Positions 1 to 46,285 are shown, counted from the stretch's first letter. The stretch is 46,285 nucleotides of DNA from Candidatus Gribaldobacteria bacterium (GCA_026396705.1 JAPLWE010000064.1:1-46285), one strand, 5' to 3'. The notes: a model not told the origin generated them from the letters alone. A program made the numbers and translations.

Positions 1-2
1 AG

Positions 3-398
3 CCAAACCTGGGAGTTTATTTTGAATTAATTTTAGCTGATATTCCCGGGTTGATTGAAGGGGCCAGCGAGGGCAAGGGCTTGGGCATTAAGTTTTTACG
101 GCATATTGAAAGAACCAAAACACTCTTTCATTTCATCTCTGCAGAATCGCAAGATCCTCTAAAAGATTATGAAATTATTAGAAACGAACTTGGCGCCTAC
201 AACCAAGAATTATTAAATAGAGCCGAGTATATTTTCTTAAGCAAGATTGACTTGGTGAGCAAGGAAGAGCTGGCTCAAAAATTAAAAAAACTAAGCGTCT
301 TAAACAAGGAAGTCCTTCCCATCTCCGTGATTGACCCCGAAAGCCTCGCTCAAGTTGAAAAACTCCTGCGCGAAATCATCAAACAAAAAACTATATGA
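3..398 (+). CDS. obg: Obg/CgtA GTPase, C-terminal part (5' end outside window)
   Basis: The frame is open from the window edge. The translation PNLGVYFELILADIPGLIEGASEGKGLGIKFLRHIERTKTLFHFIS matches the Obg G-domain (DxPGLIEGA, GLGxxFLRHIERT). The TGA stop at 396-398 overlaps the next ATG. Confidence 0.9.
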   Translation, partial: PNLGVYFELILADIPGLIEGASEGKGLGIKFLRHIERTKTLFHFISAESQDPLKDYEIIRNELGAYNQELLNRAEYIFLSKIDLVSKEELAQKLKKLSVLNKEVLPISVIDPESLAQVEKLLREIIKQKTI

Positions 399-1102
399 CA
401 ATTACTTTGAGAAAATTAAAGGAACAGTTAGAAAAAATAAAAGAGATAGGTTTTGTTAAAACTCATAGGATGAATGATACAGGTATCGGCAAAACCCTCG
501 AGGATCTTTTAGGTATTAAAGAAAATAATTTACGGCTTCCTGATGTTGGTGAAGTTGAATTAAAAGCTAAAAGGATTGACTCTGGCAGCATGCTTACCGT
601 TGCTACAAAATCGCCAGAGCCAAAGGGGATAAATAGAGTTTTATTTGAGAAGTACAAATATTTAGACAAAGAGGGAAAATATAATTTACATTCTACTGTT
701 TGCGGATCGCGAAGTAATCCGCAGTCATTTAGAGTTGTTTTTGAGGGTGAGAAGCTTGTTTTAAAAAATAAATCTAAAATAGGGGTATATTGGCCTATTT
801 CTATTTTTGATGATGTTCTGAAAGCGAAATCAGAAAAAATTCTGTTGGTATTCGCGGAAACAAAAGGTGAGAGAAAAACTAAAAATGAAAAGTTTCATTT
901 CACAGAAGCTTATTTACTTTCTAATCTTAATATCAATAAATTCAAGTCCGCTGTTGAAAGCGATAAATTGAAAGTTGATGTTAGAATAGGCGTTTATAGA
1001 AGCGGAAAGAATAAAGGAAAATATCACGACCATGGCACTGGTTTTAGAATAAGCAAAAGAGATTTCCTGCATCTTTTTGACAAACTTACTCAAATTATTT
1101 AG
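395..1102 (+). CDS. Type II restriction endonuclease, BcnI/MvaI family (MutH-like PD-(D/E)xK)
   Basis: 235-aa ORF. The blocks GIGKTLEDLLGIKENN..PDVGEVELKAKR and EKILLVFAETKGER..EKFHFTEAYLL..HDHGTGFRISKRDF match my recollection of R.BcnI (DLGEFELKG; EKLVLVFAETIGR..EQFHFTKAYML..HDRGPHLRI). It is convergent with a DNA methyltransferase. Confidence 0.8.
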   Translation: MTITLRKLKEQLEKIKEIGFVKTHRMNDTGIGKTLEDLLGIKENNLRLPDVGEVELKAKRIDSGSMLTVATKSPEPKGINRVLFEKYKYLDKEGKYNLHSTVCGSRSNPQSFRVVFEGEKLVLKNKSKIGVYWPISIFDDVLKAKSEKILLVFAETKGERKTKNEKFHFTEAYLLSNLNINKFKSAVESDKLKVDVRIGVYRSGKNKGKYHDHGTGFRISKRDFLHLFDKLTQII

Positions 1103-2964
1103 TTTCTTCTCAGAATAACAATGCTCTCTCTGTTCATTGTTTCCTCTAATGCTCCCACAATATTTGTGGGGGAGTTTCTGTTTGGCATTCTTTTGCCCGG
1201 GATATTTCTCACTAAAACATCTTCGCAGGTAAAGCCAATTTTCTCGCCTAACTCCGCGATTATAAAATCAGTCGGTATTCGAACTTGTTTTACGAGGCGA
1301 TTGCCAACCACTAAGCAAAAATATTTTTTTGGTTTTAATATTTTGTAGGCCTGCTTCAGGCAATCATTAAGGCCGATATAAAAACTTAAAACATCCTTGG
1401 CTCTTTTTTCGTCTATTTTTGCGATTTTGCTCAATGAATCTTTCAAATAACTTGAATTTAGGAAGTGTTCGAGGGTTTTGGTTGCTTTCCCGCCAAGCAA
1501 TTCATTGTCCACCCCGGAGGCTTTGTTTGGATCTTCAAAAATATCTATCCATTGCGCCGAGAGCCGGGAAAATTGGCCATAAGCCACCGTTGTTCGGCTG
1601 TCGCCATAAGGCGGCGAGGTAATAATACAATCAATTGAACTATCTTTTATGCCGTTTGTTTTCGATGAATCACCATAAATTATTTTGCTCCAAGCTTTTT
1701 TGTTTGTATTTTTATAGAAATCAATCATTCCTTTTATATTCGCTTCTGTTTTCTTTTTGAAAATCCCCAAAACATCTGGGGTATAATTTTCTAATTTTTC
1801 TTTTTTCATTCTGACAAGCTTAAACTCACCGTTTTTCGTGTTTGAAGATAAGCGCACCGTCTCGCTAAATGAAACCATAAAATAATTTTTGATAGAATTA
1901 TCTCTTATTTCCAAAATTGCTTTTTTGATTTTTGCTAATTGAATAATAACTTTTTCCTTAAACCAAAAATCAATATTATTAAAATTTGGTTTTTTAATTT
2001 CTGTGTCTTTTATTTTTTCAATTTCACGAAGAAGCTTAAAATATTTACTGGTAAGCGCAGGGGGGTTTATCGGTGTTGTTTTGGCTTTCGCCAAAAAGAT
2101 CGCCAGTGGATTCAGATCAATACCGTAAGCATTTATTCCTAAAAGCTTGCTTTCAACCAACGCTGTGCCAGACCCGCAAAAAATATCGCAAACTGTTTCG
2201 CCTGGTTGGCTATAATTTTCTAAAAGCCGCCTGGCGACTTGGGGGATAAACATTGCTGGGTATGTATGTATTCCGTGAGTGTATGTTTTGATTTTTTCAC
2301 CCCTATAATCCCATGAATAATCTATTCTTCTAACATATTTTTCGTCTTTCACTTTTTCCTTTTCAATTTGTGTTTCTAAGTTTCTAATGATTTTTACAAC
2401 AATTCCTCGTATTTCAACTTCTTGTCTGTAAATAGGAAAGAGCGTGGGGTTTGCCGGTTGTAGTCGGATTCTATTTTTTTCTCTGTAAAGCTTTTTTAGG
2501 GTTGCTTCATTATCATCAATTATGGCAACGACTGTTTGGCCGTTGTCCGCATATTCTTGTTTCCTAATAATGACAATGTCGCCGTCAAAGATTCCTTCAT
2601 CAATCATGCTATTGCCTTGCACTCGTAATGCGTAATTTTTACCATACTTTCCGACCTCATCTCTTGAAACAGTTATTGTTTCGCTAGGATTCTCAATTGC
2701 TTCAATGGGTTGCCCGGCGGCAATTATTCCAACCAAGGGCACTTCAATAGTCATTTTTTCATTTCTGGCCGACATTGACCTTGGCTGATTATATTCTTTT
2801 TGCAAATAGCCAGCTTCTTGAAGTTTTTTAACATAGTGATGGGCTGTGGAAACAGATGCTACTTTAAGATATTTTTTGATCTCTTCAAGAGATGGCGCAA
2901 AGCCCTTCTTTTTTTGAAAAGATGTTATAAAATCAAGAACATATTTTTGGCGTTCAGTAAGCAT
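1099..2964 (-). CDS. Fusion protein: full-length LexA repressor (wHTH + S24 peptidase) joined to an N4/N6 amino-DNA methyltransferase
   Basis: Single 621-aa ORF. Residues ~1-200 are LexA-like: the wHTH (KYVLDFI..STAHHYVKKLQEAGYL), the Ala-Gly cleavage loop (VGIIAAGQPI), the Ser in QGNSMIDEG and the Lys in ATLKKLY. Residues ~225-621 are methyltransferase-like: HTYPAMFIPQVARRL, motif I DIFCGSGTALVES and motif IV DCIITSPPYGD. Confidence 0.85.
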   Translation of the reverse strand: MLTERQKYVLDFITSFQKKKGFAPSLEEIKKYLKVASVSTAHHYVKKLQEAGYLQKEYNQPRSMSARNEKMTIEVPLVGIIAAGQPIEAIENPSETITVSRDEVGKYGKNYALRVQGNSMIDEGIFDGDIVIIRKQEYADNGQTVVAIIDDNEATLKKLYREKNRIRLQPANPTLFPIYRQEVEIRGIVVKIIRNLETQIEKEKVKDEKYVRRIDYSWDYRGEKIKTYTHGIHTYPAMFIPQVARRLLENYSQPGETVCDIFCGSGTALVESKLLGINAYGIDLNPLAIFLAKAKTTPINPPALTSKYFKLLREIEKIKDTEIKKPNFNNIDFWFKEKVIIQLAKIKKAILEIRDNSIKNYFMVSFSETVRLSSNTKNGEFKLVRMKKEKLENYTPDVLGIFKKKTEANIKGMIDFYKNTNKKAWSKIIYGDSSKTNGIKDSSIDCIITSPPYGDSRTTVAYGQFSRLSAQWIDIFEDPNKASGVDNELLGGKATKTLEHFLNSSYLKDSLSKIAKIDEKRAKDVLSFYIGLNDCLKQAYKILKPKKYFCLVVGNRLVKQVRIPTDFIIAELGEKIGFTCEDVLVRNIPGKRMPNRNSPTNIVGALEETMNRESIVILRRN

Positions 2965-3000
2965 AAATTTATTGTTGTTGACTTTCTATTTACTTTCTAA

Positions 3001-3042
3001 TATACTTTAATTGTAATGTAAGTATAAGTCGCTGTCAACAGC
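3001..3042 (-). promoter_or_regulatory. Predicted sigma70-type promoter of the LexA-methyltransferase gene overlapped by two inverted repeats (candidate operators)
   Basis: The minus strand reads TTGACA (plus 3033-3038), 17 nt, TACAAT (plus 3010-3015). IR1 GCTGT-N2-ACAGC (3031-3042) encloses the -35. IR2 TATACTT-N12-AAGTATA (3001-3026) spans the -10 and the expected start site. Confidence 0.45.
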
Positions 3043-3109
3043 AAGTTTATCCACAGAATAAATTTTATGCTTTTTACTAAGGGAATAAAAATAACTAAAG
3101 TTTAATATT

Positions 3110-3853
3110 ATGGTTACGAAAGAAACTATTCTTAAACAACTTAATTATACAAGCAATGACATTGTAAAGAAATTTGATGTTATATATTCACAAGAATTGA
3201 TGGAGATAGTTGAAGAAATGGCTATTTCGTATCAAATTTTACACGATATAATTAACAGAGAGGATCAATCAAAAGTATCAGATGCTGATTTTCAGAGCGC
3301 TTTGCTATTTTGGACAGCATTGAATACATATTTGGCGGCGATAGAATTATTTAGGCGTGGCTATGGTAAGGAGCCACAGATGTTGATAAGAAATACCCTA
3401 GAGACTTTTAGCGCTGCTTATGATATCCATATTTATCCACATAAACTTAATATATTACAGCAAAGGCCAAAAGATTTTGATTCAAAACAAAGTATAAAGA
3501 TAGCAAAGAAGATACATCCGATTATTGGTCAGATGTGGGGCAAGCTTAGTGCTGAGTATAGTCATGTTGGCGTATTACATACCTTACCACACAAAACAGC
3601 CCCACTTTGTGTTGGAGGATTATTCGATAGCGAAGATCAAAACGCTGTTATTTGTGGGATGCTTCCACCCTTAAATTTAGCTTTAGATATTTTAAGTAGC
3701 GTTTTAGAATTAACATTCATTACAGAAATACAAAATCCTCGTTTTTGGAAGCAGATTTCCTCTGATACTTATCAATATTCAATTCCGAAAATAAACATTG
3801 AACGAGGGGAAAGATTAATGGTAAAAATGGAAGACGTGCTTAAACAGTTATAG
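3110..3853 (+). CDS. Hypothetical protein (helical-looking, no motif I can name)
   Basis: 247-aa ORF divergent from the LexA-MTase promoter region. A strong bidirectional terminator follows it. Confidence 0.6.
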   Translation: MVTKETILKQLNYTSNDIVKKFDVIYSQELMEIVEEMAISYQILHDIINREDQSKVSDADFQSALLFWTALNTYLAAIELFRRGYGKEPQMLIRNTLETFSAAYDIHIYPHKLNILQQRPKDFDSKQSIKIAKKIHPIIGQMWGKLSAEYSHVGVLHTLPHKTAPLCVGGLFDSEDQNAVICGMLPPLNLALDILSSVLELTFITEIQNPRFWKQISSDTYQYSIPKINIERGERLMVKMEDVLKQL

Positions 3854-3897
3854 GGATGCAAAAGTTTTGTTATGGACTGTTCCCTTTATTTTGGAAC

Positions 3898-3930
3898 AAA
3901 AAAACTCTGGCCTAGGCCAGAGTTTTTTTG
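3898..3930. terminator. Bidirectional rho-independent terminator
   Basis: AAAAAAACTCTGGCCTAGGCCAGAGTTTTTTT is a GC-rich palindromic stem flanked by an A-run and a T-run. It lies between convergent genes. Confidence 0.75.
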
Positions 3931-3950
3931 TTTGCAAATAAATTTTTAGA

Positions 3951-5741
3951 TTATTTTTTGCGGGAGTCGCGTTTACGGTCAATTTCGGTTAGGAATTTTT
4001 TACGTAGGCGGATATTTTTGGGGGTAACTTCCAGATATTCGTCGTCTTTCATTATTTCTAGCGCTCTTTCTAGAGAAAGATTGAATGGTGGCACAAGCTT
4101 GATGGCTTCGTCAGCCCCGCTGGACCGCATATTGCTTAACTCTTTGCCTTTAGTGGGGTTCACAGCCATATCATTGCCTTTGGCAGTGTTGCCAACTACC
4201 ATACCTTCGTAAACTTCTTCGCTCGGGCCGATATACATAACGCCTCTTTCTTGTAAGTTCCATAAAGCAAAGCCTAAGGCTTTGCCAGTAGCCATAGAAG
4301 TCATTGAGCCAACATCTTGCTTTTCAATTTCACCCACATAAGGTCTAAAGCCAATAAATTGGTTGCAAAGAATGCCCTCGCCCTTAGTAACTATCACAAA
4401 TTCGCCACGATACCCCAACAATCCCCTAGTGGGAATCTCAAAAACTATGCGGGTGTGGTTTTGCTCGGGTCGCATGTCAGTCATCATGCCTTTTCTTTTG
4501 GAAAGCTTTTCAATAACTACGCCCGAGGCCTCATTGGGCACATCAATAGTAACTTCTTCAAACGGTTCCATTTTTATACCGTTTTCTTCTTTAGTAATAA
4601 CTTGGGGCTGGGAAACCTGAAGCTCGTAGCCTTCTCGCCTCATATTTTCTAATAATATGGCAATGTGTAATTCGCCTCTACCCGAAACCGTGAAATAAGC
4701 ATTTTCCGAAAAATCCACTTTTAAGCCTACATTAACTTCCAGCTCTCTAGCTAAGCGTTCTCGGATTTGCCTAATGCCTACAAACTTGCCATCTTGTCCG
4801 GCCAACGGCGAGCTATTTACTAAAAAGTTCAAAGAAATAGTTGGCTCGTCAATGTTGATTGAGGGCAAGGCGGGCTGCTCTTTATCAATACAAATTGTCT
4901 CGCCAATAAAGATATCAGGCAAGCCGGCAATCATGACAATGTCGCCCGCCATTGCTTCTGGCACTTCTACTCTTTGCAGGCCAGAAAAAGAAAATATTTT
5001 TAGTATTTTGCCAACCCTAGCTTCGCTGGTTGGTGTTTTTATAAAAACATTGCTACCTGTTTTAGCCACGCCCTCATAGATGCGACCAATGGCTAATCGG
5101 CCCATAAAATTGTCATAACCCAAGTTAAATGGCTGGATTCTTAATGGCTGCCCGTTCAACTCGTCGCTGGAAGATGAAGGTATCTTCTCTAAAATAACAT
5201 CTAAAAGCGGAGTTAAGTCGCTTGAGGCGTCGGCTAAATTAAGTTTGGCAATGCCTTCTCTAGCTATAGCGTAAAGGCAAGTAAAGTTTAATTGTTCTTC
5301 GGTGGCGCCTAGATCGTAAAAAAGTTCAAAAACTTTATCGTGCACCCACTCAGGTCGGGCGGCTGGCTTGTCAATTTTGTTAATTACTAAAATTGGCTTT
5401 AAGCCAAGCTCTAAAGATTTTTTTAAAACAAATTTGGTTTGAGGCATTGGGCCTTCTTGCGCATCCACCACCAAAAGCACTGAATCAATGGATCGCAACA
5501 CTCGCTCCACCTCCGAGCCAAAATCAGCGTGGCCGGGAGTGTCCACGATATTTATTTTGGTGTCTTTGTAATAAATAGAAGCGTTTTTGGAATAAATAGT
5601 AATGCCTCGCTCAAGCTCCAAAGCGTTGGTGTCCATGGTGGCGCCCTCCACAGCCAAACCAGCCTGGCGCAGTAAGGCGTCAGTTAAGCTTGTTTTGCCA
5701 TGATCCACATGAGCGATAATCGCGATATTTCTAATTTCCAT
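3951..5741 (-). CDS. typA: Translational GTPase TypA/BipA
   Basis: Motifs [22 protein letters not shown] (G1), [14 protein letters not shown] (G3) and NKIDKP (G4). I moved the start to the ATG at 5741 (MEIRNIAII). The track start at 5771 is a TTG that adds 10 non-conserved residues. Confidence 0.93.
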
Positions 5742-5789
5742 AGATTTGATAGCCCCAAAATCATACCACAAATAATCTAAAAATGCAAT

Positions 5790-5818
5790 TTGAAACAGTC
5801 ATCTGGGCAAGGTATAAT
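5790..5818 (+). promoter_or_regulatory. Predicted promoter of the helicase gene (TTGAAA-N17-TATAAT)
   Basis: TTGAAA at 5790-5795 and TATAAT at 5813-5818. The ATG at 5824 lies 6 nt after the -10 and there is no SD, which suggests a leaderless transcript. Confidence 0.5.
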
Positions 5819-5823
5819 ATCCT

Positions 5824-7500
5824 ATGACACAAGAACAAGCGTTGGAAATTTTGAAGACTGGGGCGAATGTTTTTTTGACTGGGGAGCCCGGCTCGGGCAA
5901 AACCTATACAGTTAATCAATACGCTGATTATTTAAGAGAGCATAATATTCAGCCAGCCATTACCGCCTCTACTGGAATTGCTGCCACCCATTTGAATGGC
6001 ATTACTATCCATTCGTGGGCGGGTATTGGCATAAAAGAGCATCTCTCACGAGGGGACTTAGAGAAAATCGCCAAAACCGCTTATGTTGTTAAGCGCGTGG
6101 CCAAAGCCAAGGTTTTGATTATTGATGAAATTTCTATGCTAGAAGCTGGCACTTTTGGCTTGGTTGATTTAGTTTGCCAGCAAATTTTTCAATCTAAGCA
6201 GCCGTTCGGCGGGTTGCAGGTAGTGGTGGTGGGCGATTTTTTTCAACTGCCGCCAATCGGCAAAGTTGGCCAAGCGCAGTTTGCTTTTAAGTCGCCCTCT
6301 TGGCAAAAAGCCAACTTTGCGGTTTGCTATTTAACCGAGCAATATCGCCAAGACGACGAAGCTTTTTTAACAATGCTATCGGCCATCAGATCTAATGGCT
6401 TCACCGAAAAGCATCTGGCCAATATCCAAAGCAGAGTTATTGAGCCCGATAAGTCGCCTAAAGACATCACGCGTATTTTTTCGCACAATATGGATGTAGA
6501 TAGAATTAACAGCCAAGAGTTGGGCCAGCTTTCGGGCAAGGCCGAATTTTTTCAGATGTTTTCTCGGGGTCAAAGTAATTTTGTGGATAGCTTAAAAAAG
6601 GGTTGCCTCTCGCCCGAAACATTAGAGCTAAAAAAAGACGCTTGCGTGATGTTTACTAAAAATAATCTTAAGGAGGGGTTTGTTAATGGCACCATTGGCA
6701 AGGTTATTGGCTTTAGCGAGGAGAGCAATTATCCGGTTGTTAAAATAACCAGCGGCGAGGAAATTGAAGTATCGCCGATGGAGTGGACCATTGAAGAGCA
6801 TGGCGACATTAAAGCCAGAATTACTCAAGTACCCTTGCGATTGGCTTGGGCGATTACTATTCATAAAAGCCAAGGCATGAGCTTGGATATGGCGGTGATG
6901 GATTTGCAAAAAGTATTTGAGTTTGGTCAAGGCTATGTGGCTTTATCAAGGGTGAGGCGGTTGTCTGGGCTTTATCTTTTGGGCTATAACCAAAAAGCGT
7001 TTTTGACACATCCAGAAATGCAAAATCAAGACAGAATTTTCAGAGAACAATCCCAACAAATTCAGGATGATTTTATTTTAATGTTAAAAGATGAAATTAT
7101 CAGCCAGCAAAATAACTTTCTAATAGCTTGTGGTGGGGCGCTATCTAAACAGGCGCTAAGCAAGAAAAGTCCAGCAGTCAAAAAGGAAAAAACCAGCACT
7201 TATGATAAAACTATGGCTTTGATTAATGAAGGAAAAAATATTGAGGAAATCACCAAGGCTCGCGGCGTTACCCAAGGAACAATCATTGGCCATTTAGAAA
7301 ACCTTGTCTTAAAAGATAAAATTAATCAGGAAGGCTTAGAGCAATTAGTTGAGGAGGGCTTACTGGCCAAAATACCAGAAATTGGCCAGGTCTTTCGCGA
7401 GCTGGACACTGACAAGCTCTCAGTGGTTTTTGAAAAGTTCGCTGGCGAATATTCTTACGACCAACTCCGCCTGGCCAGGCTATTTCTGTCTTTTAATTAA
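5824..7500 (+). CDS. PIF1/RecD-like SF1 DNA helicase with C-terminal HTH region
   Basis: Walker A TGEPGSGKTY, Walker B LIIDEISML, VVVGDFFQLPPI and ITIHKSQGMSLD. The C-terminal ~100 aa look like the helicase-associated HTH tail. Confidence 0.85.
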   Translation: MTQEQALEILKTGANVFLTGEPGSGKTYTVNQYADYLREHNIQPAITASTGIAATHLNGITIHSWAGIGIKEHLSRGDLEKIAKTAYVVKRVAKAKVLIIDEISMLEAGTFGLVDLVCQQIFQSKQPFGGLQVVVVGDFFQLPPIGKVGQAQFAFKSPSWQKANFAVCYLTEQYRQDDEAFLTMLSAIRSNGFTEKHLANIQSRVIEPDKSPKDITRIFSHNMDVDRINSQELGQLSGKAEFFQMFSRGQSNFVDSLKKGCLSPETLELKKDACVMFTKNNLKEGFVNGTIGKVIGFSEESNYPVVKITSGEEIEVSPMEWTIEEHGDIKARITQVPLRLAWAITIHKSQGMSLDMAVMDLQKVFEFGQGYVALSRVRRLSGLYLLGYNQKAFLTHPEMQNQDRIFREQSQQIQDDFILMLKDEIISQQNNFLIACGGALSKQALSKKSPAVKKEKTSTYDKTMALINEGKNIEEITKARGVTQGTIIGHLENLVLKDKINQEGLEQLVEEGLLAKIPEIGQVFRELDTDKLSVVFEKFAGEYSYDQLRLARLFLSFN

Positions 7501-7514
7501 AATTATGGTTAGGC

Positions 7515-7545
7515 AAAAAACTGCAAGGGTGCAGTTTTTTCTTTT
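7515..7545 (+). terminator. Rho-independent terminator after helicase gene
   Basis: AAAAAACTGCA-AGGG-TGCAGTTTTTTCTTTT. Confidence 0.75.
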
Positions 7546-7579
7546 AACCTATGAAAAGTTAAGTAATTTTATAAAAAGC

Positions 7580-7611
7580 TTGACAGAAATATGGAAGGTA
7601 TGATATCATAG
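7580..7611 (+). promoter_or_regulatory. Predicted hsdM promoter with a perfect 12-bp palindrome over the -10
   Basis: TTGACA at 7580-7585, an 18-nt spacer, and an extended -10 TGaTATCAT (TATCAT 7604-7609). The palindrome TATGATATCATA lies at 7600-7611. The ATG is at 7618. Confidence 0.5.
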
Positions 7612-7617
7612 GAAAAT

Positions 7618-9327
7618 ATGCAAAAAACTAATCAAGATAAAAAATTGTTATCAATAGGGGAAGTTGCCAAAATTTTTGGATTAGACAGAGATACCCTTAG
7701 AAATTGGGAAAAGAAAGGTATTATTACGCCTTTACGCGTTGGTCCACGGGGCGATCGAAAATATCGGCCAGAAGATATTGAGAAAATTTCAAATGATAAA
7801 AGTATCGTTAAAGATCTTGGCGTGCCACTTACAGACGACGAAGGGAAAATGAACCTTACTCAACTTAAACAGTTTCTTTGGAAAAGCGCTGATATTTTAA
7901 GGGGTAAGATTGACAGCTCGGATTACAAAAAGTATATTTTTGGGCTTTTGTTTTACAAAAGAATGAGCGATGTTTGGGACGAAGAATATCATTTTGTAAT
8001 GGAAGAATACAGAGATGACATAGTTGCTGATGCTGACTATAATCACCGATTTCAAGTGCCCAAAGATTGTCGCTGGGAAATAATTCAAAAGCAAGCCGAA
8101 GGCATTGGGCCAAAGCTTAATGAAATTTTTGAAAAACTAACTACTGCTAATAGCCCCAAGCTGGATAAAATTTTTGATGATTTGGATTTTGCCAACAAAG
8201 ATAAATTTCCAAACGAAACATTACAAAAGCTGATAAACAACTTTTCAAAACATAATTTTGGTGATAATTATATTAGCTCCGACTTGCTGGGTGATGCTTA
8301 TGAATATCTTATTGAGCAATTTGCGCAGGATGCTGGAAAAAAAGGCGGGGAGTTTTATACCCCGCGAGAAGTTGAGCGGGTGATTATAAATATCTTAAAG
8401 CCCCACGAAAAAGACCACATCTATGATATGTGTGTTGGCTCGGGCGGCTTTCTTTTGGAGGCGTATCATTACCTTAAAGACCAATCAAGCGAGAAGAAAG
8501 CTCGCTCGCTTTATTTATATGGACAGGAAATCAACATCGGCACTTACGCTATTGCCAAAATCAATATGTTTTTGCATGGCCTTGATTCCGCTGATATCCA
8601 ACGAGGGGACACCTTGACTGACCCAAGGTTTCTAAGCCCCGATGGCTCGCTAAAAACATTTGATATTTGCGTGGCCAATCCGCCTTATTCAATCAGTGAA
8701 TGGGAATATGAAACATTTAAAAATGATAAGCACGGCCGAGTGGCTGGCTATGAAATGCCTCCAACCAAAAAAGCCGACTACGCTTTTGTGCTACATATGG
8801 TTAAATCAATGAACGAAAATGGCAAAGCTGGCATTGTGCTGCCACACGGAGTGCTTTTTCGCGGTGGGGCGGAAGGCCGCATCAGGGAACAGCTTATTAA
8901 AAACGACTTAATTGAGGCCATTATCGCTTTGCCCTCAAAGCTTTTTTATGGCACGGGTATACCAGCGGCCATTGTGATATTTAATAAAAACAAACCACAA
9001 AGCCATAAAAATAAAATTTTGATTATTGACGGGGAAAAAGATTTTGAAGAAGGTAAAAACCAAAACCGTTTGCGCAAAAAAGACATTGAAAAAATAGTGT
9101 TGGCTTTTGAGGGCTATCGGGACATTGAAAAATACGCCCGAGTGGTTGATATAAAAGAGTTAAAAGAAAATGAGTTTAACCTAAATGTTCGCCGTTATGT
9201 GGAAAATGGCGAGGAGGAGGAAGTGGTGGATGTAAAAACCGTTTGGGCTGAATTGAAAGAAATTGAAAAATCTCGCGAAACCATCAACAAAAAAGTTGAG
9301 GAGTATCTTAAAAAATTAAAGTATTAA
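7618..9327 (+). CDS. hsdM: Type I R-M methyltransferase subunit HsdM with N-terminal MerR/excisionase-type HTH
   Basis: The N-terminus LLSIGEVAKIFGLDRDTLRNWEKKGIITP..RKYRPEDI is a MerR-type HTH. It is followed by GEFYTPREV, motif I DMCVGSGGFL and motif IV VANPPYS. Confidence 0.93.
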   Translation: MQKTNQDKKLLSIGEVAKIFGLDRDTLRNWEKKGIITPLRVGPRGDRKYRPEDIEKISNDKSIVKDLGVPLTDDEGKMNLTQLKQFLWKSADILRGKIDSSDYKKYIFGLLFYKRMSDVWDEEYHFVMEEYRDDIVADADYNHRFQVPKDCRWEIIQKQAEGIGPKLNEIFEKLTTANSPKLDKIFDDLDFANKDKFPNETLQKLINNFSKHNFGDNYISSDLLGDAYEYLIEQFAQDAGKKGGEFYTPREVERVIINILKPHEKDHIYDMCVGSGGFLLEAYHYLKDQSSEKKARSLYLYGQEINIGTYAIAKINMFLHGLDSADIQRGDTLTDPRFLSPDGSLKTFDICVANPPYSISEWEYETFKNDKHGRVAGYEMPPTKKADYAFVLHMVKSMNENGKAGIVLPHGVLFRGGAEGRIREQLIKNDLIEAIIALPSKLFYGTGIPAAIVIFNKNKPQSHKNKILIIDGEKDFEEGKNQNRLRKKDIEKIVLAFEGYRDIEKYARVVDIKELKENEFNLNVRRYVENGEEEEVVDVKTVWAELKEIEKSRETINKKVEEYLKKLKY

Positions 9328-9337
9328 AGTAATCTTT

Positions 9338-9850
9338 ATGGATCATTCTGAAATTAAGAAATTTTTAGAATTGTTCGAAGCCAAAAGAAGTCGCACAGTA
9401 GTCGTGGTTGACTTTGGAAATGTGGAAAAGTGGAAAGAGAGTTTGGGGTGGCGTGTGGGCATACGAGAGCTTGCCGCTTTGGTTAAGCATTTTACTTATG
9501 GCCACCGTTTTTTGCGTCGTTTTTATTATGGAGCTGATTATGGTAAAGATGAAAAATCAACAGCACTGACTAATTGGTCAAAATACATCTTGCGTACCGC
9601 TGACCTAAATGGTTTTGAGGTTATTGATAAGAGGGTAAAATATATCCATAGTCAGAAAAATGTTTATGGTTTTGAAAAGAAATGTGATTTGGATGTCGAG
9701 ATGGCGGTTGATTTTATGCGTGAACGAGACAATTATGATAATATTGTGTTATTTTCTGGAGATGGCGATTTGGTTGCGGCGTTGAAATATCTCTATGAAG
9801 AATACAGTAAAAAAATAATAATTATGAGCGCTCGTGGTCATATTGGCTGA
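9338..9850 (+). CDS. NYN-domain (LabA-like) predicted ribonuclease, ending at an in-frame TGA (homology-like frame continues to 9952)
   Basis: VVVVDFGNVEKW, KKCDLDVEMAVD and VLFSGDGDLVAALKYL are the acidic NYN motifs. After the TGA at 9848-9850 the same frame reads EIIDAKRDKIIEDILYADDF..., as expected for the family C-terminus. Confidence 0.7.
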   Translation: MDHSEIKKFLELFEAKRSRTVVVVDFGNVEKWKESLGWRVGIRELAALVKHFTYGHRFLRRFYYGADYGKDEKSTALTNWSKYILRTADLNGFEVIDKRVKYIHSQKNVYGFEKKCDLDVEMAVDFMRERDNYDNIVLFSGDGDLVAALKYLYEEYSKKIIIMSARGHIG

Positions 9851-10234
9851 GAGATTATTGACGCAAAACGAGATAAAATTATTGAAGATATTCTTTATGC
9901 GGACGATTTTGAGTACCGGTTAAATATGGATAGGTTTCGCAAAAAGAGCTAAAAAATCAAAAGCCCCTACCTTGCGGCAGGGCTTCGATCAAAATCCGTG
10001 TAAGCCAAAGCTTACGATTTAATAATATCAAATTAAGCACGAATGTCAAGGATTTTATCCACAAGCCCTAACCATTTTGTTGGCGCCAACAAAACGATAG
10101 AATTGATGAAGTATGATTTTGTGGAAGATTTTGATTATTTTGTAGCCTCCCCCCAATTTGGGGATGGATTTGACACTTAAGCAACAGGCAAAATTATTGT
10201 CGTTAAAAAATTAAAAAGATAACAAAAAAAATTT

Positions 10235-11077
10235 ATGGAGCAACAAATTATTGTAAAACTACATAAAAATTTTGAGGATTGTGTTCACGAAAAAGATGGC
10301 GTGGAGTTTTGGTATGCCCGAGAGTTGCAAGAACTTCTTGGCTACGATAAGTGGGACAACTTTGAGAATGTTGTCAATAAAGCAAAGATCGCCTGTGAAA
10401 CTGCCAATCAAAAAATTTCCGACCATTTTGCCGACGTCGGGAAAATGGTTGACTTGGGCTCTGGGAGTAAGCGAGAAGTGGCCGATATTATGCTAACCCG
10501 TTATGCCTGCTACCTTATAGCTCAAAATGGCGACCCAAGAAAAAATGAAATTGCTTTTGCGATGACTTATTTTGCTATTCAGACACGCAAACAAGAGGTA
10601 GTAGAACAACGATTAGCGCAATGGGAGCGTTTGCACGCCAGAGAAAAACTGACTATTTCCGAAAAAACTCTTTCGGGTGTTTTATTCGAGCGGGGTGTTG
10701 ACGGCCAAGGGTTCGCCAGAATACGGAGTAAGGGTGATTCGGCTTTATTTGGCGGATATTCCACGCAAGATATGAAAAACAAACTAGGCGTGCCTGATGG
10801 CCGGCCATTGGCTGATTTTTTGCCAGGTGTTACCATAAAAGCCAAAGATTTAGCCAATGAGATAACCAGTTTTAATGTAAAAAAAGACCAAGCATTAAAA
10901 GGTGAAACACCCATTACCTATGAGCATGTGAAAAATAACGAGAATATGCGCGAGATGCTGGCTAAAAGTGGTATTCAGCCCGAGGCCTTACCGCCCGAAG
11001 AAGACACAAAAAAACTTGAACGCAAACTAAAATCCGAAAACAAAAAACTGCCCAAATCCGCTAAAAAATTAAAATAA
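10235..11077 (+). CDS. dinD: DNA-damage-inducible protein D (DinD) family protein
   Basis: The region FEDCVHEKDGVEFWYARELQELLGYDKWDNFENVVNKAKIACE..DHF..KREVADIMLTRYACYLIAQNGDPRK is characteristic of DinD. A Lys-rich tail follows. Confidence 0.8.
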   Translation: MEQQIIVKLHKNFEDCVHEKDGVEFWYARELQELLGYDKWDNFENVVNKAKIACETANQKISDHFADVGKMVDLGSGSKREVADIMLTRYACYLIAQNGDPRKNEIAFAMTYFAIQTRKQEVVEQRLAQWERLHAREKLTISEKTLSGVLFERGVDGQGFARIRSKGDSALFGGYSTQDMKNKLGVPDGRPLADFLPGVTIKAKDLANEITSFNVKKDQALKGETPITYEHVKNNENMREMLAKSGIQPEALPPEEDTKKLERKLKSENKKLPKSAKKLK

Positions 11078-11123
11078 TAATAAAAAGTTGAGGAATATTT
11101 AAAAGTGTTAAAATATTAAATTT

Positions 11124-11915
11124 ATGTCTGAAGATGTTAAGGAAGAAAAAGAGAAAATCAGCAAACACAAGTTCTTTTTTGAATTACCATTGTATACACC
11201 AATTGAGCTTGGTGATCTAGAGAAGAGCTTTTGGGAATTTTTCAAAGGGGATGTTGATGCTTATAGTCCAGATGGATTTGATACTACTTATACTATTGCG
11301 ATCTGGAACCTTGGTCAAAGTGATAGTACATACAATGGTTATTATGCACTAAATCTTGAGTGTAAGAGAAAAGGAAACACTTTAGAATTTTTTATTTATA
11401 AAACAAATGAGGCTATTATGAAGGTCGGCCAGCTCTTATCGCTTGTCGATTTGCAATATGCCGAGATTGAGAAAAAATACGACAAAGTACTTCCTAGACA
11501 AGATTTACACGATCTAAAAAAGGCCATTGGGCTTATGACACACGGCGCAGGGGCAGGCTCGCTCGTATATTTAAGGAGAATATTTGAAAATATTATTTGG
11601 AATACTTATAAAGAATATAAAGCATCAATCGGAGTTGCTGATGAAGAATTTTTAAAAAAGCGGATGGATGAAAAGGTTGATTTTCTTAAAACTTTCCTAC
11701 CGAGCCAGTTAGTAGAAATGAAAAGTATTTATGGAATTTTAAGTAAGGGAGTTCACGAATTAACTGAGGAAGAATGTCTTACTTATTTTCCTGCGTTAAA
11801 GCTTTCAATTATTCTTATTCTTGATCAAAAAATTGAAGAAGATGCTCGAAGCAAGAAAGATGCGGAAACTAAAAGGGCGATAGCTGATATTGCCAAACAG
11901 ATAAATGGAAAATAA
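11124..11915 (+). CDS. Hypothetical protein with DUF4145-like C-terminal helical domain
   Basis: The C-terminal half (GAGSLVYLRRIFENII..YGILSKGVHELTEEECLTYFPALKLSIILILD) follows the DUF4145 pattern often seen next to R-M genes. Its stop overlaps the hsdS start. Confidence 0.55.
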   Translation: MSEDVKEEKEKISKHKFFFELPLYTPIELGDLEKSFWEFFKGDVDAYSPDGFDTTYTIAIWNLGQSDSTYNGYYALNLECKRKGNTLEFFIYKTNEAIMKVGQLLSLVDLQYAEIEKKYDKVLPRQDLHDLKKAIGLMTHGAGAGSLVYLRRIFENIIWNTYKEYKASIGVADEEFLKKRMDEKVDFLKTFLPSQLVEMKSIYGILSKGVHELTEEECLTYFPALKLSIILILDQKIEEDARSKKDAETKRAIADIAKQINGK

Positions 11916-13086
11916 AATTATACAAAAGAATATTCCGAGCGGGTGGCAAGAAGCGAATCTTGGCGATATCACTGACTTATATCAGCCCGAAACTATATCC
12001 AAAAACCAAATGTTATCAGCTGGGAAGTATTTAGTTTTTGGCGCCAATGGGGTTATTGGAAAATATAATAGATTTAACCATGAAGATTCAGAAGTTATTG
12101 TCACTTGTAGGGGTGCTTCTTGCGGTTCCATCAGTATGACACCAAAACAAGCATGGATTACCGGTAATGCCATGGTTATTAAAGTAAATGAAAATAAAAT
12201 TATAAAGCCCTATATATATTATTTTCTAAAAAATTCTAACCTGAACACTGTGATTTCTGGCGGTGCGCAACCCCAAATCACAAGACAGCCAATTTCGGCA
12301 TACAGAATATTATTTCCAAAATCAAAAACCGAGCAGCAAAAGATTGCGGGGATTTTGGGGGCGGTGGATGAGGATATTGCCAAAACCCAGGAAGTGATTG
12401 AGGCGACAGAAAAGCTCAAACGCGGATTGATGCAACAGCTTTTTACCCGCGGTATTGGCCATACAAAATTTAAGGAAACAAAAATCGGACAGATTCCAGA
12501 GGAGTGGGAGGTTGTAAAGTTATCAGAAATTGCACAAGTAGAGCGCGGAAAATTCTCACATAGACCACGCAATGCCCCTGAATTTTATGGTGGCGATATT
12601 CCATTTATCCAAACTGGTGATGTCGTTAATTCAAATGGTAAAATTTCTTTATACACTCAAACCTTAAATGAAAAAGGGCTGTCAGTCAGTAAATTATTTA
12701 AAAAGGGAACAATAGTAATTACTATTGCGGCAAATATTGGCGATACGGGAATATTACAATTTGATTCATGTTTCCCCGATAGTTTAATAGGCATTACTTC
12801 CTCAGAAAAAATTGATTCAATATTTCTTGAATATTATCTTAGAACCCAAAAAGAATATCTGAACAGTATTTCCACTCAATCTGCTCAAAAGAATATTAAC
12901 TTAGAAAAATTAAATCCACTTCCGATAATATTGCCAACAAAAGATGAGCAGAAGAAAATTGCCAACATTCTTTCAGCGGTTGATGAAAAAATTTCGGTTA
13001 ATAAAAAATTAAAAGCAAAACTTACCACGCTTAAAAAAGGCCTAATGCAGGATTTATTGAGCGGGAAAGTAAGAGTTAAAAATTAA
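11905..13086 (+). CDS. hsdS: Type I R-M specificity subunit HsdS (two target-recognition domains)
   Basis: Two variable halves are each followed by the conserved coiled-coil region: EQQKIAGILGAVDEDIAKTQEVI..LKRGLMQQLF and EQKKIANILSAVDEKISVNKKLK..LKKGLMQDLL. Confidence 0.9.
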   Translation: MENKIIQKNIPSGWQEANLGDITDLYQPETISKNQMLSAGKYLVFGANGVIGKYNRFNHEDSEVIVTCRGASCGSISMTPKQAWITGNAMVIKVNENKIIKPYIYYFLKNSNLNTVISGGAQPQITRQPISAYRILFPKSKTEQQKIAGILGAVDEDIAKTQEVIEATEKLKRGLMQQLFTRGIGHTKFKETKIGQIPEEWEVVKLSEIAQVERGKFSHRPRNAPEFYGGDIPFIQTGDVVNSNGKISLYTQTLNEKGLSVSKLFKKGTIVITIAANIGDTGILQFDSCFPDSLIGITSSEKIDSIFLEYYLRTQKEYLNSISTQSAQKNINLEKLNPLPIILPTKDEQKKIANILSAVDEKISVNKKLKAKLTTLKKGLMQDLLSGKVRVKN

Positions 13087-13150
13087 AAATATGTTTAGAT
13101 TTAACTTAATAGAAAAAATAAAGCTGATATTTAATATCAAAGCATCGAAC

Positions 13151-13199
13151 AGGAGAGCCGTTGATAGTAGGAGAGCCGTTGATAGTAGGAGGGCTGGTG
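13151..13199. repeat. 18-bp tandem repeat, 2 perfect copies plus a degenerate third
   Basis: AGGAGAGCCGTTGATAGT occurs at 13151-13168 and 13169-13186, followed by AGGAGGGCTGGTG. Confidence 0.85.
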
Positions 13200-13462
13200 T
13201 TTTAGTTGAGGGTAGAAGTTCCACTTTTGTAAATTGTAAAGGAATTGGGCCAGACGCTGGCATGATAGACAAAGGAAAATGTACGAAAGTAATCAATAGT
13301 GAATGGATAGCCACAGGAAAAAAATAAAAAGCCGAGGCATGGACAAGAAACCCAACCCCGACTTTAATGCATTTCTATTATAACCTACTTTAAGATTAAA
13401 ATTCAGCAAAACGATTTAGTAAAATGTCTAAAAACCCAGTATTTTAAGGCAAAATAAGGGCA

Positions 13463-13495
13463 TTTACTTTACTATATCAGTGTAGTAATATAGTA
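13463..13495 (+). promoter_or_regulatory. Possible promoter of the AAA ATPase gene with an overlapping inverted repeat
   Basis: TTTACT (13463-13468), 17 nt, TAATAT (13486-13491). The IR TACTATAT (13470-13477) / ATATAGTA (13488-13495) covers the spacer and the -10. Confidence 0.35.
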
Positions 13496-13534
13496 GGTGG
13501 CGTTACTGTATCACTCTAGAAATATATCAAATAT

Positions 13535-14968
13535 ATGGAAGAAATACTAAAATATGTCCAAAATCAGCTTGTTCAAGTCCCTTTTCGGTTACGGTCTTAT
13601 ATTCAAGACGAGCAGGGCAAAAAGTACCCTCAAAGAAATATCTATATTAAGGTTGATAAATATTTGAGAGATTTTTTGCATAATCCAGAAGCCCGAGATC
13701 GCTGGATTATTATTCCTGGCTTGCGTGGTGTTGGTAAAACCACAATTCTTGCTCAATTGTTTCTTAACCATTACGAAGAAGTCGGCCAACAGAGAATGCT
13801 TTATATTTCGCTTGATGAGGTAGTGAACGTTTTAGGTTCGTCTCTTAAAGACATTTTATCAGCTTATGAAAAAACAATCGGTGAAAGTTTTGAAAAAATC
13901 AATAAGCCGTTGTTTATTTTTATTGACGAAGCTCAATATGATTCCAAATGGGCGTCGGTATTGAAATCTGTTTACGACAGATCAAATAAGGTTTTTGTAG
14001 TTTGTAGCGGTTCTTCTGCTGTTTCTTTACAAACAAACCCAGATGTTATTCGTAGAGCGATTTTTGAGAAGTTATTTCCAACAAACTTTTGTGAATTTTT
14101 GATGATTAAGGAAAGCAAGTATCCAATCAAAAATTTAAAGAAAAATATTAAAGACGCCTTGTTCTTATCTAATTCGGCAAAAGAAGCTTATGATAAATTA
14201 AAAAATTACGAACAATCGGTATTCAGCTTTTGGTCACAGGTAGATCGTCTCTATATTGATGAGTACCTAAAAGTCGGGACTCTCCCATTTGCTGTTAGAA
14301 TCAAAGATGAAGTTCGTGTTTATCAAACCATAAATTTGTTGCTTGATAAGGTTATTAATCAAGATGTTCAAGGCCTTGGTCGTTTTGATCCAAAAACTAT
14401 TAGCTATATTAAGAGAGTTTTATTTTTACTCGCCGAGTCGGAAGTTTTAAGCGTGCAAAAATTAGCCAAAACCCTTGAGATTAGCGTTAACACGGCTTCA
14501 AGTATCCTCGAGGTATTAGAATACACCGAACTATTAATAAGGATTATGCCATATGGTTCTAACGCAAAAAAAGTAAGAAAACCATCAAAATATCAATTTA
14601 TGTCATCGGCTATGCGGTCGGCATTTTTATCGGTTGCTGGAAACTCACAGATGTTTGCTCAGCAAAAAGGCAGATTGATGGAAGATATTGTTGCTATGAT
14701 TATATATCGCGAGTTTGTTGCTAATAGTAGGGGCGCTTTAAATTATGATAGTTCAAAGGGTGGCGCTGATTTTATTTTAACCATCGCGGAAAAAAATATA
14801 ATCCCAATTGAAGTAGGCATGGGCGAGAAACTTGGTACGCAGGTTAGAAATACTATGAAAAAAGTTGGTTCGGCTAAGTATGGCGTAGTAATTTGTAGCA
14901 ACCCACTCGCATTACTGGAAGATGCCAATGTGGTAAAGATTCCACTTGATTATTTCCTTTTAATTTAA
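13535..14968 (+). CDS. AAA+ ATPase with C-terminal PD-(D/E)xK-like module (COG1373-like)
   Basis: Walker A PGLRGVGKTT and Walker B LFIFIDEAQY. The C-terminus GGADFILTIAEKNIIPIEVGMGEK resembles the nuclease-like D..E-x-K module of this family. Confidence 0.75.
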   Translation: MEEILKYVQNQLVQVPFRLRSYIQDEQGKKYPQRNIYIKVDKYLRDFLHNPEARDRWIIIPGLRGVGKTTILAQLFLNHYEEVGQQRMLYISLDEVVNVLGSSLKDILSAYEKTIGESFEKINKPLFIFIDEAQYDSKWASVLKSVYDRSNKVFVVCSGSSAVSLQTNPDVIRRAIFEKLFPTNFCEFLMIKESKYPIKNLKKNIKDALFLSNSAKEAYDKLKNYEQSVFSFWSQVDRLYIDEYLKVGTLPFAVRIKDEVRVYQTINLLLDKVINQDVQGLGRFDPKTISYIKRVLFLLAESEVLSVQKLAKTLEISVNTASSILEVLEYTELLIRIMPYGSNAKKVRKPSKYQFMSSAMRSAFLSVAGNSQMFAQQKGRLMEDIVAMIIYREFVANSRGALNYDSSKGGADFILTIAEKNIIPIEVGMGEKLGTQVRNTMKKVGSAKYGVVICSNPLALLEDANVVKIPLDYFLLI

Positions 14969-14973
14969 TTTTT

Positions 14974-17886
14974 ATGAAATTCAATGAGCAGGTGACAATT
15001 GAGGGGTATATTATTAAGTTTATTAAAGATAAGCTGGGGTTTGAGTATATCAAGCCCGAGGAGTTTGCGGGGTTGAGGGGGCTGGAGAGCGAGTATATTA
15101 TTACCTCGCAACTTTTGGAGGCGGTGAAAAGAATAAACAATGTTGATGATGAGGTGGCGCAAACCGTGGTTCGGGAAGTTAAAAAAATTGATAGCAACCA
15201 AGAATTTTTGCATAAACTCCGCAATGGCATCAATCTTAAAAATCCAGCCACAGGAAACTTTCAGGATTATAGGTTGCTTGATTTTGAGAAGCCAGAAAAC
15301 AATCACTTTGTGGTTACTAACCAGTTTTATTTTGAGGGCAACGCCGAAAATATCCGAGCCGATGTGATGGTTTTTGTGAATGGGCTTCCCCTGGTGGTTA
15401 TTGAAGCCAAAAGCCCCACGGCTTCAGAAAGTGTTAGCTTTGAAAATGGCATTGACCAGATCAAGCGATACGAAAAAAATGCTCGCCGATTGTTTATTCC
15501 GAATTGCTTTAATATCGCCAGCGACGGCTTAAAAACTGTCTATGGGGCAACGGGCGCCTCCAAACAATACTTTTTTCAGTGGAAAGATGTTGAAATTGAA
15601 AAAGAGTTTGGGGGCGAGTTGGAAATGACGCTTTTTTCTTTGCTTTTCAAAGAAAATCTTTTAGATATTATTCAAAATTTTATATTGTTTGAAAAAGAAA
15701 AAGAGAAGCTGGTGAAAAAAATTGCCCGCTATCAGCAAATGCGAGCCACCAATAAAATAGTGGCAAGAGTTGTTACCAAAGAAAAACAGCAAGGCCTTAT
15801 CTGGCACACGCAAGGGTCGGGCAAAACTCTCACAATGTTTTTTACCGCCTGGAAACTGCGGTTTAATAAATTGCTAGCCAATCCCAAGGTGTTTATTTTG
15901 GTTGATAGGGTGGATTTGGACGATCAGATATTTGAAACATTTATCAATGCTGGGGGTAAAAATGTTGAGCGGGTTACTTCCAGAAAAGATTTAGAAGACA
16001 AAATACAAGCCAAAGCCAGCGGGATATTTATTTCTACTATGCAAAAGTTTTCCGAGCTTGGCAATAAAGTGGAAAATTTGGACGAGAATGTGATTATTTT
16101 ATCCGATGAAGCTCACCGAGGCAACGAAGGCGTGTCGGGCATCAATATGCGCCACGCGTTTAAGAAAGCGTTTTTCTTTGGATTCACTGGCACGCCAGTT
16201 GATAAAACCCACACTAACACTTTTCGCAATTACGAGGGAGAAGGTAAGCGCTATTTGGATTATTATTCTATCCAGCAGGCTATTGATGATGGGGCAACAA
16301 TTCCCGTAACTTATGAGGCGCGGCTTTCAAAATTTGCCATTGCTGGTGATAAATTAGACGAGGAGTTTGAAAAAATATCAGGCGACCTTTCAGACAAACA
16401 AAAAACCGAGCTAATGAAAAAACACGCCCGAAAGGCGGCCTTAGTAAAACTGCCAAAACGGATGGAAGCGGTGGCCAAAGATATTGTAGAGCATTACAAG
16501 CTTTATGTGGCGCCAAACGGATTTAAAGCGCAGATTGTGGCTTACGACAGAGAGGCGGTGGCTGGTTATAAAAAACTGTTGGATAAGCTTGTGCCAGCTG
16601 AATGGTCGGCGGTGGTTTATTCACCCGGCGACCCAAACAGCGACTCGGATGATTTAAAAGTTTATAACACCAGCAAAAGAGAACGCGAGCAAGTTATTGA
16701 GAAATTTAAAGATCCAAAATCGTCTTTGCGGTTTCTTTTAGTGTGCGATATGTTGCTAACCGGTTTTGACGCGCCCATTGAACAAGTAATGTATTTAGAC
16801 AAAGCGTTGCGCGACCACAATTTGTTGCAGGCGATTGCCCGCACTAATCGCGTGTATAAAAACAAAGAAGCGGGAAAAATTATTGATTATTATGGCATCA
16901 CTCGCAATCTTTACGACGCCTTGGATTTTGACGAGGATGTGGTTGATTCAGCCATGATTGATATTGAAAGAATAAAAGAGCGGTTTGTGAATGTTTTGAA
17001 CGATACGATGAAAATATTTATTGGCGTGAATATAGAAGACCCATCAATAGACAACTTACGAAGATGTTTGAAAATTTTTATTGATAATCAAGACAAGCAG
17101 AAGTATTTTATGGAAAAGTACGCCAAGCTTAAAAGCTTGTTTGAATTTCTATCGCCTGATCCATTTTTAAAGCAATATATTCGGTCGTTTGAATGGGTAA
17201 CCAGTTTTTACTTGGCATTTTTAAAAGAATTTCAAACCAGCCAAGATAGATACTTGCTTGAAGAGTATGGTGAAAAAGTAAAGGCGCTAATTCAAAAAAG
17301 CGATATTATTGATTACGAGGGCATTACCAAGAATTTTAGAGAGCTTCGGGTAGACGATTTATACACACTTGAGCGGCTAAAAGGAATGGACGAAGAGCAA
17401 AAAGCGCTTAATCTTGAAAAAATGCTTAAGCAGGAGATTTCCATTAACCTTGATGAAAATCCAGCTTATCAAAAGTTTAGCGAGCGGCTTATGGCCATAA
17501 GGCAAGAATTTGAGCAAAATCAGATTGATCTGGCTGAAAGAATTCGCCGGTATGAGCAATTAATGAAAGATATTAGAACAAAGGGGAACGAGGCCAAAGA
17601 AATGGGGCTTGACTTAAAAGAGTATGCTTTATATGTGATTTCGCAGGAGTTTGTTGAAGCCGGTAAAGATGAAGCGATCAAAGAATTTGTAAAAGAATTA
17701 CGAGTTCGCGTTGAAGATGAGCTTGATGCAGGTTGGCAAGAGTCCTCAAAGCGAGATGCGTTTATCAAAGATGTAAAGCAAAATTTGCAAGAGCTTATTT
17801 TGCGAGATTATAAGGACAGATTTAGCGTAAAAGATTTTCCAAAGTTCTTGAATAGGTTGGTAGATATAATCACTAAAAAGTTTTAG
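14974..17886 (+). CDS. hsdR: Type I restriction endonuclease subunit HsdR
   Basis: N-terminal nuclease motif RADVMVFVNGLPLVVIEAKSP, then helicase motifs HTQGSGKTLTMF and ILSDEAHRG. 970 aa. Confidence 0.93.
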   Translation: MKFNEQVTIEGYIIKFIKDKLGFEYIKPEEFAGLRGLESEYIITSQLLEAVKRINNVDDEVAQTVVREVKKIDSNQEFLHKLRNGINLKNPATGNFQDYRLLDFEKPENNHFVVTNQFYFEGNAENIRADVMVFVNGLPLVVIEAKSPTASESVSFENGIDQIKRYEKNARRLFIPNCFNIASDGLKTVYGATGASKQYFFQWKDVEIEKEFGGELEMTLFSLLFKENLLDIIQNFILFEKEKEKLVKKIARYQQMRATNKIVARVVTKEKQQGLIWHTQGSGKTLTMFFTAWKLRFNKLLANPKVFILVDRVDLDDQIFETFINAGGKNVERVTSRKDLEDKIQAKASGIFISTMQKFSELGNKVENLDENVIILSDEAHRGNEGVSGINMRHAFKKAFFFGFTGTPVDKTHTNTFRNYEGEGKRYLDYYSIQQAIDDGATIPVTYEARLSKFAIAGDKLDEEFEKISGDLSDKQKTELMKKHARKAALVKLPKRMEAVAKDIVEHYKLYVAPNGFKAQIVAYDREAVAGYKKLLDKLVPAEWSAVVYSPGDPNSDSDDLKVYNTSKREREQVIEKFKDPKSSLRFLLVCDMLLTGFDAPIEQVMYLDKALRDHNLLQAIARTNRVYKNKEAGKIIDYYGITRNLYDALDFDEDVVDSAMIDIERIKERFVNVLNDTMKIFIGVNIEDPSIDNLRRCLKIFIDNQDKQKYFMEKYAKLKSLFEFLSPDPFLKQYIRSFEWVTSFYLAFLKEFQTSQDRYLLEEYGEKVKALIQKSDIIDYEGITKNFRELRVDDLYTLERLKGMDEEQKALNLEKMLKQEISINLDENPAYQKFSERLMAIRQEFEQNQIDLAERIRRYEQLMKDIRTKGNEAKEMGLDLKEYALYVISQEFVEAGKDEAIKEFVKELRVRVEDELDAGWQESSKRDAFIKDVKQNLQELILRDYKDRFSVKDFPKFLNRLVDIITKKF

Positions 17887-17891
17887 AGGTT

Positions 17892-18434
17892 ATGGAAAAT
17901 AAAATTTCTTATAAACTTAAAAGGAGTAAAAGAGCAAAGCGAATGCGCCTTGCGGTATATTGTGATGGTAGTGTGGTAGTTACCAGCCCACTTGGGGTAG
18001 AACAACCAATTATTGAAAAGTTTATAACGCAAAAGTCGCAATGGGTTATTGGTAAATTGGAATATTTTAAGAGCATTTCAGTGCAGGCATTTGTAAAAGG
18101 CGGCAAAAGAGATTATAAAAAGCATAAAGAATTTGCTTTGGCTTTAGCGCAGAGGAGGATTGAGTATTTTAATAAAGTTTACGGTTTTGAATTTAACAAA
18201 ATAAATATTAAAAACCAGAAAACCCGCTGGGGGAGTTGTTCGCGAAAAGGCAATTTGAATTTTAACTACAAAATTGTTTTGCTTTCGGAGCGATTGGCCG
18301 ATTATATTATTTGCCATGAGTTATGCCACTTAAAAGAGTTTAACCACTCGCAAAAATTTTGGAATCTGCTGGCCAAAGCCGTGCCGGATTATTTGGATAT
18401 AAGAAAAGAATTAAAGAAAAGTAGAATAAATTAA
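17892..18434 (+). CDS. DUF45/YgjP-type (M48-like) zinc metallopeptidase
   Basis: TRWGSCSRKGNLNFNYKIVLL..DYIICHELCHLKEFNHSQKFW contains the HExxH motif in its family context. This family is commonly linked to hsdR. Confidence 0.85.
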   Translation: MENKISYKLKRSKRAKRMRLAVYCDGSVVVTSPLGVEQPIIEKFITQKSQWVIGKLEYFKSISVQAFVKGGKRDYKKHKEFALALAQRRIEYFNKVYGFEFNKINIKNQKTRWGSCSRKGNLNFNYKIVLLSERLADYIICHELCHLKEFNHSQKFWNLLAKAVPDYLDIRKELKKSRIN

Positions 18435-18435
18435 C

Positions 18436-18480
18436 AAACCCCCTCAATATTGCTAAAGTTTAGAATGAGAGGGGGTTTTA
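18436..18480. terminator. Hairpin terminator between convergent genes
   Basis: AAACCCCCTC (18436-18445) pairs with GAGGGGGTTT (18469-18478). The stem is flanked by an A-run and a T-run. Confidence 0.65.
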
Positions 18481-18505
18481 ATTATTCTATTTTTTCGCAT
18501 CTTGC

Positions 18506-18730
18506 CTATTTCTTTCTGAAAATAATTCTCCCTCGGGTTAGATCATAAGGAGAAAGCTCAACCGTAACGATATCACCCGCTAATACTCTAATGTCATTTA
18601 TTCTCATTTTACCGGACAGATAGACCAGCGGCTTGAGACCACTGTCTAACTCTACTTCAAACATGCCTCTGGAGAGTGTTTTAATCACTTTGGCTTGCGC
18701 CTCTACTTTTTTCTGTGCTGGCATAGCCAT
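18506..18730 (-). CDS. infA: Translation initiation factor IF-1
   Basis: GMFEVELDSGLKPLVYLSGKMRINDIRVLAGDIVTVELSPYDLTRGRIIFR. A strong SD (AAGGAGGTG) lies upstream. Confidence 0.95.
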   Translation of the reverse strand: MAMPAQKKVEAQAKVIKTLSRGMFEVELDSGLKPLVYLSGKMRINDIRVLAGDIVTVELSPYDLTRGRIIFRKK

Positions 18731-18865
18731 GCACCTCCTTTTTAGAAAAAGCGAAAAGATAGAAATAATCTCTAATTTGAATATAGCACGGCTGATGTAA
18801 TCATCTCAATGGACAATTAAAGCAAAGTGCTTTATTATTGAGTAAACTTTTCAGACAAAAATTAT

Positions 18866-19999
18866 ATGGATATCAAAATAGATGAACTCGGCCCGCAATA
18901 TCTTTTAGAAGTAAATGACCCGAAAATAAAAATGAAGGGTTTTTTGGTTATTGATAATTTAGCTTTTGGCCCGGGCAAGGGCGGTATTAGAATGACTCCT
19001 AATGTTACTTTGGAAGAAGTTTCTCGCTTGGCTCGCGCCATGACCTTAAAAAACGCTTTGGTGGGCTTGCCTTTTGGCGGGGCTAAAGCGGGCATTGTTT
19101 GGCCGGGTGGCAGTGATGACTTAAAAAAACAATTTGTGCAAAGCTTTGCCAAAGCGATTAAACCATTGGCGCCGCAAAAATATATTGCTGGTCCCGATGT
19201 TAATACCGGAGAAAAAGAAATGAGCTGGTTTGTTGAAGCCACTGGCATTTGGAAGTCAGCCACGGGTAAGCCAGCTAATTTATGTTCTCCCAAAAATAAA
19301 TCGCAAGAAAAAAAATGCGGCTTGCCACACGAGTTAGGCAGCACTGGCTTTGGCGTGGCTCAAGCCGCCAAAACAGCTTTGGAAATGGCCAGCATAAATA
19401 TCAAAAATGCCACCGTAGCTATTCATGGCTTTGGCAATGTAGGCTCGTTTACTTATCAATTTTTAACAGAAATGGGCGCTAAGGTTGTTTTAATTGCTGA
19501 TAAAAGCGGAGTTATTTTTTCGGAAAATGGTTTTGCCAATAAAATAATGGAAAAAATGATTCAAGAGAAAAAAGAAGTTTGCCATTGCTCTGGGGATATT
19601 AAAAAATTGTCAGATAATGATTTTTGGAAAATTCCAGTTGATGTGTTGATTCCCGCTTCAGTAACCGATGTGATTAATCAAAGCAACCAAGGCCAAATTA
19701 AAGCCAAAGTAATTGTTGAGGCCGCCAACATTCCCATGAAAGAAGATATTGAGCATTTACTTTTCCAAAGAGGTATTTTAATTGTGCCCGACATTGTGGC
19801 CAACGCGGGCGGAGTAATTTCATCATACGCTGAATATCGGGGCTATCAGCCCAAAAGAATGTTTGACATTGTAGAGAAAAAAATTAAACAAATCGTGGAA
19901 ACTGTTTTGAAAGAGTCCTTAAAAAGTGGCGAAAACCCTCGCCATATCGCTTTGCGTTTAGCTAAAAAAAGAGTTTTAGAAAAAATGCGAAATAATTAG
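18866..19999 (+). CDS. Glu/Leu/Phe/Val amino-acid dehydrogenase family protein
   Basis: KGGIRMTPNVTLEEVSRLARAMTLKNALVGLPFGGAKAGI is the catalytic Lys region. The NAD fold motif is IHGFGNVG. Confidence 0.88.
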   Translation: MDIKIDELGPQYLLEVNDPKIKMKGFLVIDNLAFGPGKGGIRMTPNVTLEEVSRLARAMTLKNALVGLPFGGAKAGIVWPGGSDDLKKQFVQSFAKAIKPLAPQKYIAGPDVNTGEKEMSWFVEATGIWKSATGKPANLCSPKNKSQEKKCGLPHELGSTGFGVAQAAKTALEMASINIKNATVAIHGFGNVGSFTYQFLTEMGAKVVLIADKSGVIFSENGFANKIMEKMIQEKKEVCHCSGDIKKLSDNDFWKIPVDVLIPASVTDVINQSNQGQIKAKVIVEAANIPMKEDIEHLLFQRGILIVPDIVANAGGVISSYAEYRGYQPKRMFDIVEKKIKQIVETVLKESLKSGENPRHIALRLAKKRVLEKMRNN

Positions 20000-20104
20000 A
20001 CAAAACTTGATTTTTTGATTATTTAGGTTTAGGGTAGGGCTGAATTTGTAAAATAGCTTCATTAACAAAAGTAGTCTGATGGATTACAAAAGAGAGGATG
20101 TAAA

Positions 20105-20755
20105 ATGAATAATATATTGGCAGTTTTGTTTGATGCTGATGGCACTCTTATAGATTCGCGGGAGTGGGCATTGAAGTATTATTTTTTAGTGGCTAAAGAG
20201 TTGGGATTGCCAGAGGTAACGCATGAAGAATTTTTGGCTGTTTGGGCGATTCCTTGGAAACAATTACTCAATGCGCTCTGGCCGGGGGTTGATGTGGCAG
20301 CTTTTAACAAAGCCTGCGAGAAGTATGATCAAGGGCAATCCATTCCAGCGATAGCGGGTGCGAAAAAGGTTTTATACGAATTAAAGAAAAAAGAGAATTT
20401 TCTTTCTTTGATCAGCAACCGACGCCGCAGTTCTTTGGCAGAAAAAATGAGCGAGGTTGGTATGCCGTTTAACCTTTTTGATTATGTCCAAGCGGTAGAC
20501 GACTTTCCATTCTGTAAGCCAAACCCCCATGTTTTTGACCCCGTCTTATTTCTTCTGTCGGAGAGGGACATTCCAAGGTCAGAAGTAGTTTTTGTGGGTG
20601 ACACTCTGTCTGATTTAGAAGCCGCCAGAGGAGCTGATATAAAATTTATCGGCGTTCTAACTGGCGGAGCAACCAAACAGCAGTTTGTAACTGCTGGTCT
20701 TGACGAGGCATTCATTTTGGAATCTGTTAGGGATCTTCCAAAATTTTTAACATAA
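20105..20755 (+). CDS. HAD-superfamily hydrolase (phosphatase-like)
   Basis: Motif I is VLFDADGTLIDS. The late motif is VFVGDTLSDLEAARGA. Confidence 0.85.
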   Translation: MNNILAVLFDADGTLIDSREWALKYYFLVAKELGLPEVTHEEFLAVWAIPWKQLLNALWPGVDVAAFNKACEKYDQGQSIPAIAGAKKVLYELKKKENFLSLISNRRRSSLAEKMSEVGMPFNLFDYVQAVDDFPFCKPNPHVFDPVLFLLSERDIPRSEVVFVGDTLSDLEAARGADIKFIGVLTGGATKQQFVTAGLDEAFILESVRDLPKFLT

Positions 20756-20774
20756 AAATTTGTCAGAGCATAAA

Positions 20775-20809
20775 GCGGCAGAAACAAAAAGGAGGTCTGC
20801 TGCTTTTTT
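20775..20809 (+). terminator. Rho-independent terminator after HAD gene
   Basis: GCGGCAGA (20775-20782) pairs with TCTGCTGC (20796-20803) with one G-U pair. TTTTTT follows. Confidence 0.6.
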
Positions 20810-20838
20810 AATAGTTTAATTTTTGATAGGATAGAGTA

Positions 20839-20970
20839 ATGACAAAAAAATATCACAAAATTTCCACTTTTCATTTTTCGGGTCATCCGTTTTTTTTCTG
20901 GTTTGATTGGGTTTTAATTATTATTTCCGGAGTTTGGTTCAGGCAAGGGCTTGATATGGCGCACTCATGA
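20839..20970 (+). pseudogene. Orphan duplicate of the 5' end of the P-type ATPase gene (43 codons)
   Basis: MTKKYHKISTFHFSGHPFFFWFDWVLIIISGVW here compares with MTKRYHKISTFHFAGHPFYFWFDLILIIISVVV at 21918. By eye the nucleotide identity is roughly four in five positions over ~95 nt. After that the frame diverges and stops. Confidence 0.7.
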
Positions 20971-21823
20971 GAACTTAAAGAATGGCCTCTTCCACGAAGC
21001 TGGAGAATTAACTCAAGCAAATGTTCCTCGAGATGAAGAAGAGGAAAACGGAAATGTCAAAGAGCTTTTGATTGAAGATGCGCCAACTCCTGAAGAGCTC
21101 CAGCAAATTGAAGAGGAAATTGAAAAGGGAGAAGTGGCTCCTGACTTTTCTTTATTGCTGGAGGAAATGGAAAAAATAGTTGATGAGCAAATAATACCAG
21201 AGCCACCAAAAGAGATTTTGGAAGAACTGGATATAGATGCAGAGGAGGATATTATGGTTACAGAAAAGATAGCAAATGGGAGAGAGATTTGGTTGCAATT
21301 TAGCGACAGAAGCCGAGGGCGTCTTGAAGCTACTGGTATTACAGATATTGATCAGTTTTTGGAACTGGTCAAAAGTGGCGACGAGGGGATTACAAAGATT
21401 AGAGATGCCGTCAGCACGAATAAGAAAGTGGGGCGGTCATTTGAGGGAATGAATATTGTTTTGAAAAAATATGAGTTGCCACTTTTGCCTATCCGGAAAG
21501 GGCTCCATATTATCAGGAAAAAAGAAAGAAGTGCGCTGTTGGCCGAACAACCAGTTGAGTTAGTTAAGCCAGCAGAAATTTTTAGAGAAGTTGTAGTCGA
21601 CAATATTCCGACAGAGACAATTAATCCGACAGACATTTCATCGGCAATAATTGAAAAAGTTAGCTCACAGATTTTGGGGAGTCTTGGGCTAAAAACTGGA
21701 TTGGTCCAGCAAGTAAACAGAATTATAGTTCTTTTAGGTGAAGAAAAAGCGCTCGCTTGGCTAAAATCTCAAATTGATATCCTTGAGATTTTAGCTAGTA
21801 TTTCTGAGGCAAAAAATAAATGA
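20951..21823 (+). CDS. Acidic hypothetical protein (start uncertain; the track start is a TTG)
   Basis: 290-codon open frame in an AT-rich context, with a Glu/Asp-rich N-terminal half. The segment FSDRSRGRLEATGITDIDQFLEL resembles an RpoA-CTD-like helix-hairpin-helix. It has its own terminator. Confidence 0.5.
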   Translation: MIWRTHENLKNGLFHEAGELTQANVPRDEEEENGNVKELLIEDAPTPEELQQIEEEIEKGEVAPDFSLLLEEMEKIVDEQIIPEPPKEILEELDIDAEEDIMVTEKIANGREIWLQFSDRSRGRLEATGITDIDQFLELVKSGDEGITKIRDAVSTNKKVGRSFEGMNIVLKKYELPLLPIRKGLHIIRKKERSALLAEQPVELVKPAEIFREVVVDNIPTETINPTDISSAIIEKVSSQILGSLGLKTGLVQQVNRIIVLLGEEKALAWLKSQIDILEILASISEAKNK

Positions 21824-21835
21824 GCTTTATAAACT

Positions 21836-21880
21836 AAAGGAGGAAGTCAGCGCGCTTCCTCCTTTGTCTTTGGTTTTATG
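21836..21880 (+). terminator. Rho-independent terminator
   Basis: AAAGGAGGAAG (21836-21846), an 8-nt loop, CTTCCTCCTTT (21855-21865), then a T-rich tail. Confidence 0.75.
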
Positions 21881-21917
21881 CCTTGTGAGTTAGGGCAAGA
21901 AAAGTTAAAATAAAATA

Positions 21918-23798
21918 ATGACAAAAAGATATCATAAAATTTCTACTTTTCATTTTGCTGGCCATCCATTTTATTTTTGGTTTGACTTAATTTTGATTAT
22001 CATTTCGGTGGTTGTGCTTATTGCGGATTTTTTTGGCATTGATTATCTTGGCCAGCTTAATACGATTATTTTAATGGTGTTGGCGGTAGCGGGATTTTTG
22101 CCGGTGGCCATTAGCGCGCTTAAATCTTTATGGCATCGCCACCTTACCATTGATCTTTTGGCTGGCTTAGCTTTGGCTATGGCGTTTTTAAGCCGTCAGT
22201 GGCATTCGGCGGTGTTTATTTGTTTAATGTTAGCGTCGGCTCGTTTGCTTTTTCGCTTTACTGAAGGTCGAGCTAGAGCGGCCATACAAAGTTTATTTAA
22301 GTTGCGTCCAGAAACTGTGCATATCAAAACAGACTGTGGCATTATTAAAAAATCAATCAAAGATATTAAGCTGGGTGATTTGGTGGTGGTTGATGCGGGC
22401 GAGCGGGTGGCGGTTGACGGCGAGGTGGTTTCGGGCCAGGCCTCTTTGGATCAGTCCTCGCTTACTGGCGAATCAGAGCCAGTGCTCAAAGCGGTTGGTG
22501 ATTTAGTTTTTAGTTCAACTTTGAACGCAGCTGGTTCTATTATTGTTAAGGCTACTAAAATTGGAGCGGATACCACTTTTGCTAAAATCGTTAAACTGGT
22601 AGAGGCATCGCACGAAGCCAAGGCGCCCATTTCATCAATGGCCGATAAGTTTACCAGTTATTATATATTATTAACTTTTGTGGCGGCTATTTTAATTTAT
22701 GCATTTAGTCATAACTTGTTGTTGGTGCTTTCTATTCTGCTGGTTACTTGCGCTGATGATTTGGCAGTGGCTATTCCTTTAGCTTTTATGGCGTCTATGA
22801 CCGCCGCGGCCAAGCGGGGCATTATTATTAAAGGGGCAAATTATCTGGAAGGCTTTGCTAAAATTAAAACAATTGTTTTTGATAAAACTGGCACTTTAAC
22901 CAAGGGCAAACACAAGGCGCAAAAAGTTGTGGTGTTTAATGGCCAAACAGAAAATGAATTTTTGGCTATTTTAGCTGGATTAATGGATGAGTCTAACCAT
23001 CCCATGGCGCAGGCGGCTTATCGTTTCGCGCAAGAAAAAAATGTGAAGCCGTTAAATTTAGACGATGTCCACGAAGAGTCTGGGCTGGGTGTGAGAGGTG
23101 TTTTGCATGGCCAGACAGTTTGGGCGGGCAACTTGAAATTTTTACAAAACAATGGCGTTGAATTTTCAACTGACGAGCAAACGGCTTTTGAGCAAGAAAA
23201 ATTATTGGGTCGCAGTTTGATTGTGGTTGGCATGGACCACAAAGCCATTGGCTTTATCTCGTTGGCTGATGTGGTTAAAAAAGAGGCTATTCATGTTGTT
23301 GAAGAGCTCAAGAAGCTGGGTGTGGAAAAAATTTTTATGCTCACGGGCGATAATGAAACAGTAGCAACTAGCGTGGCTAAAGAAATTGGTATTAAAGATT
23401 TTCGGGCTGGGCTTTTGCCCCAAGACAAGGTTGATTTTTTGAAAGGCCTGCTTAACGAAAAAGATAAAACAGCTATGGTGGGCGATGGGGTTAATGATGC
23501 GGCCGCTTTGGCTATCGCTGATATTGGCGTAGCTATGGGGGCGGTGGGCTCGGATGTGGCCTTGGAAACGGCTGACATTGCCTTGATGAAAGATAATCTA
23601 CGCAACTTGGTTGATATTATTAAACTAGGCCGGCGCTCTTTGCAAGTGGTGCGTCAAAATTTTATTTTGTGGGGGGTAATTAATTGCTTGGGTTTATTGC
23701 TGGTGGCAGTGGGCGTTTTGGGTCCCAGCGGGGCGGCTGCTTATAATTTTTTAACTGATTTTGCGCCTTTACTTAATTCATTGAGATTGTTTAGGTAA
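21918..23798 (+). CDS. P1B-like (heavy-metal type) P-type ATPase without an N-terminal metal-binding domain
   Basis: LTGESEPV, the phosphorylation site FDKTGTLTKG, and the hinge MVGDGVNDAAAL. The transmembrane CPC position reads TCADD. Confidence 0.88.
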   Translation: MTKRYHKISTFHFAGHPFYFWFDLILIIISVVVLIADFFGIDYLGQLNTIILMVLAVAGFLPVAISALKSLWHRHLTIDLLAGLALAMAFLSRQWHSAVFICLMLASARLLFRFTEGRARAAIQSLFKLRPETVHIKTDCGIIKKSIKDIKLGDLVVVDAGERVAVDGEVVSGQASLDQSSLTGESEPVLKAVGDLVFSSTLNAAGSIIVKATKIGADTTFAKIVKLVEASHEAKAPISSMADKFTSYYILLTFVAAILIYAFSHNLLLVLSILLVTCADDLAVAIPLAFMASMTAAAKRGIIIKGANYLEGFAKIKTIVFDKTGTLTKGKHKAQKVVVFNGQTENEFLAILAGLMDESNHPMAQAAYRFAQEKNVKPLNLDDVHEESGLGVRGVLHGQTVWAGNLKFLQNNGVEFSTDEQTAFEQEKLLGRSLIVVGMDHKAIGFISLADVVKKEAIHVVEELKKLGVEKIFMLTGDNETVATSVAKEIGIKDFRAGLLPQDKVDFLKGLLNEKDKTAMVGDGVNDAAALAIADIGVAMGAVGSDVALETADIALMKDNLRNLVDIIKLGRRSLQVVRQNFILWGVINCLGLLLVAVGVLGPSGAAAYNFLTDFAPLLNSLRLFR

Positions 23799-23847
23799 AC
23801 TCGCTGAACATTGACAAGCTGGCTTAAATGGGTTTATATAAGAATAT

Positions 23848-24603
23848 ATGAAGGGATCAGAGCCAATTTTTATTAATAAAAGTTCAACGGTGGGCATTTT
23901 AATGTTGCATGGTTTCACTAGCACGCCTTGTCAGTTTAAGGAGATGGCCGAATTTTTGTCGGATAAAGGTTTTACAGTATACGCGCCTTTGCTGGCTGGG
24001 CATGGCACCTCACCCAAGGATTTAATGAACACTACGCCTGATGACTGGACAAACTCGGTGATGGACGCTTATTTATTGCTCAAGCAAAAAGTAGAGAAAG
24101 TAGTGGTGGTGGGTAATTCTTTTGGGGGTAATTTAGCTTTTTGGTTGGCTCAAAAAACTGCCGATGATTTAGCTGGAATTATTTCTTTTGGCTTGCCTAT
24201 ATTTTTGAATTTTCAGTGGTTTATTATGATGAGATATTATCTCTATGGCCGTTTCAAAACATATTATCACAAGCCTCCTTGGGCTTGTCAAAATGACAAA
24301 ATTAAAGAGGTCAATGAAGTGCTTTATGAGGATATTCCTATTAAGAGTTTGAAATATTTTTTGGATTTTATCAAAAACGAAACGATCCCTAATTTATCTA
24401 AAGTTAAATCGCCAATTTTGATCAATCACGCCAAGGCCGACCCACTCGCTCTCCCTAAAAGCGCCAGATATATTTATAAACATATTGGCTCTGATGTTAA
24501 AGAGCTCTATTGGCTCAATAGTCGTCGCCATACAACCATTAACGATAAAGTTAGAGATGAGTTTTTTGCTAAAATTTATCAATTTATAAAAAAAATTATA
24601 TGA
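23848..24603 (+). CDS. Alpha/beta hydrolase (carboxylesterase-like)
   Basis: MLHGFTSTP, the nucleophile elbow GNSFGG, and a late His (RRHTT). Confidence 0.8.
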   Translation: MKGSEPIFINKSSTVGILMLHGFTSTPCQFKEMAEFLSDKGFTVYAPLLAGHGTSPKDLMNTTPDDWTNSVMDAYLLLKQKVEKVVVVGNSFGGNLAFWLAQKTADDLAGIISFGLPIFLNFQWFIMMRYYLYGRFKTYYHKPPWACQNDKIKEVNEVLYEDIPIKSLKYFLDFIKNETIPNLSKVKSPILINHAKADPLALPKSARYIYKHIGSDVKELYWLNSRRHTTINDKVRDEFFAKIYQFIKKII

Positions 24604-26336
24604 TAGCCAAAACTATTCCTGAGGCATTTTTAGAATCAGCTGAAAAGTTTGGCCGCAAAACCGCTCTTCTGTATAAGCGAGATGGTGTTTATTTCCCTAT
24701 TACTTATAGCCAAATGGCTGAAAAAGTAAAAACTTTGGCTGTGGGCTTGAGCAAATTTGGTGTGCAAAAGGGTGATAAAGTAGCTATTTTAAGCGAAAAC
24801 AGGCCAGAATGGGCTATCGCTGATTTGGCCACTATGCTTTTAGGGGGCATTGTGATTCCTTTGCATATTACATTTAGCCCGCAAGCTATCAGTAAAATTA
24901 TTGAGCACTCGCAAGCTAAGATTGTTATTGTGGCTAATAACAATTTATTGAACAAAATTTTACTTAGCCAAAACAGTTTGCCATATCTTGAAAAAATAGT
25001 GCTCTTGGAAAGAGTAGCTGTTGAAGCAGGAGCTTGGCAAGACCGCATTTTTTATTGGGAGTGGCTACTTACTCATAATGATAGCAACCTTTGTAGCAAG
25101 ACACTTTTGCGACCCGATGATGTTTGCAGCATTGTTTATACCTCTGGCACCACTGGCGAGCCCAAGGGCGTGATGCTTACCCATAATAATTTTTTAAGCA
25201 ACAGCGTCGCTGTGACCGAAGTTGTCGCGGTTAAACCCAGCGACATTTTTTTATCTTTTTTGCCGTTGTCGCATGTTTTAGAACGCTTGGCAGGCTATTA
25301 TGCTCCGCTTTTAAGCGGGGCAACCATTGCTTACGCTGAAAACATTAAGCAATTATCAGCCAATCTTAAAGAAATTAAGCCTACTTTTTTAATTTCAGTG
25401 CCACGCATTTTTGAGAAAATGTATGAAACAATTTGGGAGAAAGCTAAAACTTCTGAACTGAAAAAGAAAATTTTTCTTTGGGCATTAAAGCAAGGCAAAA
25501 AAGGCATTAGGCATTATTTAGCCGACCAGCTTGTTTTCAAAAAAATTAGAAAGCAATTGGGCGGGCGATTGCGTTTGACAGTTTCGGGTGGCGCGGCGCT
25601 TAATGAAAAAATTGCCCGCTTCTTCTTAAAAATGGGCCTAACCGTGCTTGAAGGTTATGGCTTAACTGAAACATCGCCGGTGGTGGCGGTTAATCACGAA
25701 AAAGATTTTAAGATTGGGGCGGTTGGTAAAATTGTTCCGCAGGTTGAAGTTAAAATTAGTTCTACTAAAGAAATTTTAGTGAAAGGGCCAAATGTATTCA
25801 AGGGTTATTACAAAAATCAAGAAGAAACCCAGCTGGCCTTTGATGAAAATGGTTGGTTCAAAACCGGCGACTTGGGCTTTTTGGATAAAGATGGTTTTTT
25901 GACTATTATCGGTCGGCGTAAAGAAATGCTTGTTACCTCGGGTGGCAAAAATGTCTGGCCTGAAGCCGTAGAAAGCGAATTAAGCAAAGACCGCTTTATT
26001 GCCAGCTCAATAGTGCTGGGCAACAATCATAAATTTATTGGCGCTTTAATTACGCCTGATTGGCAAAAAGTTGAGCAGTTTTTCAAGGAAAACAATTTAC
26101 CCTTGCAACCACCCGAGCAATTAGTTAATAGTAAAGTATTAATTGACCTTTTTCAACAGCGCTTAGATGAAAAAGTTAATCCCAATCTTTCCGAATATGA
26201 AAAAATTCGCGCATTTAAGTTGTTGCCCCGGGATTTTTCTCAAGAACAAGGCGAGCTTACCCCTACTCTTAAACTGCGTCGCCATGTTATTGAACAGCAC
26301 TATCATATTGAAATTGCCGACCTCTTTGGCGAGTAA
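24600..26336 (+). CDS. Long-chain acyl-CoA synthetase (AMP-binding family)
   Basis: YTSGTTGEPKGV, GYGLTETS and TGDLGFLDKDGFLTIIGRRKE. The start overlaps the previous stop (ATGA). Confidence 0.9.
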   Translation: MIAKTIPEAFLESAEKFGRKTALLYKRDGVYFPITYSQMAEKVKTLAVGLSKFGVQKGDKVAILSENRPEWAIADLATMLLGGIVIPLHITFSPQAISKIIEHSQAKIVIVANNNLLNKILLSQNSLPYLEKIVLLERVAVEAGAWQDRIFYWEWLLTHNDSNLCSKTLLRPDDVCSIVYTSGTTGEPKGVMLTHNNFLSNSVAVTEVVAVKPSDIFLSFLPLSHVLERLAGYYAPLLSGATIAYAENIKQLSANLKEIKPTFLISVPRIFEKMYETIWEKAKTSELKKKIFLWALKQGKKGIRHYLADQLVFKKIRKQLGGRLRLTVSGGAALNEKIARFFLKMGLTVLEGYGLTETSPVVAVNHEKDFKIGAVGKIVPQVEVKISSTKEILVKGPNVFKGYYKNQEETQLAFDENGWFKTGDLGFLDKDGFLTIIGRRKEMLVTSGGKNVWPEAVESELSKDRFIASSIVLGNNHKFIGALITPDWQKVEQFFKENNLPLQPPEQLVNSKVLIDLFQQRLDEKVNPNLSEYEKIRAFKLLPRDFSQEQGELTPTLKLRRHVIEQHYHIEIADLFGE

Positions 26337-26345
26337 AAAACTTTT

Positions 26346-27041
26346 ATGGCGCAAACTCAAGCTTGGGAAAACGAATACAATAGCCCTCAATTAGTAACCA
26401 AGAAGGCCGAACCGCAAAGCGACGCCTTGCGGTTTTTTAAGTATCTCAAAAAAGAAGCAAAAATTGATTTGGCGGGTTTGCATATTTTAGATTTGGGTTG
26501 CGGCACGGGCCGAAATGCTAATTATTTAGCCCAGCTTGGCAATATAGTTGTAGGCATAGACATCTCAAAAACCGCCATTGCTTTGGCAGAAAGCCGAGCC
26601 CTAGAGATGAAAATTGACAGCCAAACTAACTATATTGTGGGAGATATCGGGGCGGGCTATCCTTTTCCTGACGAGCATTTTGATTTGATTTTGGACATTA
26701 CCTCATCAAATTCATTAAATGATCAAGAAAGGAATAACTATATCAAAGAGGTTTATCGCGTTTTGAAAAAAGATAGCTATTTATTTGTGCGAGGCTTACG
26801 CAAAGACGGCGACAAAAACGCCAAAAATTTATTAAAGCTTTACCCCGGGCCCGAACATGACACTTATACTATTAAAGAGCTGGGTTTAGTTGAAAGAGTT
26901 TTTAGTGAAAAAGATTTCCGACAATTTTATAGCCATCATTTCAAGATTAAAAAACTGCTTAAAAAATCCGGCTACGCCAAATTTAAAAACCAAAACTATA
27001 AAAGAAACTATTGGCTAGCCTACCTACAAAAAACCGATTAA
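26346..27041 (+). CDS. Class I SAM-dependent methyltransferase
   Basis: Motif I is ILDLGCGTGRNANYLAQLG. Confidence 0.85.
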   Translation: MAQTQAWENEYNSPQLVTKKAEPQSDALRFFKYLKKEAKIDLAGLHILDLGCGTGRNANYLAQLGNIVVGIDISKTAIALAESRALEMKIDSQTNYIVGDIGAGYPFPDEHFDLILDITSSNSLNDQERNNYIKEVYRVLKKDSYLFVRGLRKDGDKNAKNLLKLYPGPEHDTYTIKELGLVERVFSEKDFRQFYSHHFKIKKLLKKSGYAKFKNQNYKRNYWLAYLQKTD

Positions 27042-27118
27042 AAGATATATGAACTTTGCCTTAAAATTTAATATCTCTGAATAAATAGATTACGCAAGAA
27101 TAAATGAAGGCCTTGCGA

Positions 27119-27165
27119 TTGACTTTTGCTTTTTTGTCCAGTATAATGCTTCTACTGGACAAAAA
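27119..27165 (+). promoter_or_regulatory. Near-consensus promoter overlapped by a 13-bp perfect inverted repeat (operator-like)
   Basis: TTGACT (27119-27124), 17 nt, TATAAT (27142-27147). The IR is TTTTTGTCCAGTA (27131-27143) / TACTGGACAAAAA (27153-27165). An extra half-site TTTTGTCCA lies at 27173-27181. Confidence 0.55.
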
Positions 27166-27197
27166 CAACCTATTTTGTCCATTAGAAGTAAAATAAT

Positions 27198-28493
27198 ATG
27201 CAAAATAGCCTGAAAAATGTCGTTTCTAGCCAAAAATTGCAAAAAGAGGAGCTTTTGGCTCTTGCCTACATAGATAGAACCAAAGAACCATTTGCTAGAA
27301 AATGGTTGGATTCAACTTTAATAAAAGTTGTTCTCGGCCCTCGACGGGCTGGCAAGTCGGTGTTTTCTCTTATGCTTTTGAAGGATTATCCGTTTATGTA
27401 TTTCAATTTTGATGATGAAATATTGTCAAATATAGGCGGCGTATCTACAGACGAACTAATGAAAGAATTGCATGTCGCGTATGGTGGCGATGTAAAAACT
27501 ATTTTGTTTGATGAAATACAAAACCTGCCAAGTTGGGAGCTCTTTGTTAATCGTTTGCATCGCGCTGGGTATAATCTTGTGCTTACCGGATCTAACGCAC
27601 AGTTACTCTCAAAAGAACTTGCCACGCATCTTACTGGCAGGCATATGCCCATAGAAATATTGCCGTTTGATTTCAACGAATTTCTTCGAGCAAAAAAATT
27701 CGTTATAAACCAAGAATACGCTTCTTTGCCGCGACAACGAGGCGAACTGTTGCATCTTACGGAAAATTATCTTCTTAATGGCGGATTTCCCGAAGTGACA
27801 TTAAATAATGTTGATTCCAAAGATTACCTTGATGTTCTTCTTGACGCGTCTCTTTTCAAAGATGTGGTCAAGAGACATAGGGTTAAATTTTCAACCCAGA
27901 TAGGCAACTTGGCCGCGCATCTGATAAATAATTTTGCCAATTTGTATACGGCGCGCAAACTGCTTGAGGCCTTAAACTTAAAGAGCGCCACCACTATAGA
28001 AAAATACATAGATTATCTTGAAGAGGCATATTTAATTTTTTCCTTGCTCCGCTACTCGCCAAAATCGTTAGAACGGATAAAGTCGCCCCGAAAAGTTTAT
28101 GTTGTTGATAATGGTTTTGTCGGCGCAAAAGCAATTCAGCATTCTCCCGACAAAGGCAGGTTGATGGAAAATCTTGTCTTTATTGAACTCGTTAAGCGCG
28201 GAGTGAAGCCGAATAGAGAATTGTTTTATTACAAAACTCGCAATAATCGTGAAGTTGATTTTGTGGTAAAAAAAGGAATAGAGGTGGCCGAACTGATACA
28301 AGTTTGCTATGACCTAACAAATCCAGAAGCTGAACAAAGAGAAATAAAAGCTTTGATTGAAGCAGGTAAAGAGTTAAAAGTAAAAAAATTGACGATACTC
28401 ACTTGGGACGAAAGCCGACAGATAGAAAAGGACGGCATAATAATAAAGGTTGCGCCGCTTTGGGAATGGCTTCTTGAGAAAACTATATTATGA
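27198..28493 (+). CDS. AAA ATPase, AAA_14 + DUF4143-type (COG1373)
   Basis: Walker A GPRRAGKS and Walker B ILFDEIQN. The C-terminal REVDFVVKKG..ELIQVCYDL..REIKALIEA pattern is typical of the family. Confidence 0.85.
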   Translation: MQNSLKNVVSSQKLQKEELLALAYIDRTKEPFARKWLDSTLIKVVLGPRRAGKSVFSLMLLKDYPFMYFNFDDEILSNIGGVSTDELMKELHVAYGGDVKTILFDEIQNLPSWELFVNRLHRAGYNLVLTGSNAQLLSKELATHLTGRHMPIEILPFDFNEFLRAKKFVINQEYASLPRQRGELLHLTENYLLNGGFPEVTLNNVDSKDYLDVLLDASLFKDVVKRHRVKFSTQIGNLAAHLINNFANLYTARKLLEALNLKSATTIEKYIDYLEEAYLIFSLLRYSPKSLERIKSPRKVYVVDNGFVGAKAIQHSPDKGRLMENLVFIELVKRGVKPNRELFYYKTRNNREVDFVVKKGIEVAELIQVCYDLTNPEAEQREIKALIEAGKELKVKKLTILTWDESRQIEKDGIIIKVAPLWEWLLEKTIL

Positions 28494-28969
28494 GAGCGCC
28501 CTATCAAGTGTTGATTTTTCCTTTTATCAAAACAGCCGGCAAGTATTACTACGCTATATTTAAGAGGCGGGATTTGGGCATTTGGCAAGGCCTGGCCGGC
28601 GGGGGCGAGGGCAACGAGAGCCCCATTGAGGCGGCGAGGCGAGAGGCCCACGAGGAGGCGCTGATTGACAAAAAGGCGCGCTATATTAGGTTGGCATCCA
28701 TGACTACCATTCCAGCCGTCAATATCCGCGGCTTAAAATGGGGCGATATTATTATGATTCCCGAGCTGGCCTTTGGCGTTGAAGCGCCATCAAGAGAGCT
28801 GAAAATCAGTAGCGAACACACGCAGTATCTTTGGCTTAGTTATGAGCAGGCCATCAAAAAATTAAAATACGACAGTAACAAATCCGCGCTTTGGGATCTG
28901 GACTATCGCCTAAAAAACGGCCCGGCTGGCGCAGAAAAAAACATCCAATCCATCAAAAAGTTTTTATAA
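28490..28969 (+). CDS. NUDIX hydrolase (NudB-like)
   Basis: The Nudix box is GGGEGNESPIEAARREAHEEALID, preceded by IWQGLAGG. Its ATG overlaps the ATPase stop (ATGA). Confidence 0.85.
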   Translation: MRAPYQVLIFPFIKTAGKYYYAIFKRRDLGIWQGLAGGGEGNESPIEAARREAHEEALIDKKARYIRLASMTTIPAVNIRGLKWGDIIMIPELAFGVEAPSRELKISSEHTQYLWLSYEQAIKKLKYDSNKSALWDLDYRLKNGPAGAEKNIQSIKKFL

Positions 28970-28976
28970 ATTAATT

Positions 28977-29401
28977 ATGACTACAAATAATCAAACTAGG
29001 GCGGTTGTTTCCGCTATTTTGTATAAAGAAGAGACCGGGCAAAAAAAGATATTCTTGCAAACTCGCTGGAAGCCAAACACCAGCCCGATGTATTCCGGGA
29101 TGTTAGAAATACCAGCCGGAGGTATTGACGCTTATGAGAATGTTTATGACAGGCCTTTGTTTTTAAGCCCTATCTTTGCCAGCAGGTTTTGCAAACAAAC
29201 AACGGCTTGCCTTGGATAGGGTTTGTTTTTCTTTGCCGAGCTGAAGGCGCTCCAATTCTTGATCCTAACGAGGCCAAAGACCCGCGCTGGGTTACTATTG
29301 AGGAATTAAGCGAAATAATCAATAAAAACCCAGAAACAATTTTTCCTTTGCAATTACCTGTCTTGCAATATTTTGTCGAGAATCGCTTTGGTCGTGGGTA
29401 G
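28977..29401 (+). pseudogene. Disrupted NUDIX hydrolase gene (frame break, Nudix box lost)
   Basis: Frame 0 gives ..EIPAGGIDAYENVYD and then nonsense. A second frame, open from 29150, gives KPYLCQQVLQTNNGLPWIGFVFLCRAEG..DPRWVTIEEL. No REUxEExG reads in any frame. Confidence 0.65.
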
Positions 29402-29418
29402 GCCATTAAAAATTAAAA

Positions 29419-29452
29419 CATCCCAAACTTAGCCAGAGCTAATTTTGGGATG
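29419..29452. terminator. Hairpin between convergent genes
   Basis: CATCCCAAA (29419-29427) pairs with TTTGGGATG (29444-29452). The T-tract is weak. Confidence 0.5.
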
Positions 29453-29459
29453 ATGGATG

Positions 29460-30767
29460 TTAATTAACAAATTTTTTTAATGCGCTATTATAGGTGCTGG
29501 CAACACCGAGCCTCACTAAGGCGTCTGCGGCTAATCCGGCGTGGGTAGAAATGGCAGCAAAGGATGGTATATAGACTTTGTAGCCCATTACCCTGAGAGC
29601 CTCAAGGAAAGCTTCATTTTCTGCAAATCCTCCAGTGACGCCTATTTCATTTTTTTGTTCTAAATCGAGAGTTTTTGCTACTTCTTTATCTTTCTGTATG
29701 CCCGCATAGGCTACGGTTTTAATAAAAAAGGGCACTACTCGGTTTTTCTTTTCTGCTTTTTTCATTATAAAGTCAGCGCCAGAAGTGGCATCATTGGGCA
29801 ATTCTCTTATATCTTCATCGCTAAGATGGCTTTCTTGTTCTGTTCTCATGAAAGGGAGGCTGTATTCGGAGGCTTTTTTATAGCTTAGCCCAAGGCGGCG
29901 GAGCAATTCTTTATAAATAGCTCCGAACATTTTAACATTTGTAATGGCAGATCGTTTAGATCCAAGACCTTCAAAAGAGATTTGGGCTTCAAAAGTCTTT
30001 TCGTTTGGTTTTATTGAGGGGTCTACTTGATGAGCGCTGCCAAACCATGAACCAGTCCATAATAATGATTCACATTCGGCGAAGCCTGTTATCCGAGAAT
30101 ACAAGGAATCGTGCGAAAATGGGACTATAATTATTCCAGATGATTCTGTAATTAATTCTTGTTCTTGGAATAATGCCCAGGGTCTTATCCTGGCGACAAT
30201 GTTTGGTTCAAATATTTTTTCATATACACTTCGCCAATTTTTTGCTAACAGCCCTTGGCTATTGAGCATATTCGGATCGTGTTTTCTTTCTTCAGATAAA
30301 TACCAAGTTATGTGGTCATTAAATGGTATGATGGCTTTTGAGCCATATTTAATTTGGGGCCATCTTTTTTTAATGGCTTCCAATTGAGCATAGGGCTGAT
30401 AAATATCTACATTCACTCCGCCTGTATTCAAATAGATTTCTAGCGGTGGCACGATACTTTTAACCATTTCAAGGTGCTTTTGCTGGACTGATTGATAGTG
30501 CTGGATGCTAGGAGATGACCAATGAAGATCGGCGCCCCAGGTGGCTCCAGTGATAACATCGCCAGAGGTGGCATAATTTTTTATCATTTGGAAAAATGTA
30601 GCAAGCCAACGCGTGGGCATGCATATTGCTCCATTAGTGGATTTTTCCCACGGTATGTCGGCGCGCAGTATTTCTCTGGGCTTTTCTTTTATTTTAAACT
30701 CCATTACCGTTACGCCCGAGCTCACTCCAAAAACAATAGCAATAATTCTCTTTTGAAAATTATTCAT
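29460..30767 (-). CDS. FGGY/ASKHA-family sugar-kinase-like protein (rhamnulokinase-like, divergent)
   Basis: IIAIVFGVSSGV compares with RhaB AVDLGASSGR, ITGATWGADLHW with DTWGVD, and the C-terminal GVTGGFAENEAFLEAL..STHAGLAADAL with GGGxxN..EAxxLG. Strong SD upstream. Confidence 0.55.
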   Translation of the reverse strand: MNNFQKRIIAIVFGVSSGVTVMEFKIKEKPREILRADIPWEKSTNGAICMPTRWLATFFQMIKNYATSGDVITGATWGADLHWSSPSIQHYQSVQQKHLEMVKSIVPPLEIYLNTGGVNVDIYQPYAQLEAIKKRWPQIKYGSKAIIPFNDHITWYLSEERKHDPNMLNSQGLLAKNWRSVYEKIFEPNIVARIRPWALFQEQELITESSGIIIVPFSHDSLYSRITGFAECESLLWTGSWFGSAHQVDPSIKPNEKTFEAQISFEGLGSKRSAITNVKMFGAIYKELLRRLGLSYKKASEYSLPFMRTEQESHLSDEDIRELPNDATSGADFIMKKAEKKNRVVPFFIKTVAYAGIQKDKEVAKTLDLEQKNEIGVTGGFAENEAFLEALRVMGYKVYIPSFAAISTHAGLAADALVRLGVASTYNSALKKFVN

Positions 30768-30883
30768 TTATCCTTCCTCCTTATGAAGATTATGTGTATT
30801 AAAGGTTCTGTGACGGCTCTAATATTAAACATTATCTTGGAAAAGTAAAGGGGTTGTGCTAATGTTTAAGGAAATAGAAATAT

Positions 30884-32290
30884 ATGGATATTGGCATTAT
30901 TGGGCTTGGACCATTTTGCAAGCAAAACTATATAAAATTTATCCAAAAATATAAAGATGATTATAATATCAATGTAGAGTTTTTGGTTGATGTTATTGGC
31001 GATAGCGAGTCTATTGCTAGTTATTTGCAAAAAGAAGGCATTGCGGTTGAGCAATTGATTTTTGTTGAAGGCGAGGAAAGGTTTTCGCCGGAGATAGAAA
31101 GAAATACAATAAAACAATTAGAAGTAATTCTTGAACATAAAAAAATAGATGTTGTTATAATCTCAACCGAACCGAAATCTCACTTTAAGTATTTAAAGTT
31201 TTTTATTGAAAAAGGAATTCATATAATAGTAGATAAACCGCCCGTTGCTGGCTTTGATTATGAATTCAATACCATAATCAGCCAAAGGATGATTTTAGAA
31301 AAAGATAATATTATAGCGATGCTTAACGCTAAGGCAGATGTCAAATGCCTTGTTACTACGCAACGAAGAAGCCATAAAGGATTTTTATGTATCAAGAAGC
31401 TTCTGGGCGACATCGTTAATGAATATGATCTTCCTATTAATTATATGGAGTGTTTTCATAGCGACGGAATGTGGAATATGCCCGATGAACTAATTTATCG
31501 GGAAAATCACCCTTATAGGTTTGGTTATGGCAAGATTATGCATTCTGGCTATCATTTTATTGATATGGTTTTTTGGTTGCAGGAGATTAATAAAGAAATC
31601 GAAAAATACTCTATTGCTTCTATGAAATTTAGTTGCCAAGATTTCGTTAAAAATATTAAAATAAATAACTACGAACAATTGTTAAAAACAAAAGATTTCC
31701 ACAGGCTACTTGCTAATCATACTTTATATAGAGGTTTCGGCGAGATTGATAGTTATAATATTTTTCAATTTAAAAGGGAGGATAATTCGGTAATTTCTTC
31801 TTGTCCGGTGAATCTTTTGCAGAATTCTTTCAGCCGAAGAGCTTGGCGTGAATTACCAGAGGATATGTATAAGTCCAACGGCCGATTGAGGCACGAAATG
31901 TGGAATATAGAAATTGCTCCAGTCTTGTGCATACAAATTCATAGTTATCAGTCTTTTGAGAATCAAAATCAAGAGGAAGAAAAATCTTTTAAGCAAGGCG
32001 ATGTTGGCAGTGAGGATCATTTTGATATCAATATTTTTCGTAATACCCAATTAATTGGCGGGGAGGGTTTTGAGCAGATTAAATTGGGCGTAATGGAAAA
32101 AGATTTAATGAAAGAGTCAAGGTTTACGATCATCAAACAGGTATTTGATTATATTAAAGATAAAAAAGATATAAAGCTTGAATCTGAATTTCAGGACCAT
32201 AATAATACCATTACAGCGATTGCTGAAATATATAATTTATATAAATCCAATCAATATGTTGCGCATAATATCAAATACTTTAATAGATAA
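30884..32290 (+). CDS. Gfo/Idh/MocA-family oxidoreductase
   Basis: N-terminal Rossmann motif IGIIGLGPF, then VVIISTEPKSHFKYLKFFIEKGIHIIVDKP. Confidence 0.72.
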   Translation: MDIGIIGLGPFCKQNYIKFIQKYKDDYNINVEFLVDVIGDSESIASYLQKEGIAVEQLIFVEGEERFSPEIERNTIKQLEVILEHKKIDVVIISTEPKSHFKYLKFFIEKGIHIIVDKPPVAGFDYEFNTIISQRMILEKDNIIAMLNAKADVKCLVTTQRRSHKGFLCIKKLLGDIVNEYDLPINYMECFHSDGMWNMPDELIYRENHPYRFGYGKIMHSGYHFIDMVFWLQEINKEIEKYSIASMKFSCQDFVKNIKINNYEQLLKTKDFHRLLANHTLYRGFGEIDSYNIFQFKREDNSVISSCPVNLLQNSFSRRAWRELPEDMYKSNGRLRHEMWNIEIAPVLCIQIHSYQSFENQNQEEEKSFKQGDVGSEDHFDINIFRNTQLIGGEGFEQIKLGVMEKDLMKESRFTIIKQVFDYIKDKKDIKLESEFQDHNNTITAIAEIYNLYKSNQYVAHNIKYFNR

Positions 32291-33842
32291 GATCAGAGAG
32301 ATGTTTGGGGGAAATATTATAAACATTGAAAATGTGTCTGGCGGTCTGGTGCATTATACTTATCTAGTTGTAATCGAAAAGGGAGAACAATTTATTTTGA
32401 AAATTAGGGGTGATTCGTTCAAGGAAAACTCTGACTTATATTTAGCGCCAAATGATATAGAGTTTGAGGCTGAGGTTATGAAATTATTAAATCAATTAAT
32501 GCCCGGCTGTGTGCCAGAATTAATTAATTTTTTTATGGAAGAGAACGCAATATTAATGAGCAATATCGGCGGGCAAGAGAGTAATTTTGTTCAACTAATG
32601 CAAAATGGCAAGTTGTCCTTAAAAGATTATTATAATATAGGCAAGCAAACGGGTGATTTTTGCGGCAGGATCAATAAAGAACATTTCAAGCTGAAATGCG
32701 ATAAAACCGCGGTTAATTTTGAGGATAATTTAACATTTAGATTAAACAGGCACAATCTTCCGTATCTAAGCGAGCTGGTAAAAACTGTAAAAGCTGCCAA
32801 TAAATTCAATATTTTTGGCGATTTATCTCCCAAAAATATTTTTTACATAGATGGAAAAGTTAAAATTTGCGATTTTGACAACTTCCAGACAGGACCGTTA
32901 GAGCTGGATAAATATTATTTGCTGGCTCATATCATAATTAATAATTTATCTAATGCTCTATTGGTTGATATAGTCAATAATTTTCTTTTGGGGTTTGCTG
33001 AATCTGATATTAAGGATCAGTTATCGTGGGAGATGATTTTTAAGTATATTCTATCTATAATTATTTACAGGTTTGATAATAACGCGATAAAATATGATTG
33101 CAGTAAGTCCGTAGAAGATCGTTATGAACTTGCGCAAAAGATTTATTATGCTTTTTATACTGATAAGAATTTTGATGACATGGGGCAGCTTATTTTTTAT
33201 CTTACTTCAGACAAAGTAAACGAGATTGAAGCCAAAATACTGGAAGTTAATTATAAAATTATTATTGATAAGCTGGAATCTAACAACTCTGTATTAATAC
33301 TGGACGATACAACCACCATTGAATCTTATGAAACACCCCATAAAGCTCCCGAACTTTCTGGAGACGAAGAGTTGGATGAGATGGTAAAACATTTATCTTT
33401 AATTACAAAAGGGTTTACCGTGTCTCTTGACGCGGCAGGGGCCTATTTGCGAATTAGAAGACAAAAGGGGGTATATGAATTTACTTTGAAATATAAGATT
33501 GGCGGAGAAGATCCTAATTTAAAAATTGAAAAAGAGATCAATGTAAAAATTAACGATTCTGATAAATTATTGAAAGTTAAAAAATGGTTATCTGATAATG
33601 GTTTTACTATTGTTTCTAATGAAATTAAAGATAGAAAATCTTACATCAGCCGGCTTTATGGAACAAGGATAGACATTGATAGCTGGCTTAAGCCACTAAT
33701 AGCAACCTATATAGAGATCGAGGGCTTTGACCGCCAATCTATTGAGGAAACCGCTTATTCGCTTGGGTATGCCAAGGAGTCGCTAAGCTCTATTACCGGT
33801 AAAGAGCTTTTTAAGAAATATAATGTAAAACGTGGTTTATGA
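32256..33842 (+). CDS. APH/MtnK-like small-molecule kinase fused to a C-terminal CYTH (CyaB-like triphosphate tunnel) domain
   Basis: Kinase motifs are VSGGLVHYTYLV..FILKIRG, FGDLSPKNIF (the HGDLxxxN position) and ICDFDN. The CYTH region from ~33230 has EIEAKILEV, YLRIRR, FTLKYK, RIDIDSW and TYIEIEG. The start was chosen at the ATG at 32256; 32301 is also possible. Confidence 0.7.
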   Translation: MLRIISNTLIDKIREMFGGNIINIENVSGGLVHYTYLVVIEKGEQFILKIRGDSFKENSDLYLAPNDIEFEAEVMKLLNQLMPGCVPELINFFMEENAILMSNIGGQESNFVQLMQNGKLSLKDYYNIGKQTGDFCGRINKEHFKLKCDKTAVNFEDNLTFRLNRHNLPYLSELVKTVKAANKFNIFGDLSPKNIFYIDGKVKICDFDNFQTGPLELDKYYLLAHIIINNLSNALLVDIVNNFLLGFAESDIKDQLSWEMIFKYILSIIIYRFDNNAIKYDCSKSVEDRYELAQKIYYAFYTDKNFDDMGQLIFYLTSDKVNEIEAKILEVNYKIIIDKLESNNSVLILDDTTTIESYETPHKAPELSGDEELDEMVKHLSLITKGFTVSLDAAGAYLRIRRQKGVYEFTLKYKIGGEDPNLKIEKEINVKINDSDKLLKVKKWLSDNGFTIVSNEIKDRKSYISRLYGTRIDIDSWLKPLIATYIEIEGFDRQSIEETAYSLGYAKESLSSITGKELFKKYNVKRGL

Positions 33843-34774
33843 CTTTTCAGATTAAAAAAATAAAGGAGATATTAAAGAGGAAAATTTTAGAGAAAGCATC
33901 TTTGAAAGATAGCGAGATAGATATTATTATTGAGCATTATCTTATTGCTGAACTTGCGGGAATCAAAACACACGGGCTATCAAAGCTTTTTTGGGATATG
34001 AATTTTTTTCCGCAAGCGATAGGGGCTGTTCCTGAAATATTAAAGAAAGATAAAGAGGTATTATTTGTAAATATGAATGGCATGATAGGCGCTTTGGGCA
34101 TTGAATGGATGGTTAACGAATTAAAGAGAAGCAAAAAGCGTTTCGCGCACTATCAAAACCTTTTACCTTTTGGCGCCCTATTTAGCGTGGCATATAAGTT
34201 GATTAACTTGCTGGGGCTTTCTGTAATGTTATTCAATAATACTGATAGATTTATGCGCCTCAAGGGCGGGCGCGATACAATAGGCACTAATCCATTGTGT
34301 TTTGCTTTTGCTTCAAACCCGCCAGTGATATTTGATATGGCCACCTCAAAAAAAAGCATGAGCTACGCTTTTGCAATGAAAGAGCGCGGGAATGATAAGA
34401 AAAATATTTTGCCAAAGGAAACATATTTAGACGAAAAAGGATTTTTCACCGTAGATCCTTTCCGAGTTAAATATGTTGTGCCAGCTGGTGATTATAAAGG
34501 ATATGGACTTGGATTTATGATAGAGCTATTTACTAAATTTTTATTTCCCCAAAAAACCGCTACGCATTCATCGGGAAAATTTTTATGCAATGGGACGATT
34601 TTAACGATAGACTCTTCGGGTTATGATAGTTTAGAACTTAAAAAATATCTTTTAAGCTTATTAGATGGATATCCGGGAGATAAAAATATGGATGATTTAA
34701 GTAAAAGCTTATTACGCGAAACAATTGATATTGAAGACGATGCTGTTATAGAAAAATTAGGATTATTGCGATAA
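33839..34774 (+). CDS. Ldh_2-family (malate/L-lactate dehydrogenase type 2) oxidoreductase
   Basis: IAELAGIKTHGLSKL, GTNPLCFAF and DYKGYGLGFMIELF. ATGA overlap with the upstream gene. Confidence 0.72.
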   Translation: MTFQIKKIKEILKRKILEKASLKDSEIDIIIEHYLIAELAGIKTHGLSKLFWDMNFFPQAIGAVPEILKKDKEVLFVNMNGMIGALGIEWMVNELKRSKKRFAHYQNLLPFGALFSVAYKLINLLGLSVMLFNNTDRFMRLKGGRDTIGTNPLCFAFASNPPVIFDMATSKKSMSYAFAMKERGNDKKNILPKETYLDEKGFFTVDPFRVKYVVPAGDYKGYGLGFMIELFTKFLFPQKTATHSSGKFLCNGTILTIDSSGYDSLELKKYLLSLLDGYPGDKNMDDLSKSLLRETIDIEDDAVIEKLGLLR

Positions 34775-34785
34775 TGCTTGCGATA

Positions 34786-34814
34786 TTTACAAAGCTATTG
34801 ACTATATGTATAAT
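34786..34814 (+). promoter_or_regulatory. Predicted promoter (TTTACA-N17-TATAAT)
   Basis: TTTACA at 34786-34791 and TATAAT at 34809-34814, upstream of the large exported protein. Confidence 0.45.
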
Positions 34815-34864
34815 CCAAGCAATGAAAGTTTATGTTTAAGCAGATAGCCAAGGTGAAACTTTTT

Positions 34865-37800
34865 ATGAAAAAACCGTTTTTAATCTTTTTGATGGCGGTT
34901 TTTATTTTAGAATTTGCCGTTGCTTTTTTGGGGCCGCTTAAGGTTTTGGCGCAGGATAATTCTGCAAAAAAGCTTAACGCTCAAGGCCTTGAGAGGGAGC
35001 TTAAAACTTTTCAAGGTTTGTTAGCAGGCCACGATAAACAAGCGCTTTCTTTGCAATATCAGAATATTCAAACATCATATCAGAAAGTTTTGGTAGACTT
35101 GGACGCAACTAAAAGCTTTTTGGAGCAAACAAATGCATCGCCAGAAATTATTCAGCGGTTGGAAAAATTTAAAGCCGATTATCAAGTAAAAATCGGCAAA
35201 GCCCTTACAAGCTCAAGCGATTATAGCAAATTATCTAAAACTGTAGATGGCTTGCTTCCTAAAGAACAGCTAACAACCACTCCTGAAAATCCTCGGCCTT
35301 TTCAATCAACCGTAGACGGGCAGGTTATTAGAAAGAAAGAATCGTCGCTTAAGCCCAGCTTTTTGAGCTCGGTTATTTCTAGCATTAGCAAGACAATCCT
35401 TGGTAAAAGCGCTGGGCAGGTTAGCGGCGTTTTATCAAAAATAAACAGCCAACCGCTCCAGCTAGGCCTTTTGCAAACAGCCAGCATATCACCGGAATAT
35501 TTGGCCGAAGGAGGAGAAATAAAATTTAGCCAAAGCATTAAAGATTTGGCTGATAGCTTGGGCAAAGACCCGCTGAACATTCTTAATTTTGTTAAAAATA
35601 ATATTGACTATGTGCCCTATTATGGTGTTAAAAAGGGCACCGACGCCACCTTGATAGAGCGGGCGGGCAATGATTTTGATCAATCTGCTTTGTTGATAGC
35701 CCTGTTAAGATATGCTGGCTATCCAGCCAAGTATCAAAGGGGCCAAATCAAATTAAGCTTGAGCCAAGCCATGAATCTTTTGGGCGTAGATGACCCGATT
35801 GTGGTGGCCAAAATGTTTTCCAAAACTCATATTCCTTATATTTTATACACCGACGCCAATGACGCGCCTTTATTTTTTGTGATAGAGCACACCTGGGTTA
35901 CATCGTATATTACCTATGATTACACACAAGGCATTGTTCAAAACGCCAACGAGGCCGACAAAATGTGGGTGCCTCTGGAGCCCAGCTTGAAAGCGATTTA
36001 TTCCAGCCAGGTGGAAGATGTGGTTGATGAAATGGGGTTTAATGCGGCCAGCTTTTATGAGGCCTACTTGCAGGGGGCTTATGGCAGCCAAAAACCAATG
36101 CAGGCCTTTCGCGCCCAAATTGAAAGCTATCTAACAGCCAATCATCCGGATTTAGTTTATGATGATATTTTAACCAAGAGATATCGCCAAAGCGAAAAGT
36201 TGGAATTTATTCCCAATACCTTGCCCTATGAAATTATTGAGAACATCGCCGAGTATGCCCAAGCCCCGGAAAGCTTAAAACACAAAATAAATTTTCGGCT
36301 CACTGATCAAGCTCAAGGCACAGAGCTGCTAAATTGCACTACCACCTTGGCTGATTTGGCCGACAAGCAATTGGCTATCACTTACACAGCCGCCAGCGCC
36401 GCTGACCAGCAAGTGATTGACTCGTTTGGCGATATTTATAATGTGGTGCCTTTATCCTTGGTTCACATCAAGCCCGTGGTTAAGGCGCAGGGCGTAATTA
36501 AGTGCGGCGGCTTGGCTGGCGCTCCAGAAATCGCCTTGGGCAAAAAACAAAACTTAACCATGACATTTTTAACCCCCGGCCAAACCAATGGGCAATTGAC
36601 AACCTTGACTGAGGACATAATACAAAAAGAAGTAATTGCCGGCAACGACGAGGGAGTGGCCATTAACACCGACCGCATTGTTTTGCCCGAAACCCGGCCC
36701 CAGCAAGACACCCAAACAGCCGAGTTTGCCTCTTCGCAAAAACTTTACCGCACCGCTCTTAACTATTTAGGTCGTTTGCAGGAAAGCCACAACGAGCTGG
36801 CCCAAGTGTTGGGGGGAGAATTTACCAACGAGGCCACAAGAGCCATAGTGTTTAACGGCATTGATATTAGCTACCAGGCCGGCCAGCCCTACAGCTTTAC
36901 TTGGAAAGGTCTGCGCATTGACTCTTCATCTAAGGTAAACTATTTTAGCCACTTTGGCTCGGACATTAAAAAGAACCAAACAAGATTTATGCATTTGTTT
37001 GGCTTGGAGGGCTCGCTCAACGAAAGCAGTATTTTTGAAGAGGACTACAACATAGAAGCCATGAGCACGGTCAAGGGTTTGAAAATGATTAACCAAGGCC
37101 AGATTCCTAATCGGAGCGTGATAAAAATCACCAGCGCCAACCGCAACGCCATCAACGCTTTAATTATCTCCGAAGCGCTCAAAACCAAATTCCGCGCCAG
37201 TGTGGACAATGGCAACACCATTTACACCCCCAACCAGCAATTCACCTACCAAAACTGGACTGGCCTGGTCTATATTGACCTCAACCCCAACAACGGCGAC
37301 GCCGGCTACATTATCGGCGAGGGACTGAATGGGGGGTATACGGTAGAACAATGGCCGAGCGGTTGGGGACATCTCTGGAGAACGCATTTAACTCCTAATT
37401 TAACCGCCCAGATTATTTCTCCCACGCCAAACCAAATATTTACCCAAGGTAGTAAAATACCTTGGTTCGCCCACTACGAAAGCGTAGTAGCTGGCCAGTT
37501 GCTCTATGGGTGGAACGAGAGTTTTCCACTTAATGCCGCGACAACAACCGGCATTCAAACCCTACGCAGCGGCTATGGCACCAACAAGAGTGTGAGTGTA
37601 GTGATAAAAGGCCCTCAAAACCCTATGCAGATTGTATGTTATTCTGAATTAGAAAGTAGAACATTGCCAGCTGCTTCTGGGTTAATTGCCGAAGAAATGC
37701 ACTTGCCATTATGGATTGATAAAAGTTCTGGCGTTTATAAACAAAGATTAAACGATCAAGAACAATTTAATAAGCAGGATGATATTTATACACACCCTAC

Positions 37801-38212
37801 TTCTTTCCCTGATTTTTTTGATAATCTTACTGGTGCGGCGCAAACCACTAATAATATTAATAACCCCTGGATTGATCCTAAAACTGATAAATACTGGACT
37901 ATGTCAATTACTTACGCAGCATTTAATAAACCAGCTAAAGAAAATGACCACGAAAAATACTATATGAACATGAGGTGGGTCTATGGTAGCAGTAAGACAT
38001 GGTGGTTTGGCAAAAAGATTTGGATAAAAAACCCAATTACCCGGAAGGCTATAGTTGCTGGCATATTAGATTATGGGCCAGCCGAGAATACAGGCAGGGT
38101 GGCAGGCGCTTCACCAGAAGTTTTTAAGGCCATAGGGGTAAATAATGATAGCGTAGTAGAATTTTGTTGGGCAGACCAAGAGGCAGCTTATGGAAGTGTT
38201 ATAAGCTATTAA
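34865..38212 (+). CDS. Large exported protein: transglutaminase-like core (catalytic Cys position = Asp) plus C-terminal RlpA/DPBB-like module
   Basis: The start is set at MKKPFLIFLMAVFILEFAVAFLG (signal/anchor), with the SD AAGGTGA 8 nt upstream. The TGase-like core is RAGNDFDQSALLIALLRYAGYPAKYQRG..EHTWVTSYI..WVPLEPS. The C-terminus GKKIWIKNPITRKAIVAGILDYGPAENTGRVAGASPEVFKAIG is DPBB-like. Confidence 0.7.
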   Translation: MKKPFLIFLMAVFILEFAVAFLGPLKVLAQDNSAKKLNAQGLERELKTFQGLLAGHDKQALSLQYQNIQTSYQKVLVDLDATKSFLEQTNASPEIIQRLEKFKADYQVKIGKALTSSSDYSKLSKTVDGLLPKEQLTTTPENPRPFQSTVDGQVIRKKESSLKPSFLSSVISSISKTILGKSAGQVSGVLSKINSQPLQLGLLQTASISPEYLAEGGEIKFSQSIKDLADSLGKDPLNILNFVKNNIDYVPYYGVKKGTDATLIERAGNDFDQSALLIALLRYAGYPAKYQRGQIKLSLSQAMNLLGVDDPIVVAKMFSKTHIPYILYTDANDAPLFFVIEHTWVTSYITYDYTQGIVQNANEADKMWVPLEPSLKAIYSSQVEDVVDEMGFNAASFYEAYLQGAYGSQKPMQAFRAQIESYLTANHPDLVYDDILTKRYRQSEKLEFIPNTLPYEIIENIAEYAQAPESLKHKINFRLTDQAQGTELLNCTTTLADLADKQLAITYTAASAADQQVIDSFGDIYNVVPLSLVHIKPVVKAQGVIKCGGLAGAPEIALGKKQNLTMTFLTPGQTNGQLTTLTEDIIQKEVIAGNDEGVAINTDRIVLPETRPQQDTQTAEFASSQKLYRTALNYLGRLQESHNELAQVLGGEFTNEATRAIVFNGIDISYQAGQPYSFTWKGLRIDSSSKVNYFSHFGSDIKKNQTRFMHLFGLEGSLNESSIFEEDYNIEAMSTVKGLKMINQGQIPNRSVIKITSANRNAINALIISEALKTKFRASVDNGNTIYTPNQQFTYQNWTGLVYIDLNPNNGDAGYIIGEGLNGGYTVEQWPSGWGHLWRTHLTPNLTAQIISPTPNQIFTQGSKIPWFAHYESVVAGQLLYGWNESFPLNAATTTGIQTLRSGYGTNKSVSVVIKGPQNPMQIVCYSELESRTLPAASGLIAEEMHLPLWIDKSSGVYKQRLNDQEQFNKQDDIYTHPTSFPDFFDNLTGAAQTTNNINNPWIDPKTDKYWTMSITYAAFNKPAKENDHEKYYMNMRWVYGSSKTWWFGKKIWIKNPITRKAIVAGILDYGPAENTGRVAGASPEVFKAIGVNNDSVVEFCWADQEAAYGSVISY

Positions 38213-38226
38213 GGTATATAAACTTT

Positions 38227-39534
38227 ATGATTCAAAAAAATAAATTAATTGTTAAATTATTTATTATATTTATAGCCATTAGTGTTGGCGTTATTTTGTA
38301 TTTCTTGTATCCAGATTTATTTAAAAAGCAAAACATTCAAGTAGAAAAAGTTGAGAAAAGTATAGAATTTCAAAAGTTAGATATCCAACGAGTAATAACA
38401 AATCAAAAATATTACGAATATACACATGGGGTAAATTCGCCTATTTTCAACTCAAAAAATGAAAAATTATTATATACAGCAGGAGATCTATTCTCCTTGC
38501 CTAAAATTTATTCTTTGGATATAAGTTCTCAACAAAGACAGGAATTATCTAATAGTTTTGGATTTGTATCGCAAGTTATATGGTCTCCAGATTATAACTA
38601 TGCAATTATAGAGATGAGCAATCTCAAGTATGAGCTAGGAGTAGAGCAAAGTGTTTTTTTAGTAAAGGATGCGCCAGACGGAGTTTCTACTTTCTGGTTT
38701 TATGACTTAAGCAATAACAAGACAATATACTTAGACTGGAAAATGCAAGCAGTGAGTTGGTCGCCTCAAGGAGATAAAATTGCATATATTTACCAAGAAG
38801 ATAAAAAGCATTATACGCTTTACACTTCAAACCCGGATGGCTCGCAAGCAAAGAAAATCATTGACTTGAGAGGTGAGGGCACAGAGTATTTTAAAGATAT
38901 CGCAGTAGCAAACCAGGAGGATAACTATTTGTATTACTGGGATGGTGGACTTGCTTGGTCCCCGCTTGGAAATGATATTATTTATTGGGGCAAAGGTTCG
39001 CCTGGACTTATTTTGGTTGGCTTAGATGGAAATGAAAAAATACTAAAACAAGCAGAGCTAGTGGATGGCGCGCAATGGTCACCTGACGGAAATCTTATTC
39101 TTTATTCTGTACAACAGACAAAAGACGCAAAAGTAATTCTTGCCTTGATGAATGCAAGTGATAATTTCAAAGAGCAAGTCGTAGACGATAAATTAGAGTT
39201 TAATGTTCCAAGATGTGTTTGGTCTAAAAAAGATGCTGAAGTAGTTTATTGCTTATCTTTAGCAGAACTAGGCAATAAATTTTACAAAATTAATCTAAAT
39301 AAAAAAGAAATTACTGGACTAATCGATTTAGACAAATATGAAAGCAGGGAGCTATTTAGCAGAGATTCTTTGTCTTTGGCATGGGTAAAAGATAAAAATG
39401 ATAAAGGATTTTTGTTACAAGAGAAAAAAAGAAAGATTACCTATATTTTTCTTGACCCGAAAGAAGAAAAACTATATTTTAAATTTTTTGATATTTTATA
39501 CGCAATTAATTTGAAAGAAAAGGTGCAAGAATAA
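38227..39534 (+). CDS. Membrane-anchored TolB-like beta-propeller (PD40 repeats)
   Basis: The start is set at MIQKNKLIVKLFIIFIAISVGVILYF (TM anchor). The repeated WSP motifs are VIWSPDYNY, VSWSPQGDKIAYIY, LAWSPLGNDIIYW and AQWSPDGNLILYS. Confidence 0.7.
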   Translation: MIQKNKLIVKLFIIFIAISVGVILYFLYPDLFKKQNIQVEKVEKSIEFQKLDIQRVITNQKYYEYTHGVNSPIFNSKNEKLLYTAGDLFSLPKIYSLDISSQQRQELSNSFGFVSQVIWSPDYNYAIIEMSNLKYELGVEQSVFLVKDAPDGVSTFWFYDLSNNKTIYLDWKMQAVSWSPQGDKIAYIYQEDKKHYTLYTSNPDGSQAKKIIDLRGEGTEYFKDIAVANQEDNYLYYWDGGLAWSPLGNDIIYWGKGSPGLILVGLDGNEKILKQAELVDGAQWSPDGNLILYSVQQTKDAKVILALMNASDNFKEQVVDDKLEFNVPRCVWSKKDAEVVYCLSLAELGNKFYKINLNKKEITGLIDLDKYESRELFSRDSLSLAWVKDKNDKGFLLQEKKRKITYIFLDPKEEKLYFKFFDILYAINLKEKVQE

Positions 39535-39568
39535 GGTAACGGAATGCAATAGTTGGTGATGTAAGATT

Positions 39569-40036
39569 ATGAAATATCTAAACAAAAAAATAGTAATTCA
39601 CATCGTTATTATTTTAGTGCTTTTAGCAATCTACTTACTGCTGACAAGGTGGCCTGCTCCCAAAAATTTTGATAATATAAAAAACAGTCAAAATGTATCT
39701 GTAGATGATATTAACAACGATAATTGGCAGGAGATAACAATTTTTTCTATTGATGGGAAGTTGCTTAATACTGAAATTTATACCTTAAAAAATGGCAAGT
39801 TGTTTACGATTATATTTAAAGATGGAGATAAAGAGGTAAAAATATGGAGCGAGAAAAGGCCAGAGTTTATTGATTTGAACAATGATGGAAAAAAGGAAAT
39901 TGTTATTACGCATTTTTTAGCTGGCAAAACCTTAACCGAGACAGTAATCATAAAAGAATTTTTTAGATGGAATGGTGAATATTACGAAAAATATAACGAA
40001 GAGAAAAACATTGAGGACAGCGGATTTCAAGGATAA
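39569..40036 (+). CDS. Small membrane-anchored protein with FG-GAP/VCBS-like DxNxDG motif
   Basis: N-terminal TM IVIHIVIILVLLAIYLLL, and DLNNDGKKEIVIT. Confidence 0.55.
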   Translation: MKYLNKKIVIHIVIILVLLAIYLLLTRWPAPKNFDNIKNSQNVSVDDINNDNWQEITIFSIDGKLLNTEIYTLKNGKLFTIIFKDGDKEVKIWSEKRPEFIDLNNDGKKEIVITHFLAGKTLTETVIIKEFFRWNGEYYEKYNEEKNIEDSGFQG

Positions 40037-40044
40037 ATTGAATT

Positions 40045-40686
40045 ATGTTGCAGAAATATAAAATTATTCTTGGGTTATTGATATTTGTAGCATTTTTGGC
40101 TTTGATTTTTCTTTTTAGGGGGGTTATTTCTAGATCAGAAAAACCATTAGTTGAAAATGACGAATTAAAACTGTTAAGACAGTTTTTTCCCGAGAAATCA
40201 ATTGCTCCTCAAAGCGATGAAGGCCACCATATTATTGACGGAAAAGATTATTATGTAAAATCAATGGGTGATATTAATCATGACGGTTCCATAGAGTTTG
40301 TAAGCATGGAGATTGTTCAGGATCAAGGTAAAACATACAGATTTTATAAAAAAACAGCCAATGGTTATTTGCTTTTAGGAAAAGACACGAGTTTGATATG
40401 GCATTTGGAAGATGAGAAAAATAAAGAAATGGAATTTATAATGAAGGATATCACGGGAGACGGCACAGATGAGATATTGATTCCGTTTTTAATTAGTGGT
40501 TCTAATGTTGTACCTTATCATATATTTATGATTGATAGCGGAACTCAAAAGTTAAAACAAATGTTCGAAAAAAGTTATTTTTCTGCGAAGCCAGAGGGTG
40601 AAATTACTTTTGACGAAATCTATAGGGAGAACAATTTGGTAATAATGACATGGCACGGGACAAACGAAAGGGGAAAAATATATTGA
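40045..40686 (+). CDS. Membrane-anchored protein with two FG-GAP-like motifs (possibly the 5' part of a frameshifted gene)
   Basis: TM ILGLLIFVAFLALIFLF, with GDINHDGSIEFVSM and DITGDGTDEILIP. It ends 7 nt after a G_GGA_AAA heptamer. Confidence 0.55.
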   Translation: MLQKYKIILGLLIFVAFLALIFLFRGVISRSEKPLVENDELKLLRQFFPEKSIAPQSDEGHHIIDGKDYYVKSMGDINHDGSIEFVSMEIVQDQGKTYRFYKKTANGYLLLGKDTSLIWHLEDEKNKEMEFIMKDITGDGTDEILIPFLISGSNVVPYHIFMIDSGTQKLKQMFEKSYFSAKPEGEITFDEIYRENNLVIMTWHGTNERGKIY

Positions 40687-41438
40687 ATTTTGAAAAAAGC
40701 GCAGGAGCTTATCGGAATCCCGACACCGATGCTGAGGAAGATTATAAGTATAAAGAAGAGATCAATAAAGATGGAGGTGTGTGGGCAGATAGTTTAAATC
40801 AAAAAGAAATCTCAAAATGCTTGGAAGTTAAGGGAAAATTAAATGAAAGAAGTTGCCTCTTTTTAGATGACTTAAAAAGCGTAGTAAATTTGGAAGATAG
40901 CAACAGCCTGATAGCAACCTTTAAGATAAAAAGAATAATCGCAGACGAAACTTCTTGTGGCGTCCCTAATAACCAGCAGATTATTGGAGATTTTAATTTG
41001 TATCTTGTGGATAAATACTACAATATTTTAGAAAAATTTAATCTTAGCGATGCTACTCTCCTTCAGAGTGAATATGCAGGGGATCCTTTGTTGGAAGTGA
41101 TAGATGACAAAGAAATAGAAAAGTTTTATCAACCATGGGATATAGATGGAGATGGCAAAAAGGAAGAGTTTGTTGTTCAAGAGTATGGTAGTTGCAATGG
41201 TAATATTTGGAAATTTATGAAGTACAACCAAAACAATAAAAAAATAGAAAATATTTTGTTTGTAAACGATAAAGGCGACACCATGGAAGAAATATTTGTT
41301 AATCCTGGAAAAGATGCCATAAAAATTAGCGATGGATTAATTGAATATAACAATTACGATAACGCAAGCGGAAATTTTTCAGACAATGTTTATAAATTTG
41401 ATGCCGTAAAGAATAGTTTTCAATGGCAAAAACCATGA
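40650..41438 (+). CDS. FG-GAP-like motif protein lacking its own signal/anchor (possibly the -1 frame continuation of 40045..40686)
   Basis: WDIDGDGKKEEFVV. The N-terminus is hydrophilic, the ORF overlaps the upstream gene by 37 nt, and the only in-frame ATG is the first codon. Confidence 0.45.
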   Translation: MARDKRKGKNILNFEKSAGAYRNPDTDAEEDYKYKEEINKDGGVWADSLNQKEISKCLEVKGKLNERSCLFLDDLKSVVNLEDSNSLIATFKIKRIIADETSCGVPNNQQIIGDFNLYLVDKYYNILEKFNLSDATLLQSEYAGDPLLEVIDDKEIEKFYQPWDIDGDGKKEEFVVQEYGSCNGNIWKFMKYNQNNKKIENILFVNDKGDTMEEIFVNPGKDAIKISDGLIEYNNYDNASGNFSDNVYKFDAVKNSFQWQKP

Positions 41439-42175
41439 TTTTGAAGAAAATTATTTTTATAGTTTTATTGATAGTAATAGCTTTTTATTTATTTTACTTT
41501 TTTGCGGTGATGGGATTAAAGCCAAAGATAATTCTCTGGGCATGGGAAGGGCCAGAAAATATGATGTTTCTTGAGTATAAAAACAATGTAACCGTTGCTT
41601 TCTATGCTGGAGGCATTGAGATAAGAGATGGTGAAATAATAATAAAATCAAGAGCCAATCCCTTAATTGTTGATCCTCAAAAAAAGTTAACAGCGGTTAT
41701 AAGAATTGATAATTTTTCAACAAGAGAAGATTTAGAAAAATATACTCCGCAAATATCAGAGTTTATTGTTAAAAAATGCCAACAAAAAAATGTTTTTCAT
41801 TGCCAAATAGATTTTGATGCCAAGGAGTCGGAGAGAAAGGCGTATAAAGAAATTATTTTGAATGTTAAAAAAGGCCTCCCATCTTGTATTGATATATCTA
41901 TTACAGCTTTGGTTTCTTGGTGCAGTTATGACAATTGGATTAAAGATTTGCCAATATCAGAAGCTGTACCCATGTTTTATAGCTTGGGGCTTGGGGAAGA
42001 ATATGTTAAAAGAAATTTTAAGTTAAGAGAGAAAAAATGCGCAAAATCGATTGGTGTCTCTTTAGATGAATCCTTGCCAGTAAAAAAGTATATTGAGGGC
42101 AAAAAAATATACATATTTAGCGCAAATCCATGGACCGAAGAATCTTTTTTAAAAGCAGTAGAATTGCTTAAATAA
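41423..42175 (+). CDS. Membrane-anchored hypothetical protein
   Basis: TM KKIIFIVLLIVIAFYLFYFFAV, followed by a 250-aa ORF with ILWAWEG and HCQIDFDAKESERKAY blocks. I cannot assign a family with confidence. Confidence 0.55.
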   Translation: MAKTMILKKIIFIVLLIVIAFYLFYFFAVMGLKPKIILWAWEGPENMMFLEYKNNVTVAFYAGGIEIRDGEIIIKSRANPLIVDPQKKLTAVIRIDNFSTREDLEKYTPQISEFIVKKCQQKNVFHCQIDFDAKESERKAYKEIILNVKKGLPSCIDISITALVSWCSYDNWIKDLPISEAVPMFYSLGLGEEYVKRNFKLREKKCAKSIGVSLDESLPVKKYIEGKKIYIFSANPWTEESFLKAVELLK

Positions 42176-42180
42176 TTAAA

Positions 42181-44607
42181 ATGAAAATCTTTTATATAAA
42201 ATTAAAAATTGTAGTTATAGCTTTTTTACTCATTGCTATTTTAGGTGGCGATATTGTTAATGCTTGTAGTTTTTCAAGTACTAACATCTATTCAACAGAA
42301 GATATGGACATATACTATCCGTCGGTAAAAAGCGAAAAACTTTCGAATGGTGAATACGGAATAGTTGGCGCAAGGTTAGGGCTAGAATATCTCTATCCTA
42401 TTTATTTGTCATTGAGCGGGAAAAAGATACCCTCCAAAGACATGGAAGCAAATCAACAAGTAGAGGACGATTGGATAAAAACTCGCGAGTTGTTTGTTGG
42501 GAACAATATTAAAGTTGATAGCTATCAAAGCGATAGCTATGGCTATTATACTAATTGTTTATCTGACGCTTTTTCAGTGGCAGCAAAAACTCTTAAAGAA
42601 AGAGCCAAAGTTTACAATAAAGAGGAATTAAAAACATGGATAAATGGCCAGGACGCTGTGTTTGCTAATTGTAGCAACAGTGCCCAAGTATATGGGGATT
42701 TTAGTAATAATATAAAAAAGTTTGAGAGATTAGGTGTGGTACAGAATTTTTTTAGGAAAATTAAAGTATTCTTTTTGAGTTTTTCTGCCAAGATTAAAAG
42801 TTTATTTTCGCGCAATAAAGGGCAAACAAGCGTTGCGCCTATAGCTAAAAATTTGTCATCCAACCAACTTCTTGTGTTCGATATGGAATATCAAGAGGCC
42901 GCTGCTTTGTTTTACAAAGGAAAGTTTGATGAGGCGATAGAGGAATTTAAAAAGATTTCCGAAAATAATCAACAACCATGGCGGGGATACGCTAAATTAG
43001 TGATAGGGAGGGCCTATATAAGAAAAGCTAATTTATTGCAAAAAGATGATTATAATTTTAGGCTATATTTCAGTGATGATTATAAGAAAGAAGAAAACAA
43101 ACCAATATTTGATTTATATAAAAATGCAAAAGAACAATTTACGGCAATTATCAACGACGAATCTTTAGCTTATTTGCACAGCGGATCTAGAGACCTTTTA
43201 AATTATGTTAATTTTAGGATTGACCCTAAAACTCGAATGAAAGATGGGGAGAATATTTTGCTTGATGCAAATTCCTCGCCTGAAGACATTGCAAAAAATT
43301 TAGATGACCTTTCTATAATTTCATATTATAATTTATATATAAATGCTTATGGGACACAATGGTTGTCTCAAAAGAATGAAGCTGTTTATAATGATTACAA
43401 AAGTTATATAGTTCAAGAAGGGGGAGATTTTCTAAAATGGGTTTTAGTGTGGTGGAGTAATGACAGCGACGAGCTATCTAATTTAGCAATTAAGAAATAT
43501 CAAGAAACAAATTCTCTTGCTTGGCTGGTTGCATCCTTAAAAATATTGAAGCCAAGTTATTCTATGGCAGATACAATACTTGCTGAAGCCGAAAAAATCA
43601 CAAAGGATTCTCCTGCTTATCTAACCATTAACTATTATCGAGCGAAGTACTTTTTAGAAAATAACGAAAAAGAAAAAGCTAAAACTATTGTAGATAATTT
43701 ATTAAAAGAAAGAGATTATTCAGACATGCCTGCGGTAGAAAATTATTTGGCGGATATACGCATGCAATCTTCTGTTAGCTTGGACGACGCATTACCCTTT
43801 ATGTATAGAAAAATAGTGGCTGTTATTGATGACTTTGCTCCTATAAGCATTTTAGATGGAAAAGATAGCGAAATGGACAGTAAGGCAGCTAGAGTATTTA
43901 ATGAGTATATACCTATAGATGAATGGGATAGATTGTTTTCCAAAGACAGCTTTTATCCACAGATATTAGAGGGGTTGAGATTAATAACATTCGTGCGAGC
44001 TTCAATATTGAATAGATTTGACATTGCGGATAATATGGCGACTCTCCTCGCGAAAAATAATAAAGATATAGAAAAAGAGCTTCACGATTATCTTAATACT
44101 CAAAACTCAGATGATAAAAAATATCTATCTGTTCTTTTCATGCTTAATCACCCGAATTTAGATGATACCATTAGTTATGCGTTACAAGGCGTGCCTATTT
44201 ACTCAAACAAAGGAAATTATTCTTACCATAGTAATTGGTGGTGTAGTTATCTTCCTACTGAAAGTGATTATTACAAAGAATATCGAGATAAATACAGCGT
44301 AGAGGTTATGAAATATTTAGTTTCTGAGCAAGATGCTAACAAGGCAAGCGTAGAAAGCGCAATTATAGATAGTCAGTTTCCTTCTAATTATTTTTCAGAA
44401 GTTGTTATTAACTATGCGTTAAAAAACCCTTTATATCCTGGTATTCCAGAGGCCTTGCATCTAGCTGTAGACTCGGCTAAGTTCGCTAGCTGTAGCAATG
44501 CAGAATCTGGCGCTTTATCTAAAAGGGCATACGACATACTTCATGATAATTATCCAGACAATGAATGGACTAAAGAAACACCTTATTGGTATGGTAATGA
44601 ATTCTAA
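42181..44607 (+). CDS. Large exported hypothetical protein, possible lipoprotein, with a TPR-like segment
   Basis: Signal peptide IVVIAFLLIAILGGDIVNAC, with Cys at a lipobox-like position. AALFYKGKFDEAIEEFKKI is TPR-like. 808 aa. Confidence 0.6.
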   Translation: MKIFYIKLKIVVIAFLLIAILGGDIVNACSFSSTNIYSTEDMDIYYPSVKSEKLSNGEYGIVGARLGLEYLYPIYLSLSGKKIPSKDMEANQQVEDDWIKTRELFVGNNIKVDSYQSDSYGYYTNCLSDAFSVAAKTLKERAKVYNKEELKTWINGQDAVFANCSNSAQVYGDFSNNIKKFERLGVVQNFFRKIKVFFLSFSAKIKSLFSRNKGQTSVAPIAKNLSSNQLLVFDMEYQEAAALFYKGKFDEAIEEFKKISENNQQPWRGYAKLVIGRAYIRKANLLQKDDYNFRLYFSDDYKKEENKPIFDLYKNAKEQFTAIINDESLAYLHSGSRDLLNYVNFRIDPKTRMKDGENILLDANSSPEDIAKNLDDLSIISYYNLYINAYGTQWLSQKNEAVYNDYKSYIVQEGGDFLKWVLVWWSNDSDELSNLAIKKYQETNSLAWLVASLKILKPSYSMADTILAEAEKITKDSPAYLTINYYRAKYFLENNEKEKAKTIVDNLLKERDYSDMPAVENYLADIRMQSSVSLDDALPFMYRKIVAVIDDFAPISILDGKDSEMDSKAARVFNEYIPIDEWDRLFSKDSFYPQILEGLRLITFVRASILNRFDIADNMATLLAKNNKDIEKELHDYLNTQNSDDKKYLSVLFMLNHPNLDDTISYALQGVPIYSNKGNYSYHSNWWCSYLPTESDYYKEYRDKYSVEVMKYLVSEQDANKASVESAIIDSQFPSNYFSEVVINYALKNPLYPGIPEALHLAVDSAKFASCSNAESGALSKRAYDILHDNYPDNEWTKETPYWYGNEF

Positions 44608-44624
44608 AATATTTTAATAAAAAG

Positions 44625-46285
44625 ATGAATACAAAAATAAAACAATTCGGGGTGGGGGTTTTGGCGGTATGTACTATGTCGGCTAGTTTTGGGTCGCCGG
44701 TGATGACATGGGCAGAGGGTAGTCAGAATAGTTTGCTGACGGTTTTAGAGCCGAGTAATTCGGCGAAGCCGTTGGTTTTGGATTTGAAAGACGGTTTGGA
44801 TGCGCAAAAGTTAATTGGAGAGCAATCTTTGGGTGAGGGCAAGCAGACCAGCGCGCTATCTGCGCCTGAGGCAAAGGTGAAATCATTTTCTCAAAAAACT
44901 TTGGAAAAATCAGGGTTTGAAACATCTGGCTTTGCGGTTTCTTCGGTTATTACTAACCCGATAATCACTGGTATTAGCTGGCTCAAGAATAATCAAAACA
45001 CCCCAGGCAGTTGGGGCCAAAACAGCCGAACCGCGCTGGTAGACACGGCTACGGTTTTGTCGGCTTTCCATTGCATTGCCGAGCCAACTTCCTCTGTTGC
45101 CTACCAAAACGCCCTTGATTGGTTTAACTTAACTTATCCGGAAAACTCTGGCTATTTAGCGGAAAAAACAATCGCTTTGGCGCAAGCTGGGCAAGATGTT
45201 GTTTCTTTGTCGGAATTTTTGGCTGGCCAAATCAATGAAAAAGATTTTGGTTTTGGCTATCAAAGAAATTATCAAAGCGATATCACCATCACCGCCAAGG
45301 CGCTGAAAGCTGTTACTGCGTCCAACTATATTGACCCGGGCAGTGATGCAACCTACACCTTGCGTTCAACCTTGTATTATCTTTTGCTGTCGCAAAATCC
45401 GGATGGGGGCTGGCCCAAAACCAGAGGCGGCCAAAGCGATGTCAAAACCACTGTTTTGGTTTTGGAGGCGTTTCAGCCATATCAAGATTTTGTTTTGGGG
45501 GGCACGCCTCAAGGCGAGATTATTATTCAAACCAAAATTGATTTGGGCCTAAATTATTTGAAGAATACACAAAGCGTCAACGGCAGTTGGCAAGATATTG
45601 AGGGCACAGCCCAGGTTTATAACATAATGCTGAATTACGGGCAATATCCAAATTACAATCAGGCGGCTCTTGATTATTTAACCTCGTCCCAATCAGCTGA
45701 CGGCAGTTTTAGCGAAAATAGCTATTTAACCGCCACTGCCCTAAAAACCATCGCCAAGCCGGACATGGCTATAACTAATATCCAAAATATTTCCGCTACC
45801 TTGCCCAACCAACCCGCCACTGTGGAGATTACCATTGCCAATCTTGGATATTTCAAATCCCAGCCAATTAATTTTAGGGTCGAGCCGCACGCTCTCCACT
45901 TAACTGTTGATGGCAAAGAAATACCTCTGCAATATGAAGCAGGTAATCCCGAGAGTATTATTTTTGAAGAAAATTCTACCATAGCTTTACAGGTTATTCT
46001 GTTAAATTTAGCTTACGGCGCCCACACCGTAAAATTTTCAGTGGATTATGTAGGAGCAGAGTTTGATAAAACCAACAATCAAAAAAGCGCGTCGTTGATG
46101 TTTGATAATCCGGTGTTCACCGGGCCCGAGCCGCCAACCTGGGCGGGCGCCCAAACAAGCGCGCTTGCCAATAAAATCACTACTGTTTGGAAGCCCAGCA
46201 ACAATCCCGCTACCACCCATTATTATTTATTTTTAGGGCCATCAGCCGGAAATTACACTCAATATTTTGATATTCCCAGCGCCTA
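44625..46285 (+). CDS. Exported protein with prenyltransferase/squalene-oxidase-type repeats followed by a CARDB-like domain (3' end outside window; not in the ORF track because it has no stop)
   Basis: I translated the frame from the ATG at 44625 to the window end without a stop. It starts with the signal peptide MNTKIKQFGVGVLAVCTMSASFGSPVMTWA. The repeats are SWLKNNQNTPGSWG, LLLSQNPDGGWP, YLKNTQSVNGSWQ and YLTSSQSADGSF. Then comes ITNIQNIS..ATVEITIANLG (CARDB-like). Confidence 0.75.
   Translation, partial: MNTKIKQFGVGVLAVCTMSASFGSPVMTWAEGSQNSLLTVLEPSNSAKPLVLDLKDGLDAQKLIGEQSLGEGKQTSALSAPEAKVKSFSQKTLEKSGFETSGFAVSSVITNPIITGISWLKNNQNTPGSWGQNSRTALVDTATVLSAFHCIAEPTSSVAYQNALDWFNLTYPENSGYLAEKTIALAQAGQDVVSLSEFLAGQINEKDFGFGYQRNYQSDITITAKALKAVTASNYIDPGSDATYTLRSTLYYLLLSQNPDGGWPKTRGGQSDVKTTVLVLEAFQPYQDFVLGGTPQGEIIIQTKIDLGLNYLKNTQSVNGSWQDIEGTAQVYNIMLNYGQYPNYNQAALDYLTSSQSADGSFSENSYLTATALKTIAKPDMAITNIQNISATLPNQPATVEITIANLGYFKSQPINFRVEPHALHLTVDGKEIPLQYEAGNPESIIFEENSTIALQVILLNLAYGAHTVKFSVDYVGAEFDKTNNQKSASLMFDNPVFTGPEPPTWAGAQTSALANKITTVWKPSNNPATTHYYLFLGPSAGNYTQYFDIPSA

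Follow-up and report, generated by a model that had tools for sequence, protein, structure and literature searches.

Probable exchange of defence-type cassettes at two internal junctions of a Type I restriction-modification operon from a Patescibacteria genome

Why does a Type I restriction-modification (R-M) operon carry unrelated genes between the genes for its own subunits, and do these genes belong to the restriction system? The question is raised by an operon within a stretch of 46,285 nucleotides from Candidatus Gribaldobacteria bacterium (GCA_026396705.1 JAPLWE010000064.1:1-46285), the whole of which is called the window here; a "w" before a coordinate marks a position in the window, and L-numbers (e.g., L109) denote fetched comparison loci. 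The genes are ordered hsdM, NYN, dinD, a 263-aa ORF (ORF4), hsdS, an AAA_14/DUF4143 ATPase gene, hsdR and a gene for a YgjP-like (DUF45) peptidase, with intergenic spacings of 10, 384, 46, -11 (an overlap), 448, 5 and 5 nt (Table 1). A sequence-only reading of this DNA had seen here a Type I R-M operon opened by additional genes at its internal junctions, and gene identities and intact motifs bear this out: nine ORFs were found, and the order, positions and single (plus) strand all held. Its claim that every junction is split applies to hsdM|hsdS (M|S) and hsdS|hsdR (S|R), which are occupied, but not to hsdR|DUF45, which never is. The best explanation, and in our judgment a probable one, is an intact-looking Type I R-M operon whose M|S and S|R junctions are a hotspot for swapping defence-type cassettes.

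Table 1. Positions of the operon, its genes, cassettes and spacers in the window
Feature	Position	Strand	Remarks
Type I R-M operon, all genes co-directional	7618-18434	+	Patescibacteria (candidate phyla radiation) genome
Promoter-like site ahead of hsdM	7580..7609	+	TTGACA-18-TATCAT, extended -10 TG; 11/12 matches
hsdM, methyltransferase subunit, N-terminal MerR-type HTH (aa 10-69)	7618..9327	+	HsdM_N + N6_Mtase; TIGR00497
NYN-domain (PIN-like RNase) cassette	9338..9952	+	PF01936, E 2.8e-14; ORF 9338-9850
Orphan spacer	9953..10136	.	Minus-strand promoter-like site 10049->10022; terminator-type hairpins 10020->9950
DinD / PDC-S13 cassette	10137..11080	+	98-nt leader, promoter-like site 10170-10197, ORF 10235-11077
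Leftover copy of hsdM 3' end	11082..11125	+	80% identical to 9290-9333
263-aa ORF (ORF4)	11124..11915	+	N-terminal beta domain, C-terminal helical domain; without Pfam or PADLOC family
hsdS, specificity subunit, two target-recognition domains	11905..13086	+	Two Methylase_S domains, 393 aa
Orphan 78-aa ORF, doubtful gene	13091..13327	+	Holds tandem repeat 13151-13191
Conserved spacer	13319..13408	.	53 nt (13319-13371) 100% identical to L109
AAA_14 / wHTH / DUF4143 (PD-(D/E)xK-like) module = PDC-S01	13413..14973	+	ORF 13535-14968
hsdR, restriction/translocase subunit	14974..17886	+	TIGR00348, E 6e-168
YgjP-like/DUF45 HExxH metallopeptidase	17892..18434	+	PF01863, E 5.4e-43; HELCH motif

The enzyme itself appears complete. 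HsdM scores 300 bits against TIGR00497 (cutoff 242.75), retains its catalytic and AdoMet motifs (NPPY at residue 354; GxGGF as GSGGF at about 274) and is 74-87% identical in amino acids to its counterparts in the sibling operons L002, L006, L008, L009 and L010. The PADLOC match to PDLC03099 spans residues 11-392 of HsdS, and within hsdS similarity to the siblings is restricted to two conserved regions, one central (12320-12515) and one C-terminal (12945-13080), which indicates that the target-recognition domains differ from those of the siblings. HsdR has an N-terminal PD-(D/E)xK nuclease with its motif intact (D130-x14-E145-A-K147), the GSGKT and DEAH motifs of an SF2 motor, and a C-terminal domain. 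HsdMSR is predicted to methylate specific sequences (m6A) and to restrict unmodified DNA in an ATP-dependent manner. The operon is missing from two close relatives of the host, whose TypA is 90-91% identical and whose synteny with the window ends at w7496; judged from this comparison, it belongs to the accessory DNA of a Patescibacteria chromosome. A tRNA search of the window, as a check for tRNA or att flanks, found none.

The DUF45 gene had been counted as one of five inserts. Of the 15 siblings whose hsdR is full-length, 14 have it directly 3' of that gene, the contig of the fifteenth stopping at hsdR, and it is thus better regarded as a constant partner of hsdR. This leaves four inserts, one of which (NYN) is probably defective. 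A literature search on DUF45/YgjP together with hsdR returned nothing mechanistic.

Sibling operons were taken as those in which hsdM through hsdR is visible (n = 21; HsdR 28-86% identical, most above 60%), and derive from metagenomes biased to groundwater Patescibacteria, with many partial contigs. All 21 hold cargo at M|S and S|R, amounting to one to seven genes with a median of two, and 66 of the 67 cargo ORFs are co-oriented with hsd, so the arrangement is not one of chance. The cargo is diverse: clustering of 92 sibling ORFs located at or upstream of the junctions together with those of the window gave 64 sequence clusters, among them ThsB-TIR, Shedu SduA, a CBASS cyclase, RhuM/PDC-S05 and Abi_alpha, as well as Fic, MazF, AbiEii-like AAA_21, DUF4145 and DUF3800. 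Nucleotide similarity between the window and its siblings is confined to w7543-9328, the two short hsdS segments and w14973-18410. DNA identity ends at the hsdM stop codon and restarts at the hsdR start codon, homology of hsdR beginning exactly at w14972-14974; the promoter-like site ahead of hsdM falls within the conserved stretch that begins at about w7543. Even the closest sibling, L109, with 89-93% nucleotide identity, has only the DinD cassette in common with the window, and its other slots differ.

These comparisons bear on the description of the region as a composite defence locus, which does not hold up, given that siblings with 68-86% identical HsdR carry different cargo. The possibility raised with it, that the inserted genes are unlinked to hsd elsewhere and the adjacency random, was not what we found: DinD, NYN, ORF4 and AAA_14/DUF4143 each occur in or beside other hsd operons. 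The synteny comparison proposed there thus gave a divided answer, in that the inserts are hsd-linked elsewhere but do not travel as a set. If all accessory proteins were obligatory parts of one co-evolved nine-gene machine, a new multi-component restriction system, the single strand, the tight packing and the one strong promoter-like site ahead would be readily understood. However, none of the 21 siblings repeats the set, HsdM/S/R and DUF45 accompany one to seven unrelated cargo genes, and the footprints described below indicate stepwise insertion; we find this explanation hardly credible.

The first cassette at M|S encodes a NYN protein whose ORF meets an in-frame TGA stop at 9848-9850. The protein retains the domain with its Asp residues, and the 34 codons past the TGA still align with NYN homologues, w9851-9952 being a homologous untranslated 3' remnant. 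NYN thus appears truncated, and the strict gap between NYN and DinD is 384 nt; the 280-nt gap reported earlier presumes that NYN extends to 9952. The insert is probably defective, and its TGA may come from a sequencing error. Recoding of TGA was considered and rejected, as TGA is the stop codon of 7 of 33 genes, and under table 11 the long ORFs are unbroken. The truncation means that at least one cargo slot may be decaying. A NYN gene also stands directly behind hsdM in one sibling, L097, and the NYN candidate HEC-09 was negative in a phage assay in the literature.

The orphan spacer that follows has its hairpins on the minus strand (z = -3.5) and no homologue in any fetched locus. Decay from a known gene was rejected, as tblastx against 138 loci yielded only shared leaders, and an Rfam search of both this gap and the one at S|R gave no RNA family above noise.

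DinD matches the NF008573 equivalog over residues 1-279 of 280 (E 4e-104; 348 bits, cutoff 242) and PADLOC PDC-S13 over residues 1-277 (HMM 1-278 of 281; E 8.3e-115). It carries Bro-N and also matches phrog_8036. The DinD block is 92% identical to L109 936-1878, with the same boundaries, and its position differs among operons: M|S is its site in L109, and both L096 and L097 have it at S|R. The PADLOC Specificity_I model PDLC03083 also matches DinD (E 3.7e-50), which suggests that DinD-HsdS fusions exist. We found no report in the literature of a phage test for PDC-S13.

ORF4 is preceded by a footprint. What remains of a second hsdM 3' end joins ORF4 through the junction TAAATTTATG, the same as in L006, L008, L009 and L010, in all of which ORF4 directly follows hsdM; the nucleotide match to L009 covers w11080-11195. 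The ORF4 family is present in 245 species genomes, and an alignment of 23 homologues shows 64 invariant columns. Its AF2 model has a mean pLDDT of 86, and neither Foldseek against the PDB (E<=1e-3) nor a profile search of PDB sequences gave a significant match. In BFVD the only matches are two unnamed phage proteins, and the C-terminal half matches phrog_25239. ORF4 had been called DUF4145-like, a label that fell away: ORF4 and 22 homologues have no Pfam match at E<=10, hhalign against three genuine DUF4145 (PF13643) cargo proteins gave a probability of 2.1%, and what is left is a loose likeness of motif pattern. A RnlA/HEPN-like identity was likewise dropped, the match being weak and unusable (probability 0.4). 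PADLOC-type HMMs, proposed earlier as a check, recognise two of the inserts, DinD and the ATPase, as embedding-derived candidates, but have no model for ORF4. The ORF4 family is widespread, uncharacterised and outside both Pfam and PADLOC, and by the logic behind the PDC list it is a defence candidate.

The position of ORF4 brings to mind PrrC. In about 10 of 80 fetched loci its place is specifically the hsdM-hsdS interval, and these loci represent Type I families that are far apart (hsdM 38-87% identical), as might be expected if one or more embedded proteins bound the Type I enzyme, were held inactive by it and were released when a phage anti-restriction protein disables it, with RNA or DNA cleavage or growth arrest as the output. 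PrrC in EcoprrI is an established precedent and a worked example of functional coupling; likened by genes alone, it and the Campylobacter rlo genes share with the present locus the insertion within an hsd operon. The match of DinD to a specificity-subunit model and the tight spacing to hsd genes (ORF4 overlaps hsdS by 11 nt, and the ATPase gene ends 5 nt ahead of hsdR) would also fit. On the other hand, no window ORF contains a PrrC/RloC-type ABC ATPase or an anticodon-nuclease domain, each cargo family also occurs away from hsd (ORF4 beside GroEL, GatB and LepA, AAA_14 beside transposases), DinD can sit at either junction, and cargo differs between near-identical enzymes. Such guarding of the enzyme by its cargo is accordingly considered rather improbable.

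The S|R junction opens with a stretch that seems to be non-coding or decayed. The tandem repeat noted in this gap was confirmed, as 2.3 copies of an 18-nt unit with 100% identity. The 78-aa ORF that holds it matches no family and has no homologue among 138 loci; tblastx against these loci, which found nothing beyond shared leaders, led us to reject a decayed known gene. The ORF stands where L109 carries a DUF3800 gene. The conserved spacer behind it forms a terminator-type hairpin on the minus strand (z = -3.1, vs. -0.06 on the plus strand).

The ATPase gene comes next, as an ORF with intact Walker A and B motifs (PADLOC PDC-S01, E 1.7e-28) behind a 122-nt leader with a palindrome. L109 lacks this module, the breaks falling at w13408/9 and w14971/2, and the module is 73-81% identical in nucleotides over exactly its span in L121-L130, in unrelated contexts. 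By these alignments, the ATPase gene makes up a discrete module of 1.56 kb, the ends of which are fixed. Its protein is 74-95% identical across many Patescibacteria lineages, and elsewhere the AAA_14 gene adjoins transposases, large serine recombinases or other systems and heads variable cargo. There the module looks like the backbone of a serine-recombinase element, which fits a regulatory or mobile-element role equally with defence. The family is described in the literature as an ATPase fused to PD-(D/E)xK and ranks, according to one report, fourth in frequency among the "defence systems" of prokaryotes; in one reported test with T4, T5 and T7, a representative did not protect. The supplementary tables of Payne et al. 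hold no text on PDC-S01 or PDC-S13. Caution is warranted, as PDC-S01 here behaves as a mobile-element backbone or leader gene. In L121, a sibling-type locus, an SMC_N/AAA_21 protein lies between hsdS and hsdR.

The behaviour of this module invites the explanation, discussed in the literature, that the junctions are a genomic sink tolerating selfish or mobile-element hitch-hikers such as toxins, regulators and backbone genes of elements, several of them decaying, which ride on selection for R-M with little or no antiviral benefit. The premature stop in NYN, the homologue-free ORF and repeat at S|R, the wide spread of the AAA_14 module, the large serine recombinases that flank seven sibling operons and the negative phage assays of PDC-S01 and HEC-09 all point this way. 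Against it, sibling cargo includes experimentally validated families (ThsB, Shedu, CBASS, RhuM/PDC-S05, AbiE-like), the cargo ORFs except NYN are intact and strongly conserved (see ORF4), and the near-uniform co-orientation argues for selection on expression. We regard cargo without benefit as an unlikely account of the junctions.

A hotspot for defence-type cassettes accommodates these observations better. The comparisons show that cargo varies among otherwise near-identical operons with homology breaking exactly at gene borders, that a footprint of the hsdM tail stands ahead of ORF4, and that the same DinD cassette occupies either junction. Cassettes would be gained, lost and exchanged independently at M|S and S|R. 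In this copy, M|S contains the truncated NYN, DinD/Bro-N (PDC-S13) with its leader and promoter-like site, and ORF4, and S|R the non-coding or decayed stretch and then the PDC-S01 module. From the footprints, turnover could proceed by recombination anchored on the conserved hsd genes and on short A/T-rich junction sequences. An A/T-rich 13-mer is enriched at cassette borders. A search for integron-like or att sites found no recombinase in the window and no repeated structured site at cassette ends; an integron-like cassette array was rejected, the 13-mer and the hsdM-tail duplication being the only signals. Transcription of the cassettes may run both with the operon and from promoters of their own. 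The cassettes would act as independent second-line defences, or ride on R-M selection, rather than serve as restriction-enzyme subunits; homologues outside hsd were seen for ORF4 and AAA_14, and DinD has a PHROG family. The peptidase alone would be a true HsdR accessory, for example controlling or clearing HsdR. A defence activity of the inserts is a surmise.

Several known arrangements resemble this one. "Guilt-by-embedding" has been published for Type I RM, BREX, DISARM and Hma, and genes embedded in Type I RM are common, are co-oriented in 96.7% of cases and are the source of PDC candidates (Payne et al. 2024, 10.1101/2024.01.29.577857); PDC-S05 was positive in a phage assay in the literature. 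As in that survey, the genes here are nested, nearly always co-oriented and diverse, with known defences mixed with unknowns, and DinD (PDC-S13) and AAA_14/DUF4143 (PDC-S01) match HMMs built from such embedded genes. The survey covered RefSeq genomes, whereas we describe a Patescibacteria family in which all sampled siblings are occupied, together with an ORF lacking a PADLOC model and recombination footprints at the nucleotide level. The EPEC RRDM island (RptR-HsdM-HsdS-DarTG2-HsdR-M48 peptidase) was shown to defend against phage, and its hsdS-hsdR site has been suggested as a recombination hotspot (PMC12255303). It has the same skeleton of an HTH head, M, S, S|R cargo, R and then a Zn metallopeptidase gene, its "M48" peptidase being likened to DUF45 by description. 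It differs in having a separate 9-kDa HTH protein, RptR, where a MerR-type HTH is fused to HsdM in the window, in its cargo (DarTG2 vs. AAA_14/DUF4143 and others), and in that the present operon has M|S cargo too. A Vibrio casei plasmid (NZ_AP018682) carries hsdM-hsdS-Fic-AbiEi-AbiEii-hsdR-SprT/YgjP-like, again with S|R cargo, and a homologue of the window DUF45 directly behind hsdR (30.7% identity, E 3e-20); unlike the present locus it is proteobacterial, has other cargo and has an empty M|S. Defence hotspots flanked by conserved genes, in P2/P4 satellites and in the core genome, were reportedly described by Rousset et al. in 2022. They share conserved flanks, sharp bounds and highly variable defence cargo with the present operon, in which the flanks are instead subunits of one defence enzyme and two slots lie in one operon.

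The locus is thus a fresh example of the already described pattern of embedded defence genes and not a new kind of system, and current understanding of Type I systems is unchanged. Its value lies in a clean nucleotide-level view of defence-gene shuffling (gene-border breakpoints, the hsdM tail and the fixed-end 1.56-kb module) and in extending the embedding pattern to candidate-phyla-radiation bacteria, in which R-M systems are thought to bear much of the antiviral load. A bolder and, taken as a whole, doubtful proposal is that this hsd family (HTH-HsdM...HsdR-DUF45), which in Patescibacteria often lies beside large serine recombinases, is a dedicated two-slot defence "cassette platform" in a phylum largely without CRISPR. 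Jointly with this, the ORF4 family might be new to defence, as effector or sensor, with a preference for hsdM|hsdS; the ultra-conserved AAA_14/wHTH/PD-(D/E)xK module, instead of being an effector, might be mobile and serve as regulator or "leader" at the head of defence operons; and the conserved minus-strand terminator and promoter elements of the gaps might be a means of antisense control of hsdR.

The plus-strand gene order proposed from sequence alone was upheld by the ORF listing and four HMM libraries, on which the gene assignments are based (see table). The successive intergenic spacings from hsdM to DUF45 are 10, 384, 46, -11, 448, 5 and 5 nt, and a strong promoter-like site is located at 7580-7609, 5' of hsdM. 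HsdM2S1(R2) is the primary barrier of Type I systems, and the catalytic motifs of HsdM and HsdR, as well as those of the ATPase and the peptidase, are all intact. The tandem repeat reported after hsdS is perfect (18 nt x 2.3, 13151-13191) and falls within an orphan ORF of 78 aa. By TypA and the other housekeeping genes, the window belongs to Patescibacteria/Paceibacterota; among named organisms, Portnoybacteria gives the best TypA match (87% identity).

Coordinates of the operon genes, the 13-mer sites and the large serine recombinases of sibling operons
Feature	Locus	Coordinates	Strand	Remarks
hsdM	window	7618-9327	+	HsdM_N and N6_Mtase; additional N-terminal MerR-type HTH
NYN-domain gene	window	9338-9850	+	
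DinD	window	10235-11077	+	NCBIfam DinD equivalog, E 4e-104; Bro-N; PADLOC PDC-S13, E 8e-115
263-aa ORF	window	11124-11915	+	no family
hsdS	window	11905-13086	+	two Methylase_S domains
ATPase	window	13535-14968	+	AAA_14 and DUF4143; PADLOC PDC-S01
hsdR	window	14974-17886	+	HsdR family
DUF45	window	17892-18434	+	YgjP-like HExxH peptidase
13-mer sites	window	9308, 10203, 11061, 11108, 13001		at or near ends of hsdM, DinD, hsdS; DinD leader
Serine recombinase	L083	2655-3992		
Serine recombinase	L087	3110-4453		
Serine recombinase	L090	2635-3963		
Serine recombinase	L002	4831-6159		
Serine recombinase	L008	6846-8138		
Serine recombinase	L009	689-2059		
Serine recombinase	L010	2954-4237		

Extra genes are indeed present in the operon, but of the five accessory inserts counted in the sequence-only reading, one (DUF45) is a core accessory, one (NYN) is truncated and one had been wrongly labeled. 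An in-frame TGA at 9848-9850 ends the NYN gene, and the next 34 codons, to 9952, can still be aligned to NYN homologues. Recoding of TGA was ruled out, as TGA is an ordinary stop codon in this genome. Since homologues run on past this position and TGA is a normal stop, the alignment indicates that NYN has been truncated by a recent nonsense mutation, or else that a sequencing error is present. What was taken for a 280-nt gap 3' of NYN actually consists of a 102-nt gene remnant and a 282-nt spacer. On the minus strand at 9950-10049, two hairpins and a U-tract (z = -3.5) lie 3' of a promoter-like sequence (TTGACA-16-TGnTATTAT, 11/12 matches). This element, for which neither a homologue in the fetched loci nor an Rfam family was found, could specify an antisense small RNA of roughly 60 nt inside the operon, with its end near 9955.

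The label “DUF4145-like” for the 263-aa ORF failed all tests run (Pfam, hhalign, AF2 fold search). The ORF and 22 homologues have zero Pfam matches at E <= 10, the hhalign probability against three genuine DUF4145 proteins, themselves cargo of sibling operons, is 2%, and a PDB fold search with the confident AF2 model (pLDDT 86) gave no match at E <= 1e-3. DUF45 does not belong to the inserts, being located directly 3' of hsdR in 14 of the 15 related hsd operons (siblings) with full-length hsdR; the contig of the fifteenth stops at hsdR. HsdR has the DUF45/YgjP-like peptidase as a fixed companion here and on a Vibrio plasmid, and a DUF45-type peptidase probably accompanies HsdR in the RRDM island of EPEC too. 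Its role would be to control or clear HsdR.

A GTDB scan with the 263-aa ORF family, which is present in 245 species genomes, and a metagenome scan with HsdR (40 loci) together yielded 21 operons with hsdM through hsdR visible. Their HsdR proteins are 28-86% identical to that of the window (>60% in 19/21). All 21 carry cargo at the hsdM-hsdS and/or the hsdS-hsdR junction (1-7 ORFs each, median 2), with 66 of 67 cargo ORFs co-oriented with the hsd genes. When partial loci were included, 92 cargo ORFs at or upstream of these junctions, together with the window's own, formed 64 clusters. Recurrent cargo comprises a ThsB-TIR gene with a 150-aa partner (6 loci), DinD at either junction (5 loci), DUF4145 (4 loci), and MazF-like, Shedu SduA, SMODS/CBASS cyclase, RhuM/PDC-S05, Fic, Abi_alpha, AAA_21, DUF3800 and DUF3644 genes. 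In one locus (L097) hsdM is directly followed by NYN. In about 10 of 80 loci, among them Type I families with HsdM just 38-44% identical, the 263-aa ORF is located between hsdM and hsdS; at further loci its neighbors are SNF2/ResIII helicases, Type III-like methylases, TIR genes or SMODS genes, and in yet other genomes it adjoins GroEL, GatB or LepA. The closest homologue of the ATPase on a long contig (89% identity) lies directly 5' of another Type I operon. Because inserts are thus found at hsd genes elsewhere, the compared loci do not show them to be unlinked to hsd genes. The inserts do not travel jointly among sibling operons, and their reading as a composite belonging together was not borne out.

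At the nucleotide level, the window resembles its siblings in four stretches only: 7543-9328 (promoter and hsdM), two short conserved hsdS segments, and 14973-18410 (hsdR and DUF45). The similarity ends at the hsdM stop codon and restarts at the hsdR start codon. The closest sibling, L109, has the order hsdM-MazF-DinD-MazF-?-hsdS-DUF3800-hsdR, with 89-93% nucleotide identity in common parts; the sole cassette it shares with the window is DinD with a 98-nt leader and a promoter-like site at 10170-10197 (whole cassette 10137-11080). The 3' end of hsdM recurs as a 44-nt copy 5' of the 263-aa ORF (11082-11125 versus 9290-9333, 80% identical), joined to it through the junction TAAATTTATG, as in siblings where this ORF directly follows hsdM. 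The copy is the footprint of an ancestral junction between hsdM and the 263-aa ORF, into which the block from NYN to DinD was inserted later.

The A/T-rich 13-mer TTAAAAAATTAAA (at most one mismatch) occurs nine times in the window versus 2.9 expected, a count reached in 0 of 100 shuffles. Five of the nine matches are within the cassette-bearing 9308-13013, mostly near cassette borders, and at several C-termini the 13-mer codes for ...KKLK. It may provide microhomology for recombination. No recombinase or att-type repeat was found within the window, and cassette turnover would proceed by recombination, with the conserved hsd genes and short homologies at the junctions as anchors. A non-coding stretch of 53 nt (13319-13371) is 100% identical to L109, whereas the flanking genes are just 89-93% identical. 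On the minus strand, though not on the plus strand, this stretch has the fold of an intrinsic terminator (z = -3.1). Its L109 copy is 56 nt 5' of hsdR, so that it might end an antisense transcript across the hsdR start; in the window, such a putative transcript would end near 13325.

The ATPase gene forms a discrete 1.56-kb unit (13413-14973) that is missing from L109, with breakpoints <=5 nt from these ends. A unit with the same ends is found at 73-81% nucleotide identity in unrelated contexts (L121-L130), and ATPase identity among many lineages of Patescibacteria is 74-95%. The arrangement in L121-L130 is a conserved Patescibacteria element (e.g., L125 2034-12207). One strand carries a large serine recombinase, small genes and DUF5659; on the opposite strand, AAA_14/DUF4143 and a 61-aa DUF7695 gene head a variable defense payload (Type I RM with an ABC ATPase, a 1516-aa helicase-DUF559 protein, or an EcoRI-like methylase with GmrSD/HNH). 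In L131-L134 the ATPase gene is flanked by transposase genes. DinD/PDC-S13, the 263-aa ORF and the ATPase are most plausibly autonomous modules, either second-line or riders, of putative defense function. In earlier work, one PDC-S01 representative gave no protection against T4, T5 and T7, and the NYN candidate HEC-09 was likewise negative. For the ATPase, a regulatory or mobile-element role is a live alternative because of its serine recombinase/DUF5659 neighbors and variable cargo in L121-L130 and its wHTH-like segment. The palindrome TACTATAT-N10-ATATAGTA at 13465-13490, in the leader of the module and within the part 73-81% identical to L121-L130, could be an operator for this wHTH.

Gene order in relatives indicates that the hsd operon itself is accessory in this lineage. 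Two relatives (L135 and L136, TypA 90-91% identical) are syntenic with the window up to 7496, the end of a Pif1-like helicase gene, beyond which they have Phd/ParE and RadC in place of the hsd operon. In seven siblings, a large serine recombinase of 427-456 aa (Resolvase, Recombinase, Zn ribbon) lies divergently just 5' of hsdM, which suggests that sibling operons are carried on integrative elements; the window lacks such a recombinase gene.

Genes embedded in Type I RM, BREX, DISARM and Hma systems have been described before, with 96.7% co-oriented, and the PDC models were derived from such genes (10.1101/2024.01.29.577857). The EPEC island RptR-HsdM-HsdS-DarTG2-HsdR-M48 is an experimentally validated twin of the present architecture, and its authors regard the hsdS-hsdR site as perhaps a recombination hotspot (PMC12255303). 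PrrC/EcoprrI is still the sole mechanistically coupled example; no PrrC-like domain was found in the window. The original observation is real, and its interpretation was right in kind but overstated. Modest additions are the nucleotide-level footprints, the unclassified 263-aa family, the mobile-module behavior of PDC-S01 and the 100% slot occupancy in this Patescibacteria operon family (21 siblings). HsdM residues 10-69 (7645-7824) form a MerR/HTH_17-type DNA-binding domain; sibling HsdM lengths (564-592 aa) match, and the 520-aa HsdM of L121 has no HTH-type Pfam domain listed. By analogy with the separate RptR repressor of the EPEC island, this domain may provide built-in autoregulation.

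Comparison of 3899-7500 with L135 and L136 shows that the surroundings of typA and Pif1 vary at several slots in this lineage. In L135, typA and Pif1 are separated by a methyltransferase and an intact NYN gene of 180 aa. Within 24000-46285, the ORF list and base composition show a long run of co-directional genes with a low-GC part (30-33%) at 38-44 kb. A second R-M system consists of an MvaI/BcnI-family endonuclease (395-1102, +) adjoining a fusion gene (1099-2964, -), whose 621-aa product combines a LexA DNA-binding domain, an S24 self-cleaving peptidase and an N4/N6 DNA methyltransferase. The pair is also present in L135, and DUF3800 takes its place in L136. Through the fusion of a LexA-type module to a methylase, R-M control could be coupled to DNA damage.

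What the first reader, a model, noticed from the sequence alone, without database searches (positions are those of the whole stretch)
9338..11915. NYN nuclease + DinD + DUF4145 block occupies the slot where type I systems keep latent abortive-infection nucleases
Directly after hsdM sits a predicted NYN (PIN-like) ribonuclease, followed by a DinD-family protein and a DUF4145-like helical protein whose stop overlaps hsdS. In EcoprrI the anticodon nuclease PrrC sits between hsd genes and is held inactive by the R-M complex until a phage inhibits restriction. An RNase-type domain in the equivalent position invites the same guard logic. E. coli dinD is an SOS-regulated gene whose product has been reported to inhibit RecA. 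Together with the LexA-MTase fusion 5 kb upstream, this window repeatedly links restriction with DNA-damage signalling. I know of no described system with this three-gene composition.
Basis: inference. Interest (0 to 1): 0.7.

Follow-up and report, generated by a model that had tools for sequence, protein, structure and literature searches.

The report
Gene cassettes stacked in restriction operon
The three genes are not one system but separate add-on cassettes sitting in a hot spot of a restriction-modification operon; one of them is a broken RNA-cutting enzyme that, in every genome examined, travels with a small RNA gene absent from Rfam and from the papers I could search.

Summary
The genes are real. 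9338-9952 is an NYN (PIN-like) RNase gene with an in-frame TGA at a near-invariant Arg. 10235-11077 is a full-length DinD homologue. 11124-11915 ("X263") overlaps hsdS by 11 nt. X263 matches no Pfam model, DUF4145 included; its C-terminal half has only a weak HEPN-like fold.

The trio is not a conserved unit. None of 65 NYN loci holds DinD or X263, and none of 80 X263 loci holds DinD or an intact NYN of this family. Relatives carry hsdM-X263-hsdS without an insert, or with other inserts (Bro-N; PemK-DinD-PemK). A 44-nt repeat of the hsdM 3' end brackets the 1.8-kb NYN+DinD insert.

The "spacer" after NYN holds a ~62-nt small RNA gene (9954-10017, minus strand). It is convergent to NYN, has its own conserved promoter, and shows strong covariation. 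It occurs once per NYN locus (67 hits in 863 kb) and has no Rfam match.

NYN lies mostly outside hsd loci and is broken in about 12 of 65 species while the sRNA persists. It is also broken in this window and in a sister contig. I read NYN+sRNA as a self-contained toxin/RNA-antitoxin-like module, dead here, not a PrrC-style nuclease guarded by Hsd. X263 is the gene truly linked to R-M.

The parts
7618..9327 (+). hsdM with an N-terminal MerR-type HTH. It forms the left border of the insertion hot spot.
   Evidence: Pfam N6_Mtase 3.5e-110, HsdM_N, MerR_1. Relatives L001, L003, L073 and L163 have the same architecture.
9290..9333 (.). Copy 1 of a 44-nt imperfect direct repeat, covering the hsdM 3' end plus its stop codon.
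   Evidence: the repeat finder family D1: 80% identity, spacing 1792 nt, the longest direct repeat in 7000-14000.
9338..9952 (+). NYN (PIN-like) RNase gene, 204 codons, inactivated by an in-frame TGA at codon 171.
   Evidence: Pfam PF01936. More than 860 homologues of 203-204 aa at 65-82% identity. Alignment A1 shows the catalytic Asp residues conserved and Arg171 near-invariant.
9848..9850 (+). TGA nonsense codon, most simply a CGA-to-TGA change at Arg171.
   Evidence: The sister contig L073 reads GGC CGA GAG here.
9954..10017 (-). Small RNA gene of about 62 nt, convergent to NYN. It has a 5' hairpin, a near-invariant single-stranded AUUUUGAUC, and a GC-rich terminator hairpin followed by a U-run that abuts the NYN stop codon.
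   Evidence: Covariance model R1 scores 60.2 bits, E 3e-9, and finds one hit per NYN locus: 67 hits in 863 kb. 93% of cells are paired, 14 of 18 pairs show compensatory changes, and 0 of 500 shuffles reach this. G-U 92 against A-C 12. MFE -26.2 kcal/mol, z -3.65, against -17.2 on the other strand. No Rfam match.
10022..10049 (-). Sigma-70-type promoter of the small RNA: TTGACA, 16 nt, TATTAT with an extended -10 TG.
   Evidence: 11 of 12 match. The -35 and extended -10 are nearly invariant across 50 loci (alignment A5).
10055..10063 (+). TTATCCACA, a DnaA-box-like motif just upstream of the sRNA -35 box.
   Evidence: Exact in 16 of 65 loci and within 1 mismatch in 29 of 65, in the 100 nt upstream of the sRNA. 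Background is 0.0024 and 0.033 per 100 nt.
10096..10170 (+). Frameshifted remnant of an AntA/AntB-type antirepressor ORF.
   Evidence: It aligns to an ORF of L073 that hits PF08346 AntA at E 1e-14.
10137..10234 (+). Leader of the DinD cassette, with a promoter-like site at 10170-10197.
   Evidence: Window 10137-11080 is 92% identical to L164 5904-6846. Promoter scan.
10235..11077 (+). DinD-family (Bro-N) gene, intact.
   Evidence: NCBIfam NF008573 at 348 bits, covering positions 1-287 of the 288-position profile. PADLOC PDC-S13. PHROG 8036, function unknown.
11082..11125 (.). Copy 2 of the direct repeat. It is a relic of the ancestral hsdM-tail/X263 junction and translates to KVEEYLKVLKY*.
   Evidence: The junction aligns with the uninterrupted hsdM|X263 junction of L003 and with a shorter relic in L001.
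11124..11915 (+). X263: a 263-aa protein of a large unannotated family, with an N-terminal beta-sheet domain and a C-terminal helical, weakly HEPN-like domain. Its stop codon lies 11 nt inside hsdS, which suggests translational coupling.
   Evidence: 2342 clusters at 50% identity with E<=1e-3. No Pfam hit. AF2 pLDDT 85.5 for the whole protein and 91.7 for the C-domain. Foldseek top hits are HEPN proteins, all with E>0.5. Genomic contexts.
11905..13086 (+). hsdS.
   Evidence: Pfam Methylase_S 2.2e-50.
13535..14968 (+). AAA_14/DUF4143 ATPase (PADLOC PDC-S01), occupying a second variable slot between hsdS and hsdR.
   Evidence: The same slot holds DUF3800, an NYN paralogue or an unknown gene in relatives.
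14974..18434 (+). hsdR (14974-17886) followed by a YgjP-like metallopeptidase (17892-18434).
   Evidence: Pfam. Both are conserved in relatives.

Best explanation
The block is a stack of three independent accessory units in the hsdM-hsdS gap of a type I R-M operon of a candidate-phyla-radiation (CPR) bacterium (Candidatus Gribaldobacteria). It is not a three-gene system.

**(1) NYN plus small RNA.** NYN and a convergent ~62-nt small RNA form a self-contained two-part module.
- Shown: strict one-to-one linkage; the RNA has its own strong promoter; RNA-level covariation.
- Inferred: it works like a toxin/RNA-antitoxin or abortive-infection module. An RNase would be held in check by an abundant small RNA, either by antisense overlap with the 3' end of the NYN mRNA or by direct binding through the near-invariant AUUUUGAUC stretch. 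The RNase would be released when transcription of the RNA fails.
- In this window the toxin half is dead (Arg171 to TGA) and the RNA half is intact.

**(2) DinD.** It is a separate, mobile, stand-alone gene already listed as defence candidate PDC-S13. It arrived as a ~0.94-kb cassette.

**(3) X263.** It is the only stable partner of the R-M genes and appears translationally coupled to hsdS.
- It recurs in type I loci and beside N6_N4-methylase/ResIII genes.
- Inferred, with low confidence: it is an accessory sensor or effector subunit of R-M methylase complexes. That makes it the better candidate for a PrrC-like role.

**How the insert arose.** The insert is bracketed by a duplicated hsdM 3' end, which points to cassette exchange by recombination at this junction.
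For: **Not a unit.**
- L003 has hsdM-X263-hsdS with a 4-nt gap.
- L001 has a Bro-N gene only 33% identical to this DinD at the same junction.
- L163-165 have hsdM-PemK-DinD (96% identical)-PemK-hsdS, without NYN or X263.
- None of 65 NYN loci holds DinD or X263.
- None of 80 X263 loci holds DinD.

**Insert borders.**
- 44-nt repeat.
- Junction alignment across loci.

**NYN+sRNA module.**
- One R1 hit per NYN locus; no hit unlinked to an NYN gene or remnant in the 863 kb or in a further 383 kb.
- Covariation, strand asymmetry, promoter conservation.

**Toxin-like behaviour.**
- About 12 of 65 species loci carry nonsense, frameshifted or internally deleted NYN next to an intact sRNA. No intact NYN lacks the sRNA.
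- L134 keeps only the last 7 NYN codons plus the sRNA.
- The sister contig L073 has NYN residues ~42-168 deleted but the sRNA intact.
- PemK toxins in L164 lack a protein antitoxin gene and are likewise followed by a convergent promoter, the first also by a terminator.

**NYN not Hsd-specific.**
- Contexts.

**X263 linked to R-M.**
- Of 26 well-flanked loci, 7 are with hsd genes and 6 with a 731-aa N6_N4 methylase and/or ResIII.
- X263 is tightly abutted or overlapping its neighbours in these loci.
Against: - No expression data exist. The sRNA, its promoter and any toxicity are predictions.
- NYN proteins are 65-82% identical across distant CPR lineages, and many sit among housekeeping genes. 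This also fits a conserved cellular RNase with a dedicated RNA partner.
- The related NYN candidate HEC-09 gave no phage defence when tested.
- The sRNA does not pair with the NYN start region better than with control genes. In L033 it lies upstream on the same strand. The antisense variant of the mechanism is therefore weak.
- Some broken NYN genes may be assembly errors in MAGs.
- X263 lacks the HEPN Rx4-6H arginine. Half of its well-flanked copies, and all 41 prophage copies with a callable ORF, have no R-M neighbour among those I screened for. It may act on its own.
Confidence: 0.6

Rival explanations
1. NYN, DinD and the third protein form one PrrC-like guard system: a latent RNase is held inactive by the HsdM/HsdS complex and released when a phage blocks restriction, with DinD linking it to DNA-damage signalling.
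For: - All three genes lie co-directionally inside the operon, between hsdM and hsdS.
- NYN is recurrently next to hsdM.
- NYN-domain proteins of other subfamilies co-occur with X263 in 5 of 13 R-M loci.
- PrrC is the precedent for a nuclease embedded in type I loci.
Against: - The trio never recurs.
- NYN is a pseudogene here and in the sister contig.
- About 85% of NYN copies are outside hsd loci, in varied positions.
- NYN has its own RNA partner.
- DinD relatives are stand-alone genes on plasmids and in unrelated islands.
- No SOS box lies near dinD.
Confidence: 0.05
2. NYN plus sRNA is not a conflict module. It is a cellular RNA-processing pair: the NYN RNase matures, is guided by, or is regulated by its neighbouring small RNA. 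Its presence in the hsd operon is an accidental insertion.
For: - Very high protein conservation and wide spread in CPR.
- Neighbours are often housekeeping genes such as CTP synthase, YceG and ribosomal proteins.
- The near-invariant single-stranded motif suggests specific protein recognition.
- The family is absent from IMG/VR viral contigs.
- HEC-09 was inactive in defence assays.
Against: - High rate of gene decay with the RNA retained.
- Only 65 of 185,579 species representatives gave a locus, so distribution is patchy.
- The only recurrent neighbours are R-M genes: HsdM, DpnI, HsdR.
- The analogous layout after PemK toxins.
Confidence: 0.25
3. The TGA is a sequencing or assembly error, or is read through, so NYN is functional in this organism.
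For: - The reading frame downstream of the TGA is intact, with all 10 invariant C-terminal residues preserved. The change is therefore very recent or not real.
- It is a single-base difference from CGA.
Against: - The closest relative (L073) carries an independent large deletion in the same gene.
- Two other loci (L031, L053) align to NYN in a single frame over its full length but have shorter ORFs, which implies in-frame stops at other positions.
- All other long ORFs of the window read normally with the standard code, so there is no sign of UGA recoding.
Confidence: 0.12

Closest known systems
Genes 'embedded' in type I R-M operons: guilt-by-embedding phage-defence candidates (Payne et al. 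2024, bioRxiv 10.1101/2024.01.29.577857). These include PDC-S13 (matched here by DinD), PDC-S01 (matched by the AAA_14/DUF4143 ATPase) and HEC-09 (an NYN-domain candidate).
   Same: - Co-directional accessory genes nested between hsd genes.
- DinD hits PDC-S13 at E 8e-115, and the ATPase hits PDC-S01.
- NYN weakly hits the HEC-09 and 'NYN' models.
   Different: - The NYN family here is only distantly related to HEC-09 (E 2e-5 over 50 residues).
- It carries an RNA partner that the paper does not mention.
- X263 matches no PADLOC model.
- The organism is a CPR bacterium.
EcoprrI / PrrC anticodon nuclease.
   Same: A predicted RNase-type protein encoded inside a type I R-M operon.
   Different: - PrrC is almost exclusively embedded in type I loci; this NYN mostly is not.
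- NYN is a PIN-like single-domain protein with its own small RNA, and it is inactivated here.
- X263 is closer in genomic behaviour, but lacks the ATPase domain and the Rx4-6H arginine.
Type I toxin-antitoxin systems with 3'-overlapping antisense RNAs, e.g. B. subtilis yonT/SR6 (PMC5848175).
   Same: - A convergent small RNA gene with its own strong promoter.
- Its terminator abuts the 3' end of the putative toxin gene.
- The toxin half decays while the RNA half persists.
   Different: - The toxin would be a 204-aa RNase, not a small membrane peptide.
- The strongly conserved single-stranded motif and one tandem arrangement (L033) suggest RNA-protein rather than RNA-RNA control.
Type III toxin-antitoxin systems (ToxIN type).
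   Same: An endoribonuclease-type toxin that would be neutralised by a structured small RNA.
   Different: - From my own knowledge: ToxI-type antitoxins are tandem repeats upstream of the toxin in one operon, and the toxins have a different fold.
- Here the RNA is a single copy, convergent and downstream. No tandem repeats were found.
DUF4145 / HEPN superfamily (Anantharaman et al. 2013, PMC3710099).
   Same: - DUF4145-type HEPN domains are reported fused to, or in operons with, R-M components.
- The X263 C-domain retrieves HEPN structures first and has an invariant His at the start of its last helix.
   Different: - No Pfam DUF4145 or HEPN hit in any of the 45 family members scanned.
- Foldseek E-values are above 0.5.
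- No Arg lies 4-6 residues before the His.

Membership tests
NYN domain (Pfam PF01936) | Profile score above the gathering threshold | tested here: met
   56.8 bits against a cut-off of 24.2, E 4.8e-15, residues 19-178.
NYN domain (Pfam PF01936) | Conserved acidic active-site residues | tested here: met
   D25, D117, D119, D142 and D144 are invariant in 26 family members and present in the window.
NYN domain (Pfam PF01936) | Uninterrupted reading frame, i.e. a functional gene | tested here: not met
   TGA at codon 171 replaces a near-invariant Arg. It removes 33 residues that include 10 invariant positions.
DinD (NCBIfam NF008573, equivalog) | Full-length match above the curated cut-off | tested here: met
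   348 bits against 242; residues 1-279 cover positions 1-287 of the 288-position profile. Bro-N domain confirmed.
DinD (NCBIfam NF008573, equivalog) | SOS (LexA) regulation, as for E. coli dinD | tested here: inconclusive
   No CTGT-N8-ACAG or GAAC-N4-GTTC site in 10060-10234. Window-wide counts are at or below chance. The LexA motif of CPR bacteria is unknown.
DinD (NCBIfam NF008573, equivalog) | Inhibition of RecA filaments | not testable with these tools
   This is a biochemical property. The literature search listed only titles and abstracts that mention DinD together with RecA filaments; no paper was opened.
DUF4145 (Pfam PF13643) | Profile match | tested here: not met
   No hit at E<=10 for the window protein. 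None for the 29 members of A2, 10 divergent representatives or 6 prophage homologues.
HEPN superfamily | Four-helix HEPN fold | tested here: inconclusive
   C-domain model pLDDT 91.7. The best Foldseek hits 1o3u, 1ufb, 3o10, 2q00 and 1wol are HEPN proteins with TM 0.44-0.62 normalised by target length. E-values are 0.57-2.8.
HEPN superfamily | Rx4-6H catalytic motif | tested here: not met
   H211 is invariant, but positions 205-207 are I, L and S. Only K208 is nearby (alignment A2).
PrrC-type R-M-guarded nuclease | Found almost only inside type I R-M loci | tested here: not met
   NYN is next to hsd genes in about 9 of 65 loci. X263 is with hsd genes in 7 of 26 well-flanked loci.
PrrC-type R-M-guarded nuclease | Physical masking by the R-M complex and release by phage anti-restriction factors | not testable with these tools
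   Needs protein interaction and infection assays.
Type I toxin-antitoxin | Antisense RNA overlapping the toxin mRNA | tested here: inconclusive
   The sRNA is convergent and its U-tail abuts the NYN stop codon. Overlap depends on where the NYN mRNA ends. L033 has a tandem arrangement.
Type I toxin-antitoxin | Small hydrophobic toxin peptide | tested here: not met
   The putative toxin is a 204-aa soluble NYN-domain protein.
Type III toxin-antitoxin | Tandem-repeat RNA antitoxin upstream of the toxin in one operon | tested here: not met
   Single-copy RNA, downstream and on the opposite strand. No tandem repeats were reported in the region.
Rfam families (release 15) | Covariance-model match of the small RNA | tested here: not met
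   No hit at gathering score in the whole window. The only hit in 9800-10300 was rnk_pseudo at E 0.13, which is chance level.

The most novel reading that the evidence does not exclude
NYN plus its convergent ~62-nt RNA defines an undescribed class of RNase-toxin/RNA-antitoxin (or abortive-infection) modules in CPR bacteria. The similar promoter-and-hairpin layout behind antitoxin-less PemK genes may belong to the same class. The antitoxin promoter would be wired to a DnaA-box-like site. X263 would be a new HEPN-like effector or sensor family that partners with type I and type III-like restriction-modification methylases.
Probability: 0.3. Interest if true: 0.8.

Novelty: new variant of a known kind. 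Interest (0 to 1): 0.6.

Why it matters
**For annotation.**
- The three-gene 'system' should not be propagated. It is a hot-spot stack of unrelated cassettes, one of them dead.

**For biology.**
- The hsdM-hsdS junction of this operon family behaves as an exchange site. Across relatives it holds NYN+sRNA, AntA, DinD, Bro-N and PemK. This extends the guilt-by-embedding picture to CPR bacteria, whose defence repertoire is poorly known.
- A small RNA with strong covariation, a conserved promoter and one-to-one linkage to an RNase gene in more than 60 species is a ready-made, testable candidate for a new RNA-controlled toxin module. It is absent from Rfam.
- X263 is a family of more than 2000 clusters with no annotation. 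It is tied to two kinds of R-M systems and also occurs as a prophage moron.

Tried and rejected
- **Pfam, NCBIfam and PADLOC for X263.** No family hit. PHROGs gave only phrog_25239, of unknown function.
- **X263 against the HEPN-annotated gene before hsdS in L009.** Profile-profile comparison found no relation.
- **Foldseek of the whole X263 model.** Only noise plus weak RnlA and HEPN hits.
- **PDB sequence search for X263 and DinD.** Nothing. NYN hit only 2qip.
- **Rfam for the spacer.** Nothing meaningful.
- **SOS boxes near dinD.** None.
- **sRNA pairing with the NYN translation start.** Not better than with control genes: mean -16.6 against -19.7 kcal/mol.
- **NYN family in viral contigs.** None found.
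- **DinD on plasmids.** Stand-alone genes, not in hsd operons.
- **Integron attC reading of the hairpins.** Rejected by inspection. The G-U/A-C asymmetry and the conserved promoter point to an RNA, and I saw no R'/R'' core sites; I ran no attC search.
- **UGA recoding.** Rejected, because all other long ORFs are intact under the standard code.
- **Literature search for NYN-sRNA or CPR toxin-RNA modules.** Nothing found.
Full report
**Source and layout.** The window is a 46,285-nt contig of a Candidatus Gribaldobacteria MAG, a candidate-phyla-radiation (CPR) bacterium. Between 7.6 and 18.4 kb it carries one co-directional type I R-M operon:

| Coordinates | Feature |
|---|---|
| 7618-9327 | MerR-HTH::hsdM |
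| 9338-9952 | NYN gene, with an in-frame TGA |
| 9953-10234 | 282-nt 'spacer' |
| 10235-11077 | DinD homologue |
| 11124-11915 | 263-aa protein, here called X263 |
| 11905-13086 | hsdS |
| 13535-14968 | AAA_14/DUF4143 ATPase |
| 14974-17886 | hsdR |
| 17892-18434 | YgjP-like peptidase |

**Checking the observation.**
- The NYN call is right (PF01936, 56.8 bits).
- The family is large: more than 860 homologues, nearly all of 203-204 aa and 65-82% identical.
- The acidic residues D25, D117, D119, D142 and D144 are invariant in an alignment of 26 members and present here.
- The window ORF stops at codon 171, where 90% or more of the aligned family members have Arg. The frame then continues through 33 residues holding ten invariant positions.
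- The sister contig L073 has a nearly identical hsdM and reads CGA at that codon. It has independently lost residues ~42-168 of NYN. NYN is therefore decaying in this lineage.
- DinD is a full-length member of NCBIfam NF008573 (348 bits against a cut-off of 242) with a Bro-N domain. It matches PADLOC candidate PDC-S13.
- The third protein matches no Pfam family at any threshold tried. Neither do 44 other family members.
- The LexA-methylase fusion exists at 1099-2964 (-), next to an MvaI/BcnI endonuclease gene.

**Is the trio a unit? No.**
- L003 has hsdM followed after 4 nt by X263, then hsdS.
- L001 has a Bro-N gene at the junction that is only 33% identical to this DinD.
- The closest DinD (96% identical) lies in hsdM-PemK-DinD-PemK-99aa-hsdS, with neither NYN nor X263.
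- Of 65 species-level NYN loci, none holds DinD or X263 within 8 kb.
- Of 80 metagenomic X263 loci, none holds DinD, and only L134 holds a remnant of this NYN.
- A 44-nt imperfect repeat of the hsdM 3' end (9290-9333 and 11082-11125) brackets the 1.79-kb NYN+DinD insert. The second copy aligns with the uninterrupted hsdM|X263 junction of L003.
- Inside the insert, window 10137-11080 is 92% identical to the DinD cassette of L164.
- 10096-10170 is a frameshifted remnant of an AntA gene that is present, though itself apparently frameshifted, in L073.
- The junction is therefore a cassette hot spot. The hsdS-hsdR gap is a second one: it holds the AAA_14 ATPase here, and DUF3800, an NYN paralogue or an unknown gene in relatives.

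**The spacer holds a small RNA gene.**
- Immediately after the NYN stop codon, nearly all loci share a conserved element.
- On the minus strand it reads TTGACA, 16-17 nt, TGnTATAAT. The -35 and -10 boxes are almost invariant in 50 loci.
- Then follow a 6-bp hairpin, a single-stranded stretch with AUUUUGAUC nearly invariant, a GC-rich hairpin and a U-run.
- A covariance model built on it finds exactly one hit per NYN locus: 67 hits in 863 kb. All are convergent to NYN except L033. The model finds no hit unlinked to an NYN gene or remnant there or in a further 383 kb.
- The structure is well supported:
  - 93% of cells are paired, against 81% in shuffles and at most 52% in slid controls.
  - 14 of 18 pairs show compensatory changes.
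  - 0 of 500 shuffles reach the observed values on four of the five measures, and 1 of 500 on the fifth.
- G-U pairs outnumber A-C by 92 to 12, so the minus strand is the one under RNA-level selection.
- The window copy (9954-10017) scores 60.2 bits. It folds at -26.2 kcal/mol (z -3.65), against -17.2 for the other strand.
- Its promoter is intact, an 11 of 12 match with the extended -10 TG.
- Rfam 15 has no match. Three literature searches found no description.
- A DnaA-box-like TTATCCACA lies just upstream of the -35 box in 16 of 65 loci (exact) or 29 of 65 (one mismatch allowed). That is about 100-fold over background for exact matches. I cannot explain it.

**What NYN+sRNA probably is.**
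- The only recurrent neighbour families of NYN are HsdM (6 of 59 loci), DpnI (3) and HsdR (2). Everything else is a singleton or a pair.
- Many copies sit among housekeeping genes. That is unlike PrrC, which is almost confined to type I loci.
- About 12 of 65 species loci have a nonsense, frameshifted, truncated or internally deleted NYN next to an intact sRNA. Every intact NYN has the sRNA.
- In L164, two PemK-type toxins have no protein antitoxin gene nearby. Each is followed by a convergent promoter, and the first also by a terminator.
- These points fit a self-contained toxin/RNA-antitoxin-like or abortive-infection module, dead in this window.
- The mechanism is inferred, not shown.
- Two findings weigh against plain antisense control and favour RNA-protein recognition of the conserved motif. 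Pairing to the NYN start region is no better than to control genes. One locus, L033, has a tandem arrangement.
- The housekeeping-RNase rival remains open. The proteins are highly conserved, the family is absent from IMG/VR, and the distantly related NYN candidate HEC-09 gave no defence.

**X263.**
- The family has 2342 clusters at 50% identity with E<=1e-3, no Pfam model, and only PHROG 25239, of unknown function.
- AlphaFold models are confident: pLDDT 85.5 for the whole protein and 91.7 for the C-terminal domain. They show an N-terminal beta-sheet domain and a helical C-domain.
- The best structural neighbours of the C-domain are HEPN proteins, with TM 0.44-0.62 normalised by target length, but all E-values exceed 0.5.
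- H211 is invariant at the start of the last helix. The arginine of the Rx4-6H motif is absent.
- Among 26 loci with at least 1.5 kb on both sides, 7 are in type I operons. There X263 usually sits immediately before hsdS, often overlapping it.
- Another 6 follow a 731-aa N6_N4 methylase, with or without a ResIII helicase.
- In 5 of these 13 R-M loci an NYN protein of another subfamily is also present. These include a methylase-X263-WYL-NYN cassette in L122 and L126.
- In prophage contigs, X263 homologues are frequently opposite-strand inserts with none of the R-M genes I screened for nearby.
- X263 is thus the gene with a genuine, recurrent R-M link, and the better candidate for a PrrC-like role. 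Its function is unknown.

**DinD.**
- Close homologues (75-96% identical) are abundant in CPR.
- They occur in this hsd family, in a Fic/RhuM/Abi_C/GmrSD island, and in non-defence surroundings.
- More distant homologues on plasmids are stand-alone genes.
- No SOS box precedes the gene here. The link to DNA-damage signalling rests on the family name.

**Verdict.**
- The proposed three-gene guard system is not supported.
- The region is an instance of the known embedding of accessory and defence candidates in type I operons.
- It does contain two undescribed elements worth follow-up: the NYN-linked small RNA and the X263 family.

Noticed in passing
window 395-2964: An MvaI/BcnI-family restriction endonuclease gene (395-1102, +) lies beside a 621-aa fusion of the LexA DNA-binding domain, an S24 peptidase and an N6_N4 DNA methylase (1099-2964, -). 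This would be a methylase with a built-in self-cleaving repressor module.
   Followed up: partly
window 7618-7830, and L001, L003, L073, L163: HsdM carries an N-terminal MerR-type HTH in the window and in all close relatives. It may autoregulate the operon.
   Followed up: partly
window 13535-14968: An AAA_14/DUF4143 ATPase (PADLOC PDC-S01) fills the hsdS-hsdR gap. In relatives the same gap holds DUF3800, an NYN paralogue or an unknown gene, so it is a second variable slot.
   Followed up: partly
window 13151-13186: A perfect 18-bp tandem duplication (AGGAGAGCCGTTGATAGT, two copies) lies in the hsdS-ATPase intergenic region.
   Followed up: no
window 10055-10063 and upstream of the sRNA in 29 of 65 loci: A DnaA-box-like TTATCCACA sits 40-55 nt upstream of the sRNA 5' end, about 100-fold enriched over background for exact matches. 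L033 has three copies around its promoter.
   Followed up: partly
L164 5363-5880 and 6849-7340: Two PemK/MazF-type toxin genes embedded in the same hsd family have no protein antitoxin gene nearby. Each is followed by a convergent sigma-70-type promoter, the first also by a terminator, so both may have candidate RNA partners. The first also has TTATCCACA upstream of its promoter.
   Followed up: partly
L122 731-4819, L126 359-4507, L099: A recurrent cassette: N6_N4 methylase (about 690-730 aa), X263, a 91-aa WYL protein and an NYN protein (about 290-310 aa), with overlapping or abutting genes. L099 holds the methylase, X263 and an NYN protein; no WYL gene was detected there. L119 and L121 instead have methylase-ResIII-X263.
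   Followed up: partly
L170-L211 (IMG/VR): X263 homologues at 29-46% identity occur in 42 viral or prophage contigs. They are frequently single genes on the strand opposite their neighbours, often beside an ArpU/sigma-r4-like late regulator.
   Followed up: partly
L033 7820-8000: This is the only locus where the NYN-linked sRNA lies upstream of NYN on the same strand. It is a natural test of whether antisense overlap is needed.
   Followed up: partly
L134 1851-1940: X263 is followed by the last 7 codons of an NYN gene and an intact sRNA (56 bits). NYN has been deleted but its RNA kept.
   Followed up: yes
L009 377-12615: A different type I family (EcoEI-type HsdR) is heavily loaded with embedded genes: Fic, RadC, GmrSD, hsdR, NYN+sRNA, hsdM, a Trypsin_2 protein, a HEPN protein overlapping hsdS, KTSC and a second NYN.
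   Followed up: no
L073 2507-2767 and L164 7359-7658: Homologous small Cys-rich (CxxC...CxxC) proteins of 86 and 99 aa. The L164 copy overlaps the hsdS start, in the place X263 occupies elsewhere. Neither hits Pfam.
   Followed up: no
window 5824-7500: A Pif1-like helicase with a C-terminal HTH_40 domain lies directly upstream of the hsd operon.
   Followed up: no
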